This document shows, in pieces, positions 1 through 64,000 of a stretch of DNA of 64,000 nt (positions within the stretch are counted from its first letter, which is position 1; every line of letters begins with the position of its first letter). The notes under the pieces were generated by a model. The model was given only the letters and a program-made list of their open reading frames with translations. It was not told the origin of the DNA and ran no database searches. This DNA is from a virus (Duplodnaviria > Caudoviricetes). The stretch is taken from positions 32,001-96,000 of IMG/VR virus record IMGVR_UViG_3300013936_000015; one strand, 5' to 3'. Both the position numbers and the translations under genes were made by a program.

Positions 1-744
1 GAGCTTACAGAAATACTTAATAAGTATTATTTACAAAATGAACCCTGTACAACAGAAATTAATATAAATAGTATTACTTCCCAAATGGTGTACGTACAGG
101 GTGGCACATTCATGATGGGTGCCACTTCCGAGCAAGGCTGCGCTGCCTATTCTGATGAGAAGCCTGCCCACAGGGTGACGCTCAGCGGATTCTATATCGG
201 GAAGTATGAGGTCACGCAGTCGCTTTGGCGTGCCGTGATGTGCTACAACCCCTCAAGATTCAAGGGTGACAACCTTCCCGTAGAGATGGTAAGTTGGGAC
301 GATTGCCAGCAATTCATCAAGAAACTGAACGCCCTTACGGGGAAGAGCTTCCGCCTGCCTACCGAAGCAGAGTGGGAGTATGCTGCACGAGGCGGCAACC
401 AAAGCCGGCACTTTCAGTACAGCGGCAGCGACAATTTGGACGATGTGGCATGGTATTATGACAACAGTAACAAGAAAACACACCCCGTAGGGACGAAGCA
501 ACCAAACGAGTTGGGACTGTATGACATGAGCGGCAACGTATGGGAATGGTGTCAGGACTGGTATGGCAGCTACAGCAGCGATGCCAAAACCGATCCCAAG
601 GGACCTTCTAATGGGTCTCTCCGCGTGCGTCGGGGCGGCGGCTGGTACAACAATGCCAGGGGCTGCCGGTCGTCGAGTCGTAGCAACACTACTCCCGGCA
701 GCAGCAGCGACGGCCTCGGGCTACGCTTGGCCCTCTCCGAATAA
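1..744 (+). CDS. FGE-sulfatase (SUMF1 / C-type-lectin fold) domain protein, 5' partial
   Basis: Motifs GGTFMMG, YEVTQ, RLPTEAEWEYAARGG, PNELGLYDMSGNVWEWCQD and C-terminal RGGGW...GLRL. Frame 1 is open from base 1, so the true start lies upstream of the window. Ends in TAA. Confidence 0.9.
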   Translation, partial: ELTEILNKYYLQNEPCTTEININSITSQMVYVQGGTFMMGATSEQGCAAYSDEKPAHRVTLSGFYIGKYEVTQSLWRAVMCYNPSRFKGDNLPVEMVSWDDCQQFIKKLNALTGKSFRLPTEAEWEYAARGGNQSRHFQYSGSDNLDDVAWYYDNSNKKTHPVGTKQPNELGLYDMSGNVWEWCQDWYGSYSSDAKTDPKGPSNGSLRVRRGGGWYNNARGCRSSSRSNTTPGSSSDGLGLRLALSE

Positions 745-791
745 TAAATTAAAATAATAAATTAAAGTTAATCTTTTAAATATAAAAATAT

Positions 792-1019
792 ATGGAAAAG
801 TTTCAAGAGAATATGTGTAATGAATATCATGAGTTGAAATATCGAATGGGTAAACTGGCTGAAGCTCTTTCTTCTAAAGAGTTTAAAGCGAAAGTTGGTA
901 ATAAACAATATGAATTATTAGAAAAACAAGCTGAAGCTATGGGAAAGTATTTTCATTATCTATCACTGCGTTTAGAAGATATGGGATTGCTTACAGACCC
1001 AGAAGATTATGGAGTATAA
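792..1019 (+). CDS. Small helical phage protein, resembling the crAss001_48-like family
   Basis: Pattern EY.ELK.R..KL...L....F......QY.LL.KQ..AM..Y...L..RL, recognised from memory. ATG start, TAA stop. Confidence 0.6.
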   Translation: MEKFQENMCNEYHELKYRMGKLAEALSSKEFKAKVGNKQYELLEKQAEAMGKYFHYLSLRLEDMGLLTDPEDYGV

Positions 1020-1096
1020 TAAAATGTGATAATCTTTATAAATGTAATTATCACTACCGTAAAGATATTAATATAGAAATTACTGAATGAAGTGAC

Positions 1097-1132
1097 AGAG
1101 AAGGGTTTGATAATATTAAATCCTTCTCTTTT
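1097..1132 (+). terminator. Intrinsic terminator
   Basis: AGAGAAGGGTTTGA...TTAAATCCTTCTCT hairpin followed by a T-run, downstream of 792..1019. Confidence 0.6.
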
Positions 1133-1176
1133 ACTTATGAGAAGTTAGATATAATTAATTATAAAAAAAATAAAGA

Positions 1177-1506
1177 ATGAAGAAGTTAGTTATTGGCCTT
1201 GATAAGGTATTACATTTTATATCCTGTTTAATTATTACAGCTGTTGTTTTTGCTGGATTATATTTTACAGGACTATCTAATATTCTTTGTGTACTTGGTG
1301 GATTTATAGCAGCAATGATTGCAGGATTTGCAAAAGAGTTTTATGATAAGAAAAGAGGAGAAATATTTGATTGGAAAGATATTATTGCAGATTTTACTGG
1401 TGCAGCAATATCATCAATTATTCTAATTGATATACCTCTATTAACCGCAATAGTGGTATGTGTATTCTCTCTGTTTATATTAACATGTGTGGAAATAGAA
1501 TCATAA
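1177..1506 (+). CDS. Small membrane protein (VanZ-like pattern)
   Basis: DKVLHF...KEFYD...FDWKDIIADFTG with hydrophobic helices. Confidence 0.6.
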   Translation: MKKLVIGLDKVLHFISCLIITAVVFAGLYFTGLSNILCVLGGFIAAMIAGFAKEFYDKKRGEIFDWKDIIADFTGAAISSIILIDIPLLTAIVVCVFSLFILTCVEIES

Positions 1507-1691
1507 AAGGAATAAAAAATGTTGCATTATATCTACTAGCATTTATACTGTCTGTCATATCAGTTATTTCTGTTATAATAATAACACCTATAATATTAAT
1601 AATATTGTTTATAACAGATTTATTATATTCTGATTATGTATTAATTGTTATATTTTTAATAATGTTAATTGTCTACTGTTTAAGTTTATGA
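1458..1691 (+). CDS. Small hydrophobic hypothetical protein
   Basis: Two TM-like segments; its TGA stop overlaps the next ATG (ATGA). Confidence 0.4.
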   Translation: MCILSVYINMCGNRIIKGIKNVALYLLAFILSVISVISVIIITPIILIILFITDLLYSDYVLIVIFLIMLIVYCLSL

Positions 1692-2374
1692 AAATATGTG
1701 CATTAAGTGATTTACATGGAAATTTACCTCCTGTAGAATATACTAATTTAGATTGTCTGTTCATATGTGGAGATATTGTTCCGTTAGAAATTCAATTTAA
1801 ATATACTGAAGTATTTAATTGGGTTATAAAATATTTTATTCCTTGGTGTAAAAATATTGATGTAGATAAAATATTCTTAATTGGAGGAAATCACGATTGT
1901 CCATTTGAAAATAATAGTAAAAAACTAAAGAATATTTTTAGTAATACTAATATTATTTATTTGAATAATGAAAGTGTAGAATATACTAAGGATGATAAGA
2001 CTTGGGTAATATTTGGTTCCCCTGACTGCCACATATTCGGAAATTGGGCGTTTATGTACGATGAGGTAAAAGAATATAATGATTTTAATAAAATGCCAGA
2101 AAATTGTGATATCCTATTAACTCATGATGCAGCTTATAATAGGAGTGATATGATTTTACAGGATGTCCCTTGGAATAAACACGAACATATTGGAAACATA
2201 GAATTAGAGAAAGTATTATTGGAAAGAAAGAGGCCTCCTAAATATCATTTCTTTGGCCATTTACATACGTGTGAACATAATTTAGTAGAATATAATGGGA
2301 CACAGACAGCGTGTGTTAGTTTATTAGATGAGAATTATGACATGGTTTATAGACCATTAGTATTAAATATTTAA
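1688..2374 (+). CDS. Calcineurin-like metallophosphoesterase
   Basis: SDLHG, CGD, GGNHD, LLTH and FGHLH motifs. Confidence 0.92.
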   Translation: MKICALSDLHGNLPPVEYTNLDCLFICGDIVPLEIQFKYTEVFNWVIKYFIPWCKNIDVDKIFLIGGNHDCPFENNSKKLKNIFSNTNIIYLNNESVEYTKDDKTWVIFGSPDCHIFGNWAFMYDEVKEYNDFNKMPENCDILLTHDAAYNRSDMILQDVPWNKHEHIGNIELEKVLLERKRPPKYHFFGHLHTCEHNLVEYNGTQTACVSLLDENYDMVYRPLVLNI

Positions 2375-2377
2375 AAT

Positions 2378-2421
2378 TAAGGGGATGGATCTAGTATTTA
2401 GGTTCATCCCCTTATTTTTTT
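2378..2421 (+). terminator. Intrinsic terminator at the convergence of the plus- and minus-strand modules
   Basis: TAAGGGGATGGATCTA...TAGGTTCATCCCCTTA followed by a T-run. Confidence 0.75.
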
Positions 2422-2429
2422 ATACAAAC

Positions 2430-2472
2430 AAGCCCCTTAGTGACCTTTTTGGTTGCTAAGGGGCTTATTTTT
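2430..2472. terminator. Second hairpin at the convergence point
   Basis: AAGCCCCTTAGTGACC...GGTTGCTAAGGGGCTT, immediately past the stop of the last minus-strand gene. Confidence 0.7.
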
Positions 2473-5400
2473 TTATTCTTCTTCTTGTGGAATTATATAC
2501 CCACCATCGGGGGCTAAATATGTAAATATTGGTTTCATCTCTTTTGCAGCCGTAAATGAATTTACAGCTGCATTATAAAAGGATTTATCACCAAAAGCTA
2601 CACTTCCTACAGAAGAGGCTAAATTAGTTACAGTAGTTATAGCAAATGGGTTCCAATCAGTAACAACAGAACCTATAGAATTAGCAGCATTAAAATCAGA
2701 TGCTGCATATGTCCACGACTTGGTAAGATTATTAGTAAGTGCTGCCAATGCTGCATCAGAAAACTCTCCACTATCTTTTGCTCTCTTAATCATATCTTTA
2801 TTAAGAGAAGTAAAAAGACCACCTAAAAGTGAACCAAGTAACAAGGTGGCGAGAAGATCTATCCAAAGCTGTTTTATATTCTATTTATATCGAAGTCTCA
2901 TATTTGGATCAAGATTACTCATAAATTTATTATATCCAGTAACCCAAGTATATGGATTATTCCATTCTACTTCATCATCATTATATAGAGCTCTAAATGT
3001 CTTACCAATAGTAAGGACAATACCTTCTTCCCACAAACCTTTCCACTATGTAAAAGGAATCTTCATCTATTTATTTTTAAGTTGATCTTCTGTTACAGGA
3101 GGAACACTTCTATCCAAGTTACCATCTTCATCTGTTTGATAAAATAGTGGATTACCATTTGCATCAGTCATTTGTTCCCATTTTCCTTGAATTTTCACAC
3201 CACCTTTCTGGAAATATTGATTCTTCTTGGAAGTCCAATATGTTCTCATCTGCATGAACAGACTTCCTAAGAAAGAAGCATGAATCAAGGATTTGTTCTC
3301 ATGAGTATAATAACCATAAATTGTATCAGTAAGATTCTTCATGGATTCTATATCTTGACTAGTATATGCCATCGGTAGGGGCTGTCCAAATTGAAATTTA
3401 GAGCCATCTGGATTAGTAGCACCTTCCCTAATAAACTGTTCAGCTATGGCAATGTATAAGGCTTCCTGCTTATGATATTCTTCAAGATTAGATTTATCTC
3501 CTTTACTGTATAAACTGAATCTTGCATCTTTTTTAAAATCATAGACTAATTTCTTATCTTTTACAGTAAAAGCATCATAAGTACCTTCGTGTTTCATTTT
3601 AGCTACTATAATTGTCCATCGGTTATAGAAGTCAGGACGGGATACAAATTTCATTGCTATCTCATTAAGATTATTAAATCCGTGCTTATCAGTTCTTAAT
3701 TTCTAAGCATATAGATTCATATCCATATCATTAACACCCATCCACTCATTCATTAACTATAGTTTAGTAGGATCATCAGAGAAATGCATCATCTCTTTTT
3801 CTACTTCAACAAAAGCATCTTTCATATTCTTAAAAGTAAATGCCTATGTGCCGTCTGGTTTTCTTATAATTAAAGATATATCATTCCACAATCCTTGTAA
3901 TTTTTGCCCTATCCATTGTACTGGCCGGAAAGCAAGTGCCATAAAGCTGGCAGCCTATCTTATTCTAGAAGAAGTTTCTCTTACTCCTTTAGCCGTGTCA
4001 GAATTACCTAACATAGGATCATTTTCAAGAGGCTGATTTTTAATTCTAGATCTTAGATAATCTTCGTAGTATTCTACATCATTAACAAATTTAGTATTCT
4101 ATGTAGCACCCATATTAATCAAATATGCCATACCTGCTTTTACAGTAGGCATAATCTAATCAATATGTTTTTTTGTAGAATAAGCAACCATATGTTTGAA
4201 CAATAAATCTTCTAGATTCTATTCAAAATAAGCAGTGCCATATTGTTTTATAATATCCAGACGATGCTATAAGTTTGTACCATCAGAATCTGGTTCTGTA
4301 CTATCAAATATTGTATTTAATTGATACAATTGCTCTGCTGCCTCATAATTATTAGAAGAATCAAATGCACCTTCAAACTTAGCACGCAATTCCTTTAAGG
4401 CATTCTTAGGACTAAGTGCTTTAAATGTTTCTTTCACAGAGTTCCATAAAGAAATCTAATAGTCTTCAAATTGCCCTTCTTCGTTAATTTTCTTTTTTAC
4501 ACCAGCATTTCTTTGATTTGTCCTACTTGCCATACATAAAGGAACACGATAATATCTTATATCGTTATTCTATTTCATTCTTTCTAATTCAGAATCAGTA
4601 TAATTCCATCTGTCCTTATTGATAACATCCAGAGCAAATTCAAGAAACTTTTTCTCTTCACCATGTAAATCATTAATATATTTGAATCTAAAATCACCAT
4701 CTGGAGTTAGCTCAAACATATTATTATACAACTAAGTATCATTCTAAACTGTAGAAGTAAGATAGCCGTAATTTTTTTCTTTCTTTAGTCTTTCAAGATG
4801 CATTCTTGTTTTACTAACAATGTCTCTAGCATCATCTCTTACTCCCTAAAGAGCAATCTTATGAACTTTTGTAATACTATTGAGAATATTAGAAATAAGG
4901 TTTCCGGGGTTATCTGTCTATGTACCATGTATACCGGTATTTAGGAAAGAATTGATACTTAATCCACCTTCTAACCATTTAGCAGATTCTTTTAGTTGCT
5001 GTTTATATTGAAACCCTTGTAACTCTCCAATTTCAATAAGACAATTATAATAAAATCTATAAATTTCTGAATCAAGAGTGCCAGCATTTATCTAAGTTTC
5101 AGTAAGCTGCTTAATATTATAGTCTTTTTCTAATTGTTTTATAATAGTAGTAAGAAGATTAATTTTAGACTACACATTAACATTGTCTTCTGCCATCTCC
5201 TAAATCTAATTGGAACATTTATTATAAACATCCTATTGGTTAAGTTTATATGGAGATTGGTTAGATATTAATTCTGCCAATTGGTTTTTAAGAAGCTGCC
5301 ATCTTGTACCAAATTTTATAACCCCAGATTGAATATTATCATCCCCTTCAAGAGGTGCATATTCTTTCAATCTATTTAGAGAATATAAAATTTGTTCATT

Positions 5401-7542
5401 AGAAGCATCAACACCTTGGCCAGTATAGGGGTTAATAACAATCATATTACCTACTACTGCAGTATTATAAGAACCTGAAAACATCCCCGGCATCTAATTT
5501 AAGAATAATGCTGCTTCTATAAGTTCTCTGTTACCATTAGCATCTTCCAACATTTTAGAATCCTAAATAGTTTGTTCTACAGAGTCACTTTTGAAATTTC
5601 TGGTAAGTAATACATTTCCATCCTTTGTACTTTTGATATATTTAGGATTAGAAGTCGTTAATTTAATTACATCTACTTGATTAGTAATTTTATTTCTAAT
5701 CATTACAATACCAAACAGTTTTGCTGTTTCAGAATTAATTACTTCCCAATCTCTATTACAATATCTACTCAGATAGTTTTTAAACCATTCTTGAATACCA
5801 TTTTTATCAGCAAGATGTCGTGTATTAATACTGTCAATGAATGCTTGAATATTAGTAGTATTATTTTTCTATCCATAAGTAAGAGCTTTTATCACATGAG
5901 AAGCAAGATTTGGTTTTGATTTAGCTCTCTTCTCTCTTATTTCCAATACTTTCTATACAAGCCCTTCTGGGTCTGTATCTACAATATCTTTGCCATAAGA
6001 ACCCTTATAGTGATATAGATTATCAGATTTCTTTTCAAAACATCCCTATTCTTCTAAAGTCTTTCTTACCTCTTCCTCATCAGTACTCCTAGAATCAGTA
6101 AATGAAGGAAAGAATTTAGACATTGCGTTCGTAACGTATTCCAATGCTTTATCTGAATCGGCATCTGTAATCTTTTCTTTTGGAAGAAATTCATCAATAT
6201 TATTAATCACCTTACTTGTTCCAGATGCGTCTACTCTATCAATTTCTTTACGAATATCAATAGAATATTCAGAGTTATAATCAATACCATCAAAAGCAAA
6301 TTTTACTTTATCTGGATTAGTAAGAACCATATCCTTATTTTCACATCTAAAATTACTAAATGTGATAGGAACAATTCGTATTACAGAATCATCTGTATTT
6401 AATCCGTGCTTACTAAGGATTCTTGCATATGTAGCTTGTTGATAAAAGAAAGTTCTCTTTTTAGCAGAAGTATATTCTCCGTATTCTTTATCAGAACATT
6501 TATAGTCAAAGATATGTACCCTACCTTTATCATCCACTACTGCAAGGTCAATAATACCCATTAATTTCTTTCCTGAATCTCCTGTTGTATTAATATCAGA
6601 AGTTAATTTTAATTCAGGATAGAAATCAAGATTATCCCCCTCTCCAATAATATTTCTTATATGGTCTTTAAAATTACCTGCAAAATTAATTAATTGACTA
6701 AGCATCTAATCAGTGATCAATCCACTGTGATACTTGTCTCTACCCATCTGAGTTTTAAGCTCTGTTTCTATTTTGTTTCTGATAAAATCAGTAATAGAAG
6801 GGAATTGAATACCATTAATAACTTTAGGAGCTGCCTCCAAATCAAAGACATAATAATAATTACCTTCCCCATCAGTAAGTTCCTCTCCATTAGGGTTAGT
6901 AAGTTTTGAAAAGAATTGCTGCATTACAAAGTGTACAGCAGTTCCTTCTGGATTTATATCCCCCCATTTCTTCAGTATAGACGATTGTAAATTCTTTGCC
7001 TCTGTCTATGTAAGCATTTTAGGTTGCCCATTTCCGGAAAGATTCTTTCTCTGTTCCTCGAAGTTCTTATACATCTCATCGATATTATTGCCATCAGCAA
7101 GGAGTTTTATCTCCTATTCACTAAATCTATCTCTGATACTTTCATTTGGCTTTAAGGGGCTTGTCCATAAAGATAATCTGTTATTCCAGTAAACTTCATC
7201 TCTAAATTCTGGGAATAACAACTCATTATTTCTATTTTTTCTACCTTCTAGATATCTAGTAACACCAATATAAGGAGGTTTTGGATTTAATCTGATTTCT
7301 GAATCTACATTTTCTGCATTCTATATAGCTAGTGTAAATTCTTTCTACAGTCTATTAGCAGCATCTCTTTGTTCTTGGATAATTTTCTCTGCTTTCAAAC
7401 ATTGATTGGATTTTGCATAAACAATATCATTTTTAAATCCCTCAAATAATTTCTTTTTTATTAGGTATTCATCCAGCTATATTTCATTATCAAATTGAAA
7501 TGTATTACCGTCTAAAGTAAGTGTGAATCTACATGTATTCAT
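2473..7542 (-). CDS. Giant putative virion cargo protein (~1689 aa, TAG=Gln) with a PD-(D/E)XK RecB/AddB-type nuclease domain
   Basis: Fragments starting 6924, 6705, 5493, 3654 and 2844 share one frame with ATG 7542 and are separated by TAG. Ends TAA 2473. Motifs GTAVH, FYPELKL, GIIDLAVVD, IFDYK, YQQATY. Confidence 0.8.
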
Positions 7543-8693
7543 GAGCAATCCTATGTTAATTGATTATTTTCATCTTTTGACTCCATCATCTTCTATTTAT
7601 AGTTTGAAGCAATTCTATTTATCTATGCATCTGTTATACTTCCTTTAAATGAATTATTTAGAATGCTGGAATTAACCATAGCAGCAACCTATTTAAGAGA
7701 AAAATTAAATAACTGTCTATCACTGATAGAACGCACTGAGTAGCTACCATCAAATATAGAATCTAAAACTCTATACATATTGTATTTTAACTAATAGGCG
7801 GTCTCTTTATCATTCTCACAAATAGTCTTAAACACATTATCAGAAGAATCTGTCTATGTAAGATATTCTGTCATACTCTATACCATAAACTCCTCTAATA
7901 AATCTGTTTGTGTTCTATTAGTATAAGATACTCCATTTCCACTTTCTGCCCAAGTCTAAAAAGCAGAAGATAATCTATCATTAGATGCAATAGTACCAAG
8001 AAGATTTTCATATAAACTTCTATTAGTAGATTTAACGGAACCTAAAATAAGATGCATAAACTCGTGCAATGCTATTTTATCTGGATTGTCTACAGTAGTA
8101 CCATCAGATCCTTTAGTCTTTACATAGATATTTCCATTGTATATAAATCCCATTGCATTGAAATCAATATCAGATGTATTGGGAAGCATTTTTCTTAAAT
8201 CGTCTTCAGTAGCATAATAAACATTAATACCATATAAATCTTGTAGTTTACCTACCATCTCTCTTAGTAACTCTTGTGTATCTATTTGAGAGTCCTATAT
8301 TTCTATATTTGGATTAATAGAAGATACAATGGAAGGTCTTTTTTTAATATTAAGAGAATATCTGTCCCCATATTCTCTTCCTTCTATTTCAAGATCTCTA
8401 TACTAATCATTTAATGTAATTATTGCATCTTGAAAACTATTCTAACTAGAATCTAATTGTAAAAAATTAAATAAATCTGATTTCTATCCAGTTTTTCCTT
8501 TCGCCAATTTTAATTGCTTTCTTAGATAGGGTTCAGAGTTTGCACCATCTAATTCATCTAATTGAGGAAGTTTGCCATCATGTATTGTAAAATAATGACG
8601 GAGCTGGCTTTTTAATTCAAAATCGGGAAGCCCAGACTTAGCTTGTAAGTCTTGGACTTGCCCGTCTAATTGTGGGTCTATACACCTTAACAT
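7539..8693 (-). CDS. Zincin-like (HExxH) metallopeptidase-domain protein (~384 aa, TAG=Gln)
   Basis: GFIYNGNIYV...IALHEFMHLILG. Fragments 8693 and 8258 are in frame. The TGA stop overlaps the next ATG. Confidence 0.75.
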
Positions 8694-11600
8694 ATATCTG
8701 AAAGTAATGTTATTAGTTTGTCAATAAACTTCTTATAATTATATTTATACATAGGTTCACCACTACTTCTATTTATTGTTACTTCTGGTTTTATATGAGT
8801 AAAATATGAAGCATAACTATTATATCTCTTATCTTTTAAGAAGTCAATAGGCTTCCCATTCACTTCTACACGTAGCACAGTACCCTATTTAGTTATAAAT
8901 TTGATAGAGTTAATTGGTTTTTCTACAATTTTACCATTCTCCTCTGTTTGATAAGATTTAGCATATTCTGGCAATCCTTCTTGTTTCTAATCTTCATCAG
9001 GATTGGCATAATATGTCTTTTCAAAATTTCCATAATCTACAGAAGTATAATAATTAGAATATTCTTCTGAATTAGGAATTAAAGGATTCTAAGGAGTACG
9101 ATTTCTTACTACAGTTCTACCTTCAGGAGTATTTCTAATGAAAATATCATTATTAGGGTTAGATACAGCTATCTAAGACATCATATCATCTATCTTAAAT
9201 GTAGAATCAGTTTTCACAAAATAATCCTAATCTAATTGGTTGATATAATTATAGTAATCCTCAATCAATGGATGATTCATACTATTTTTAAAGATATTTG
9301 TCAATGCTGTTTCTCCTGTTTTATTCTAATAACAAATAGCGTTATATAAGAAGAATAAGCTTGTTAAATCTGTGCCATCATATTCATAATTTTGTAATTT
9401 ATCAAATTCAGAAATATAATAATCAAGTAAATCAGATTCTGCATCAGAACGTGGGGATAGATTAACACCTTTAAGACTATAAGTCGTTAATAGATTACCT
9501 TCTGGTGCTCTATCATATAAAACAGGAATTAATCTCTAAATAAATCCATTATTTTTTAAATCAGAATCTGTAATCTTCTATATCCTACCATTATCGTTCT
9601 GTACAGTATATTTTCCTTTTTTAAGGTCTGGAATAATAACATCTTCCATATACCTCTTAAAAGAAGCTCTACCGCTGGCAGTGCCTAAATGAATAGATAA
9701 CATATCATCTGCATGTAGTGTTGTACCAGTATACGGATCTTCTATTTCTGTATTCTTTCCTATTTTTACATAATTCTTATTATAATCATATACATATTTA
9801 TTTTTAGGAATAAAAATACGTATACCCCTATCATCAAAATAACCAGATTCTAGTAACCATTTCTAAATAAAGAAGTTATCAGTAAATCTGGCAATATTCT
9901 TATATATTTTGGTAGTATCTGCCTTTGTTAATCTACCTGTTGGTCCACTTATCTATCTTAATGCTATTGGACCAAGATAGGCAAGAGTTCTATATTTAGC
10001 AGATACTCCCATATACATATTATGCTACATATCTAATATCTTTAAGTAATTAAAGAAATGGGGTACTCTGGAAAGAATTAAAGGAATATTAAAGTATTGT
10101 TTAAGACTATTTTGCGACTAAATACATTTATCCCTAAAATCTTGATCAGTTAAGAAATAGTGTAATTTGCTGACTCCCGGCTGTACTATATTTTGTGATA
10201 CAGATACATCCTGTGTTATATTCTCTTCTACTTTAGATAATAGAGCTAATGTGTCTGTATCACTAGTATATAACCCCTAATTAATATGAAGAATTTGCCC
10301 TAATATCTTTAATTGTTCTGCTCCTCTACTTAATGTAGTAAGATCCTCCATTAGAGTAGGATTAGGTTTAGAATAAATTCCATTATTCTATGATAAAGAC
10401 ATTTTTATTCTAAATAAAGAAATTAATCTATCAACAGTACGTATATCATTCTACTGTTGTAATCCATTTCTTAAACTGCTTAATTTCGATATAGCATCCT
10501 ATGTACTCTCCATATCAAAAGAATCAATGTTATTTTTTTCGCTTAAAGAAATTTTCGATAATATAGCACGTTGATATGTATTAAATTTTTTAGTAGCCTT
10601 ATTATATGAGGAAATAATACTACTTACAGACCCTCCATTATATCCAGAGAATGAGTCATTAGAAGCTAATTCTGAAATTAAGAATGCAGTTGGAGACATC
10701 ATTATATTCTTCATAGACTCTAATGGGACTCCTAATGACATTCCAAATAACCACATACCCATTGTATTAGTATCACAATTTAATTTAGCTAGAGCAAGCT
10801 CTTTTGCATTATCAGTAGCTAAAGAAAGAATACTTGATAACATTAATACGTAGTCTCGTTGATTTTGAGACTTTACTGTAGATCCATTATAGTCATAAAG
10901 ATTACCAATAGTTTGATATTTCTAATTACCTATTTCAATATTCTTCTAAATCTTTTGTATTAAATTGGTATCCCCAGTTCTTAGAATATCATTATAAGCC
11001 TGTGTAATAGCAAAGAAGGTCTTTAATCCTACAGCAGCAATACCCACTCCCTTCTTTCCAATTTGATTGTTTCTAATAGCATATATATTAGAAATAAAAG
11101 AACCTTGTGTATTTTTAAGTGCTGCAGTTGCCTTTAATGATTCGTTTGCTAATTTTTTAAAAGGTCTAGTAGCTTCATCTACCGAATACTACGCTTCATA
11201 TTGATTTTTAGGATTGTTGATAATACTAAATATATTAGCAACACAGAAATTCTTTACTGCAGCATCATGTATATTTGGATTTTTAATATTATCAAGATAT
11301 GTGTTATATTTATTTGCAAGATTGATGATAAATCTGACCACCTGTCTAGTTGAGGGACTATCCTGATTATAAAAGTTCAATCCTTTTCTCTATATCCAGT
11401 CCATTAACTCATTAAAATTACGAATCTAATTGACATTTTCCAATGATAAATCTATTTTTCCATCGTCTCTTACAAACAAACAAGTCTTATCTCTATTGTT
11501 AGAATCTAAATAATCATATAAATTCAAAAAGCCATTATCAAATCGGGCTTGATATTCATATCTTAGTATTCCATCCGGCTATGGGGATTTCATAGATGCC

Positions 11601-14600
11601 TCTAATAGCTCTGGAGCTTTTAAATTAAAATATGGATGCCATCCAATAAACTTACCAGTTTTATCAAAGTCATACATAGCTAGTGTAACACTGTCAATGT
11701 CATAATCCATTTTACTTTTATCTAACCGTTTCCGTTAGATTACTTATTTTTTCAAATAAGATGAGACTATATCTTCACTTTTAAGTGCTTTGCGCTTCAA
11801 ACCCACTTGGGTTTTATACCTATATTAGGATTTACTAGTCGTTGCTCCTTCTATCAAAAATTGACAGCTTGGGTACGGATTGTCCAATCTTTAATATTTT
11901 TACTATACCAAGGTAATTACTCTTGCCATTTTTATTAGTATAAAAACTTAGTAATTAAAGCTCTAAGGAGTTTCCCGTAATTCACAAAGTTTTTAAGGGT
12001 TCCAATTTTTAAATTTGTATTCCATTGAAGGAATTATATAAGGTTTAACTAAATTATAGAATTTAGATTTTGAAATATTTAAATGTATGCCTATCTATTT
12101 ATTAGTTAAACCCTCTGTATTTAATTTAATAATATTATCTATAATTTCTGTTGTTATTAAAGTCTTCTTTGATGTAGGGGTAATCTGCATCTTTTTTAAA
12201 TATTTTCTAATGATATATTCAGACACAATCTCTCCTACAGTTTTACCTGCTTCTGTAAGTTCTTTAATCTTTAAAGTGTTTACTTCTTGTGACATAAATT
12301 ATATTAATTAATTTGAAATTAATATATATATATGTCTGTAATATAATATTTTTTTATTTTTTAGAACCCTATAAATAAGTCTAAAGAGTACTTACATATG
12401 CAGTATTAACATCACTATCAATAAAACCTACTATTCTCATAGACATAAATGATTGCATAGACTGTGCCGGTATACGGGAGGCTACCATATCAAGAGATTT
12501 CATAAAAGAAGTATATATCTCCTATCCAATATCAAGAAGGTGATTAATAGATTCATCTTTTTTATTAAAGAAGTTATATTCATTTAATTTTCTCTTTTCT
12601 GGATCTGATTCATTTAAAGCATTAGAATAGTCTTTCTTTAATCTTTCAAACCAACTATTATAGTTATTAAAGAACTTTGAAATATCCTATCCTTTTGCAA
12701 ATCTTTTATATATCCTATTAGCTTCCTTATTATTACTCGAATTTAATGCATTAAAAAGAGTAGCTTGAGAGTTTTTAGAAACATTTCCAGAAAGATTTAA
12801 TGTGAAACTACTTGTGTTATCTAACCAATATTTATAATCAGTAGTAACTATCACATCGTGAGACACTCCATTATCATCAACATATTCCCAAATCTCATCC
12901 TATGGATTCTCATCACTAACCTCATTGTTATTTTTAGACAATGTGTATAACACGTTAAATTCATTGTCTATAACGTCCACAGTACCATTTTCATTAGTTC
13001 TTGTAGCAACATCTTCTTTACGATGAAAATGGCTGTCAGAAGAGACTCTATTACGGTCTATCACATAGATTGGATTATTGTCAAGACTATTAAAAACAAT
13101 GTCATAATAATTATCGGGAATAATGTTTTGTAGAACACTATTTAATAATTTCTTTTGGAAATATGTTTTATCATTAACAATATCACTTAATTTGGTATCA
13201 AATCCTAAACCATATTTAGAAGCAAAGACTTTAGGGAGAACAATCTCGTAAGGCCTTATTTTAATAGAATCGGGAACAATTTCATAGGTTTCTCCCTCAA
13301 TAGTAACATCGCCAGGATTATTAGGATCTAGGTTACTGAGAACTGCCTAAAGCTAATGCATTGTAGCAGCTTTGCCACCACTTCTAAATTGATTCTTAAT
13401 AGTATCAATATCATATAATGAATATGGTTTTTCATTACCATCACTATCTCTAACCTTAAATGTTACATTATAAGGTCTTAAATTTCTTCCCTCTTTGACA
13501 TTTTCTACTATTTTGCTAATAGCTCCACGTCTTATAAGCTCATAGAGTTTTTCTCTACATTCTACAGAATTTACAGTTACCTAAATAGTATTAGCACTTC
13601 CTGTAATTGTATCTCCTGCATTTAAATTCTCTAATTCTTGTTCTAAATCATCAGGATTTTGTCCCTCTTCAACAGTAAGATTATATGTGGTTTCAAAATC
13701 AATCATCGGATGTTCAGTATCCCCTCTCTTCCACAAAGGATTATTATTATATTCCTATTGCAGTCTATCCAAATCTCCTTCTTGATATTCATCCAAGAAC
13801 TTACCACCATATAATTTTATTCTATCATAACTGGGACACAAAACAGCAAGTAACCCAGACATCTTTACTTTAATACCTGCTTTAGTAAGAGCAACCCCAA
13901 CTGTAGAAATCAGCTTATTATAAATCTAACTATCACTAAATGGGATAGAGTCTTTATATTTAAAGAACTCTCCATTTTTATTTAATTCCAAAAGTTTATT
14001 TACAATACTCTATACTGTTTCAGAATTATTCTTCTATGTAATAAGAGCATTTCCAATTAATTCGGCTACTGTATTCTAGAATCTAGCTTTTCCTGTTTCA
14101 GGATATTCTAGATACTAATCAAAAGCTTCTTGATATTTTCTAATAGAAGACTTAGCAAGATTAGCAAGACCTTTATATAACTGGTCAGCCTCATAAAAAG
14201 ACATTCCCCTAGAAGCACAAGCACTAATTACCTAAGTAAACATAGATACATCCTCGCTGTCAGCATTATGTTCCTTATCTAACTAAATACCTGCTTGAAG
14301 TAATTGGATCTTTAGAAAATTAGGTCTGAAATCACCAATTTCTTCTCCTTTTAAATACTTATTGATATTTTCAATATTAGCAGCACCTTGCTTTACAGCA
14401 CCTACAGTAGGCATATAATGGATATTACACTATTTCATTACCTGATAAAGGTCGTGTTGTGTATGAACAGTATCATTTAATTTAATACCATTAACATTTG
14501 CCATATCAGATATAGCTTTAATGCTATACTCAGAATGAGTAAGTTTATTGTCTCCCTATTTTATCTCATAGCATTCATACCCACCTAAAGCATTCCATAA

Positions 14601-17600
14601 ATCATAATTAGAATTAATAGATAATAATCCATAGGAGTTACCATTTTTGTCTTTAATATCACTTCTATGTATAAGCTGTCCTATGTCTTCCCCATTTTCA
14701 CTTACCTCTGTAAGAAGTTGGTCATATGTGTTATTCCCTTTATATTCCATTCCATCAAAACGATAATACTTTCCATCTAGTTTGATATAAAACTATCCAG
14801 TAGTGTCTTTATCATTATTAAATTGAAATGTTTCACCATTATAAGTTTCTAACACATTATAATTAGATAAGATATTACCATTCTAATCCTTATATTTCAC
14901 GTCTGTAGATAATTTCATCATTTGACGGTCTGCTATAGACATTCTCATAATTTCATTAGTAATAGCAAATCCTGCACATTTTATAATACCTCCAGTACCA
15001 GTAGAAGGGTCATAAAAATGGAAGAATTGTTTCTTATTAATACCTACCTTTTCTGCAGCAAGAGAACCGTTTTCCCAATAAGCAGTAAATGGATTAATAT
15101 ACATAGCACCATCAGAGGTAAGAGCGTTTTCCTTAAATCCTGTAATAGTATTAATTCTATCTGCTAAATCAGCAATACAGGTTATCGCTACACTTGAGGG
15201 TAATCCTTGTAATCCGTTTAATTCATAAGCATGCATTGCAGCAGTAAATGATACATTACGTTTTGTCTGGGCAATATATCTACTTGATTCATCACGTTCA
15301 AGAGCATCCTCTAATCTATCACAATAATCATTTGCTTCTGGATAATTAGTACGTAATTTATCAATATCATAACCATTTTCTCTAAGAAGTGCAGCATACT
15401 TCATATCTTCCCATTGCTGGGTAGGAAGATTATCCTAAGCAGAAATAGGGCTAAGCATTGTCATTGCTGTTTTATCCTTAATGGGGTGATTAAATGCCCC
15501 TCCGACAGTAGAAAGTACCCATTCCTGTGTAAATAAATAATTTAGACGATTGTATAAATCAATATCTGGATTAATTTCTACAGAATAGCCATTAGAGATT
15601 AAATCCTTTATTACATCTGTCATAGGACTATTCATAGAAACTTGATCACTTACTAATTTGTTCCAATTAGAATATAGATCGTATTTATTATGAATATCAA
15701 TAGAATTTCCTTTCTAATCTGTTATTGTACAGATTGAGAAGTTTTCAGTATTCTCACCGTCTTTATAAAAGCCGTTGAAATTATCTTCCAGTAAATCAGC
15801 AACGATTTTAGTGTTCTACTATTCAAAATATTTATTTATATTTCCAAGATTATTAGAAGTAAATAAATTCTTTTGTTTTATTAATAAAGGATTTACATTA
15901 AGAAGATGATTTTTGTCTTCTATATACATAGAAGTGTCAATAATAGAAACTGGCTCATTAGGATGGTCCTAATTATATCTTCTAGCTGCATTGTTAATAG
16001 CTTCTAATGGAGTTATTGACCTGTCACTATTTATATAGGCCTCATTCATCTACTGAAAATCATACATCCCATTATATTCAAGAGAAATGTTTTGATATAC
16101 TCCTTCAAAATAAGGTTGTATTTTATGATACCTATCAATAATAGAATTAATTACATTCTTGTAATAATCACCTAACTCCTAACTTATAATCTAAGATATT
16201 GCATTTTGTTTCTCGTCTAAGAAAGTATTAGATGTAAGTAGATCATATAAAGAACCATTAGAAGCGGTAATATTATTTAAATCTACAATAATTCTAGGAA
16301 TATTTGGTTTATCAGAATTATCAGTAGAAAGAAAAGCGACTTTTCCGTTTCCAACAGGAGATTTAGTATTTTTGTTATTATCAAGTCCTTTCAAATAATC
16401 ATAGATAAGACAAGAGGTTTCCATTTCTGCAGGAGAAAAATCAGTAAGAGCAGTAGTAGTAGTATAGCTTGCCTCATCTTTAAATTCTTTAGCTTGAAAA
16501 ACTCCCTTAAATACACCGTTTCTTAAAAGACTAAAATTCTTATAAGCAGAATCACGTCCTTGAAGTTCCCATTGTTGTCTATAACTACCATTTAATCTAG
16601 ATAATGCAGTAGCAGGAAGAGCATTTCCCTCACCATCCTTTAATACAGCAGATGTCAATTTACCATCAATAATTGCTTGTGCTCTTGCTAAGGTGTCTAT
16701 AATAGACATCTCATTCTAACTGGTAACATAAGACTCTCCAAACTTTCCATTCCAATCTGGAACAAGTTGGGAATTAGTATAAAAAGTCGAGAAGAACTTT
16801 TTACTATCTTCTTTAGTAACTTTTTTCTTTCCTCTTTCAGTAAGATTGATACTGTTTTCTTCAGCAAGTCTTTCCCTTACTTTCATTAAGGCTTCTGGAA
16901 ATTTCTTATCAGAAGTTCTACCTCTTCCATCTTTATGAGTAATTTCAGCATTACCAGTATTATATAATACATTTAAAGAATCTGGATTCTGTTTAAAAGA
17001 AAGATATATTAATGATTCCATTATTTTAGGGGATACATTATCCCATACGCCTGTATCTGAAATAGTAACACTCTTTCTCCCCCACTATTTTGCATAACTT
17101 CCAGACAAGTTGTCTTGTAGGTACTTTCTTAATAACTTCTGTTTTTGCTGTTTATTAAGTGTATTGTCATACTTTAATTTCTAAGCATGAAAAGCAGCTT
17201 CTACAGAATTAAAGCTTCCTAATATAGGAAGAGGCTAAAGACCTTTCGATTTTAATTCGGCATTTATTTTGTCATTAATTTCAACAGGTCTTTTAGTAGA
17301 GAAGTTACTTAAATTAGCATTTTGGTCAGTACCACTATAAACATTAATAGAAGCAACTCTCCCTTGTTCTGGAAGTATATGAACTGCAATATACCTGTTT
17401 AAAAGAATATGACTAGTAAGTTTAGTAAAATCATCTAATACTTGATCAATTTCATTATTCCTTAACCCAACATATGCATTATATAATCTAGAATCACTAG
17501 AATCAAATAATGTTGAGTCTATTGTATTATTAATAAGCTAATGAAGTTTATCAGTTTCTTTTTTATTGAGTTCAGATATATTTACAGTATTTCCATTTTT

Positions 17601-19235
17601 AATAAACTAATATTTTCCGGTATTATATACTTCTAAATAAAGATTATTATCCGGATCTCTATTAGTCTATAAATCATATTTTATACCGATTAGCTTATCA
17701 TCTTCTTTGATTTCAGAAATATTACTAATATCAGGATTAGCTCTACGGCTGTTCTATATAAGTAACTCGTCTTGAATAGCTCTAATATTAGTATCCACTG
17801 TCTAATCATATAAATTTCTTAAATAAGTAATATTTTTAGAGGTTCTAAAATATTGAAGATATTTATTCTCATAGATAGTATCACAAACTTCTGTTATATA
17901 ACTAAAATAGTTGAGATTATTATATCCTACTCTATCATTAGCTGCTTTTAAAGTAAGTGGATTGTCTGGATCAAATAAAGAGCTATTTAATGCTTGTATT
18001 AGAACTGTATCAAAGTCATTAAAATATTTATTTAAATATTGCTTTCTAAAATCATAATCATTTAATTTTTTAAAGATTTCTGGAAGATACCTTTGAGGAT
18101 TTTCTTTCATACTAGCAATAAACTGAGGTAGGGTTTTCCATCCAAAGGAGTCAAAATTAATTATTTCATCATAATTTTCATCCGCAATCCTTTTAATCTT
18201 AGCAATGATATACCCAAACTCATTAAATGTCATTGGCCTTCCCTAAACTTTAGCAGTAGATACTAATAACTTAACAATATTACTGACTTCAGAAGCAACA
18301 TCTATAATATCACTGGACCTCCATGTACTATTCATATTAGATGTTTGAGCATTAGAAAGAGAATATTTATCTTCTCCAGAAAATCTAGGAGATAGATTAT
18401 CAATATAGATACTTTTTCCAAATGTAGAACGTAATACTGCATCAAAATTATTAAGAATTACCCAACTGTTATAGCCATCAATAATTGTTTGATTATTCTT
18501 TCTGTCTAAAAACAAATTATTTAACTCATCTGTATTAAATCTCTCATTGCTTAATTCTTTCCCATATTGTGCCTAAATTCGTTCTACAATACCAGTATAT
18601 TTGCCATCAACATACATCTAGGCATCATTTAACATTGGATCCTTTAATCCTATAGCTCTTAAATAATTACATACATTTTCTAAATATCCCTACTGGATAT
18701 CTCTTAATTCCTCATTCATCTATACATCATTCTAAACAAGAATACCTTGATTGTTAGATGTATAGAATAAACAATTCACTCCTAATTTGGTAGATTCTTG
18801 TTTACAATATCTTTTAGCGGCATAACTATTGCTAAAACTTTCTAATAAATAAGAATTAGTAAATGTCTTTTGTAACTCTTCTTTATCGTTAAGCTTTTCT
18901 AGTCTGTCTGTAGTAGTCTATTCAATATTAGGTTTAGGAGATGTTTGTGCATATGAAATTAATCCATTTCTGATAGCATCCTTGTTTAAAACAAAATCAG
19001 AAAGATTATCATTTTCCATCTTTACAAAATCTTCAAAATAATCAGAACAAATATTAACAGCTTGCTCTAAATTTTCACTATCTTTTAGGCTGTATTCTTC
19101 TCCTAAAGTTTTTAATATCTACGTAGCTTTTTCAACTACATTTGAGGCATTTACCTCATCTGCATTACTTAATGGGGTGGCGAAAGAATTTTCCACCGCC
19201 CCATTAAATTCACTTTCACTGAATGCACATTTCAT
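8687..19235 (-). CDS. crAss-type virion DNA-dependent RNA polymerase polyprotein (~3297 aa). Exons 19235-12363 and 11707-8687, TAG=Gln
   Basis: Spliced product reads SRIPAQSMQS...LQGS|DYDIDS (two-barrel DxDxD loop). Also TSDGAMYINP, IIKCA, MFTQVISA and LSLATDNAKELALAKLN. All fragments are in frame within each exon. Confidence 0.88.
11708..12362 (-). mobile_element. Group I self-splicing intron (655 nt) in the RNAP catalytic loop
   Basis: 5' exon ends in U and the intron ends in G. Core elements GAAUUACGGGAAAC (P), AAUCCGUACC (Q), GCAACGACUAG (R), GAAGAUAUAGUCU (S). P1 pairs exon AGGGUUCU with GGAACCCU (plus 11996-12003), with U.G at the splice site. Confidence 0.9.
11993..12295 (-). pseudogene. 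Probable internally deleted homing endonuclease remnant (100 aa with TAG read-through) in the intron L1 loop
   Basis: HTH-like N-terminus joined to FYNLVKPYIIPSMEYKF, which resembles the C-terminus of LAGLIDADG_2-type enzymes. No nuclease core is present. Confidence 0.55.
16865..17350 (-). other. NADAR (YbiA/DUF1768)-like domain embedded in frame in the RNAP polyprotein
   Basis: NLSNF...FNSVEAAFHA(Q)K...LSGSYAK(Q)WGRK...WDNVSPKIMESLIYLSFKQNP...LYNTGNAEITH...FPEALMKVRERL. (Q) marks a TAG codon. Confidence 0.75.
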
Positions 19236-19240
19236 AATTA

Positions 19241-22200
19241 TTAATTTTTAATAGAACTATTTCCATACTGTTTTTTAGTTTTTCTAACTGGTGGAACTCG
19301 TACAGCAGTAGCACAAGAAGAATTATTATCCACTTTGTTGTTAGAATTAGGCTTAGAATCATCTTTACTTGCAATATAATTAAGAATAGCTTCTGCCACA
19401 TTCTAGTCCAGCGAATTTGGTATATTTCTTCTAATAGCAGCTCTTCCTGAAGGTTTATTAACAAGACTAGCTAACTTCTTTAATGTGTCTGTGTCTTTCA
19501 ATAAGTCTTCAAATGAATTGAAAGATACATTTTCTTTCTTAAACCACTTACCAAACATAGTTAAATATTGAGAATTTTGATCGACAATAGTATTGTCATC
19601 TATCTCAATATTAGTTGTATTTTTTGGAGTATTATCCACTTTAGACATAGTAACCCGTATTTTGTTATTAGAAGTATCAATTTCTATTTTATAGTCAATA
19701 GAACCATCAGATTTAGTAATAACATCATGAGGAGTATTACTATTTAATTGTAGACTATCAAATGTAGTATTTAATATAGTTAAATACTCATTACTTAAAC
19801 TACCTACATCTGCTAAATAATACGTTCCATTCTTTTTAACTAGGAATTGCTTATGTGATAGAGCTGTACGATATATTGTCTTTTCTTGTTCTAATGTAAA
19901 TTCTTGATTAGGTGAACTAGGCTTTAATCCTGTACCATCAAACCAAGACTAATTAGTAATAATATTAGCTTTATCAGTAAAGCTTGGCTGTGGCTATGGA
20001 GTAGAAGACTTGTCATAATTATATCTTGAATTTTCATGAGAAGTCCAAAATCCATTAGAATTTATATACATATTATCAGATACCTTATTCATTAAATTAT
20101 TAAAAACAGTATCAGTAATAAACATATTAGGGCCTATTCTACCACTGGATGTACACTCCTTATTACTAATTCTCTTATCTTGAATTTTGTAATCATTAGT
20201 AATATTTGCAGTAGCAACACCTTCAATATCATCACTTGATTGATTTAATTTTGCTTGATAATAAATCAATTCATTTCCCATTAATGACTGAATAGTGTTA
20301 CATTTTGTACTATCAACTACTAAGCTTTCAGTGGTAGACATAACTGTTTTTGTTGCAATTTTATGAATTAAATATGCAAACTATTGTGACCATGTTCTAT
20401 CAGGATTTGCATCAAATAAGCCACCTAAATTATTATTCTAATCTCTACCTGCTTTACTTGTTAATACATTTGCTTTACCATCACATTTTATTAAAATATT
20501 TTTCAGAGCATTAAATTTAGATACATCAGTCTGATTAGAATTGTCTAAGCCTAATAAGTTATATATATCAGTTTCTTTACCATTATTAAAAATCGCATTT
20601 AATATTCTATATGGAGTAGATATATTCCCTAAAAACTTTTCTTTAGATGTTTTAGTATATACATCATGTACACTTTGAACATACTCTTGTACTGATATAG
20701 TAGGAGTAGATATATATTTAATCTATACCTTCTATTCACTATTTTTATTATCCTACCTATCAAACAACTGTTTCTTATACTGTTGCATTAATTTATCATC
20801 AGTATCAAACTCTGGATCGGAAGAATATAAAATAAAGAGATGTCCCTTTTTAGGTCTAAATTCTTGTTGAATAGAAGTCCCTTTATAATTAAATACATTG
20901 CTTACTAAACAAAAAACATGAGAAGACATTTGAACATCTGCCCTTCTTAATTTAGAAATAGGATAAAAAACAGAGTCTTGTACAATCTCTCTATTAGCAC
21001 TGGTAAATGCTCCTCTATCTATATTAATCTATGGGCCTAAATTCCTCATTTTCCCGGGAACCCAATCAGTATTATCAACATAGGTAATTCCTCTAACATT
21101 AGTAGTATAAGCATAGACATTACAGAGCTGTGCTAAATCAACAAATCCTGCCTATTTAAGACTACTTGCTATGTTAAACAAGGCAGTTCTATTTTTCTCA
21201 ACACTCTGATTAGATGTAAATAACTGTTGTAAGTCAATTTGTGCTTTTAGCAATGCTGGTGGGTTATCATTTGATTGTGGATCTATTAAAGAATCAATTT
21301 TAGAAAGGGGATTATTAAGCTGGAATAAGGGGATTTCTAATGAATCCTTACCATTAATACTAATAATAGCAACAAACTCCCTACGTGATCTATAACCCGG
21401 ATTCTCAGAAAATTCTGAAATTTCATCCGTCTACCTATCAAAGCGTGTATAGTCACCAGCCTTATCTACTTTTTCTTGTTCATTTGGCTTAAATACTTCT
21501 CCTGATTTTAATGCAAATGATACATCTACATTACCCTGCTTTCCAATACCTGATTGTTTAATAGCAGTTATTATACTATTTTTATCGGTGTAATTAAGAA
21601 GTATTCCTCTAAGCTTTCCCATTAATTTAAAAGCATGAAGTAACTGTTGAGGAGTATATGTAGGTTGGTCATAAATAACATTGAGTCGTAGAAAACCATT
21701 AAACCCATCAATTCTATGACTTGAATTTAAAGGCTTATGATATCCAGTAATATTTCCACTAGTATCCCTTTCGGGAACAAATCCAGTCATAAAACATCTA
21801 GAAGAATCAACTAATTGAGAAGTATGAGATTCCCCATTATTCTAAACTCCTTTTAATTCCTCTTGAGCCTATTTTCTTTGAATATCTTCTAATTGCTTCT
21901 GCTGTTTTTTATTTTCATCCTAAATGACTTGTGGACTATTCTATATCTCTTGTAAATTTATTTGCTATTCTGCTATTACATCATTTATCCAACTGTCTAA
22001 TACATTACATACAGGCTTTGTTTTATAAATAATCCGTTTATCCCCACTTTCTATTACTACCTATTTAGGTGTTTTTGTAATAGAATAAGTATTCTTTCCA
22101 GCAGTAATCTTTATTCCTACTTTTTTGGCAGCATTAAAGAAAGGATCTAGAAAACTACCATCTCTGAATGTAATTGTATTTTTATTATCATCCGATTCTA

Positions 22201-25200
22201 TCTCATAGCTACAGTTCTAAAAGTCTAAGCTGTTATTAAGTAAACTTTCCGCATGAGAATCTCTAATGCTTTTAATATCATCCCTATATTGTGTAATAAT
22301 ATCTTTTGCACCATTAAAATTAGGTAAATTATTACTCTTGTTACTTAATTCAGCATTAAGTGTTTTTAATACAGAATCACTTTCATCAAAACCAGATAAC
22401 GCCTTTGTTTTCAGTCTATCTAATGTGTCTCGTAATTGTTGTTCCTAATTCTAAAGAGAGAAACTATTTAGAGTACTCTGAAGATAGTTTCTAAGATTAG
22501 CATCCCTTATTTTCTATATTGTTGTATTAACAGTTTCTCCAGTAGAAAGTCCTATTGTCACATTTCCCTAGTTATCTATACGGACATAATTCTGCATATT
22601 ACCAGACTGATTTGTAACATAATCCAACTGTCCTAAATCATCAGCAGTAAGGGAAGTAATACCAACACATTCTATATCATTATTAGTTTGTTTCCAATTC
22701 CAATCACTCGTATCTATATTCAAGTCTATATTCTGACTATATTTAGCAGATATTACTTTAATAATTTCAGTACTTGCATTTGATAATATCAATTTTTCTG
22801 TATTATCCAATGCAGAACTTTCACGATCCTTATATTCCTATTCTTTATCATATAACTGATTAAATGTAAGAGTATTTGCATTCTACAAGAATGTGTTAAT
22901 TTCATTCTGTAAATCTGCTATAGACTGTGTTGTTGAAGTAGGCGGAACTACTGTAGAATTACTATTGTTTGAAGTATTTCCAGACGTATTATTCTGATTA
23001 TTATTAGAAGTACTTCCAGAAATAGGAGACCCAGTAGGAATACTCTGTCTAGATTGATATTTAATAACACCGGGTGTAAATTTCTATAATGAATTTACCA
23101 GAATATTCATATAATTCTAAGCATATCTCTATTTGGAATCAGTAGAGATATTAAACTCGCTGGTTTCTTGATCTTTAACTTGAGAAAGAGGGAGAACGCT
23201 GGTCTTTTTGGCATTATTAAGCAGAATACTTCCTTTCTACGCCCTAGTAACAGCAGTATATACGTCCTATAGATATGGAACAGATCCTACATTAGGATTA
23301 GCATCAATGATCCAATAATTTCCTTCTTCACCTTGAGCAGAGTTTCCTTCATAGAAATTTATATGGTCTTTATATTTAGGAGTTCCAGATAACTTCTAAT
23401 AAAGTGCCGAATTGGTATCATAATAGATATAACCAATTTTTTCTCCTTTTTCTAGATTGGCAAGAAATTTATCTATCCCCTCTAGAATTTGGTCTATATC
23501 TTGATCTTCTATAATTTTTGTTCCAAGAATCCTATTATCGTCTTCATAATAATGAAGAACAAGAGAATCATTAATATGAGATGTAGAATGTAATCTAGCA
23601 ATTATAGCATTTTGATTGGTAGTCTATTGTACATTTAATGAACGTAAAGATGTTCCAATCTTTGCAGTATGCATCATCTGGTTAGGCTCTAATACAGATG
23701 TAAAAGTATAATTTTTTAAATCATCTATAGTATACCCATTGTCTGCTGCATTCTATTTTATTTCATCTAATTGAGATGGTTCTAAAAGATTTTCCAGAGG
23801 AAGAGTTGCTCTAGATTGTGTCTAGTCTAAATCACCAAGTGTTACTACTGCTATTCCATTCTTCTATGCATACCTATCAATAAGCTATAATTCATCAAGA
23901 GTAAATCTACTTACCTCATCAATAAGAATAACTTGTGGAATTTCATCTGTTTCTTTTAATTCAAAAGAATTAATAATACCTTTATCCTTATCATAGATAT
24001 ATCTATCCTTTCCTTGTGAAGTTTTTACATCAGCAATAGTACCTTCATCGTTAAGTGTAAAGTCTTCCCAATCACTAATTTTTTGTAATAAACTTGTTCT
24101 GGAGAAATTACCCTTTCCTTTATTTTCTAATCCCAGAGTTTTTCTATCTCTTTCTGCATTCTACTCGCTAGTATTTATAATCCATACATTACTAACTTCA
24201 TTAAATTTCTATAAATACTATGCCAGAATGTATTTTACAGCAGCACTCTTACCACATCCAGCATTTCCAAATACTGCAGTAGTATTAATAAAGGTGTTAA
24301 AGTTTATACTATATAATAATGAAAGATTGGTCGCAATAGTATTAGCAATGGTTTCATTATTAACTAATGAATTAATATAGTCTACTCTATCTTTATAGGG
24401 TAGTGATTTTAAATAATCAAATGTTGCTTTCTATGCTGCAATATTAAATTTACTAAGTGTTTCTCCATTTATTACATTAGCAACACACAGCTAAAGTGCC
24501 TGCATCTATGAATCAATAGGAACAATCCCTGCCTAATTATATATAGGAAGTATATCCTTCATAAATTCAGATGTCTTAATAGCTGCAGATGCTGTTAACC
24601 ATCCAAAGAAAGCATTATTATCATAAGAATCAGATGTTTCTGTAAGTATTGTCTAATCCTAGCTTAATAAACTTAACTTCTAAGGATTAAAAAATGCAGA
24701 TAAATCTTTAGTACTATTTTTTTGGAAAAAATCATATACCGCATCAGATAATGAAATAAACTCTTGTTTTATTTTAGTAGTTATATCATTAGAAAACCCA
24801 CTATTATCAGTAATACTATCAATAGTAGGACAATTATCAAGAGCTTTCTTTAAGTCATCTGTATCCCAATCATCGGGAACTACATCAATAATAGATTTTA
24901 ATTTCTTATAAAGTAACTAAGTAGTATTTATACCAACATTAGTTTGTCTATTTAATACCTAACCTACATTAATACCATAGAGAGTTTTATAATATTCTAT
25001 CTGTTCTTTTAAAGATCGAATATCCAACAAAAGATTATCAGCAACTTCACCACTAATAGTAGGAAGTTCTTCCCAAGATTCATCTTTAGAAGAATGTGCA
25101 ACATCATTTAATGTCTTATTAATACCAAAAATGTTATCTCTAGGAGTTCCAGATTTATCATCAAAAACCTTTAAATCTGCATTATCAGAACGAGCACCCT

Positions 25201-28200
25201 CAGCAATAGCTTCTAATTGATTTAATAAAATACTAGCCTATATTAGTCTTTTCTTTGTAGAATCATTAATAGAAAACTTAGAAGGATCACCGTCAGTAGA
25301 AACCTCACTTTTCTATAAATCTTTTAATAATTGAGAAAAATATACTGGTTCAGAAGATACTGATAAATCAAAGGCATCCAATAAACTAGTAATAGGGGTA
25401 TTAGGAAGAGAATTATCAGATAAAGCCTATTCATATTGAACAAATGGAGTTTTAAGCCCTTCTCTACGTGCATTATCTGCCAAATCTTCAACATCAACAT
25501 TAAATCCATCATCAAAATTATTTATAGTTCTTCCTACATTCTACCACCATTTCTTTCTCTATGCTTGAGCAGTCTTAAAGAACATTTGATATGTTCCTCT
25601 TAATTGAGAGGGAATAAACCCTCTGTTTTGTGCTTTTTTACCCTCTTCAATAACTTTATTATCAAAATCATCTAATACTTCTCTAGCCAATTTTTCATAA
25701 AGTTCTGGAGATATTGATACATTTTCAGTTTCTCTATTACCTACTCTCATTATTCTCTTTCCATAAGAAACTGGCATATTAGTTTCTGGATCTATTAAAG
25801 CAGATAATTGTGCATCTTCAGGTAATACAGTAGCATCCGCATCTTGATTTTCTACAGCATCCTGTAAAATTTGAAGTTTAAGAGCAGTATAATCAAATAA
25901 TAAATTAGAAGCCTCCTATGCTCCTTCTGCATCTGTTAAAAACTAATTCTAATCAACCTATGCTTCTTCATTTAAAGTTCTATTAACCTAAAGACTATTA
26001 TTTAATATTTTTTTGATATCATCATCTTGAGCTAATTGAGCATAAGTGTTTTGAATTTCATTTAGCTTATTCGCAAAAGCCTTTGTATATGCAAGATAAT
26101 TCTTAGTAGCCTAATCAATATCATTCTTCTTATCAGATTTTAGATATTCAATATAAGACCCTTTAAGAGTTTCTAACTTCTCTTTTGGAATATCCTCAAA
26201 TTTAGTATTCTCTTTTGCTTCGGCATATCCTCTAAAAGTAGCTGATTTTAAGAATGGCTGTAAGATAAGAGGTGTTGACTCTAATAATGCCGGAGCCATA
26301 AATAATGCAGCTCTTTTACCAGTATTAATATCATCAATCTTCTATTTAACCTCATCAAGCTACTTCTATTTCTTATCAATTAAATCTAAAGTAGTTTTTA
26401 CTTTAGGATCATCTTGTTTATATTTTTGATCAGGAACATTCATACTATCTTTTAATTGATAAATTTCATTATGTAACTATAATGCTTGTGTAGCAAGTGT
26501 ATTATAGTCCTAAATCATTTTACCAGCAGTAGTAGTATGGTAAAGATATTGCCATCTTAAATCTTTAAGAGTATTTGCATCAAATAAACTCTAATCATCA
26601 AGAGTAGCACCGTCCGCTTCTAAAGTAGTTTGAAGTAAATCAACCTATTTATTAATAAGGTCTTTTATATATTTATCTTGATTATCATCCTTTGTTCCCT
26701 GTTCATAACCAATGATATTGCCATTCTCATCAGTAACTGTTTTGGTGGCAGATAAATATTTATTTCCAAGAGTATCATTATTTATCATCTTTCTAAATGA
26801 TTGTAACTCTTTTGGGTTACGAAGCATATAAACCAATTCTTGAGATGCTTTCTGAAATGTCATATCTCCAGTAGATTTTGCAGTATTAAAATTTAAGGTG
26901 ACATTTCCAATACCACCACCAATAGCACCTCCCATAAATGACATTAGATAACGTGTTTGCCATCCGTCATGGCTCATTCTTGAAGAAGACCCGTTAGCTT
27001 CCTAATAAAGATTATAAGTTGCTCTTACAAAGTCTGAAAGAACCTCCTCGCTGGTTTCCTCAAAACCTTCTCCAAGAGCACTTGCTGCAGTAGATTTTAA
27101 GGTTTGTGAAAAAGTGCCCTATCTTCCTACCTTATAGTCTGCTTTGAAAATCTTCTTTCCTAGATTTATTGTTTTAGCCCATAAAGTAGATTTTGCTTGT
27201 TTTGTGGTAGCATTGGCACTTTCTATATTGAATTGTTTAATAGCATCCTTAGTAAGAGCATTTTTAATGCTTTTCATCTTCATCTTATTTGCTCTTAATT
27301 CTGGTAATACCCATTCACCAAGTCCTGTGCTTAACAATCCATATTCTGCTGCAGCATAGCCCATAGTAAGTAATGCTGCTTGTGCATCACTAGCTCCTGC
27401 CTATTTTGCCTCATCATATGTGTCATTAACAGTGAGAAGAGTCATATATGCTTTAGATAAAACAGCACCAGTATTATAATATTTACTAACATAATCCTCA
27501 ACTTGTTTAGCTGCTTTCATCTGATTAACTAATTCAAGTTGCTTAATACTATTCATAGCATTAATAGGATTTTCTTTAGTAAGTTGCTGCATTGTCATAC
27601 CAGTCTTTGCTTCTATCTTTGCGATATTCTAAGCATTAAGAGCTTTCTCAGTTTCATTGGCCATTGCCTGTTGGCCCTTTTGAGAAAGTACTCTTTTATC
27701 CATTCCAAAAATTCTGGGAAGTTGTTCAAAGAGCATTCTTTGTTGTTTTAGTTGTGCAACAGTATCACCAACCATACCAAACATATTTTCCCACGTCCAT
27801 GCTTCTTGCTGACTGTGTTCTGATCTAGTAAGCATAGGATTAGTAGCTTCTGACATTCCTTGCACAAAATTACAAAGTTTATTATCAGAGCCTAATGCTA
27901 TCTTTCCTAATGTAGAACCAATATCAAGAGCTTGTTGTAAAATAGTAGCACCTGTAATGTACTACCCTACTCCCGGAATAAACATTGCACCAACTAATGC
28001 AGCATTTTTAACAAAAGAGCCTGCTGCAGATTTCTATATATCATCACTATCAAGAAAATCAACAGAGTTTAAGGGGTTGTCTTCTGCAGTAAGCACATCA
28101 CTAAGATGTAAAATCTATCTGCCGTTAATACTTCTGCCATTTAAATTTTCATAGTAATATGTACCAGTATCAGGATTGATTTTTAATTCTCCTTTATGAT

Positions 28201-28810
28201 GCTCTATTTTCTTTTCATCAAATCCAGCCTATCCTCTTTCAATTCCATTAATATCAATATCATTATCATATTGTGCAAGTGCTCTTACATCTGTAAGATT
28301 TCCAAAGAAGGATGCTTCTGGAGAATCTTTCCATGATTTAGAAGCAGGATCCCACACTTTCTGACTCTATGCAATTTCTGCTGCTGTCTTTGTTCTAGGA
28401 CCAGTCTATCCGGGGCGTATCATTCCCTCAGTAACCCGATCTGGATTAAACTAATGAGTATTAATACTAAATTCAGGAGAGTAATCCACAGCTTCATGAG
28501 GAGCAAATAAATCATATTTGCTATACTTCATCTAAAATTCATTTTCTGCTTCTTTGACCAACTAATCCTATGCTAATTGATTATAAGCAAATGCAGAAGT
28601 ATTGTATATTTTATTAAAATTAGGTTGACTAAAGTTATTATTACTATCTTTAAATAAGTCATTATCCTAAATCTAAGAAGAATTTTCATATGTATCCTTA
28701 GATTGAAAAGAAGTGTTGGTAACATTTAAACCAACACTCTAAAAGTCTTGTACGTTAAATGATGGATTAGCCATTACATTTAACAACATATCATTTTCCT
28801 TTTGCTCCAT
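19241..28810 (-). CDS. Giant putative virion cargo protein (~3189 aa, TAG=Gln) with an SF1 helicase domain
   Basis: Ten supplied fragments are in frame with ATG 28810; ends TAA 19241. Walker A FGNAGCGKS (~24270), Walker B VILIDEVS (~23920), motif III LGDLD(Q), motif V SAQGEE, motif VI VYTAVTRA (~23250). Confidence 0.82.
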
Positions 28811-30702
28811 TACATTTGTAAATTACCCGGATTATTATATTTCTATCTTATATAGTCTCTTGTTTGCTGTTGTCTGTTCATAGCCTATGCTTCATTAGCA
28901 TCCATTTTGATTCCGCTTCCAGTATAATAATCAACAAAGTTATCAGACATTGGAATAAAGACAGTACCCTAATAAAGAGTGTCTCCTCCCATTCCAAAGA
29001 ATCCATTATCTAATTTGTAATCTTTATATGATTCTTTATTAAATCTTCTAATACCCTGATTATATGCATCTCTAGAAGCACTATCTCCTACTTCAAATAA
29101 TTCAGAATCACCTAAATCATTTCCTTGTAATGCTGTCTCAGAACCTTCACCAGCAACCATCATAAATCTTCTATATGGAGCAGACAATTTACCAGAACTG
29201 TCATATTTAGCCTCTAATCCATTTTCAGCATAAATCTGATTAATTGCCTGTTTTTGAACATTAGTGAGCTTATCTTGTGGAATATTAGCAAGACCCCCTA
29301 ATTGCTCTTGATTAACCTTTTCTATCTTTTCAATTAATGCTAAATCTGGAGTAATAATACCTTGTTGAGCCTTTTCTTGATCAATAGGTAACTCAGTTTC
29401 ATAAACTCTACCATTCAACATAATCATATTAGCCATATTAGGATTAATCTTAACACCATTCATAGATGCCTGACTAATGTCTCCCATACTACCAAGTCTT
29501 CCATTACCAAGTTCTTCAAGAGTAGTAGTAGATAACGGATGTCCAGAAGCATCAAGCATTGCAATGGATGTAACGTTCATATCTAATCCTACCTGTCCAG
29601 CCCCCTTTGTTCTTAGTTTAAAGTGGTCTTTTTTACCATAACCACTAGCAAACTGAACTGCAGGATCTGTATCAACATCTTTAATAGGATTGCCGTTTTG
29701 ATCAGTCTTACTACTCTTAGCAGAGCCGTCTAAATTCATATTCTTCATATAAGAAGAAGTGAAGCTAACTTCTGAAGAAGTCTTACCCATTACAATTTCC
29801 TTAATAAGACCATATGCACCATTTTGTGTGCCATCAGAATTAAGCATAAGATAAGACCTCTGAGCAGAATTAAGATTTCTATAAATGGCATCTACAGCCA
29901 TCTATGCTTGTGCCTACTAGGTCTTACTTTTATAATGTTGTTTATAAACACCATCCATAGGACCTACACCAGCTTCTTTAATAGCTTGAATACCTTTAGC
30001 AATCTAATTACCCTATCTATAAGCATATCCATCTTGTTCAGTAGTAGAACTTCCCAAATTAGATGCAATAGCATTAATAGTATTCTTAATACTATCAAAA
30101 GACACGCCATTCTTTACGACATCTAAAACAGAATTATCAAATGCCATATTAGGGTTATGTCGTCTGTCAGAAAGTAAATCTGAATTTCTACATATAGCAG
30201 CTTTACCTGATTGTGCCAGCTAAATAGCCTATTTAGGAGTTACCATCTGATAACCATTAGCTGTTCTCATTACTACTCGTCCATCAGAACTGATAGCTGC
30301 TTCAGAAAGTGTCTTATTAGATTTTGCAATATCAAATGTCTCTTTATAATCTTCTTTCGCCTCTATTACTTTATTTACTAAATTTAATGTTCTATAATAT
30401 GCTGCAGCAGTACCCCCTGTACCAAAAGCACTGTCATAAGTAGCCTATTTTGCTAGCTAACTAGTGACCACAGCTACATCATTATCTAATCCCTTCAATC
30501 CCTTCACAAGTTCCATTGTATCTTTAGAAGTATCACTACTTTTAGCTTTTGCTGCTTCTGCTTGATCTTGCTTGCTTTGCATATTAGCAACAGTAGCTAA
30601 AAAAGCATTTGGGGATTGTTTATTTACAAGAGTAGGACTAAAAGAAGCTAGAAAGGGGGCAAAAGCACCCCCATTCTAAAACTTTTTAAATTGTATTCTC
30701 AT
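28810..30702 (-). CDS. Putative virion cargo protein (~630 aa, TAG=Gln)
   Basis: Starts MRIQFKKF(Q)NGG, in frame with the 310-aa fragment. TAATG stop/start overlap at 28810. Confidence 0.7.
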
Positions 30703-30703
30703 A

Positions 30704-33700
30704 TTAATATTTTGCTTGTCTCATTTTACCAAATTGTTTCCAAAAGGCATCTAACTTAGCTTTCCACTATTTGTAAAGTCTATCATTAGTTTTATTATCC
30801 TCCTTTACCATTGTATCATAAGAAAGATTGTTTCTTTTTACTTTAGTACCTTTCTTTGCTTTAATAGGAGGAGTACCTGCTGGAGGTGTATATGAACCAG
30901 TTGGAGTAAATACTCTCATACCATTATATCGAACCTTTGCTAAATCAGCAATTCTTTTAAGATAATCAACACTCTTTTCATATCCTAATGAAGATAGCTC
31001 ATTCTGCATTTGAGTAAGAATAGCAGTCTACTCTTCTTCTGTTTTAGCTGCATCATATTTCTTCTTATATGCTGCCTGAATAGCAGCTATCTTAGGATTA
31101 TATGAAAGTTCATTATCTAACAATGCAGACTATGCATCGACCCATTGCTGAGTCTACTCTTTATTCTACTGCTTTTCAATAGCAGGCTTTTCTACATAAG
31201 TCTACCACCAAGTTTTCCAATTATTATGGTTCATGGTGTTAGTACTCAACATAACATTAGCCCTCTCTCTTTCATTAGCAATCAGATTCTTATAATTATT
31301 ATTAGCAACCTATACTCTTCTGGCAAGATTAGCATCAGCATGCTATTTAGCAACTTCTGCAGTTTTTTCAATCTTTGCATTATCAGCAGCCTTTCCTTTA
31401 GCAGATAGATCTGCAGCTTGTGACATTCCCTGCATCTAAATAGCATTTGCCCTATCAGCATCAGAAGTATTTGCAGCATTCATAGCTGCAATATTTTGTG
31501 TGGCTGCTCCTGCCTATTGATAAGCATTCTATGTTGCATAATCACCTCTTACTGGCGCAAATGTGTCATAAGTCTTTTCTAATACTGGATTTAAATAACT
31601 TAAATATAAATCCCTTTGTTTATTATTAAATTTATTATCAGACATTGCCTGCCTTAATCCAAGTAAAGCAGGTGTAAGCTCTTTTAATTTATCAATAACT
31701 GGACGTAAAGTATCTTTAGGCCCGTTTTCTGGAGTAATACCTGCAACATTCTGTCCAGTGGTTCTTCTTAGATAATAATATCCATCATTACCAAGATACT
31801 GTTCCATTCCAATAGATTTTAATCTATTGTTCCAATCAGTAAGCTATTCGGTAGTAAAATCTCCCTGTCTTCCAAGAAGTCTTCTATCATCGGTCTAACC
31901 ACTATATGAACCGTCAGGTCTCCAATTAGAAACTGAAGAATCACCTCCATTTCTTTTTTCATGACCAATATATCTATATCTTCCTGCTTCCCAAGCAGGT
32001 TGAATGGCACGTGCATTATATCCATGTTTTTCATGATTTCTACTTAAAGAATCAGCATCATAATCTTTCTGATAAGATCTTACATCGTCTGCAGAACCAT
32101 TATATGCCTACTCAATAAAATTACCATTTGCGCCTCCTGCCGCCTAATAAAGACCATGATGCCTTGTCTACATTTTATTAAGGAAGTCCATATACTGATT
32201 ATCATTACCATATGTTTGTAACTGACTAAGTATATAATCCTATGTTGGAGAGAATATATTTCCATACCAAGTAGTATTATTTTGTGTATTATTAATACCA
32301 CCATTACCGGGAGTATTTCCACCGGCAGCAAATTTTAATACTCCGCCATATTCATATTTGATAGCAGCAAGAGCGTCTTTTGCATTCTAAAGAGCATTAG
32401 GATTAGTACTGTTTGCACTTTTAGCTTCCAAAGTAATAATACGTGAAATTACATCAAAGAGTTCTTTTCTAATATCTTTATCTTGTCTAGTAGCTTTTCT
32501 TCCTGCTCTGTCCTGCCCCTTTCCTGTCATTATCTATTTAAAAGTGTCAATGACATCTTTATCTGAAGTAGATAATTTATCAACCGTTGCTTTATGATTG
32601 TCTAAAAACTTATTAAGTTGGTCTGGTTTAATAGCTTTACCCTCTGTCTATGTATGAGCAAAGATATTCTATATTTCAGATTTAATATTATCAACAGAAC
32701 TAAAATCAGTTTTATTAGTAACTGGAGCAGTCCCACCAGTAGGAGTAGGTCCACTATTTGTGGTATTTCCACCAGTAGATGTATTTCCACCAGTAGATGT
32801 ATTTCCACCGGCAGAAGAATGAGTTGTATTTCCACCAGTAGATGTTGTAGAAGTATTAGAATTTACAGGTTTGCCTTGAACAGTAGGTGTTGCAACTCCC
32901 CATCTTGGCATAGAAAGATGAGGAAATTTTATTGAAGATTTTCCACCTGCATAGACATCATAATTAGTATTAAAGAATTTAGAAAGAATAGGATGTTTCT
33001 ATATCCTAGTCTGATTCTTATTGTACCTATCCGTATAATCAGTACTGCCATTAATACGTGCCTCCCCAGTTTCTTCCAAATTCTTTTGTTTAAATCTGGA
33101 AAGAGGATTAAATGAACGTGTTTCTGGTCTAAAATTATCAGTTACTGAATATGAGTCGGCATTCTTTACCTTATTTTCATTTAATGCTTCCTAAAGTTTT
33201 GTATTTGCGTCTTTCTAAGTTTTTGCTTTATTAATAGCTTTTATCTATTTAGGAGTAAGATTTACTTCTGCTTTCTAGTCACCTTGCTTAACATTAACAC
33301 TTCTAGCTGCCTTTGGTTGACTATTTTGATATTCTTGTCTTTCTGCAGAATAATATCGATTCTTACCTGCCTAAACACCCATCTGTCCTATTCCAAATAC
33401 GGCTCGGGCGGCACTCATAAAGTTCTTATAGTCGGTTGTTGTCAGATCATCTCCATTTACCATCTTAGTAAGAGAATCTCTAACATTCTTATCAAATGCA
33501 AGTCCTGTGGCATTTGCTCCTGCAATAATCCTAGGTGCCCATTTCATTAATTTAGCACCAAGAGAACCTGCCTTACCTCCGGGAAGTAATCCTAAAGCAC
33601 CATATCCTAGATTTACTAAAGCATTCTTTGCAACATCTCCAGCAGTCATACTATCGTCCATTATATCTGCTGTGAGATCAGTTCCCATAGATGTAAGTCC

Positions 33701-35479
33701 TAATACACCTGCTGCGGCAGTTCCATAGCCAGTAAAAGCAGATGCTACTAGTGCTGCTGCATCCTGTACAACACCTGCCAAACGCCACTTGTCAGCAGCA
33801 CTTAATTCCCAGTTACCATTTTCACGAACCTTTTTATTGGCAGCTTTCTCATATGAAGACATTGATGCTTCCTTCTTTCTAGCTGCCTGTTGTTTAGCAA
33901 GCTGTACTTGTCTTTGTACTGCCTATTGTTGTCTAGCCTATGCAAGGGCTGTATTATATTGACCTGTAAAATTATTATTATAACCAAAAACTGCACCACT
34001 TTGTGCTTTTAATATTCCACCATTTTTCTATTGTGGAACATCTTCTTGTGAGGTATCTGTCTATGGTTCTTCTTGTGTTTGAGTTTGTGTCTATTGAGTA
34101 CTTTGATCCTAATTAGCATTATAAACATCTGGATATAAATCTTTAAGAATAAATTGTAAAAGTTTATATCTATTCTATCCTTCTTGACTAATATTAGGAT
34201 CACCAATATTCGCCCAATAGATTCTATAATTTCTAGTATCAAATAAAGCTACTTTTCCAGTATTAAGATTCATAGAATATGGAATTACCATAGTTTCCCT
34301 ACCATAATAATTAAATTTGGTAATTTCTGGATTATCAACATCCAGTCTTAATAACATAGATTTTAATAATAATCCATTGGAAAAGTTTCTTCCATTTACT
34401 TTTATATCCTAACGAGTACACCAAGAAGAAAAATATTTCTTTCCTTGTGACAAAGACTATCCTGCAGTTTTAAAAAAATCATCATCACTGTTATATCTAT
34501 TTGATTTTAATACTTCTCCAATGGCAGTACCATTTGCTAAAGGTCCGTTCGGTCCCGCAGAAAGAGTTCCTATATTATGAGTGTCATATACATCATCAGA
34601 GTGATTACTCTAAGCTCTAAATGCTTTATATTGATTATACAGTCTGCTTCCCGTCTCTTGTGCTTTCTATGTAAGAGATTCAACAGATTCACCATTAACT
34701 ACATCATAATTATCATCCTATCCTCCAGAAGTATCTCCTCCAGAAGTAAATCCTCCAGAAGTATCTCCAGAACCATCATCATTAGGATTACCTGCATCAT
34801 CAGAAAGTAATGTTCTTAAATCAAATCCAAGTCTGGCAGCATTAACATAATCATTATTATTTAATACTCCGTCTGCAAGACTCTGTTTAAGAGCATCTAA
34901 TCTAGACCTAACATCACTCATACCGTTAAAGGTATCAGAAACATCATTATAATCATCCAAATTAATAGAATTGAGATATCCTAAAACAGCATTAATTCTG
35001 TTAGTTTTTCCTCTTTTTCCATCTTTGCCTACTGGATCTAAATCTTTCCAAATCTACAGATCATAGTTAGGATTTCCGCCATATTGGTAATTATTCCAAC
35101 CATTTGATAAAGTAGTATTATCAAATCTATTTATCTTAGTATTCATCTTCATCTGGCCAATCATCCAATCTCCAATCTTTGATGCATATCCAATATTAAC
35201 AGCTCCAGCACCATTTCTGGTTGTATCTAATCCAGAGCCATCAACATTGTTTATATCTATTGTTCCATTATTAATTTGTGAGATGTTACCATCCTATATG
35301 TTCTTGATTAATGCGTCCTTCTATGCTACAATCTCCTCCTATTGCCCTTTCGACCACATATCCTTATAAGTATTAAAGAAAGCATCATATTGACTATTTA
35401 ATTGGGAGATATAATCATTTCTATTAACATCAACACCATTGATTTTAATAGTAGGCTGCATATTTGTATTTTCTGCCAT
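30704..35479 (-). CDS. Large putative virion cargo/ejection protein (~1591 aa, TAG=Gln)
   Basis: Fragments 34960, 34357, 33862, 32911, 31807 and 31009 are in frame with ATG 35479. Contains Gly/Ala-rich hydrophobic helices and G/T-rich linkers. Ends TAA 30704. Confidence 0.72.
32763..32845. repeat. Intragenic 18-bp tandem repeats encoding a GGNTST linker
   Basis: GTATTTCCACCAGTAGAT occurs 3-4 times. Confidence 0.8.
34722..34772. repeat. Intragenic 15-bp tandem repeats encoding DTSGG/FTSGG
   Basis: CCTCCAGAAGTA(TCT/AAT) three times. Confidence 0.75.
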
Positions 35480-35487
35480 ATTATATA

Positions 35488-35529
35488 AAAAAATAAAGGG
35501 AAACATACTCAGTATGCTCCCCTTTTATT
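35488..35529 (-). terminator. Intrinsic terminator after the Gln-rich gene
   Basis: Plus strand AAAATAAAGGGAAACATACT-C-AGTATGCTCCCCTTTTATT hairpin; the A-run reads as a U-tract on the minus strand. Confidence 0.6.
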
Positions 35530-35530
35530 A

Positions 35531-35857
35531 TTACTTAATTCTATAAGAAAGTTTTCCACCTGCTCTGTATACTGGCTCGCCCTCATCAGCAGTGCCTTGT
35601 TCGGGAGCACCTTGAGCACTCTGAGCACCTTGCTGTGCCAACTGGATTAAAACTTGACAAACCTGCATAGCAGTCTCACAATCTCTATTCTGAATAGCTT
35701 GTGCAGCTGCTTCAATTAATTGTGCCATAGGATCTTGGCTCTCCCCCTGCTGAGGAGCACCCTGCTCTTGCTGTGCACCTTCTTGAGGAGCACCCTGAGG
35801 TGCTTGCTCTTGAGGAGCCGCACCACCCTGCTGAAATTTTCTAAAAACTAAATTCAT
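35531..35857 (-). CDS. Small Gln/Ala/Gly/Pro-rich putative internal virion protein (108 aa, no TAG)
   Basis: RKFQQGG at the N-terminus, VYRAGGKL at the C-terminus, low-complexity QGAP repeats. Confidence 0.75.
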   Translation of the reverse strand: MNLVFRKFQQGGAAPQEQAPQGAPQEGAQQEQGAPQQGESQDPMAQLIEAAAQAIQNRDCETAMQVCQVLIQLAQQGAQSAQGAPEQGTADEGEPVYRAGGKLSYRIK

Positions 35858-35954
35858 AAATATTTACTATTTTACGTTTAAAAAGAAATTATTAATACTA
35901 TTAATATATGGTTAGTATTGATAATATATTTGTTTAAAAAATTATTAATAGATA

Positions 35955-36521
35955 TTAATTTGATTTCTTTTCAACATATTCAGGTTTTCGCTCATCTTGT
36001 TTTTTGAGCACTTTAAACATATATCTACCAAGTGATTTATAATCTGAATCCTTTTTAGTCTAATTAGCTTTCTTAGCTTTCTTAATAAGAATCTTTGTTT
36101 CTCTACGGGAAACAATACGTTCTCCTCCCCATAAATCCATCTACGAACTACCGTCAGGAGCAAGAACCTTCATAACAGGCTCTTCATCATCTTCAAAATC
36201 TAAATAATCCCCTTTCTTAATTCCACTATCCTTATTTAATTCAACGACATAGGAAACATTATCACAAGAAAGCATTGTATCATCATTAGGCTTTCCCTGC
36301 TTTACATCAATAACTTCCTAATCATCATTAATAAAGATAATGTCTAATGGAATATTAGTATTATGCATCCACATACTAACCTTTGAGGGTTCTTCCCAAT
36401 AAAAAATCATTCCCTCATCTTTAGGAAGAGAATTTATATTCATTAAACCTTGCTCTTTCTCTTTAGGTGAAATAGCTTCTTTTACCTTAAAAGGTTTATT
36501 TCCTAATTTAATATTTATCAT
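35955..36521 (-). CDS. DUF192-domain protein (~188 aa, TAG=Gln)
   Basis: EQGLM...LPKDEGMIF...MWMHNTNIPLDIIFI..., continuing through TAG to YVVELN. Ends TAA 35955. Confidence 0.85.
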
Positions 36522-38539
36522 TTTTTCTCCCTCCTAACATATTTATAATACTATAAAGGATTTCCATTTTCATCAGTAGTTATTAACTTCCAATCTGCTT
36601 TGAAATTTCTTCCATCTGGAGAATTATACCACTCCTGTTCTTTATAAATAGTAGGATGGTTAGGAGTTTTTAGAAATTCATATTCCCCAGTATCTTCATT
36701 ATATGCTACAGAACCTGTATGATATCCCTTATCTTCTGGATTCCATTCATATATCTTATCATAAGGATTAAATACTGGAGGTTTACCATTTAACTCCCAA
36801 AATCTTCTAAGTCTATATTCTTTGGGATCAGTATTTGCTAAATTAGAAGGAAGTGAATTTCTATAAATCTCATATTTTTCATCATCAGGAATCTCTCCCC
36901 CCTTTTGTAAACTAGTGGGGGTAGTTCCTAATAAATTAGAGAATTGTCTTGCTCTGGCATTTCCTCCATTTAAAGATCTATAGAAACTATCTGTCTATTG
37001 TTGACTTAACTATTCATTCTTTTGTTTCTATTCCTTACCAGCTTTTATACCATTTCCAACCGCTTTTGCTCCTTCAATTACTGCCTTACCAACCTATTTA
37101 AGTGTCTATTGTTTCTAATCATCATCCTCTTGATCAGTAGGGTTCTAATTGTCTGTAGGCTCTTCAAAATAAGAAGTAGCTAATCCTTGTTGGGCCTATC
37201 TTTCTATTGAAGAATTATCAGGAATATTTGGAGTTGAAGGAGTTGTAGATGAAGAAACAGGAATAGGAGCACTAGGATTCAAAGCACCATCTATTAATTT
37301 CCGTGTCTACTCAGCAGGTGTCTACTCAACAGGTGTCAACTTAATAGGAGTCCATTTACTCCAATCAATTGCCTATGCCAGAGCAGAACCCATCTATGCT
37401 TTTAATATTCCACCCTCCTTAAATTTAGACATCAACTTACTATTGTCCTAAGTATTCTCAAGAATTTCTTTTACCAATAATTTACCACACTCTAAAGCAG
37501 CTTCTTCTGAGCCGTCCTTAGCATACGCCTCAATTTTATCAGTAACCTCTTTTCTAAAGATAATTTCATCTCGTTCTATTTCTGCCTACTGGTTTCCATC
37601 TTTATCAACTACTGGAATACCTTTCTATGTCAACTCTTCAGTATCTGCCATATGATGTAATCGGGCGTGTAATGCTCCGTCTGGGATGATATTAAAAGAA
37701 CCTCCCTTTTGGAATTTATCTATATCAAGGACACCACCAGTCCGTTTGGACTCTACTTCTTTATCCCTCACTTTGTGGGCAATCTTCTTGGCCTTCTTGA
37801 TAATATCAAGTTTTATTCCCTATCTTCCTAAATATGTTCGAGCATCATACCCACCATTTATCTAATTCATATATCTCTAACTATTAAAATCAGACATATT
37901 ACTTGCTAAATTTGCTCTTTCTTGTGCATCAATATTGATAGCTTTCATCTAGTCCATTTGTCTATTTGCCTCATTAATCTATCTATTTGCTTTTCTTCTA
38001 GCACCTCCACTAATCAGACCATATTTCTTATTAGCCCTCTTAGAAGCAGCATTATAACCTGCTATGGAACCACTATAATCACTGCCTACTCCTGCCATTG
38101 CATCTTTAGCTGCTAAAGAATTATCAATATTTACAGATCTCTTGCCAAATAATCCATTAATAGCACCAAGATTAGAAGCAAAAAGAGAAGAACCTAATAT
38201 ACTATCCCCTGTTGTCATTCCGTCAGTACCTGCTCCTAAAGTATTAAGAGCATTGCCTAGTAGTTTATTTCCTGCCATTCCTGCAGAAATAAATCCTCCT
38301 ATTCCCGGAATAAATCCAGCAGCATTCATCAGACCGTCATAGGCGGTATCTATTCCTTTGGTTACTCCCCCATTTTCTCCAGAATATTCTGATTTTTCAG
38401 GAAATAAATCAGCAAGCATATTAGCAGCCTGTCCTGCAAGAGCAACAACATTGGGATTTTTTAATCCACCTTTGAAGGCATCTTTTAGATTATCTATACC
38501 GTTAGCAGCAGCATCAGAAATTGTCTATGTTATACTCAT
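36518..38539 (-). CDS. Putative virion cargo protein (~673 aa, TAG=Gln)
   Basis: Gly-rich hydrophobic N-terminal half, NIIPDGALHAR...AEIERDEIIF domain and several xxGG motifs. ATGA overlaps at both ends. Confidence 0.7.
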
Positions 38540-41500
38540 GAGAAACTCTATGTATAAATTGTTTTAATTCCAGATATAATAGCTAATTCCTTACCACTAT
38601 ACCTTATTCTTACTTTTATCCATTTATCTCTTAATGGAGCAGATTTTGTATAAGTCCATTTATCCAAACTAAGATTCTATGGCCAATAATATTTATTCTA
38701 ATATTCTATGGGTAACTTATTATTATCAATATTACTGTCCTTAATATCATTTGGAATGTAATCAATAACAATAGGGGGTTTACCATTTGACCATTTAGCT
38801 TCATTCTTCTATACAAAATTCATATAAGGAATCTATATTTTCCATAATCCTTCCGTATATTCTGAATTTGATTTTAATATTCCATACTTCTTTCTGGTAT
38901 TACACTTAATAATAGTCTGAATAAGAAATTTATTCTCCCTAGTATCCCATATTACTTGTGAACCAGACAAATAACTCCAATCCCATATATTAATATGTTT
39001 GGAATCTTGTAAAATATTAGATGAATATTCGTCATAATATAATTCCAATTCATCTTTTGTTCTTTTATAATATGCTGGGAAAATTGTAGACTTGCTTATC
39101 CCCTATTTGAATACGGCTCCCGGATTGTTAGTATATCTATCAGATACTGTTAGATTCTAATCTGGAATAATATTAGTATAATATTTGTCATAAGAAATAT
39201 TAGATCCCATTTCTCTCCAAAGTAACTTTGTAGCTTCCTGCCTATAATAAGCATTTGGAAGATCTGCTTTAAATTCATAACCATCACCAGTTACTGTAAA
39301 ACTAAAAGATTCAGGCTCTGTATTATTAGAAATAAGCAATAAATTATTAAAAATCTTCTGTATTGAACCTACATCTCTTACTATAAATTCAAATTCAAAT
39401 GGGAACTATATATCATACCATTTAGTAGGATATGGCTTATCAACAATATCTTTATTGATATATCTTATTATAGATTCTCCATGTTTCCAGATGTATGATA
39501 GTTTTGGATAATAGTCAGTTTTACCTTCATCATTAAAATAAATTGGATAGTCTTTAGATAAAGTATTCCTCTTATCATTAAGTATTTTTACTAAATCAGC
39601 ATTTATAGAATACATATTGTTATCTATATTAAATACTTCTGTAGGAATCCAACTATAGAATGTAGTAAACATACCACTATCACTAACTAAAAAGTTGTAA
39701 GCAATATTCCACTATAGAATATTCTTTTTATCTTCTAAATTATAGAAAGTAAACATTATCTCCTGTTTACCTGCATTATAGAAAGATTTTACATTCTTAA
39801 TACCTAATTCAAAACTTGAATCATTATAATTAAGATTAATATTCTTATTCAAGAATGATTCTATTACAAAATCAGAAATTATTTTTAATGTGGGTCTTAT
39901 TCCACCAACCATCCATATCTTTTTAGCTACTGTATCTACTCCAAATACTCCATAAGGAGTGTCTATAATACTATCAATCCATTTAGATCCAAAATCAGTA
40001 GAAAGAACAAGAGTTGCCCTCTAAGGAAGAACTTTGTTATAATTTAAGTAAACACTAGTAGAATCAGAAATCATTGTTTTCTCACTAGGCTCTACATAAA
40101 TAATACCGTGTTCTAATATTACTAACAATCCTTCTGAATAATTTACTATTTTAGTTATAGCTCCTAATTCTTGATTATAATCCATATGATTACCTGACAA
40201 GAAAGATCTATATCCATTAGTAATAGAATTATCCTGTGCTACTTCTGAATAATAAATTCTGTTCTTATAGTAATTATAAACAAAGGGAACGTCTACTGGA
40301 CAATTAAATGTTAATCCACTATTATTTACATTATATCCATCATTTAATACAGATGTTTCTGGCAACTTAGAACTTCCTGCAACACTCATAGAATGAACAG
40401 GATAAAATCCTCTTCCTCGTCCATATACAGACTTCTCATTGACATTAGAATCATCAATACTTCTATATATAAGATTGTAATTAGATTCTATTCTAAGAGT
40501 TATCCAATTACCTAATTGAACAGCATTTAGATCTCCAACATTCATCTTATTCCAACTATGTACAACATTATCTTTATTCCATTCATCACAGCTGTTATTT
40601 AGCCAAGAAGTAGAATCAACAATTATATCATTTGTTGGACTAGATGTACTACTGAAGTTTCTCTTCATTCTCTAAGTAAACCAGCATATGTATCTATCAC
40701 CACCAAATAATTCCTATTCTGTTTTAGAATTATTTAATTGAACTCTCTATCCTATTTGATAATAATTAGAAGTATCTTTTAATCGAATCTCCCAATAATT
40801 ATCCATATTATTTATATTAAACTCGGGGATATATACATTATATAGTGAATATAAATCAACAATATCAGAAGGTTGTATTGTGCTATAATATTCATTTGGA
40901 AAATAATTAGCAATATTATATTCATCTTCCTTTGACTTACCACCATATTTTAAGAAATTTTCTCCTTGTCCTTTATATTGCCAATGATAATATTTTGTAT
41001 AATCATCATTATTATAACTAGGATATTTTAGAAATACTTGATCAGCACCAGAATATGTATCTTTAACAAAATTACTAAATCCTATTCCGATATATGGAGA
41101 AATTATACCTCTAAATATATTCTTTCTTCGACATAATGAATTATGGTTATTTTCATCTCCAATTTTTCCATATTCATAAGACAACTATGACGCATCATAA
41201 TTATCTATGAATCTAAATTGTCGTGCTTCTGTAGAACTTCCAACACTTGATCGGAATATTTTGCCATCAGCTTCCACACCAGATACATCCTCGGGTACAG
41301 AAATTAAAGACACTTTAGAATAAATATTCTAAAATCTATCATCGTTATCTGTACCACCATTACCCCATGGATTTATTCCATTGTTATAATATTTAAAAAT
41401 ATGAGATCTGTCATTATCAGTAGCAGAGCATATATAATTACATACTTTTTTTACAGTAAATTTATCTCCAGTAAGAAACTAATTAAAATAAGGCTACTTT

Positions 41501-43317
41501 ATAGTTAAATCTGGACATATCCCTGCCGCTTTTTCAAAACTTCTAAATCCTGAAATAAGTCTTGGAATATATGGTTGGGTTAAATATGCGTATTGACCTT
41601 TGTCTGTATGCCACCAAATTTTGAACTCTCCAGTATCTCCAATCTTTTGTCCAGCATCTAACTATATGGGACTTAAAAAAGATTCTAGTTGGGTATATTT
41701 ATTAGAAGTACTATCAACTGCAGGAACATCTGCTCCCTAAATCATTGGCATTGTAAACATCTATGTAAGTTTCAAAGGCATTCTTTTCTATCTTACAAAG
41801 AAATACCCCATAATACCTTTTCTCTTTAGATACTATAAAACAAACTTATCAGTTCTTATATCTAAAGAATATATATAATATCCAACAGTATTTATTGAAG
41901 TTACTCCCCCATTGTATTGAAATGGATATGAATATCTATCTGGATTTATGTAAATAACACCCTTTTCGTTTTCCCTTGTGTTATTCTTAACATATCCATT
42001 GTCATGAAATTCCCAATTCTTAAAAGTAATACTATCAGGTAACTCATTAGAATCTGTCTAAAATTTCTCATGCCATGGAATATCAGAATAATAAGAATTT
42101 CTATTAGGTTGGGTCTTGTTATTTACTGTATTTAATTCATGCCCTCTGATATTATACACATTAGAAAGCTGACCATTATTATAGATATATACAATACCAA
42201 GCCTATAAAACTCTCCTGGCATATAACCTAAATAATAATATTGATTTTGAGAATTGTAATATTCTCCTTGATATTTAGATTCTGATTTCTGGATAACTTC
42301 ATATTCTCCAGAAACCTCACCAATAAGATTATTAGCCTATGTCTCTTTTAAGAAAGGTAAAAACTATAAACTAAGTGTCTTTAATTCCTAATCATAAGGG
42401 ATATTAGTAGTACAATTAGCAGCAAATAACCTATTCTATGTCTATGCAAAAGATTTGACTGTAGTAAAAAGAGTATGTGTCTGATTAATTGCGAATTGTG
42501 TTGTATCAACAGTATTCTCAAATCCAGAAATACGAATTTCTAATTCATCCCCATCATAAGGAAATAAATCTACTAACTATTTGTATTCATCAACACTATT
42601 CTAATCCTTATCAGCAGTAATCCTCTAATAGCAAACCTGTATATAATTATAACTAGTATCAAGATTACTTAATTTTAATCTAATAGTCTTATTAGAATTT
42701 TCATCTCTGATACCACCGTGTACTGATTTTGGATTACCATCATCACCAATAAATGCTATAATTCTATTAGACTAAGCAACAATATCAGTAACATTCTTAT
42801 CTAAATCAGCATATCTAAAGAAGAAGAAATAACTACCACATTTTAAATTACCATTACCTGCCATTCCTAAATAATCCACTTGAGGAATTTTATCATATAA
42901 TAGTTGTAAACTAGTATTTTTGGCAAGCGTATTTTCATCATAGAGATTGCTATTCTTTTCTCTATTAATAAATGTAAATGTATTATTATCTTGTACTCGA
43001 AACCTACTATTTACTAGTCTTGGAATACTTTTATTATCAGTAAATATTAGATTGGTACTTCCATCATATGTTTTCTGTGTTTCTAACTAAACCTAAGAAG
43101 TAAAATCATATTTATATTGATCGGTCTCAAAATTATTAACCTTATTAAGACCATCTTCTTCCTTTAATAAGTTTCTTAACGGCCTATATGTTATTTGTAA
43201 TGGAGCCTCATCAATAGGAATACTACCATATATATAGAAATTTACATCTTCATTAGGATTAGTTAAAACAGAGATGTCTAATGATTCAAATCCCGTATTA
43301 GTTGTCTGAAGTTTCAT
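38536..43317 (-). CDS. Large tail stabilisation / muzzle-like protein (~1593 aa, TAG=Gln)
   Basis: Seven fragments are in frame. FGGDRYICWFT, NRIYYS, FGVDTVAKKIW and C-terminal LRDKWIKVRIRY resemble crAss tail stabilisation proteins. Confidence 0.7.
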
Positions 43318-45298
43318 CTGTAAGCGTTATAGTAAATTCGTCTGAATAATTACCCCTACCTATTCTCGAATATTTATAAGTATCTCCTACTTCAAATCCT
43401 ACATCAAAATTTGGATCGTCACAGATATATTCTGTTTTCTTATTTTTTATAAATGTTAAGAGTGGTTCTCGTGCTGTATCCCAAGAATCAATGTTATCAT
43501 ATGGAGTATCCCCAGGATTTCCGGGATCATAAGGATCATAAGGTTCATAAGGGGTGTCTTGCTAATAATCACCTCCCGTATAAGGATTGTCACTAACAGT
43601 AGAGTCAACTCCTCCCTGTATAGGTTCGGTAGGTAATTTTATATCCTATGTAGAAATCTTACCGTCTTTAATTCTTTGAATATAGGCATAAACATACAAT
43701 TTATTATCTCCCTTTGTATTAGGATAATTATAAACTATAGAATATTTAATATCTTTATTAGCAAGATCATTACTATTTAATACTATAGATTTATTACCAT
43801 CTTTATCAATAGTAAGTAAATCTGTTTTTTCTGTTACATCATTTTTAGTTTCATTTCTATAAATATGAATAATACCCTCTTTCATTTCTACATTTTCAAA
43901 GTCTGCGATATTACCAGTAATATAATATGTAGCATCTGGATTATCCCAGTTATTATAAGTAGACCATTTAGAAGTTATTTTCATTGTAGTATATTTATAT
44001 TTATACTACTTGCCGTCTTCTGTTTCATTAGGAACAGTAGGAGAAATATAATGATCTAAATTTACTCCTACAGGAATAGAGATACTGTCTGTATATTGAT
44101 TATTATTATAGAAACAACTTAATTCATTAAATAGACTGCTGTAATTTATTTGTGTAGTATGTTTTTCAGTTCCGCTGCTATCCTTTGTTTCTTTCCCATC
44201 ATCACTTATTAAATACTTGTTATAGGACAGCTCTATATCTAACTAACAACCATTTATAACATTATCCTTTATTGCATTAGAATAATTATTTAAATGCTAT
44301 GAATTTGGACAGTTATATGTAACAGAAACAGGGATATCAACAATCATACGTTTATCATATGTTTCAGACTCCTCTTTCATTGTTATTGTATTTGATCCAG
44401 CATCATATTCAAAATTTAAAAAATCTTGAAACTCTGAATCTGTCCAATATAGTCTATTAGATGTAGACTTAACATTATTATAAGTGATTATATTGATAGG
44501 ATTCATCTTACAACTATAAATATAGTTTTTAGATAGTTCCATTACAAGCCTTGTAATAATATCATTACCATTATAAAAACACTTATATCCAAATTCTGTA
44601 ATATTGCCATCCTTTTCTTTAGTATATTGTTTCATTAAACTATTTACATATGAAACTTCCACACCATTTTTATTATATCCCTTGAATTTTATAGAATATA
44701 CCTTGTTAATATAATTATCATCAAATTTTCTAGTTCCTATATACTCATACAGAAATGTAGGAAGTTTTAAATAAAATTCTGCCCCATAGCTTAATGTAAC
44801 TGGATATAATTTCTCTTCATTCCAAGCCTATAATTGATGAGCATCCTAATCAAAAATAGTAAAACTTTCAGAAATTCTACTATCTTTGTGATAAGTATAA
44901 GAATCCTTTAATTGTAAATGTTTCTATTGATTCTTTCCCTCATCAGATAAGTCTGTAATTAATGCTTTAATATCATTAACTCCAGGAAAACTTCCTACCT
45001 ATGTATGTCCCTCTTTATCAGTAAGAATCATATATGCAACACCACCATCTTCTTTAGTAACAAGAGGGACATATCCGTCTGGTAAAGCAGCTTTATTATA
45101 ATTTCCCTCATCATCTACATCAAAAGGATTAGTAATGCTAGTATTACCAAAATCATTTTGTAAAATCATCTCATCACCATTACCAGTAATCATACTGGCA
45201 TTCATAGCATCTGTAAGCTATTCATTAGTAATAGTCTATTCATTTAGATCTAGGTTCATCCCCTTACTAAATCCATTAACCGCTTCTTTTTTTGACAT
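43298..45298 (-). CDS. Tail protein with a crAss muzzle-type N-terminus (~666 aa, TAG=Gln)
   Basis: MSKKEAVNGFSKGMNLD...LTDAMNASMITGNGDEMILQNDFGN. Fragments 45205, 44662 and 43984 are in frame. Ends TAA 43298. Confidence 0.68.
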
Positions 45299-46464
45299 AT
45301 TGTTGAATAGTTTGTATTACATAAATCACTTATTTTTAAGTTAGGCTAGAATTTATAAAATTCCACATTGTATAAATCTATATATGTCCTTATAAATCGG
45401 AAAAAACCTACATCAGAAGATTTAACCCTTACAATATATCTGTGTATTCGGTATAGTAATGATGCAATTTCCGGAGATTTACATAATAGTTTACATTTAT
45501 TAAAATAAAATTTTTTCTATTGTTTATATCTTAAACTTCCATCTGGTTTGAAATATTTCTTAAATTCTGGTTTAGAAATACCAAAATAATAATAACCATC
45601 CCATTTAATATTCTTGGAATACCAAAGTTTACGAATGCGCTTCCTTAATTGTCTGGCATAATATTTTTCTGGTTTCTTTCCACAGAAAGCAATAACATTC
45701 CCAATATAAATATATCTTCCACCCTTACTGATAAATATATCCATAAAAGATTTAGCATTGATAGAAATCTGTCTAACACCAAATCTAATAATTTGATATA
45801 AAGTCTATATCTTAATATTAGGATATAATAAAGATACTTTTTCAACATAATCCATTAAAAGTACTGGTGCTTTAGGATAATATTCCTTACCAGAATTAAC
45901 TTGCTTCGCCAAGTCCTATTGAAATCTATCATCCATAATAACATCCGTCTAACGTATAGGAGTTCCTCCTGCTTTACGATAGTAATAAAAACATGGACAA
46001 TAAGCCTTAAAGTTAGATTCGAGATAATCAATATATTGATAGTTTCCTCTTTGACGTTCTTTTATAAATTCATCGCCCTTAATAACACGCATATGAACTT
46101 CTGTGTATGCTCCAATACCTGCAAGACTAATTGTTCTATTATATAGGATGATATCTTGCATCATAATAAATACAGCATCTGCTAAAATATCACCAAAGAA
46201 CTCTTCTATCTCTTTATCTGGATCTATATTTAATTGAGATATTTGTGTATCATTTAATCCTAATCCTTTTCTATATGTATAATATAGCTCTTTTTGAGTC
46301 ATTGCATATCCAAACCCAGAATTTAGAATTAATTCCAAACTTTCATTTTCATTCAGTTTTTTCTTAGGAATGTATTTTATTTCCTTCTTCTTTTTCCTGA
46401 TCAAACTGGGAGATATCTCCCTATAAACATCTCGCAAATTTACATTACCATACCACTATTCCAT
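45256..46464 (-). CDS. Basic hypothetical protein (~402 aa, TAG=Gln)
   Basis: ATG 46464 (TAATG overlap) joins fragments 46437 and 45744. Ends TGA 45256. Lys/Arg/Tyr-rich. Confidence 0.6.
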
Positions 46465-47165
46465 TAACGTAAAGGCTTAAATGATTTATTATATATTTTT
46501 CTATCGTGTGATGTTCTAGCATCTAATATCTCATTCATATCATTCTGAGAAAGATATGTAGGAATACGGGCCTAATCTACTTGAACAGCATACTTCTTAG
46601 TAAGATTTGAGGATAATGTGATTAAATTAGCATTATTGGTCGCTAATCCCCTTTTAAAATAGTCTATAGATGCAATATATGTAGCAATGGCAAGGGCCTC
46701 ATCATCAGTAACTTTAGGAAGACCCTCATTGTCTAAAATAAATTCTTTATATAATAAATGTAATTTAGTTCCTACAGGAGCTTCTTTCACCTAAATTGTA
46801 TTATCATCAACCATTACATATTTTACGTATCTACCAGATTGATAAAAAGGACTCATAGAAACTTTTCTACCCTCTATATATTCTTCTGTTACAATAGAAC
46901 CCATATCTCCTTCTGAATATATTGGAGAATTATACATTGCATCTTCAAAGTCATAATTCAATGATTCTATAGCATCACATTCACAAGGAAGCTCTATAAT
47001 ACCATCGTTTCCAACTTCTACATAAGTGGATTTTAATTTATATCTCTAATTGCCAATTTTATTAAAAGCAATCATTCCTAATTCTTCAAAATCCTCCTCT
47101 GGCATCTTTACCCCATATAGCTGATTAGCTAAAACCATTGCATAATGAAAATTATTATACTACAT
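46464..47165 (-). CDS. Putative ring / tail tubular protein (~233 aa, TAG=Gln)
   Basis: M(Q)YNNFHYAM...LPCECDAIE...ILDNEGLPKVTDDEALAIATY...MNEILDA; size and position typical of crAss neck rings. Confidence 0.65.
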
Positions 47166-47844
47166 ACTCTTGTTTATTTGGCATTATAGGCATCGCTAGT
47201 GACCGATAGTATTTTATGTACTAATCAGCTACAGCATTCTTTATTTCCTTATCTAAAAATGAAAATTTCTTATTTGTCTCCTCTGTCTCGCAACATTTAA
47301 AATTATCTAAATCCCTTGGATCTTTAAAAATAGCAACAATGGAGATTTCTTTTAACATTGGAGCATTAAAAACATACCCATCAATCATTCCTTGAATATT
47401 CTATACGGGATCTAAAAATACCCAAGGTCTCTTCTTTCCCCTTTTTCTATATTTCTAAACGTAATTAACTTCATAAGGAGAAGAATAGATAGTAAAAGGC
47501 TACCTTCTATCTGTAGAACCAATATATTTTATTGCATCCTGCCCAAACACATCCACCATCACTGCCGGTATCTAAAAATGTAACTAAGGCTCTCCCACAT
47601 AATCAGAATTACAAGAACACCTATCTAAATCCTAACAGTCAATAGGAATGCAATTAATAGATTCTACTAATTCATCAATAGGTAAAATACCTTTAAGAGA
47701 ATATTGCTTAATGAGATTTAATCTAGTGGCTACTATATCATCTTCTAACTACTCAATGCTAATAGATGAATTATGGTGATAACCCTTTAAACCACTTACT
47801 ATGTCATTATATACAGCAGATGCTAATTTGTTTATTAAACTCAT
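47155..47844 (-). CDS. Putative ring (neck) protein (~229 aa, TAG=Gln)
   Basis: KLASAVYNDIVSGLRG...KYIGSTD...ISIVAIFKDPRD. Frame closes at TAA 47155. Confidence 0.65.
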
Positions 47845-47849
47845 AGAAA

Positions 47850-47893
47850 TAAAAAAAGGTACTAACTAACAAAAATTAGTTAGTTAATACCTT
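47850..47893 (-). terminator. Intrinsic terminator
   Basis: AAAAAAAGGTACTAACTAA...TTAGTTAGTTAATACCTT imperfect hairpin with a U-tract on the minus strand. Confidence 0.55.
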
Positions 47894-47920
47894 AAACAAT
47901 TAAAATTTATAAATCATAAA

Positions 47921-49084
47921 TTACTTCGCAGGCTGACGAATGCCATCCTTTAAGAGAGTATCTGCAGGATTACCTGTCATTGTATCCCCCTCTGTCTTAG
48001 ATGCAGCAGCATCATCCTGAAGAGCTTTAATCTTCTCTGCATCATCAGCAGAATCTACAAGAGTATCCTTGTCAACAGCCTTATCATCATAATCAGACTG
48101 AACAACCTCAAATGTACCAGTGACATCTGCCTTGATAGAATCAAGAAGAGTATCAAAAGCATAAGAAGGATTGGAAACATCCTGAGCACCATTATCAAGA
48201 ATAAAGAAGGTATGCATAGTTTCACTATAAACCTGCTGGCCAACAGCACTCATACCACCAAGACCATCTCTTTTGGCACAATAAACAATGATATATTCAT
48301 TGTACTTGCCACCGATAATGGGCTGCTCATCCTGATAAGGAGACTCCCAATCACGATGTGCACAAGTAGGCAAGAATACATCCTTGATAAGATGACGGTA
48401 TGTACCAAAACTCTCATGACCCTGCTTAATAACAATACCAGAATCAGCATCCTCGTAACCACCAAAGGCAGAATCATTGCAGCAAGAATAACCATAAAGC
48501 TCAGGATTATAAACCTGCATCTCTGCACGATTAACAATCTGATACTCCTCAACACCAGTAATAGTTACCTTGGTATCAGCAGCAGTAATAGAAAGATGCC
48601 GCTCACCAAGAACCATCTGGCCTTGTCTCTTTGCATCCTTAGCAACAGAAGCAGCTAACTCTGCAGCAGTCTGCCCCTTCTTGTATGCAAACTCAATAAA
48701 GAACTCCTTGCCATAACGAGCATAAGCGTCTGCATAAGAAGGATCTGTTCTACGAAGATTGATAAATAATGCAAGTCTACCAAGACCACTGTCCTTCATT
48801 GTCTCAGTATCATCCTCATTAACAGAAGCAATAAACTTTGTCATATCAAACTCTACCTGAAAGTTCTGAGGATTCTCCCAATGTCTCTTGGCAATGCGAA
48901 CGATATTCTTTACATTAAAATTGAAATCCTTGGCAATATGAATAAACTTCTCATCACCCTTTGTTCCAATATAAAATCTACCATAAGTCTCCTTACTTGC
49001 ATCTGCGCCAGTCTCTGCCTTGCTGGTGCTTGTGTACTCTGGAGCCAGAGTATTAATCAAAGTAGTTGTTTCAAAATTTAACAT
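47921..49084 (-). CDS. Abundant structural protein (387 aa, no TAG), possibly an auxiliary capsid protein
   Basis: Intact ORF in the capsid module with codon usage like the capsid gene (AAG/GAG/CAG-rich), followed by a terminator. Confidence 0.6.
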   Translation of the reverse strand: MLNFETTTLINTLAPEYTSTSKAETGADASKETYGRFYIGTKGDEKFIHIAKDFNFNVKNIVRIAKRHWENPQNFQVEFDMTKFIASVNEDDTETMKDSGLGRLALFINLRRTDPSYADAYARYGKEFFIEFAYKKGQTAAELAASVAKDAKRQGQMVLGERHLSITAADTKVTITGVEEYQIVNRAEMQVYNPELYGYSCCNDSAFGGYEDADSGIVIKQGHESFGTYRHLIKDVFLPTCAHRDWESPYQDEQPIIGGKYNEYIIVYCAKRDGLGGMSAVGQQVYSETMHTFFILDNGAQDVSNPSYAFDTLLDSIKADVTGTFEVVQSDYDDKAVDKDTLVDSADDAEKIKALQDDAAASKTEGDTMTGNPADTLLKDGIRQPAK

Positions 49085-49089
49085 AATAA

Positions 49090-50892
49090 TTATTTTTTAG
49101 AATTTGTGTCCTGTGCCTGAGCTGGGGCAGCTATGGACTATGATATAGCTGGATGTGTCTGTAATCTCTAATCAGACGCATTCTCCATAATAACATTTGT
49201 TAGCTCATTTATTATCTCTTGACAGATATAGTCAGGAAATTCCATTATCTGACTAGTATCCTCTGTTAAATCCATCTACTCTTGGGTTAAGCGAATATAT
49301 TGTGGTGCTTTTACATAATCTATCTAAATACCAATTAACTAAAATACAGAAGAATCCTTACCATAGCGAATCTCTAATCTCACATTAGAAGCATTCCCAT
49401 ATCTCTATCCTGCATATTTAACAACATTACTTTCCTTTAGATTATTTACATTGATAAATCTTGGGAAATTTGGATTCTTAACAGAAGCCCCTCCATAATC
49501 ATTCTATTTTAAAGATGTGTAATTACCATCAGCATCAAGATTGTATTCAGGAGTACCCTCAGTAGCAGGAGTCTGTTTAATAATAGGAGATTCTACTGGA
49601 TTATCTACTAAAGATAAAGTAGGTTCCTTAAAATTAAATGCACCTGAAGCAGCATTCTATAAAGTCTACTCTAATTTTATAAATTCCTAATAATCATCAG
49701 AATTATTGATAGAAACTGTTGTAGTTTCTTTATTGTATTTTAATACTTTCCCTAATAAACTGTTTTCAGGTATTACAAATTTTCCACCACTATGTGAAAG
49801 GTTATCCTTAGTAACAGTTGTTAAAGAAAAATCAGTCAATTTCTAGTACCCCTATATAACATTATTAGATTTTATAGGAATAGAAATAGATGTTACTTCA
49901 GTATCATTAAACTAAAGAATTGGTCTGGAATTAGTAGAATATTCACTACATACTTCTCCAGAAGGTGTGCCGGTATATTGCTGACCTTCAAGTGGACAAG
50001 TAGATACCTATAATTCATTAGAACCTAAATTAATTCCTGCAAACTTTTCACTGCCATCAATCTTACCCTAAAATTTAATATTTTTTATTTTTCTTGTAAG
50101 ATTATAAGAAGTAGATGATAAATTTCCATCAGTAGAAGTAACCTCTAATCCTAAAGAAAAAGCATCCTCTAATGGTAAAGAAAGACTTCCTTTTTTAATA
50201 GGAGTAATAACACCATCGGTATATGTCATTATTGTGCCATCTGAGCTTTCAGTTTTTGCATCAGTATGTGCATAATCTGTTCCTTCAAAAGGAATAGTTT
50301 CCTTACTGTAAAAAGAGGATTCATTTACAGGATTTGTGGGATTCTAATTACTTGTATTTAAATTGTTAATATAATAGTATGGCCTCTTATAAGAGGGTCT
50401 CATATATAAATTGTCTATTATTAATGGCCATGCATCTGCAGTTACTTTAGTAGCACCCTTCATAACAATATTACCTACATTATAAGGACAATTTATTCTT
50501 CTAAGAACTTTATATATACAGATGCAGTTTAATAGATGTAAATAGTCAGCAGGAAGAGCAAATTCATAAGTAGCACCATATATTGAATCAAGGTTTATCA
50601 CTTCAGCATCTCCTTTAATCCCATTCTCTCCATTACCCTTTAATAATTTACTAGTAACAATTTGAGATAAATCGGAAGGGGTTTTTATAGGAGTTAATAC
50701 AGCTGATGTCTTTAATACCCGTAAATTGTCTGTTCTTTGCTGATCAGTATCTACACCAAAATTATATTGCTTATTAATAAACTAATTAATTGTTTTATTA
50801 AAAAAATAATTAAAAGTTTCCAAGTCTATACTAGGAGCATTATTCTTATTAAGCTCCATTAATACATAAGTAAAGACTTCCTTTGAGGTCAT
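49090..50892 (-). CDS. Ring / head-tail protein with a long internal region (~600 aa, TAG=Gln)
   Basis: ELNKNNAPSIDLETFNYFFNK, LPADYLHLLNCIC, RPYYY, EIRYGKD, IDYVKAPQ, MEFPDYICQEIINE. Confidence 0.7.
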
Positions 50893-50903
50893 AGTTTATT
50901 AAA

Positions 50904-51728
50904 TCATTTTTTTGTTTTAGTATCTGGCTCTAACTCTGGGAATGACTCCTTTTTAATCATTTCTACAAGTTTCTTATTAGAAGTATCTTGTAGCCATGCA
51001 ATAGCAGCATCATCAGTTGCTCCAAGAATAATCTCATCACCATACATATAAAGATTATTCTTTCTAACAATTACTCCCTTATCTTTTGCAGTAAACAATA
51101 ATAATCTATATTTTGCTTCTGCACCAGTATAAATACTTTGAATTTTAGAAGGATTACGCTTTGCAATTTCTAATAAGTATTCTGTAACATCAGAATCAGG
51201 AGCATTCTCCATATGTTTACCAAGTAATCTAGTTTTAAGAAGTCTTCCTTCAACAGAATCCTCAAAAATAAGTTTACAGGCATCATAAACTTGTTTAGAC
51301 TTACTTACTCTTGCCTTAGTTTCTACACCGGGGATATCAACATAAAGTTCTGCAATCCCATTTCTAGGATTAAGACCCTTATATTTAGGATTACCATCAA
51401 TAAGATAGTTACCCTTTTCATCCTTGGCATATCTACTAGATGCAATTAGAGGACAATGTTTGATAGCTTCCCATTCTGCATTCTGATATGGATCACTTAA
51501 ATCAAATGTCTGACCATCCTCAATCTTAAATTCCTTGTTCTCTGGAATAAAATATGGATAATCAGCACTATTCTTTTCTGCATCGGTGAGAATCATATCT
51601 CCGGAAGAGTTTACTCTCTTCACATATTTACACTGCCGCCCAGTCTTGGGATCGGGGCAAGGATTAATAGTATAAACCATTCCAACCTTTCCCCATACAC
51701 TTCTTAAAACAATAATATTATCATTCAT
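50904..51728 (-). CDS. Conserved crAss capsid-module protein immediately downstream of MCP (274 aa, no TAG)
   Basis: Intact ORF; position and C-terminal YMYGDEIILGATDDAAIAWL pattern. Confidence 0.65.
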   Translation of the reverse strand: MNDNIIVLRSVWGKVGMVYTINPCPDPKTGRQCKYVKRVNSSGDMILTDAEKNSADYPYFIPENKEFKIEDGQTFDLSDPYQNAEWEAIKHCPLIASSRYAKDEKGNYLIDGNPKYKGLNPRNGIAELYVDIPGVETKARVSKSKQVYDACKLIFEDSVEGRLLKTRLLGKHMENAPDSDVTEYLLEIAKRNPSKIQSIYTGAEAKYRLLLFTAKDKGVIVRKNNLYMYGDEIILGATDDAAIAWLQDTSNKKLVEMIKKESFPELEPDTKTKK

Positions 51729-51756
51729 ACGTATTAATTCATATTAAACATTAACA

Positions 51757-51792
51757 ATAAAATATGGGAGAGAAAACTCTCTCCCAATAAAA
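51757..51792 (-). terminator. Intrinsic terminator after the major capsid gene
   Basis: TGGGAGAGAAAACTCTCTCCCA hairpin followed by U-rich sequence on the minus strand. Confidence 0.75.
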
Positions 51793-51802
51793 AATATCTT
51801 TA

Positions 51803-54547
51803 TTATGCTTGACGAATGATATAAGAACGATATGGATTGAAGACACAAACACCAGCAACACCCATAATAACCTTCTTAGAACCAGCTACAGGAGTGGCAA
51901 CTGCACCAGACTGATTACCATCAAGACCACCAACACCAGCAATAGTATTCTGGATAAACTGGCTGTCCTTAACAGTAAACTGAGCCATTGCAGGAGTACC
52001 ACTAGCCGCATCACTAGTCAAGTCCACAATAATTCCAAAGCCTCTATCAGGATATTCCTCAGTCAAAGCTCTATCAACAGTAATATTAATACTATTGCCC
52101 AAATAGTTATAACTGTCATAGCCCATAGGATTAACCTTAACAAAACCATTAGCCTTCATAGAATACATGAAAGAACCATCGGTCTTAAACTTAGCAAGAT
52201 AATCACCAAGAACACGGTTGATATCTGCATAAAGAATCTCATTAACAATGAGATTATAAGTATTACCCTGCGGCTTCTCTGCCTTACGATTCAAAGTTCT
52301 AAGAGCAGTATTCAAAGTCTCTAACATAAAGTTAACATATACACTCTTAGAAGCAAAACGTTCAATCTGAGGAATGATACCAGCACCAATATTTACTGGT
52401 CTGCCAGTAGCAGGATCAGAAATAGTACTCTTACCATTCTTATCCATAGAACTTCTATTCAAAAGAAGTCCCTTACCACGAGCCAACATAAAGTTGTCAA
52501 GAAGAATCTTCTCCTTAGTGTCTAACTGGAAGAAGGTCTCACCCTGACCCTTAGAACCAGCCATACGGATGAACTTGTCCTCCATAATAGCAAACTGGCT
52601 TGAATAATCAATATCATTACGGAAAGTGGTAAGATAATTACGCATCTTCTGAATGTTAGACTGAGATTTTACATACAATTATGTTATCAATATATTACTA
52701 TATTGTTCAGACTATATCTTTAATTATATAATGTATTTATATATATGTCCCTTCTATGTTTTATTAGTTCCATTTAACACTTTCCATACACTTGTTCCAT
52801 TTTCCTTAGCAGCAGCTGTTGCAGAATCATATAGCTTTACTAATTCTCCATTTAAAGTATATTTACCTACTCTCTTTTTACTATTAGTTCTACCTTTGGT
52901 TTTTGCAAAATATTCTGGAACTTTCACCAATGCCCATATATATCCATATTTATCAGGTTTTTTACTAATAATGGCTTTATTAAGATTATTTTTTGGAAAC
53001 TATTTTATAGCATCAATTTGTTTAAATTCCTATAAATATTTTCCATCAGAATCATATTGATAAATAGTTCTATTTAATGTATAAATAGTGTTGGCTTCAC
53101 TGTATGTGTTAGCCAATACAGTAGAAATTTTGTATCTACTATTTATAACACACCCAAAAAGTAGGGCCTAATGTATGGTAGACAGATGTAAATTTAATTT
53201 TTTTGCACACTCCATTTCTGAATTATAGGTTTTTATAAAGTTTCCAATACAATCATATATATATACTGGAACTTTATGATTATTTCCCTAATTATATAAT
53301 GATATGTCTAAACATTTCATCTTATCAGTGCTCCAAAAAGAATTACAAGATTTCTATTTAGAATATATTGCATGCTATATAGCCCCATGAGTAACATTAT
53401 TACTATCAGCAGCTTCTTTTATTGAAGAATATTCTTTTATAAAATTTCCTAAACAGTCATATTGAAATACTTTTACTTTAGGGGGAATCATATATTCTCC
53501 TCCAAGTATCATATTATAAACATCTGTTCGTTTCAAAAATTCTTCATTTACTATATAATATTCTAAATCATAAGCAGATTCAGCATCATCAAAAATCTAA
53601 ATAGTCTATCTTATAAATTTATCTGTACCATATTTTTTTACTGCACATTGAAAGTATGTTTTGGGATGTTTATAGGTATATGGCTAGTGTATGTTAATAC
53701 CACATCCTATATATCCATCAAAAACATCTGGAGTAAGTGTTTTATGTACTCCAACATATATTTTTTTGTTTACTAGATTAGTAGTTAAGTAAACAATCCA
53801 TTTATAATTAGTTTCCATTTCCATATTTTATATATGTAATCCTTGCGGATAGTCGTTAAACTTTATTATTAATTTGTTAGAAAATAACTAAAATAATAAC
53901 CTTAGCTGCTGATTGTCCCAATATCACAGGAATTTCCAGCAATTAAAAAACTTTATTTAATTTTACGCTACTAGTTTAGCAGCGGAGGAGAGCAATGTAA
54001 ACCTACCCTCCTCAGACATCTCAGGGAATGCATTGGACTGGAAGACTGTAAGATCACCGGGCATTGCACCGTCCATATTAATTACAGTATTGTAATCCTC
54101 ACTAATAATACGAGCTTGCAACTCATACAAGTTGGTAGCCCTCTTAATAGGATGACTTACAACAATAAACTGCTGGCGAGTCTTCTCAACCTTGAAAATA
54201 TCATACTTCTCATAATAACGATATGGGAAGAAGAATGTAATTTCAGTACCATCAGCACCATCACCCTCTGGAACAGCTGCAAAAGGTACTCTCTTAATCT
54301 CATTAGCATCAATCTGCCATTCTACCATAAAACTATCAACACTCTGGAACTTATTAGCCTTCTGCTTACTATTATAGAAAATGTTACCAAGAGCCTCAGT
54401 GTAATATGTGGCAGTACACTGTGGATACAATCTACTTACTAAACCTAAATTCTTAGGCTTATCTCCAAGAAATTTTAAAAAATTCTAATAGGTACGAGTT
54501 TCACCCTGATTAAACGAGGGATTTGAAACATAACCAATAGTTGCCAT
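51803..54547 (-). CDS. Major capsid protein (~471 aa). Exons 54547-54005 and 52675-51803
   Basis: Spliced junction FQSNAFPEMSEEG|YVKSQSNIQKMRNYLTTFRND; also GAGIIPQIE and GVCVFNPYRS, typical of crAss MCP. One TAG at codon 21. Confidence 0.88.
52676..54004 (-). mobile_element. Group I intron (1329 nt) in the major capsid gene
   Basis: U|...G| boundaries. P1 GAGGAGGGU pairs with GCUCUCCUC (plus 53985-53993) with a terminal U.G; P10 UUUACAU pairs with the 3' exon AUGUAAA. Core AAUUGCUGGAAA, AAUCAGCAGC, AACGACUA and AAGAUAUAGUC. Confidence 0.92.
52724..53824 (-). CDS. Intron-encoded GIY-YIG homing endonuclease with NUMOD1-type repeats (~366 aa, TAG=Gln)
   Basis: WIVYLTTNLVNKKIYVGVH...YIGCG...YNMILGG, then repeats such as VFQYDCLGNFIKEYSSIKEAA and VGKYTLNGELVKLYDSATAAA. 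Confidence 0.85.
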
Positions 54548-54566
54548 AAATTAATTAATTTAAAGT

Positions 54567-55586
54567 TTAAAAATCTATATCATCAATACTAACAGGTTTC
54601 TTTGTATTAGGATTAATCAATGGCTTATCTGGATTACGATTAATAACAACAGGCGGTTTATTTCCTGACTGCTTTAATCCTTCTTGATAACCAGCCTGCC
54701 GTGCATTCTTTGCTACCTGACTGATATAATCCTGTATTTGATCAAAAGTGTCTTGCCCATTTAACAAGAACCAACTGGCAGCAACAACATTCTATGGATC
54801 ACTAAGTGCTTTTTGTATATAACTAACACCAGCACCATCCTTACCCAAAATAAATTGAGCAAGCTGATCTTTGTCTTCATCAGTCATTTGAATATCCATA
54901 GAACCAATAGAATTAAAATTGTCTATAGAATCAAAAATCTGATTAGCCGCCTTCTAATACTGCTCTTGTTGCTAAGCCTGATATTCTGCTTGTTCCTCTT
55001 GATTTTTTTGATCCTCTAACCCCTTATATTCTTGTCTTAATCCAGCAATCTGTTTCTGATAAGTATCAGGATTTGCTTTAGCTACTTCAAGAGCATTTTG
55101 CAATTCCTCATCTGTCATATCCTTAGCACGAAGCTGCATATCAGCAAGATATAATTCATCATCTGACAAATTATCTACTGTATACATCTTAGGCTGGGGA
55201 GCCTGCTGCTGACCCTGACTATAAATATACTGTTGATACTCTTCTGGGGATAGACCATTATCTCTTAGATAATTAATAAATTCAATCTCACTATCATCTA
55301 ACCCATTCTCAGGTTCCTCATATTTAACATTAGGAGTTTTGAGAATATTAAACTTCTCATCCTCTGTTAAATCATTCCAAGACTTATTAACAACACCACC
55401 ATTGCCATCATCAAATTTAATATTATTAGAATCCTTAATTCCAATAGTTTTCAAATAATCTGAAATGGCATCATTGGTACTTGTATTATCTTCTTGGTGC
55501 TCTTCCTATTGAGGAACACTTTCTTCATTACTTTCTTGCTGATTATTCTACGAATAATCATCAAAATCCAAATCATCAAAATCCAT
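54567..55586 (-). CDS. Acidic protein upstream of MCP, putative scaffold (~339 aa, TAG=Gln)
   Basis: Starts MDFDDLDFDD and ends SIDDIDF. Fragments 55454 and 54767 are in frame. Coiled-coil character. Confidence 0.68.
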
Positions 55587-55693
55587 ATTAATCCGTATTA
55601 AACATTAAAAAATTAAAATCTCTAATTTATATTAGACATTTTATAAAATCACTCATTTGACCTTAATATAATTAATAATTATTTTTTATATTT

Positions 55694-56488
55694 TCAAATT
55701 TTTTTCACATAATTACCAATCATATTGGCAAGTTTTGTATAAAGTGGTTGACCAGAATCTCGGATACATAAATACAAAATTCCATCTTCCTTATAATATT
55801 TATCCTTATAAATTACAAGATTACCATCTGAAGGATAATCTATCGGATCATCTTTTGTACCCGACTGTTGCTCTACAATCTAAACATATAAAGAAGCAGT
55901 CTAAATAGAAGGAGGATATACCTCCTAAACAAGATGATCTTGAACAACCTTATACAATTTGTCGTCATATTGAATCTTTGTATCTTTCTTTATATTCTGA
56001 CCAATAAAAGATTCCCAAGTAGGATATAAAGACTTAACTTCAAGTGCTTGGCTATCTGTTAAAGACATAGTATTAATTGTCATAGACACAACCTTAAATA
56101 CATCTTTCTACCTAGGAGTCTATTGCACAATAGGCAAAGATTCCTCAATATTAAAATCCTTCTTTACATTGGATTTAATCTCTTTTAACAAATTAAGATA
56201 GGACTCATAATCTTCTGTCATATCTCCTCCCATCTAATAAAAATTATATGAGTTAATAAAGTCAAATTCTTCATCCTAACTCACATACTTTCTTAATACT
56301 CCTAAAACACATTTCTTATATGTAGGCTCTCCCTCTATTTTAACTGCAATAAAAGAATAACAAGAACCCGGAGTATCCTTCATTTCTTCCTATTTAATAT
56401 CATAATTATAAAACCAATATCCATTTTCTAAATCTATAAGAGTATTGGGTTTGATATTAGACTAATCTCTATTAGGATTTTCTACCAT
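55694..56488 (-). CDS. Protein with a C-terminal CBM5/12 (chitin-binding)-like module (~264 aa, TAG=Gln)
   Basis: LTDSQALEVKSLYPTWESFIG...IQYDDKLYKVVQDH...GTKDDPIDYP...KYYKEDGILYLCIRDS. Start overlaps the RT stop; ends TGA 55694. Confidence 0.6.
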
Positions 56489-57662
56489 AAATAATACAAT
56501 TTAAAGGATATTTACAAATTAATAGCTTATTAAAATTCTATACATTTCTACTCTTAATAGTATAGGAATTTTTCTTATATATATAATGGACTTCGTAATA
56601 TTTTGTTCGGGGAACAACTTCAATGATTCTAATATTACCTTTCTTAAAGTAGGCTGTTCCTCCATTCCAATTAGAAAAATGCAAACCAGTTAATTTCTCT
56701 ATCTTAAATAATAAATTCTTGGAATCACAATATTTCAACCACCCAAAATAAGAAGATAATTTTGAAGAAAGATCATCAAATGACAATTTATGCTGCTTAT
56801 ATTTATTTATAATTTTGAAGATTTTTTGTTTAATAGATTTCCTGATTTTTGTGTAATTATGATAAAACACATAACCTACAAAATCTATTCCCCTAGATTC
56901 TACAGGAAAAATTTGATAATTCCCCTTCACTTCCAGATTTAAAATATATTTCAAATAAATCTTGATTAAAATTAAATACTTTCTTAACTCTTCCTTATTA
57001 TCAGATAAAATAATAATATCATCGGCATATCTAAAATAATACCTAATTTTCACTTCCTCTTTTAACCAATGATCAAAATAACTTAAATATAAATTAGCAA
57101 AAAATTGAGAAAGATAATTGCCTATGGGAATACCATCAGTAGAATCAATTATCTCATCCAATAAATTTAATAACAGTTTGTCTTTTATCTTCTTCCTAAT
57201 TATTTGTTTAAGTATATCATGGTTAATAGAAGGATAGAACTTTCTTATGTCTAATTTTAGACAATAAGTAGTCCCGATTTTATCTTTTAATGCCTTCTTT
57301 ACATCCTATACACATTTATGAATACCCCTACCCTTTATACAAGAATATGTATTTTTTATAAAAATTTTATTCCATATATGTTCTAAGGTTAAAACAATAT
57401 CCCAATGTAAAATTCTATCTGGATAATAAGGTAATCTATAAATCTCCCGCTCTTTAGGCTCATAAATCTTATAAACATCATACTTAGATGTTTTATATGT
57501 TCCATTTATTAGTGACTTCTATAATTTCAGATAGTTCTCCTCTTTATGCCTGTCATGTTTAATAATTCCTATATTATTCTTTCCACGCCGAGCATTCGTA
57601 TCTGCAAGCTCTATCCTCTTTAAATCACAAATAAAAGGATATAAATTTCCAATACGTTTCAT
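56472..57662 (-). CDS. DGR reverse transcriptase (~396 aa, TAG=Gln)
   Basis: MKRIGNLY...YEPKEREI...YPDRI...YSCIKGRG...LKLDIRKFYPSI...GIPIGNYLSQ...YFRYADD. In-frame TAGs at 57519-21, 57306-08 and 56538-40. Confidence 0.93.
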
Positions 57663-57777
57663 TATGTTATTTTGGAATTTTCAATAAAAATACTTACTAA
57701 TACCATTTTTTTATAAAAACTACGATATCTTTTGCCAAGAGGCAAGGTTATTATATTAAAGATATTGTTTAAACATA

Positions 57778-57883
57778 ATAAGAGCGAAACCCGATATTCG
57801 ACTAGGAGACTAGAAGAGAATTGTTAGAGTTGAAATGAAACAACCTAGCATTAGACCAATTGTTAACGTTACTGCCTACTAGT
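57778..57883 (-). repeat. DGR template repeat (TR)
   Basis: Ungapped 106-bp match to 57935-58040. All 20 mismatches fall at TR adenines (minus strand). Rich in AAC/AAT codons. Confidence 0.95.
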
Positions 57884-57922
57884 ATATTAAGTTTCAATAT
57901 AATAACCTGTATTTAATATAAC

Positions 57923-60214
57923 TTATTTAAATATAGAAGAGCGAAACCCGAGAAGCGACCAGGAGACCAGAAGAGAATGGTCAGAGCTGAAATGAAACAA
58001 CCCAGCATCAGACCAAGAGTCAACGCCACCGCCCACCAGGCAGCTTCTAAGGTCCTCATCTGCTGTACCTACATAGTGATAATCACACAAACCTGTAGTA
58101 GTAGAGCCTTTAATGTCTATTGGGAAAATATTGCCCTCTGATCCTAAATCCATTTGAGTTGAATAGCCTGCCTAATGCAGTTCTTTTCCCACCTAATCCA
58201 TTGTTTTCATTGAGGTTCTATCATGCTCACTTCCGTCCGATTTACAGTACTTGTCAGGATCTCTCGTAGCATATACTGTATTATAAGAGCCTCCAGATTC
58301 ATTTGAAGCGTCAATAACAATTCCATCAAGATTAAGACTAACATCTCCAAATAAATTTTCATACCCTCTCCATTTAAATGGATATTCAGTATCTGCCGGA
58401 TAACTTAATTCTGTTGTTGTAGAACTGTCACAAAATACCGTGATATTACAACTTGTCTTGTCTGGATCAACTATATTATAACCTCCAGCATCTTTTATAT
58501 ATGTAAATCCCTCAATCTATATTCTAAACCCATTAAGAGTTATTGTTTGAGGAGTTTCTTGATTATCTTTTGTGAAAGTAATCTTATTAGTACTTGACTC
58601 CTATATTATCACTTTCTAATCATCTACCAGACCAGTAACATGAAAAGTAGCTTCTCCACTTCCATAAATAGCAGAATAACCCCAATAAGCATTTGGTCCA
58701 TATACATTCGTACAAGTAACTGACTGCCCATCAGAAGAAACTTTCCAACTACTAGAATAATCTAGTAATATCTTACTAGTAACAGAGGGCTGGTGATAAT
58801 ATCGTCCAATAGCATCTCTATTACCAAAATATATTTTCTATGTACTAACAGTAAATGCTGGAAGTTCTAATTTTTTAATATTAGTAGTACTGCCTAAATC
58901 ATCTAAATATCCATTAGGACATACAGAATAATAATTATTATATGATAATGGGTTATTTACAGTAGTAACTCCCATTCCCATTCCTCCTTGATGCAGTCCA
59001 CCTGCTGTAAGAGTAGATTTAAAACCAGCTTGAGAATTAAAAGTGGCATATTCAATCACCCATAACCAAACAATATCTTTATAGTTATAATAAGACATTA
59101 TTTCCATACCAGCATTTCTGCAATATGTTCTCATTATATTTCTATTGATAGCCGTTCTACATTTACCTAAGTCTGAACGGTATGGATCTGTTTTTAGATA
59201 TTTGTCATAATCAGTTCTATTGCCACCTCCTCTACAATAGGTACTTGTATTATTAATACTGACTGCTGAATTTACTGGTAAGGTACTTAAATACCCCATA
59301 TTTTTAGGTACAGTGTTTAATACTGTAATTCTGTATGCACTATCATATCTTGATGGTACTAAAGTCCATTCATTACCGAGATTCTCCTAAGCAATCTTTA
59401 CTTGATTATATGTATTATCTCCATCTTCCACATTAGTTTCACTTAGAATATAATACTGTGGTATATCTAACATTACTTGTCCATCATATCCTGATAAATC
59501 GGATCCTAAATAACACGTGAATGGAGTGTTAAAGACACCAGAAGTTTCCAGACTGGCTTCTACATTCATTCTAATAAATTTATCTGAAGTAGTAGCTGAA
59601 TCTAGAATAACTACCTCTGTAATCTTAAATGGTTGTTTAGTATCAAAATTATCTTTAATTTGAATCCAGTGATCAACTAATCGATTTTCAGCTTGTTCTA
59701 AATTAGAGATGTCTGAAAAGTTCTTTATATTGACGCTAACCTGTCCAGAAGCTGTTCCATTACTATATGTAATCTCTCCAGTCCCTTTAATCTCTGTGGC
59801 ATTTTTTCTGAATCTCCAATCTTTAGGATCTAAGTCATACATTTTTGTCTTAGAAGATTTAGTAGACTGGACAATACAAGCCTTTATCTAAGATTGGATA
59901 GGTAATTCTCTATGATAGTCAAAATTACCGATCCTTTCAAGAGTAGGATCTTTATATGTAGTAGACCATCTTACTCCATACCATTTATATACTACTGGTG
60001 GAGAATATGTTTTCCATATTGGCTTAGTTCCATCTGATTGTAAAAACAACCCATTACCACCTTCATAACCAGAAGGGACAAATAAAAAGTCTTTCCCCTG
60101 TGTTTTTATTTCTTCATATCCATTTTCTGAAACAAAAGCAATATCGGTGTCTTTAACATCTGTTTTAGTATTTAATCCAGATTTTGTTTTTGCATTTATA
60201 AGTCTTATAGCCAT
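57923..60214 (-). CDS. DGR target, putative receptor-binding/tail-fibre protein with a CLec-type C-terminus (~763 aa, TAG=Gln)
   Basis: Fragments 60214, 59842, 59299 and 58153 are in frame. WYGVRW, DGQVMLDIP, IEYATFNSQ, WRGYENLFGDV and a terminal GG...G...GFR motif. Confidence 0.85.
57935..58040 (-). repeat. DGR variable repeat (VR) at the 3' end of the target gene
   Basis: Encodes LVGGGVDSWSDAGLFHFSSDHSLLVSWSLLGFRS and differs from TR only at A positions. Confidence 0.95.
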
Positions 60215-60215
60215 A

Positions 60216-60395
60216 TCAATCTACGTTTACCCAATATACATATGTAGCGTTTGTCTCTACACTTTTTAATTTATCTTTCTCGTCTTTAGTATAATCATTA
60301 GAAGATAAATCATAACCCTCTCTTTTATCTACCTTTTCCTTTATTTTATTAACAAGTGCTGTAGTACCACCTGTGCTTAAATAATTATATGCCAT
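60216..60395 (-). CDS. Short fibre-repeat protein (59 aa)
   Basis: KVDKREGYDLSSNDYTKDEKDKL, a recurrent phage fibre motif. Confidence 0.55.
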   Translation of the reverse strand: MAYNYLSTGGTTALVNKIKEKVDKREGYDLSSNDYTKDEKDKLKSVETNATYVYWVNVD

Positions 60396-60396
60396 T

Positions 60397-61272
60397 TTAT
60401 GTTTTACCTAATTGAGTTATAATATTAACATAAGTTACACCATTATATGTAGCAGATATTTTTACACTCCGTGGATTAGTAGAAGTGTTATCAGACAGCC
60501 AAATATTCCAATAATTATCTGTACTAGTTACCCAATCGGGTTTACCATCAGGAAAGTCTAATACTCCCCAATTAGAAGAATACGCATCCTGCGGTTCTGA
60601 AGCTCCAGAGGTATAATAGCTCCAATTACCTACCGCTAATACTACTTCTGAACTAGCCCACCAGTCTTTATGTCCACCAAGTGATTCCATTTTATCGAAA
60701 TCCTTATAAACCTCACTATTACTTCCAAAATCCCAAGGAATATTAGATAAAGTAATTCCATCTTTTAATGGATAATCAAACTAAATGTCAATCCCATGAG
60801 TAACTTTCTCTAATTTGTTTTCTTCTTGAGATACTGAAATAGTTCCAGATGATTTATTCCCAAAATAATCAGTAATATTAACTAATAGGCTTACAGACCT
60901 TTCTTTTCCAATAACAGTTCCCCTATTATTAATATGTAAATTACCTTTTTCTAAAGTAATCCAATCTGGAATATCAGATATTTCTATATCTTTATATGAT
61001 TTTATATATGGAAATGTATTTACATTTAATGTAGTAACATCAATAGTTGGATTTTTTAAATATTCTATATCTGCAATATATTTATTAGAATACTCTGGAA
61101 TACTATATATAGAAGTCTATCCTCCTACTGCAGAAAAGGTAAAAGTAGACTATATAAATTTCAACTAATCACTTGTTATAATTGGATATAACGGCTGTAT
61201 GGAATATCCAGAAGACCATATCTGTTTATTATAATAAATATCATTTACTTGCTTGTCACCAATATATATCAT
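60397..61272 (-). CDS. BACON (Ig-like) repeat protein (~291 aa, TAG=Gln)
   Basis: Two units: FSAVGG...PDWIT...ERSVSL...ISVSQ and PDWVT...NTSTNPRSVKI...IITQ. Confidence 0.7.
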
Positions 61273-61490
61273 ACTGTTACCAAATAAATAGTATTCTTGT
61301 CCTTAGTAGCTAAAGCATTGTATTCCGATTGAGATATCTGTACTATTTTTAAACTAGAATTATTATTAGTAAGAGCATTTAATCTCTCAGATAATGATGT
61401 AATTGTAGTATTAAGAGTTGTAATCTATTTCTATAAATTTTTAATCTCCTCTGCCAACGCTTCAGTTCCTTTTAAACCCAAATATTTCAT
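61269..61490 (-). CDS. Short coiled-coil fibre-type protein (73 aa, TAG=Gln)
   Basis: Ends ISQSEYNALATKDKNTIYLV, a common fibre-tip motif. ATGA overlap with the next gene. Confidence 0.6.
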
Positions 61491-61500
61491 ATTTTTATAT

Positions 61501-61542
61501 AAAAAAAAGAGTACCCCCTTATAAAGGGGGTATTCTCTTTTT
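61501..61542. terminator. Intrinsic, possibly bidirectional terminator
   Basis: AAAAAAAAGAGTACCCCCTT-ATA-AAGGGGGTATTCTCTTTTT. Confidence 0.8.
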
Positions 61543-62392
61543 AAGCAAACATTGCAGTTACATCAGCGGCGGTAATTTCAACCATATCGTCTTTTGCCAC
61601 CTTAGTTGCAATAGCATCAGTATTAGCTTTTTCAGCAGCTTTTGCACGAGTAATTTCAGCAGCGAGATCGTCTGCATTACCCTTAATAGTGTGAGTAGGA
61701 GTCTATCCGGGATCCTCACCATAAATAGAGTTGATAGCAGAACGTCTATTAGTTACCTCTTCACCTACTTCAGTGTCAGTATACTCCTTAGCTTCTGCCA
61801 AACTATCGGTAATGGCTTTTGCATTAGCTGCTTCTGCAGCTTTTGCTCTAGTAACCTCGTTATCAATATTTGTCTGAAGTGTAGTATCTGCAGCTGTTCT
61901 ATCTTTAACCTCTTGTGCTAAATCACTAGACACTGTATTAACAGAAGTAGTAAGAGTTCCCTCTGCCTTTGTAGCACGAGTAGTTTCTGCAGTAATAGCA
62001 TCAGCATTCGCCTTTTCTGCCGCTTCTGCACGAGTCTTCTCTGCACCTACTTGTTTATCAGTATATGCCTTAGCATCCGCAAGTGCCTGATCACTAGTAT
62101 AAACAGCTTTCCAACCGTCAGCAGTCTTTCTACTCTCCCAATTTATTAATTGATAATAAGCACCATTTCCGTTCCCATCGGCATCAAGAACATACCATCT
62201 CTGACCAAGAGCATCATTATTGGTGTTCTTACCATCAATAGAAAGCTGCCAATCAAAAAGGCCATAAAGGGCTTCAAGATTACTTACTGATTTGTGACTA
62301 ATTACCTCATCTGCATATACAATACCATATCCAGTAGATGTAAGGTTATTTGAACGTAGGGTATTTGCCTAACTTAAACCAATTCTTGCCAT
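61541..62392 (-). CDS. Coiled-coil fibre protein (~283 aa, TAG=Gln)
   Basis: Repeated E..RA..AE..N..AI heptads; TAG at codon 8 and at 61703-05. Confidence 0.7.
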
Positions 62393-62426
62393 ATTATTTA
62401 TATTTCTTTTTAAAGGTTAATAATTA

Positions 62427-63614
62427 TTATGCAATATCTAATTTAGCGTTAGTAAATGCGCCTTTCTTAACACTGGTGTATACATAGTATGTATCAGAAG
62501 CACCGGTATCTGGATCAGTAACAGTATGTTCTGACCGAGTGAAACCATCAGCAAGCAATGGGGTGGCATCATTCTGAACAATCTTTGTAAGAGCACCAAG
62601 ACTCTTTGGATATGCATATACAAAATACTCATCTGATGCTACAGTTAAACCTGTAATTACTCTATTTCGACCGCTTCCAGTCTCATACTTCTTTGTACCA
62701 GATGAGGGAGTAGTAATAGCATCAAGCAATATAGCATCAGTAAAAGAAGTTGTTCCCATCCAAAGTCTCTTATAAACAAAAGAAACACCTACAGATTTAG
62801 AAGTAGTATCAACATCAGAACCAGAAGCCCATTTGATAATGCCATTATTATTTACAAGTCCCTGCTTTGGAGCTTTTACACTAGCTGTAATAGTAGTATT
62901 GCCTGTTACTGTAGTAGTATATGCAGAAGAAAGAACTCCAGATGCAGGAAGAGCTGCACTACCCCAATTACCGCCATTCATAGCAGTAGGATCCTTGTGA
63001 TTATCATCATGAGTCCATTTCATACACCCATTAAAGGTTACTTTGTAACCCTTTAAGACAGAAATGCTTCCTGTGCCACCAAGGCCCTCTACAACAGCAC
63101 CCTTTTCACCGGCCTTATTGACAGTCCATAAAGATGAACTACCATCAACAGGGACAATAGAAGGAGTAACAAGTGGAAGGTCTCCATTTTTAATAGCATC
63201 GATATCCTTTCTGTTTGCAGCTCCCTTATCTCCAGCATAAGCTGTAGAAGTTGTTTCTCCAAGAGCAAGAGACTTACTAATCTCAATTAAATCAGAACCA
63301 GACCATCTATAGGTAAGCTCTGTGTCTTTAGTAACATAAATCTTACCACTTTCGGGAGTAGTCTTTGTCCAAGTCTTACCGTCAACAACGAACTGATATA
63401 ATTGCTTTTTATCTGAGATATAGTACAACATACTGGCATCCCGATTATCTGTAGGAAGTTCTGACTCTTTAATAATACTAGTAATCTCGATTACATCATC
63501 CACATAACTAGGAAGCTGGTTGGCAGGAACTAATCCATCCACAAGATCTGCTTTTCCTTTAATTCTATTTACCAACTCCTATGTACCTGCTTCGCCTAAA
63601 AATTTATAAGCCAT
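62427..63614 (-). CDS. Head/tail fibre-like protein (~395 aa)
   Basis: KADLVDGLVPANQLPSYVDDVIE, PESGKIYV...YRWSGS and LALGETTSTAYAGDKG fibre motifs. Single TAG at codon 12. Confidence 0.75.
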
Positions 63615-63640
63615 AATTATTAATGATAAATTTTTTATTT

Positions 63641-63844
63641 TTAAAACATCTCTTTTACTTCATCTGCTGTTATCTCTCCTAACTATTCTAATATCTTATT
63701 TAATTCTGATGCGTCAGGGATTGAAATAGATCCCTATAAAGGCTCTCCTTTATATACTAGCTGATAACTAGTAGACCCATCAGAAGAACTTATCTTCTTA
63801 AAGTACAAACCTTTAAGAATATGTTTATCAATGCAACATTTCAT
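63641..63844 (-). CDS. Small hypothetical protein (67 aa, TAG=Gln)
   Basis: ATGA overlap with the upstream gene. Ends EITADEVKEMF, similar to the EITAADVTAMFA end of 61541..62392. Confidence 0.5.
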
Positions 63845-64000
63845 ATATAGTCTTTATTTAAATAATATTCCATTAATAACCTTTGATTATCTAATAGAGG
63901 ATATAAATCAAGATAATTAATTTCATCCATTATTAATGAATATTCATCTTGATACCCTCTTTCTAGTCTTGTAAAGAAATGTAGATATTCTTTAATAACT
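63841..64000 (-). CDS. 3' end of a hypothetical protein (partial)
   Basis: Open frame VIKEYLHFF...NKDYI ending in TGA. Confidence 0.45.
   Translation of the reverse strand, partial: VIKEYLHFFTRLERGYQDEYSLIMDEINYLDLYPLLDNQRLLMEYYLNKDYI

Follow-up and report, generated by a model that had tools for sequence, protein, structure and literature searches.

Organization of the Polymerase Locus

The window analyzed here, a 64,000-nucleotide stretch of phage DNA, carries on its minus strand an open reading frame (12354..19235) of 2,293 aa with 45 in-frame TAG codons, which is open only when TAG is read as glutamine. Residues 1-2291 of this frame, all 45 TAG codons included, are assigned to exon 1 (12363..19235, minus strand) of a crAss-type, gp66-like RNA polymerase (RNAP), followed by a group I intron (11708..12362, minus strand) and by exon 2 (8687..11707, minus strand), which starts with the catalytic DxDxD motif in the form DYDID (11693-11707). 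The intron is recognized by the Rfam model RF00028 (59.9 bits, E 3.3e-14; core 11743-12041), while its length of 655 nt and its splice sites are deduced from homology and not from RNA, placing a U (12363) as the last exon base and a G (11708) as the last intron base. An intron ORF of 101 aa (11993-12298) shows weak helix-turn-helix matches. The C-terminal end of exon 1, ...SRIPAQSMQSFMSMRIVGF...LQGS, supplies the initial portion of the catalytic double-psi barrel. Neither PHROGs nor Pfam identified the RNAP body or the giant ORFs beside it, except that the 3,189-aa ORF upstream has an SF1-helicase P-loop.

Reading TAG as glutamine has two supports. A tRNA with the anticodon CUA is encoded in the phage genome (G000 121209-121281), and a standard-code homologue has glutamine opposite 19% of the TAG codons, compared with a background of 3.4% and with 17.5% opposite real CAA/CAG codons, which is the same rate. 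Under the standard code, the region falls into ORFs of about 100-170 aa, and three TAG codons (17235-17237, 17181-17183, and 17085-17087) lie inside the NADAR domain discussed below, which is thereby hidden from standard gene calling. The preliminary description of this DNA had already held that the domain is seen only after TAG read-through and that standard-code calling hides the fusion, and both statements are borne out. Its strand had to be corrected, since the feature lies on the minus strand, and translation of positions 16865-17350 on the plus strand yields only stop-ridden frames.

Judged from its sequence, the ORF is exon 1 of a gp66-type crAss RNAP, split from exon 2 by the group I intron. 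The succession SRIPAQSMQSF...GF...LQGS in exon 1 and DYDID in exon 2 matches the RIPTQ..S...GFLP...GS-DFDID found in other NADAR-bearing RNAPs (hereafter carriers), and the DxDxD motif lies in a conserved barrel context with Ile at its fourth position, where crAss RNAPs have Ile or Val. With a catalytic-region HMM built from 58 carriers, for which the best of 200 shuffles scored -5, the spliced product reached 95.2 bits, compared with 57.9 for exon 2 and 21.2 for exon 1. One NADAR-bearing carrier (P0132) matches gp66 (PDB 6VR4) at 1.8e-120. A viral-contig search with the whole RNAP protein returned no relative, and BLASTP of the RNAP body and its neighbors against 150 NADAR carriers gave no match outside NADAR. 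Motif and profile tests were used for the RNAP because the carrier enzymes are too divergent for BLASTP.

A NADAR Domain within RNAP Exon 1

A stretch inside this crAss-type RNAP, in frame in exon 1, is confirmed to be a NADAR domain (16848..17351, minus strand; residues 629-796) by Pfam, PHROG 1017, an AF2 model, and Foldseek. The six motifs listed in the preliminary description are all present in order at residues ~629-790 of the ORF, and its placement of the domain in frame within an intron-split crAss-type RNAP stands. On the Pfam NADAR family PF08719 (DUF1768/YbiA-like), whose cutoff is 35.1 bits, the isolated domain scores 36.5 bits (E 7.4e-9), and the whole 2,293-aa protein scored 29.9 bits, under that cutoff. 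A subfamily profile matches YbiA at 9e-15 over its full length (positions 11-162 of 168) and the NADAR structure 8BAU at 5e-10. An exhaustive search found 225 homologous clusters at E<=1e-10, and the window domain falls into PHROG 1017 (E 2e-11). Taken with the fold comparisons below, the similarity to NADARs greatly exceeds what chance would give. The model TIGR02464 (YbiA family/riboflavin-intermediate N-glycosidase) gave only 25.1 bits against a cutoff of 73.7, and no PADLOC model recognizes either the window domain or the T4 NADAR protein AdfN, which makes the lack of a PADLOC match uninformative.

Since phmmer against the PDB found no relevant match for the isolated domain or the whole window protein, profile and fold searches were needed. 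The AF2 model of the domain (pLDDT 86, pTM 0.81) has the alpha-helical core and two small flanking beta-sheets of the YbiA-like fold. It aligns with the ADP-ribose (ADPr)-bound NADAR 8BAU at Z 14.6 (2.5 A over 146 aa), with YbiA (2B3W) at Z 13.8 and with 8BAT at Z 8.2, the next unrelated chain reaching 2.8; the comparisons comprised Foldseek and VIA matches to these three structures. The NADAR fold proposed from the motifs is thus present.

Active Site and Divergence of the Window Copy

The catalytic Glu and Lys and a phage-type His are in place; the preliminary description had left the catalytic acidic residues to be checked. The motif SVEAAFHAQK supplies E679 (17199-17201, minus strand) and K686 (17178-17180, minus strand), the catalytic-site equivalents of P. 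nicotianae E43 and K50, which are seven residues apart as in the latter protein and in E. coli C7 (E88/K95). The third catalytic position, E125 in P. nicotianae, is taken by H767 (16935-16937, minus strand), set by TGNAEITH at T+7 from the TG motif, a spacing identical to that from T to E125. His thus replaces the third catalytic Glu/Asp in the last strand, and according to the literature this is the residue found in phage (gp30.3-type) NADARs. Two of the residues contacting the pyrophosphate also have equivalents, namely R720 (17076-17078, minus strand) for R79 and W731 (17043-17045, minus strand) for W89. Of 151 relatives (<=50% identity), 150-151 retain the Glu, Lys, Trp, and His, with 150 and 151 for the equivalents of E679 and K686, respectively, which speaks for catalysis being under selection in the family.

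Outside these positions, the window copy has diverged. D130 and W133, which contact the ADPr pyrophosphate in 8BAU, are replaced by G770 and T774, with D769 adjacent, whereas 137/151 and 141/151 relatives keep the respective equivalents. The loop following the His reads KDGRGRTS (about 16911-16934, minus strand), while the subfamily norm is a D..WG-like loop (THTQDKGKWG). The preliminary description had taken the missing D..WG as a hallmark of the phage branch, a view that has to be abandoned, as the domain's own subfamily normally keeps this loop and its absence is peculiar to the window copy. The validated T4 AdfN also lacks a Trp after the His. A private insertion of ~17 aa occupies residues 657-673 of RNAP exon 1, and of the 59 columns conserved in the family, 16 differ in this copy (median 3), which scores 161 bits on the family HMM compared with a median of 235, with just 3 of the 151 relatives lower. 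The strong divergence of the window copy, which ranks with the most divergent family members, and the replacement of the nearly invariant Q-D...W loop count against the functional reading preferred below.

A Recurrent, Variable Insertion in crAss RNAPs

The domain lies in a variable region of the N-terminal part of the RNAP (16710..18014, minus strand; residues 408-842, delimited by BLASTP HSP boundaries), flanked by blocks conserved with the nearest relative, MT835470 (24% identity; HSPs 164-407/170-439 and 843-1039/723-916). This region measures 435 aa here and 283 aa in MT835470, a surplus of about the size of a NADAR domain, and no NADAR match was found in either MT835470 or phi14:2 gp66. 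By these comparisons the NADAR domain is a variable add-on and not a core part of all crAss RNAPs, an issue that had been raised beforehand as a possible refutation.

The fusion is not unique to this phage either. This NADAR subtype occurs in 449 protein clusters, mostly giant RNAPs; the RNAP DxDxD motif is present in 58/70 giant NADAR carriers, with the NADAR domain located before or after it, and the window domain is up to 46% identical to copies in unrelated RNAPs. Across the NADAR tree, the position class switched at least five times, which is the sole inference drawn from a tree that is poorly resolved and in which the window branch is very long. Going by these searches, the NADAR-RNAP fusion recurs as a module across hundreds of clusters of crAss-type RNAPs. 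It seems undescribed in papers, as none of those searchable for NADAR, DUF1768, or YbiA together with crAss describes an RNAP fusion.

Proposed Function and Alternatives

The preferred reading, with a probability of roughly 0.5, is that of a His-type NADAR N-glycohydrolase that forms an accessory insert in a crAss RNAP, arrives pre-made, and most likely de-ADP-ribosylates nucleobases. Briefly, the polymerase would be packed in the virion and enter the cell with the DNA, as in cultured relatives, so that the NADAR domain would arrive pre-made, ahead of phage gene expression. There it would remove ADP-ribose from nucleobases, the prototype substrate being guanine-N2-ADPr placed on single-stranded phage DNA by DarT1-like transferases, and its action would leave the template fit for early transcription and replication. 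The domain probably serves as an antidote, ready on arrival, to a host defense that works by ADP-ribosylation; packaging and ejection, catalysis by this divergent copy, its substrate, and the defense countered are points that we infer. It counts against this reading that ejected cargo has to unfold in part and fold again afterwards. So does one study in which T4 gp30.3 failed to protect E. coli from DarT1 toxicity, which makes NADAR activity context-specific. A more speculative extension, which we consider unlikely, is that NADAR acts in cis: while the RNAP, once ejected, is opening or taking up ssDNA, the tethered eraser would clear ADPr-guanine in front of its active site, in a transcription-coupled de-ADP-ribosylation. 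If true, this would explain why NADAR was repeatedly fused at varied positions to crAss virion RNAPs instead of being made as a free early protein.

Other substrates have to be weighed against nucleobases in DNA. An active NADAR might instead work on small molecules, degrading soluble ADPr-derived immune signals or toxic by-products of NAD/ADPr as infection begins, given that YbiA-type NADARs cleave small-molecule N-glycosides and that the altered pyrophosphate-contact loop of the window copy could mean a different ligand. Iyer et al. likewise hold that phage NADARs mainly act on soluble ADPr derivatives. This is an alternative to be taken seriously but improbable, as all phage NADARs tested so far de-ADP-ribosylate guanine in DNA, a covalent tether to an enzyme sitting on DNA favors a macromolecular substrate, and the riboflavin N-glycosidase model is matched far below its cutoff (25 vs 73.7 bits). 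Somewhat more doubtful is an RNA substrate, with the domain taking ADP-ribose off nascent phage transcripts that RNA-targeting ADP-ribosyltransferases of the host have modified. The fusion to the very maker of the first transcripts speaks for this, as do published reports of reversed RNA ADP-ribosylation and of the reversal of cytidine ADP-ribosylation by NADAR hydrolases, whereas the domain is ~1,600 residues away from the catalytic motif.

If the domain of this phage were in decay, or had a structural role alone and no catalysis, this would account for the 16 of 59 conserved positions that differ, the low rank on the family HMM (3/151 relatives below), the lost Q-D...W loop, and the private 17-aa insertion. 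Against this stand the intact active-site Glu, Lys, Arg, Trp, and His, the confident model (pLDDT 86), and the active T4 AdfN, which likewise does without the Trp; moreover, the polymerase as a whole evolves fast in this lineage (24% identity with the nearest relative), while the NADAR domain still matches those of unrelated RNAPs at up to 46% identity, making decay a rather poor explanation. Self-protection is much the least credible alternative: here NADAR would erase what an ADP-ribosyltransferase delivered by the phage itself writes, as in a toxin-antitoxin pair joined by fusion. DarT-NADAR and YarT-YbiA are indeed writer-eraser pairs, and ART-PolyVal and NADAR occur in one RNAP polypeptide (P0017; 6/151 carriers). 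On testing, this idea proved weak, with an ART in just 4% of carriers and no phage-borne DarT, ART-PolyVal, Macro domain, or similar partner in the 136.5 kb of the phage record, including a six-frame scan with TAG read as Q; at an estimated completeness of 76%, a distant ART could lie elsewhere.

The removal of ADP-ribose from nucleobases by a polymerase-borne enzyme would have consequences beyond this phage. The action of phage NADARs against DarTG1 is a recent discovery, made only with free early-gene products of coliphages, and crAss-like phages outnumber all other viruses in the human gut. A NADAR hard-wired into the virion polymerase would be active before phage gene expression, and the frequency of the fusion (449 clusters) suggests that the ADP-ribosylation of nucleic acids exerts a major pressure, as yet unstudied, on phages of gut Bacteroidota. 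Such modules are concealed by standard-code gene calling in recoded, intron-rich phages.

Comparison with Known Systems

Among the closest known counterparts is T4 gp30.3 (AdfN), a validated anti-DarT1 NADAR (PMC11257639; PMC11125620), so the preliminary description was right to invoke T4 gp30.3-like proteins against this toxin. AdfN and two unrelated phage NADARs strip ADPr from DNA and overcome DarTG1. AdfN and the window domain are both phage-encoded and share the NADAR fold, the Glu and Lys (E36 and K43 in AdfN, mutated in PMC11257639), the His at the third position with no following Trp (in an hhalign alignment; probability 77%, E 1.9e-5), and the same proposed role in removing ADPr from guanine against DarT1. 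They differ in that AdfN is a free-standing early product of 152 aa made after infection, while the window domain sits inside a polymerase of ~3,300 aa and is probably pre-packed, and in that the D..WG-like loop missing from AdfN is usual in the crAss subtype. The sequence families also differ, T4 gp30.3 belonging to PHROG 652 (E 9e-51) and the window domain to PHROG 1017, and tblastn of the window domain against phages did not reach T4. The likeness to the phage branch noted in the preliminary description therefore holds for the third-position His but does not extend to membership of the T4 gp30.3 family.

DarG1 (BC4488-type, PDB 8BAT, PMC11543638) shares the fold (Z 8.2), the Glu, the Lys, and a similar expected guanine-ADPr chemistry. 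However, its third catalytic residue is Asp, compared with His in the window domain and Glu in the YbiA family, which sets the window domain apart from both. DarG1 also has an N-terminal ssDNA-binding extension, and its gene adjoins DarT, whereas the 136.5-kb phage record has no DarT (PF14487).

As regards the polymerase, phi14:2 gp66 (PDB 6VR4) and PhicrAss001 gp47/49/50 have in common with the window enzyme the single-chain two-barrel RNAP architecture, the D(F/Y)D(I/V)D motif, and the RIPxQ..S context. The virion carries gp66, which reaches the cell along with the DNA and uses ssDNA as its template for transcription, and the PhicrAss001 RNAP proteins were detected in virions by mass spectrometry and modeled as ejected cargo. 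With 2,180 aa and no detectable NADAR, gp66 is smaller than the window enzyme (~3,300 aa), which, unlike gp66, reads TAG as Gln, is interrupted by a group I intron immediately ahead of the catalytic motif, and has its NADAR ~1,600 residues upstream of that motif. A protein of the uncultured phage cr126_1 (Kolpuevirus hominis), QOR59539.1, combines the same NADAR subtype (39% identity) with the catalytic DFDID in one chain, with the NADAR at the extreme N-terminus (aa 54-230), standard code, and no intron. An NADAR-RNAP fusion is therefore already in GenBank, where it is labeled as a 'DUF1768 domain-containing protein' and not as a polymerase or counter-defense module.

The arrangement is also reminiscent of the polyvalent, head-packaged conflict proteins described by Iyer et al. 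(2017, PMC5512222; 2022, PMC9503650), in which virion-carried ADPr-handling domains (ART, Macro, NADAR, and Nudix) are deployed at entry. Those papers do not include crAss phages, and the 2017 paper (PMC5512222) does not include NADAR; in the window phage, the carrier of the domain is the virion RNAP itself.

A NADAR domain in a recoded reading frame

On the minus strand of the window, giant ORFs stand in a row once TAG is taken to encode an amino acid. One of these, the first-exon ORF of the RNA polymerase (12354-19235, minus strand; 2,293 aa, 45 TAG codons), carries at residues 629-790 the complete and ordered series of motifs LSNF, SVEAAFHAQK, LSG..AKQWGR, W....IM....SFKQNP, L..TG.A.ITH and FPEALMKVRERL, from which a preliminary description had proposed a NADAR domain at 16865-17350. 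This position is borne out, with the correction that the strand is minus, the plus strand there being full of stops. Standard gene calling hides the domain, as had been suspected, because under the standard code the region is cut up into ORFs of roughly 100-170 aa, with three TAG codons within the domain itself. Recoding of TAG to glutamine is supported in two ways: by an amber-suppressor tRNA (anticodon CUA) outside the window, on the minus strand of the 136.5-kb virus record (G000 C1, 121209-121281), and by alignment to a standard-code homologue, in which Gln stands opposite 19% of the aligned TAG codons versus a 3.4% background, equal to its rate opposite genuine CAA/CAG codons (17.5%). Genes for tRNA-Thr(UGU), tRNA-Arg(UCU) and tRNA-Ile(UAU) also lie outside the window, at 132985-133738 of that record.

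The isolated domain matches the Pfam NADAR family PF08719 with 36.5 bits (E 7.4e-9; cutoff 35.1), and with 29.9 bits when the whole protein is the context; of the 163 profile positions, just 11-122 are covered. When 35 members of its own subfamily are made into a profile, E. coli YbiA is retrieved at full length (E 9.1e-15), and the Phytophthora NADAR with bound ADP-ribose is found at E 5.4e-10. The AlphaFold2 model on the subfamily alignment is confident (pLDDT 86, pTM 0.81), and it most resembles precisely the three NADARs of known structure, namely the Phytophthora enzyme 8BAU (Z 14.6, 2.5 Å over 146 residues), YbiA 2B3W (Z 13.8) and the DarG1-type 8BAT (Z 8.2), the next chain following at Z 2.8. 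Judged by these profile matches and the predicted fold, the stretch is a NADAR domain.

The carrier polymerase and its intron

The exon-1 ORF ends in ...SRIPAQSMQSFMSMRIVGFIDSDVNTAYVSTLQTYLQGSKK*, and an ORF about 650 nt downstream opens with M-DYDID. Between them lies a group I intron (predicted span 11708-12362, minus strand; Rfam RF00028, 59.9 bits, E 3.3e-14), whose junction bases are consistent with group I rules (U before the 5′ splice site at 12363, terminal G at 11708). Giant proteins carrying the same NADAR subtype share the consensus RIP(T/A)(Q/E)..S...GFLP...GS-DFD(I/V)D, the motif that Drobysheva et al. give for the phi14:2 RNA polymerase gp66 (DFDID at residues 1361-1365, the fourth position being I or V in every crAss-like phage), and one carrier matches the gp66 structure 6VR4 with E 1.8e-120. 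A catalytic-region profile from 58 carriers scores 95 bits on the spliced window product, 58 on exon 2 alone and 21 on exon 1 alone; the best of 200 shuffles reached -5, and the window's other giant ORFs stayed below 0. The intron, the DYDID opening exon 2 and the match of the spliced product agree with the earlier placement of the domain in RNA polymerase exon 1, and the carrier is, on these comparisons, a crAss-type RNA polymerase split over two exons.

The catalytic DYDID follows directly on the intron. MT835470, a relative, has its break (locus L005, 12322-13381) two codons later, within the motif, with exon 1 ending ...LQGSDY and exon 2 starting ..DIDK; either the two insertions arose independently, or they have moved at the enzyme's most conserved site. 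A 101-aa ORF in the window's intron (11993-12298, minus strand) has weak helix-turn-helix matches only (NCBIfam E 3e-4 and worse) and may be the remnant of a homing-endonuclease DNA-binding domain. Elsewhere on the minus strand, a 366-aa ORF matching homing endonucleases (52724-53824; PHROG 314, E 3e-21, with an additional HNH match) is a further sign of a dense mobile-element load in this genome, and a 396-aa ORF matches reverse transcriptases (56472-57662; PHROG 1423, E 1e-112). Directly upstream of the polymerase is a 3,189-aa ORF (19241-28810, minus strand; 82 TAG codons) in which aa ~1510-1667 form a P-loop region of SF1-helicase type by match to Pfam AAA_19/AAA_30; MT835470 likewise has this giant helicase-bearing ORF in front of its polymerase.

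A variable but frequent addition

MT835470 (human faeces, standard code) is the closest GenBank phage, with 24% identity to the window's protein and the same layout of a 2,275-aa ORF, an intron-like gap and a 983-aa ORF. No NADAR was found in its homologue or in phi14:2 gp66, so the domain is no core part of all crAss polymerases; the segment separating two shared blocks is 435 residues long in the window's protein and 283 in that of MT835470. Within this variable insert (16710-18014, minus strand), the ~220 residues upstream of the NADAR (408-628) gave no family match and no alignment to MT835470.

Searched exhaustively, 1.84 billion cluster representatives yielded 449 carriers at E<=1e-3 (225 at E<=1e-10), mostly of 2,000-5,500 aa. 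Among the 70 carriers that reach 1,500 aa or more, 58 have the motif D[FY]D[IVG]D, versus 2% of shuffled controls. The NADAR lies ~1,450-2,150 residues before this motif in 20 cases, an arrangement that the window shares with an offset of about -1,590, and ~600-1,600 residues after it in 38, and placement switches at least five times on the domain tree, which is weak. Annotated carriers include cr126_1 (Steigviridae) and cr130_1 and cr131_1 (Suoliviridae); the "DUF1768 domain-containing protein" of cr126_1 has DFDID in polymerase context in the same protein. From its sequence distribution the NADAR is a variable add-on of the polymerase, yet a frequent one. Another carrier, P0017 (3,536 aa, crAss-type RNA polymerase), holds ART-PolyVal (aa 446-593) as well as NADAR (aa 964-1096) ahead of its catalytic DFDID (aa 2696), and would thus unite writer and eraser on one virion protein.

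Active site of a divergent copy

Catalysis in the Phytophthora enzyme depends on E43, K50 and E125, equivalent to E88, K95 and D171 of E. coli C7 DarG1; the third position is Glu in YbiA-type, Asp in DarT-associated and His in phage NADARs, and R79, W89, D130 and W133 contact the pyrophosphate (Schuller et al., PMC11543638). By alignment and spacing, E43, K50, R79, W89 and E125 correspond to E679, K686, R720, W731 and H767 of the window's exon 1, so that the catalytic Glu and Lys are present with His in third place. Glu, Lys, Trp and His are conserved in 150-151 of 151 relatives of at most 50% mutual identity, which argues for catalysis in the family.

The window copy itself deviates at 16 of 59 strongly conserved family columns (median 3), has a private insertion of ~17 residues, and scores on the family HMM above just 3 of the 151 relatives. 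Its loop reads THKDGRGRTS where the family has THTQDKGKWG, with loss of the D130 and W133 equivalents. The preliminary description had read the missing D..WG as typical of the phage branch; this branch, however, normally keeps the loop, and lacking it is a peculiarity of the window copy. T4 AdfN (gp30.3), of proven activity, likewise lacks a Trp after its His, so the loss does not exclude activity.

Proposed role

Sequence comparison establishes that a NADAR domain whose catalytic core is intact is encoded within the first exon of the polymerase. gp66 is virion-borne, enters with the DNA and transcribes early genes, using single-stranded or denatured templates (Drobysheva et al.), and mass spectrometry placed the RNA polymerase-associated proteins of PhicrAss001 among the virion cargo, where they are thought to partly unfold and to refold on ejection. 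NADARs undo the ADP-ribosylation of guanine that DarT1 carries out on ssDNA (PMC11543638); T4 AdfN overcomes DarTG1, as do two unrelated NADARs from phages. By analogy, the window's NADAR would arrive in the cell pre-made and, right as infection begins, free phage nucleic acid of ADP-ribose, a reading to which we assign a probability of about 0.5. Within it, DarT1 is perhaps the specific enemy, a tentative suggestion.

Other substrates are less probable. Soluble ADP-ribose signals, the view of Iyer et al., are an unlikely target, and RNA a still less likely one. That this copy, with its departures from the family, is an inactive remnant seems improbable. A role as eraser for a phage-borne writer has a parallel in the ART-PolyVal that accompanies NADAR in 6 of 151 carriers, but neither ART-PolyVal nor DarT nor a Macro domain was found in the 136.5-kb record, and this explanation is very improbable here.

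Comparison with known systems

In the literature searched, including the main crAss papers, no NADAR, DUF1768 or YbiA tied to crAss-like phages was found. GenBank already carries the DUF1768 label on one NADAR-bearing crAss polymerase (cr126_1), and the general idea of head-packaged domains handling ADP-ribose has been published (Iyer et al., PMC5512222; PMC9503650). The enzyme is of a known kind, in a new and seemingly undescribed architecture; the window copy diverges from the other members, and TAG recoding and the intron make it harder to spot.

Follow-up and report, generated by a model that had tools for sequence, protein, structure and literature searches.

The in-frame TAG codon in the template repeat (TR) of the DGR described here is very probably the product of a silent change from TGG to TAG, which together with a rule by which template adenines before G are written as G yields a skewed Trp/Gln site, and this works in standard-code phages too. 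Held jointly with this explanation, and at the same level of confidence, is the assignment of the locus as an active, Avd-less DGR in a TAG-recoded gut phage, with a reverse transcriptase (RT) like those of crAss-like phages. The TR, being non-coding, would have acquired its TAG by silent G-to-A drift of the Trp codon TGG. With RTs of this clade, a template A before G nearly always enters the variable repeat (VR) as G, and the TR TAG would become TGG (Trp) in ∼90% or more of the homing products. Products that keep the A would carry TAG, which would end the target 12 residues early under the standard code, while in the recoded phage the VR TAG would be read through, most likely as Gln via tRNA(CUA), like the 8 other TAG codons of the gene. 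The site would then be a strongly skewed Trp/Gln two-state position and not a four-way diversification codon. Since the adenine of TAG always precedes a G, a TR TAG would in effect encode Trp, apart from a small amber leak.

The window, i.e., the whole stretch of 64,000 nucleotides that was analyzed (positions 32,001 to 96,000 of the IMG/VR record IMGVR_UViG_3300013936_000015), contains the following elements of the locus:

56472..57662, minus strand: DGR reverse transcriptase, 396 aa, with 3 in-frame TAG codons (PF00078, 2e-20; phrog_1423, 1e-112)
57745..57760, unstranded: 3' arm of an inverted repeat bracketing the TR, 16 nt, 94% complementary to 57893-57908
57780..57883, minus strand: template repeat, non-coding, 104 nt (repeat search and TR/VR alignment)
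57802..57804, minus strand: in-frame TAG of the TR (adenine at 57803, in a 5'-AG-3' context)
57893..57908, unstranded: 5' arm of the inverted repeat bracketing the TR, pairing with 57745-57760
57923..60214, minus strand: DGR target, a 763-aa tail protein with 8 in-frame TAG codons (phrog_5302, tail protein, 1e-43)
57937..58040, minus strand: variable repeat, the last ∼35 codons of the target (repeat search and alignment)
57959..57961, minus strand: VR codon facing the TR TAG, TGG in the window (alignment)

On the minus strand the order is target gene with C-terminal VR, TR and RT. The RT translation contains PIGNYLSQ (IGNYLSQ) and YADD, which correspond to the motifs [I/V]GxxxSQ and YxDD of the DGR clade, and 7990 homologs were found at E ≤ 1e-30. 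The target ORF (57923-60214, minus strand) ends with ...SWSLLGFRSSIFK and a stop codon, which sets the reading frame for both repeats, and the VR lies at the 3' end of this ORF. In the VR frame the TR would be translated as LVGSNVNNWSNARLFHFNSNNSLLVS[TAG]SNIGFRSYYV and a stop, and the VR is translated as LVGGGVDSWSDAGLFHFSSDHSLLVSWSLLGFRSSIFK and a stop. TR and VR have TCGGGTTTCGCTCTT in common and diverge after it, which makes this a candidate IMH region at the 3' end of the VR. Within the homology all TR/VR mismatches are located at TR adenines, and among 43 VR alleles differences at other bases were seen rarely, as isolated cases.

The TR occupies the interval from the target stop (57923) to the RT start (57662), and no ORF was found there that could encode Avd or any other protein. 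An ORF of 264 aa (55694-56488 of the window, minus strand) has a 17-nt overlap with the RT stop and follows the RT in every contig; it belongs to phrog_30034, a family of unknown function, and may be an accessory gene of an Avd-less DGR. The 16-nt inverted repeat around the TR could, in RNA, clamp the template into a stem.

That the phage is TAG-recoded, as the sequence-only reading had it, was confirmed. When TAG was read through, the fraction of the window covered by ORFs of at least 100 aa rose from 45% under the standard code to 97%, and the longest ORF from 391 to 3193 aa. For the whole 136.5-kb record the ORF coverage increased from 53 to 91%. A suppressor tRNA with the anticodon CTA (CUA) was identified by ARAGORN outside the window, at positions 121209-121281 of the record (minus strand), and tRNAs for Thr, Arg, and Ile are located at positions 132985-133738. 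In the RTs of recoded relatives, TAG codons were aligned to columns that are Gln in 15/15 standard-code homologs. The window RT's own 3 TAG codons stand on variable columns, in which Gln is the second or third commonest residue. A single RT TAG present in L081, L082, L096, L099, L102, L112, and L143 (locus position 4472) falls on a column that is Arg in 15/15 standard-code homologs; the other RT TAGs of the recoded relatives are on invariant Gln columns. For crAss-like phages, code 15 is supported by proteomics (PMC9523058). The reading of TAG as Gln in this phage is well supported, indirectly, by its relatives and by the literature. In the record, CTAG occurs 259 times against a Markov expectation of 441 and GATC 240 times against 467, an under-representation of ∼2-fold in both cases; CTAG is scarce although TAG is a frequent sense codon.

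The nearest GenBank relatives of the RT are from crAss-like phages, with 52-59% identity. PHROGs and tblastn searches with the adjoining structural genes did not place the phage, and searches of viral and metagenome contigs for near relatives, using the target protein and the TR/VR pattern, returned nothing. As to the C-type-lectin fold expected for the VR-bearing domain of a DGR target, structure models of the target reached a pLDDT of 32 from the single sequence and of 54 from a 36-sequence alignment, with values below 50 in the VR region, and a Foldseek search of the PDB with this low-pLDDT model gave no match. A weak profile match of the VR region to the VR of Bordetella phage Mtd and to 5vf4 was obtained (E 0.004).

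On the minus strand, the TR reads GTC TCC TAG TCG AAT ATC GGG where the VR reads GTC TCC TGG TCG CTT CTC GGG, as had been described from the letters, and the positions given for the two codons, 57802-57804 and 57959-57961, proved exact. The target uses TAG in 8/764 codons, which corresponds to a ∼29% chance of at least one TAG per 33 codons, and the presence of a TAG in the TR is no more than the chance expectation. The recoded relative L095, with an RT that is 63% identical, has the TR stretch CTAGTAGGCAGTAAC in common with the window, and its TR contains an in-frame TAG as well, located three codons ahead of GFR and facing TGG. Because L095 has both the same stretch and the TAG, the TAG state is probably inherited, as judged from this comparison of the two templates. 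The other two contigs of the L095 lineage have the same VR and are thus without population variation. At the place of the TAG the other recoded relatives have AAY, and L077 has a TGG one codon away in its TR.

Variation in natural populations was taken from 48 public assembly contigs with an RT in a 99%-identity cluster, with one consensus allele per sample; the TR was scored in 36 of these contigs. The VR was present in 43 distinct alleles, whose differences are nearly confined to TR-adenine positions, and since the TR is constant while the VR has 43 alleles, the DGR is active. The codon facing the TR TAG was TGG in 39 alleles (Trp, 91%), TAG in 3 (7%) and GGG in 1. TCG and TTG were found in none of the 43 alleles, as counted in assembly consensus, below the level of which they could exist. 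Of the four codons that the sequence-only reading had proposed to look for at 57959-57961 (TAG, TCG, TTG, and TGG), the assemblies therefore contain TGG and TAG, while TCG and TTG are absent.

The predicted TAG-bearing VR alleles thus do occur, in 3 of the 43 distinct alleles. They are the consensus in three independent assemblies (L036, L046, and L057), on contigs of 68-150 kb with a coverage of 63-319x, and in each case TAG is the dominant allele of its sample. Each of them contains VR-specific bases both 9 nt before the TAG (CTGG instead of CTAG) and 4-7 nt after it; because VR-specific bases flank it on both sides within 9 nt, the TAG alleles are not TR/VR chimeras. It is concluded that an amber codon written into the target by the DGR is tolerated by the recoded phage. 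Among the VR alleles at large, a CTG (Leu) versus CAG (Gln) polymorphism was observed at position 58038 of the window (VR index 2), with a nearly even split of 18 A and 15 T in 33 distinct alleles. It is located in the codon just 5' of the adenine-mutated part, at a TR thymine, and adenine mutagenesis does not explain it.

The fate of template adenines depended on the following base. At the six TR adenines before G, the alleles of this phage have A 5, C 0, G 250, and T 3 times (250/258 G), and at the synonymous third positions of CTA, GTA, and CTA before G, a G was found in 126/129 cases. The adenines in AAY, CAT, and ATC codons, in contrast, were replaced by all four bases (A 278, C 143, G 181, T 172). 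Across 111 RT-related viral loci with 117 TR/VR pairs, an A before G was written as G in 94% and stayed A in 5% (n = 458 sites). The unrelated, standard-code L029 lineage, with 11 alleles, has G 95, A 3, and T 1 at AG adenines, including the synonymous positions of GGA, CGA, TCA, and TTA. Protein-level selection was rejected as the cause of G at AG sites, because the synonymous sites follow the rule as well. Vsr-type repair (CTAG/CCWGG) was rejected as the sole cause: the focal CCTGG site fits, but GTAG, CAG, and other NAG sites behave alike.

By analogy with the Bordetella RT (bRT), the G would result from placing C opposite A in reverse transcription; alternatively, G:T mismatch repair might favor the resident G. 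For bRT, a template G at +1 strongly favors C opposite adenine, i.e., an A-to-G change (bioRxiv 10.1101/2025.03.24.644984), and context dependence of DGR mutagenesis is also described in PMC12875486. In the same experiments the mutation rate of bRT at AG adenines was lower and A was often kept, and natural TRs were found to be poor in codons able to mutate to stops (bioRxiv 10.1101/2025.03.24.644984). The natural AG bias looks stronger than in the bRT experiments, so a step after synthesis (e.g., G:T repair) is possible: either the RT here may be far more biased than bRT, or G:T repair or selection on the DNA may contribute.

A further proposal combines such a step with selection on the codon: the near-complete conversion of AG to G, seen at synonymous sites and in three lineages, would reflect a step beyond plain misincorporation, and in recoded phages the leak of the TR TAG would serve as a Trp/Gln switch, open to selection, in the receptor-binding face. 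This combination is considered rather unlikely. Candidate steps may be an RT-intrinsic templated insertion of C, short-patch repair of G:T mismatches in the homing heteroduplex or RNA editing of the template. If such a step exists, G-to-A drift in TRs would be invisible, and a Trp/Gln switch, if true, would be impossible under the standard code.

A little less probable is a selected toggle proper, in which the TR TAG is kept as a useful switch of a binding residue between Trp and Gln against different host receptors, in recoded phages only. At the focal site the A was retained in 3/43 alleles compared to 2/215 at the other AG sites of the TR (Fisher p = 0.03; p = 0.05 against synonymous AG sites only), a possible sign that the TAG allele is selected on occasion; both p-values are borderline, and the comparisons were picked once the data were known. 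The dominance of the three TAG alleles in their well-covered samples and the TAG at the same TR position in L095 are in line with a toggle as well, but the conservation may be shared ancestry of a neutral state, and the structure model is of low confidence in the VR. The 7% retention was moreover counted as in the range of AG sites in other lineages (3-5%), and the toggle is therefore only a minor possibility.

The sequence-only reading had gone further. It took the TAG as a true four-way codon sampling Gln, Trp, Ser, and Leu, which would be usable only by recoding, widen the chemical repertoire and tie the cassette to recoded genomes. In its favor are the TAG alleles in the VR of three natural populations and the genetic code itself, by which Gln and Trp are unreachable from AAY. 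An in-frame TAG is furthermore present in 2/5 recoded TR clusters (the window counted) compared to 1/23 standard-code clusters, with samples too small for a formal comparison of rates (L102 was excluded from this survey). However, this frequency in recoded clusters agrees with plain codon usage of the target (29% per 33 codons), and a Ser or Leu codon was found in none of the 43 alleles, which leaves a site with Trp at 91% and TAG at 7% instead of a four-way sampling.

A further argument against it comes from the L027/L029 lineage, in which the TR has AAC TAG GAC and the L029 VR has GTC TGG GGC, with the TAG on the conserved Trp of GG.W. The L029-lineage genome IMGVR_UViG_3300045988_183682 is 173.9 kb long with direct terminal repeats and uses the standard code throughout (ORF coverage of 0.90 with the standard code and 0.92 with TAG read through), and no suppressor tRNA was found in the whole 173.9 kb. 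In many human-gut samples the DGR of this lineage is active; 11 different VR alleles were obtained, and the TR TAG was written as TGG in 11/11 of them. A standard-code phage of 174 kb thus keeps an in-frame TAG in its TR, which contradicts the view that such a codon needs recoding to be of use, and it obtains Trp from it in every allele, so Trp is not a gain from recoding. Neither is Gln, which ordinary DGRs reach from the template codons CAA and CAG; this point rests on the genetic code, because CAR (Gln) codons are common in the surveyed TRs but stand opposite Arg or Leu in the VRs.

The cassette is not locked to recoded genomes either. As the AG adenine is kept in only ∼1-7% of VRs, the cost of a stop under the standard code (code 11) would be small, and in-frame stops are present in 4/23 standard-code TR clusters (1 TAG, 2 TGA, 1 TAA). 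The in-frame TGA stands opposite Trp in L106 and opposite Cys in L135/L142/L149/L151/L152, and the in-frame TAA of the L002/L003/L127 group stands opposite Phe in L003 and L127. At these TGA and TAA sites every viable homing product must be mutated. The four-way reading is thus largely refuted by the allele counts in this phage and in the L029 lineage, and it is given little chance. What recoding does is to make homing products that keep the A viable rather than truncated, as the three natural populations show.

Weakest of all, and hardly credible, is an artifact, i.e., a sequencing or assembly error such as a TR/VR collapse as the source of the TR TAG or of the TAG-bearing VR alleles: 5/36 contigs have VR-like mosaics at the TR, so that repeats do confuse assemblers, but the TR is letter-for-letter identical in 31/36 independent assemblies of the same phage, which argues against an error in the TR, and a chimera would need two switches within ∼16 nt in each TAG allele. 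The remaining 5/36 contigs (among L033-L067) have VR-like substitutions in the TR copy, as mosaics or as a single A-to-G change, and look like TR/VR assembly mosaics; the altered copies are either cross-talk of the repeats in assembly or real TR corruption.

The locus can be compared with related systems that are already known. According to the retrieved passages of PMC12386605 and bioRxiv 10.1101/2023.08.07.552389, the DGRs of Zeta crAss-like and other TAG-recoded gut phages resemble the locus in having an RT and a tail-fiber target with in-frame TAG codons, a suppressor tRNA(CUA), the order target-VR, TR, RT, and a VR at the C-terminus of the tail protein that ends in ...GFR. Amber-recoded RTs and tail fibers in DGRs are described there for Zeta crAss-like phages (PMC12386605) and for infant-gut phages (bioRxiv 10.1101/2023.08.07.552389). 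Avd is absent here as in most Zeta crAss-like DGRs (PMC12386605), and because most of these lack it, Avd is not defining for all DGRs. The likeness of the window phage to crAss-like phages lies in its RT only. Neither a template-internal TAG nor the writing of an amber codon into the VR is mentioned in the retrieved passages of PMC12386605 and bioRxiv 10.1101/2023.08.07.552389, and the literature search found no paper on either.

With the DGR of Bordetella phage BPP-1 (bRT-Avd, Mtd) the locus shares adenine-specific mutagenesis, AAY codons as the main variable sites and a preference for A-to-G when a G is located 3' of the template adenine (bioRxiv 10.1101/2025.03.24.644984; PMC12875486). Unlike BPP-1, the window phage has no Avd gene and uses code 15, and in its natural VRs AG adenines are written as G in ∼95%, whereas bRT mutates AG adenines less often overall. 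The L027/L029 lineage has in common with the window phage a TR TAG opposite a VR Trp codon, the AG-to-GG rule and an active DGR. It differs in its standard code, in the lack of a suppressor tRNA and in an Avd-sized ORF between target and TR; in addition, its TAG stands on the GG.W Trp and not near GFR, and no TAG allele is present among its 11 VR alleles.

The AG rule, for which experimental proof has so far been given for one RT (bRT), is observed here at synonymous sites in wild phages. It bears on the prediction of VR repertoires, on DGR-finding software that expects random A-to-N changes and on the design of templates for DGR mutagenesis tools. Both DGRs and the recoding of stop codons are frequent in gut phages, and the two are often found side by side. 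Natural populations of this phage provide direct evidence that a DGR can place an amber codon in its target and that such a codon is tolerated under recoding. An expansion of the repertoire by recoding is mostly unneeded as an explanation, as the conversion of AG to GG makes a template TAG behave like a Trp codon under any code. The significance of the template TAG is modest: it is a small twist on a known system and no new capability.
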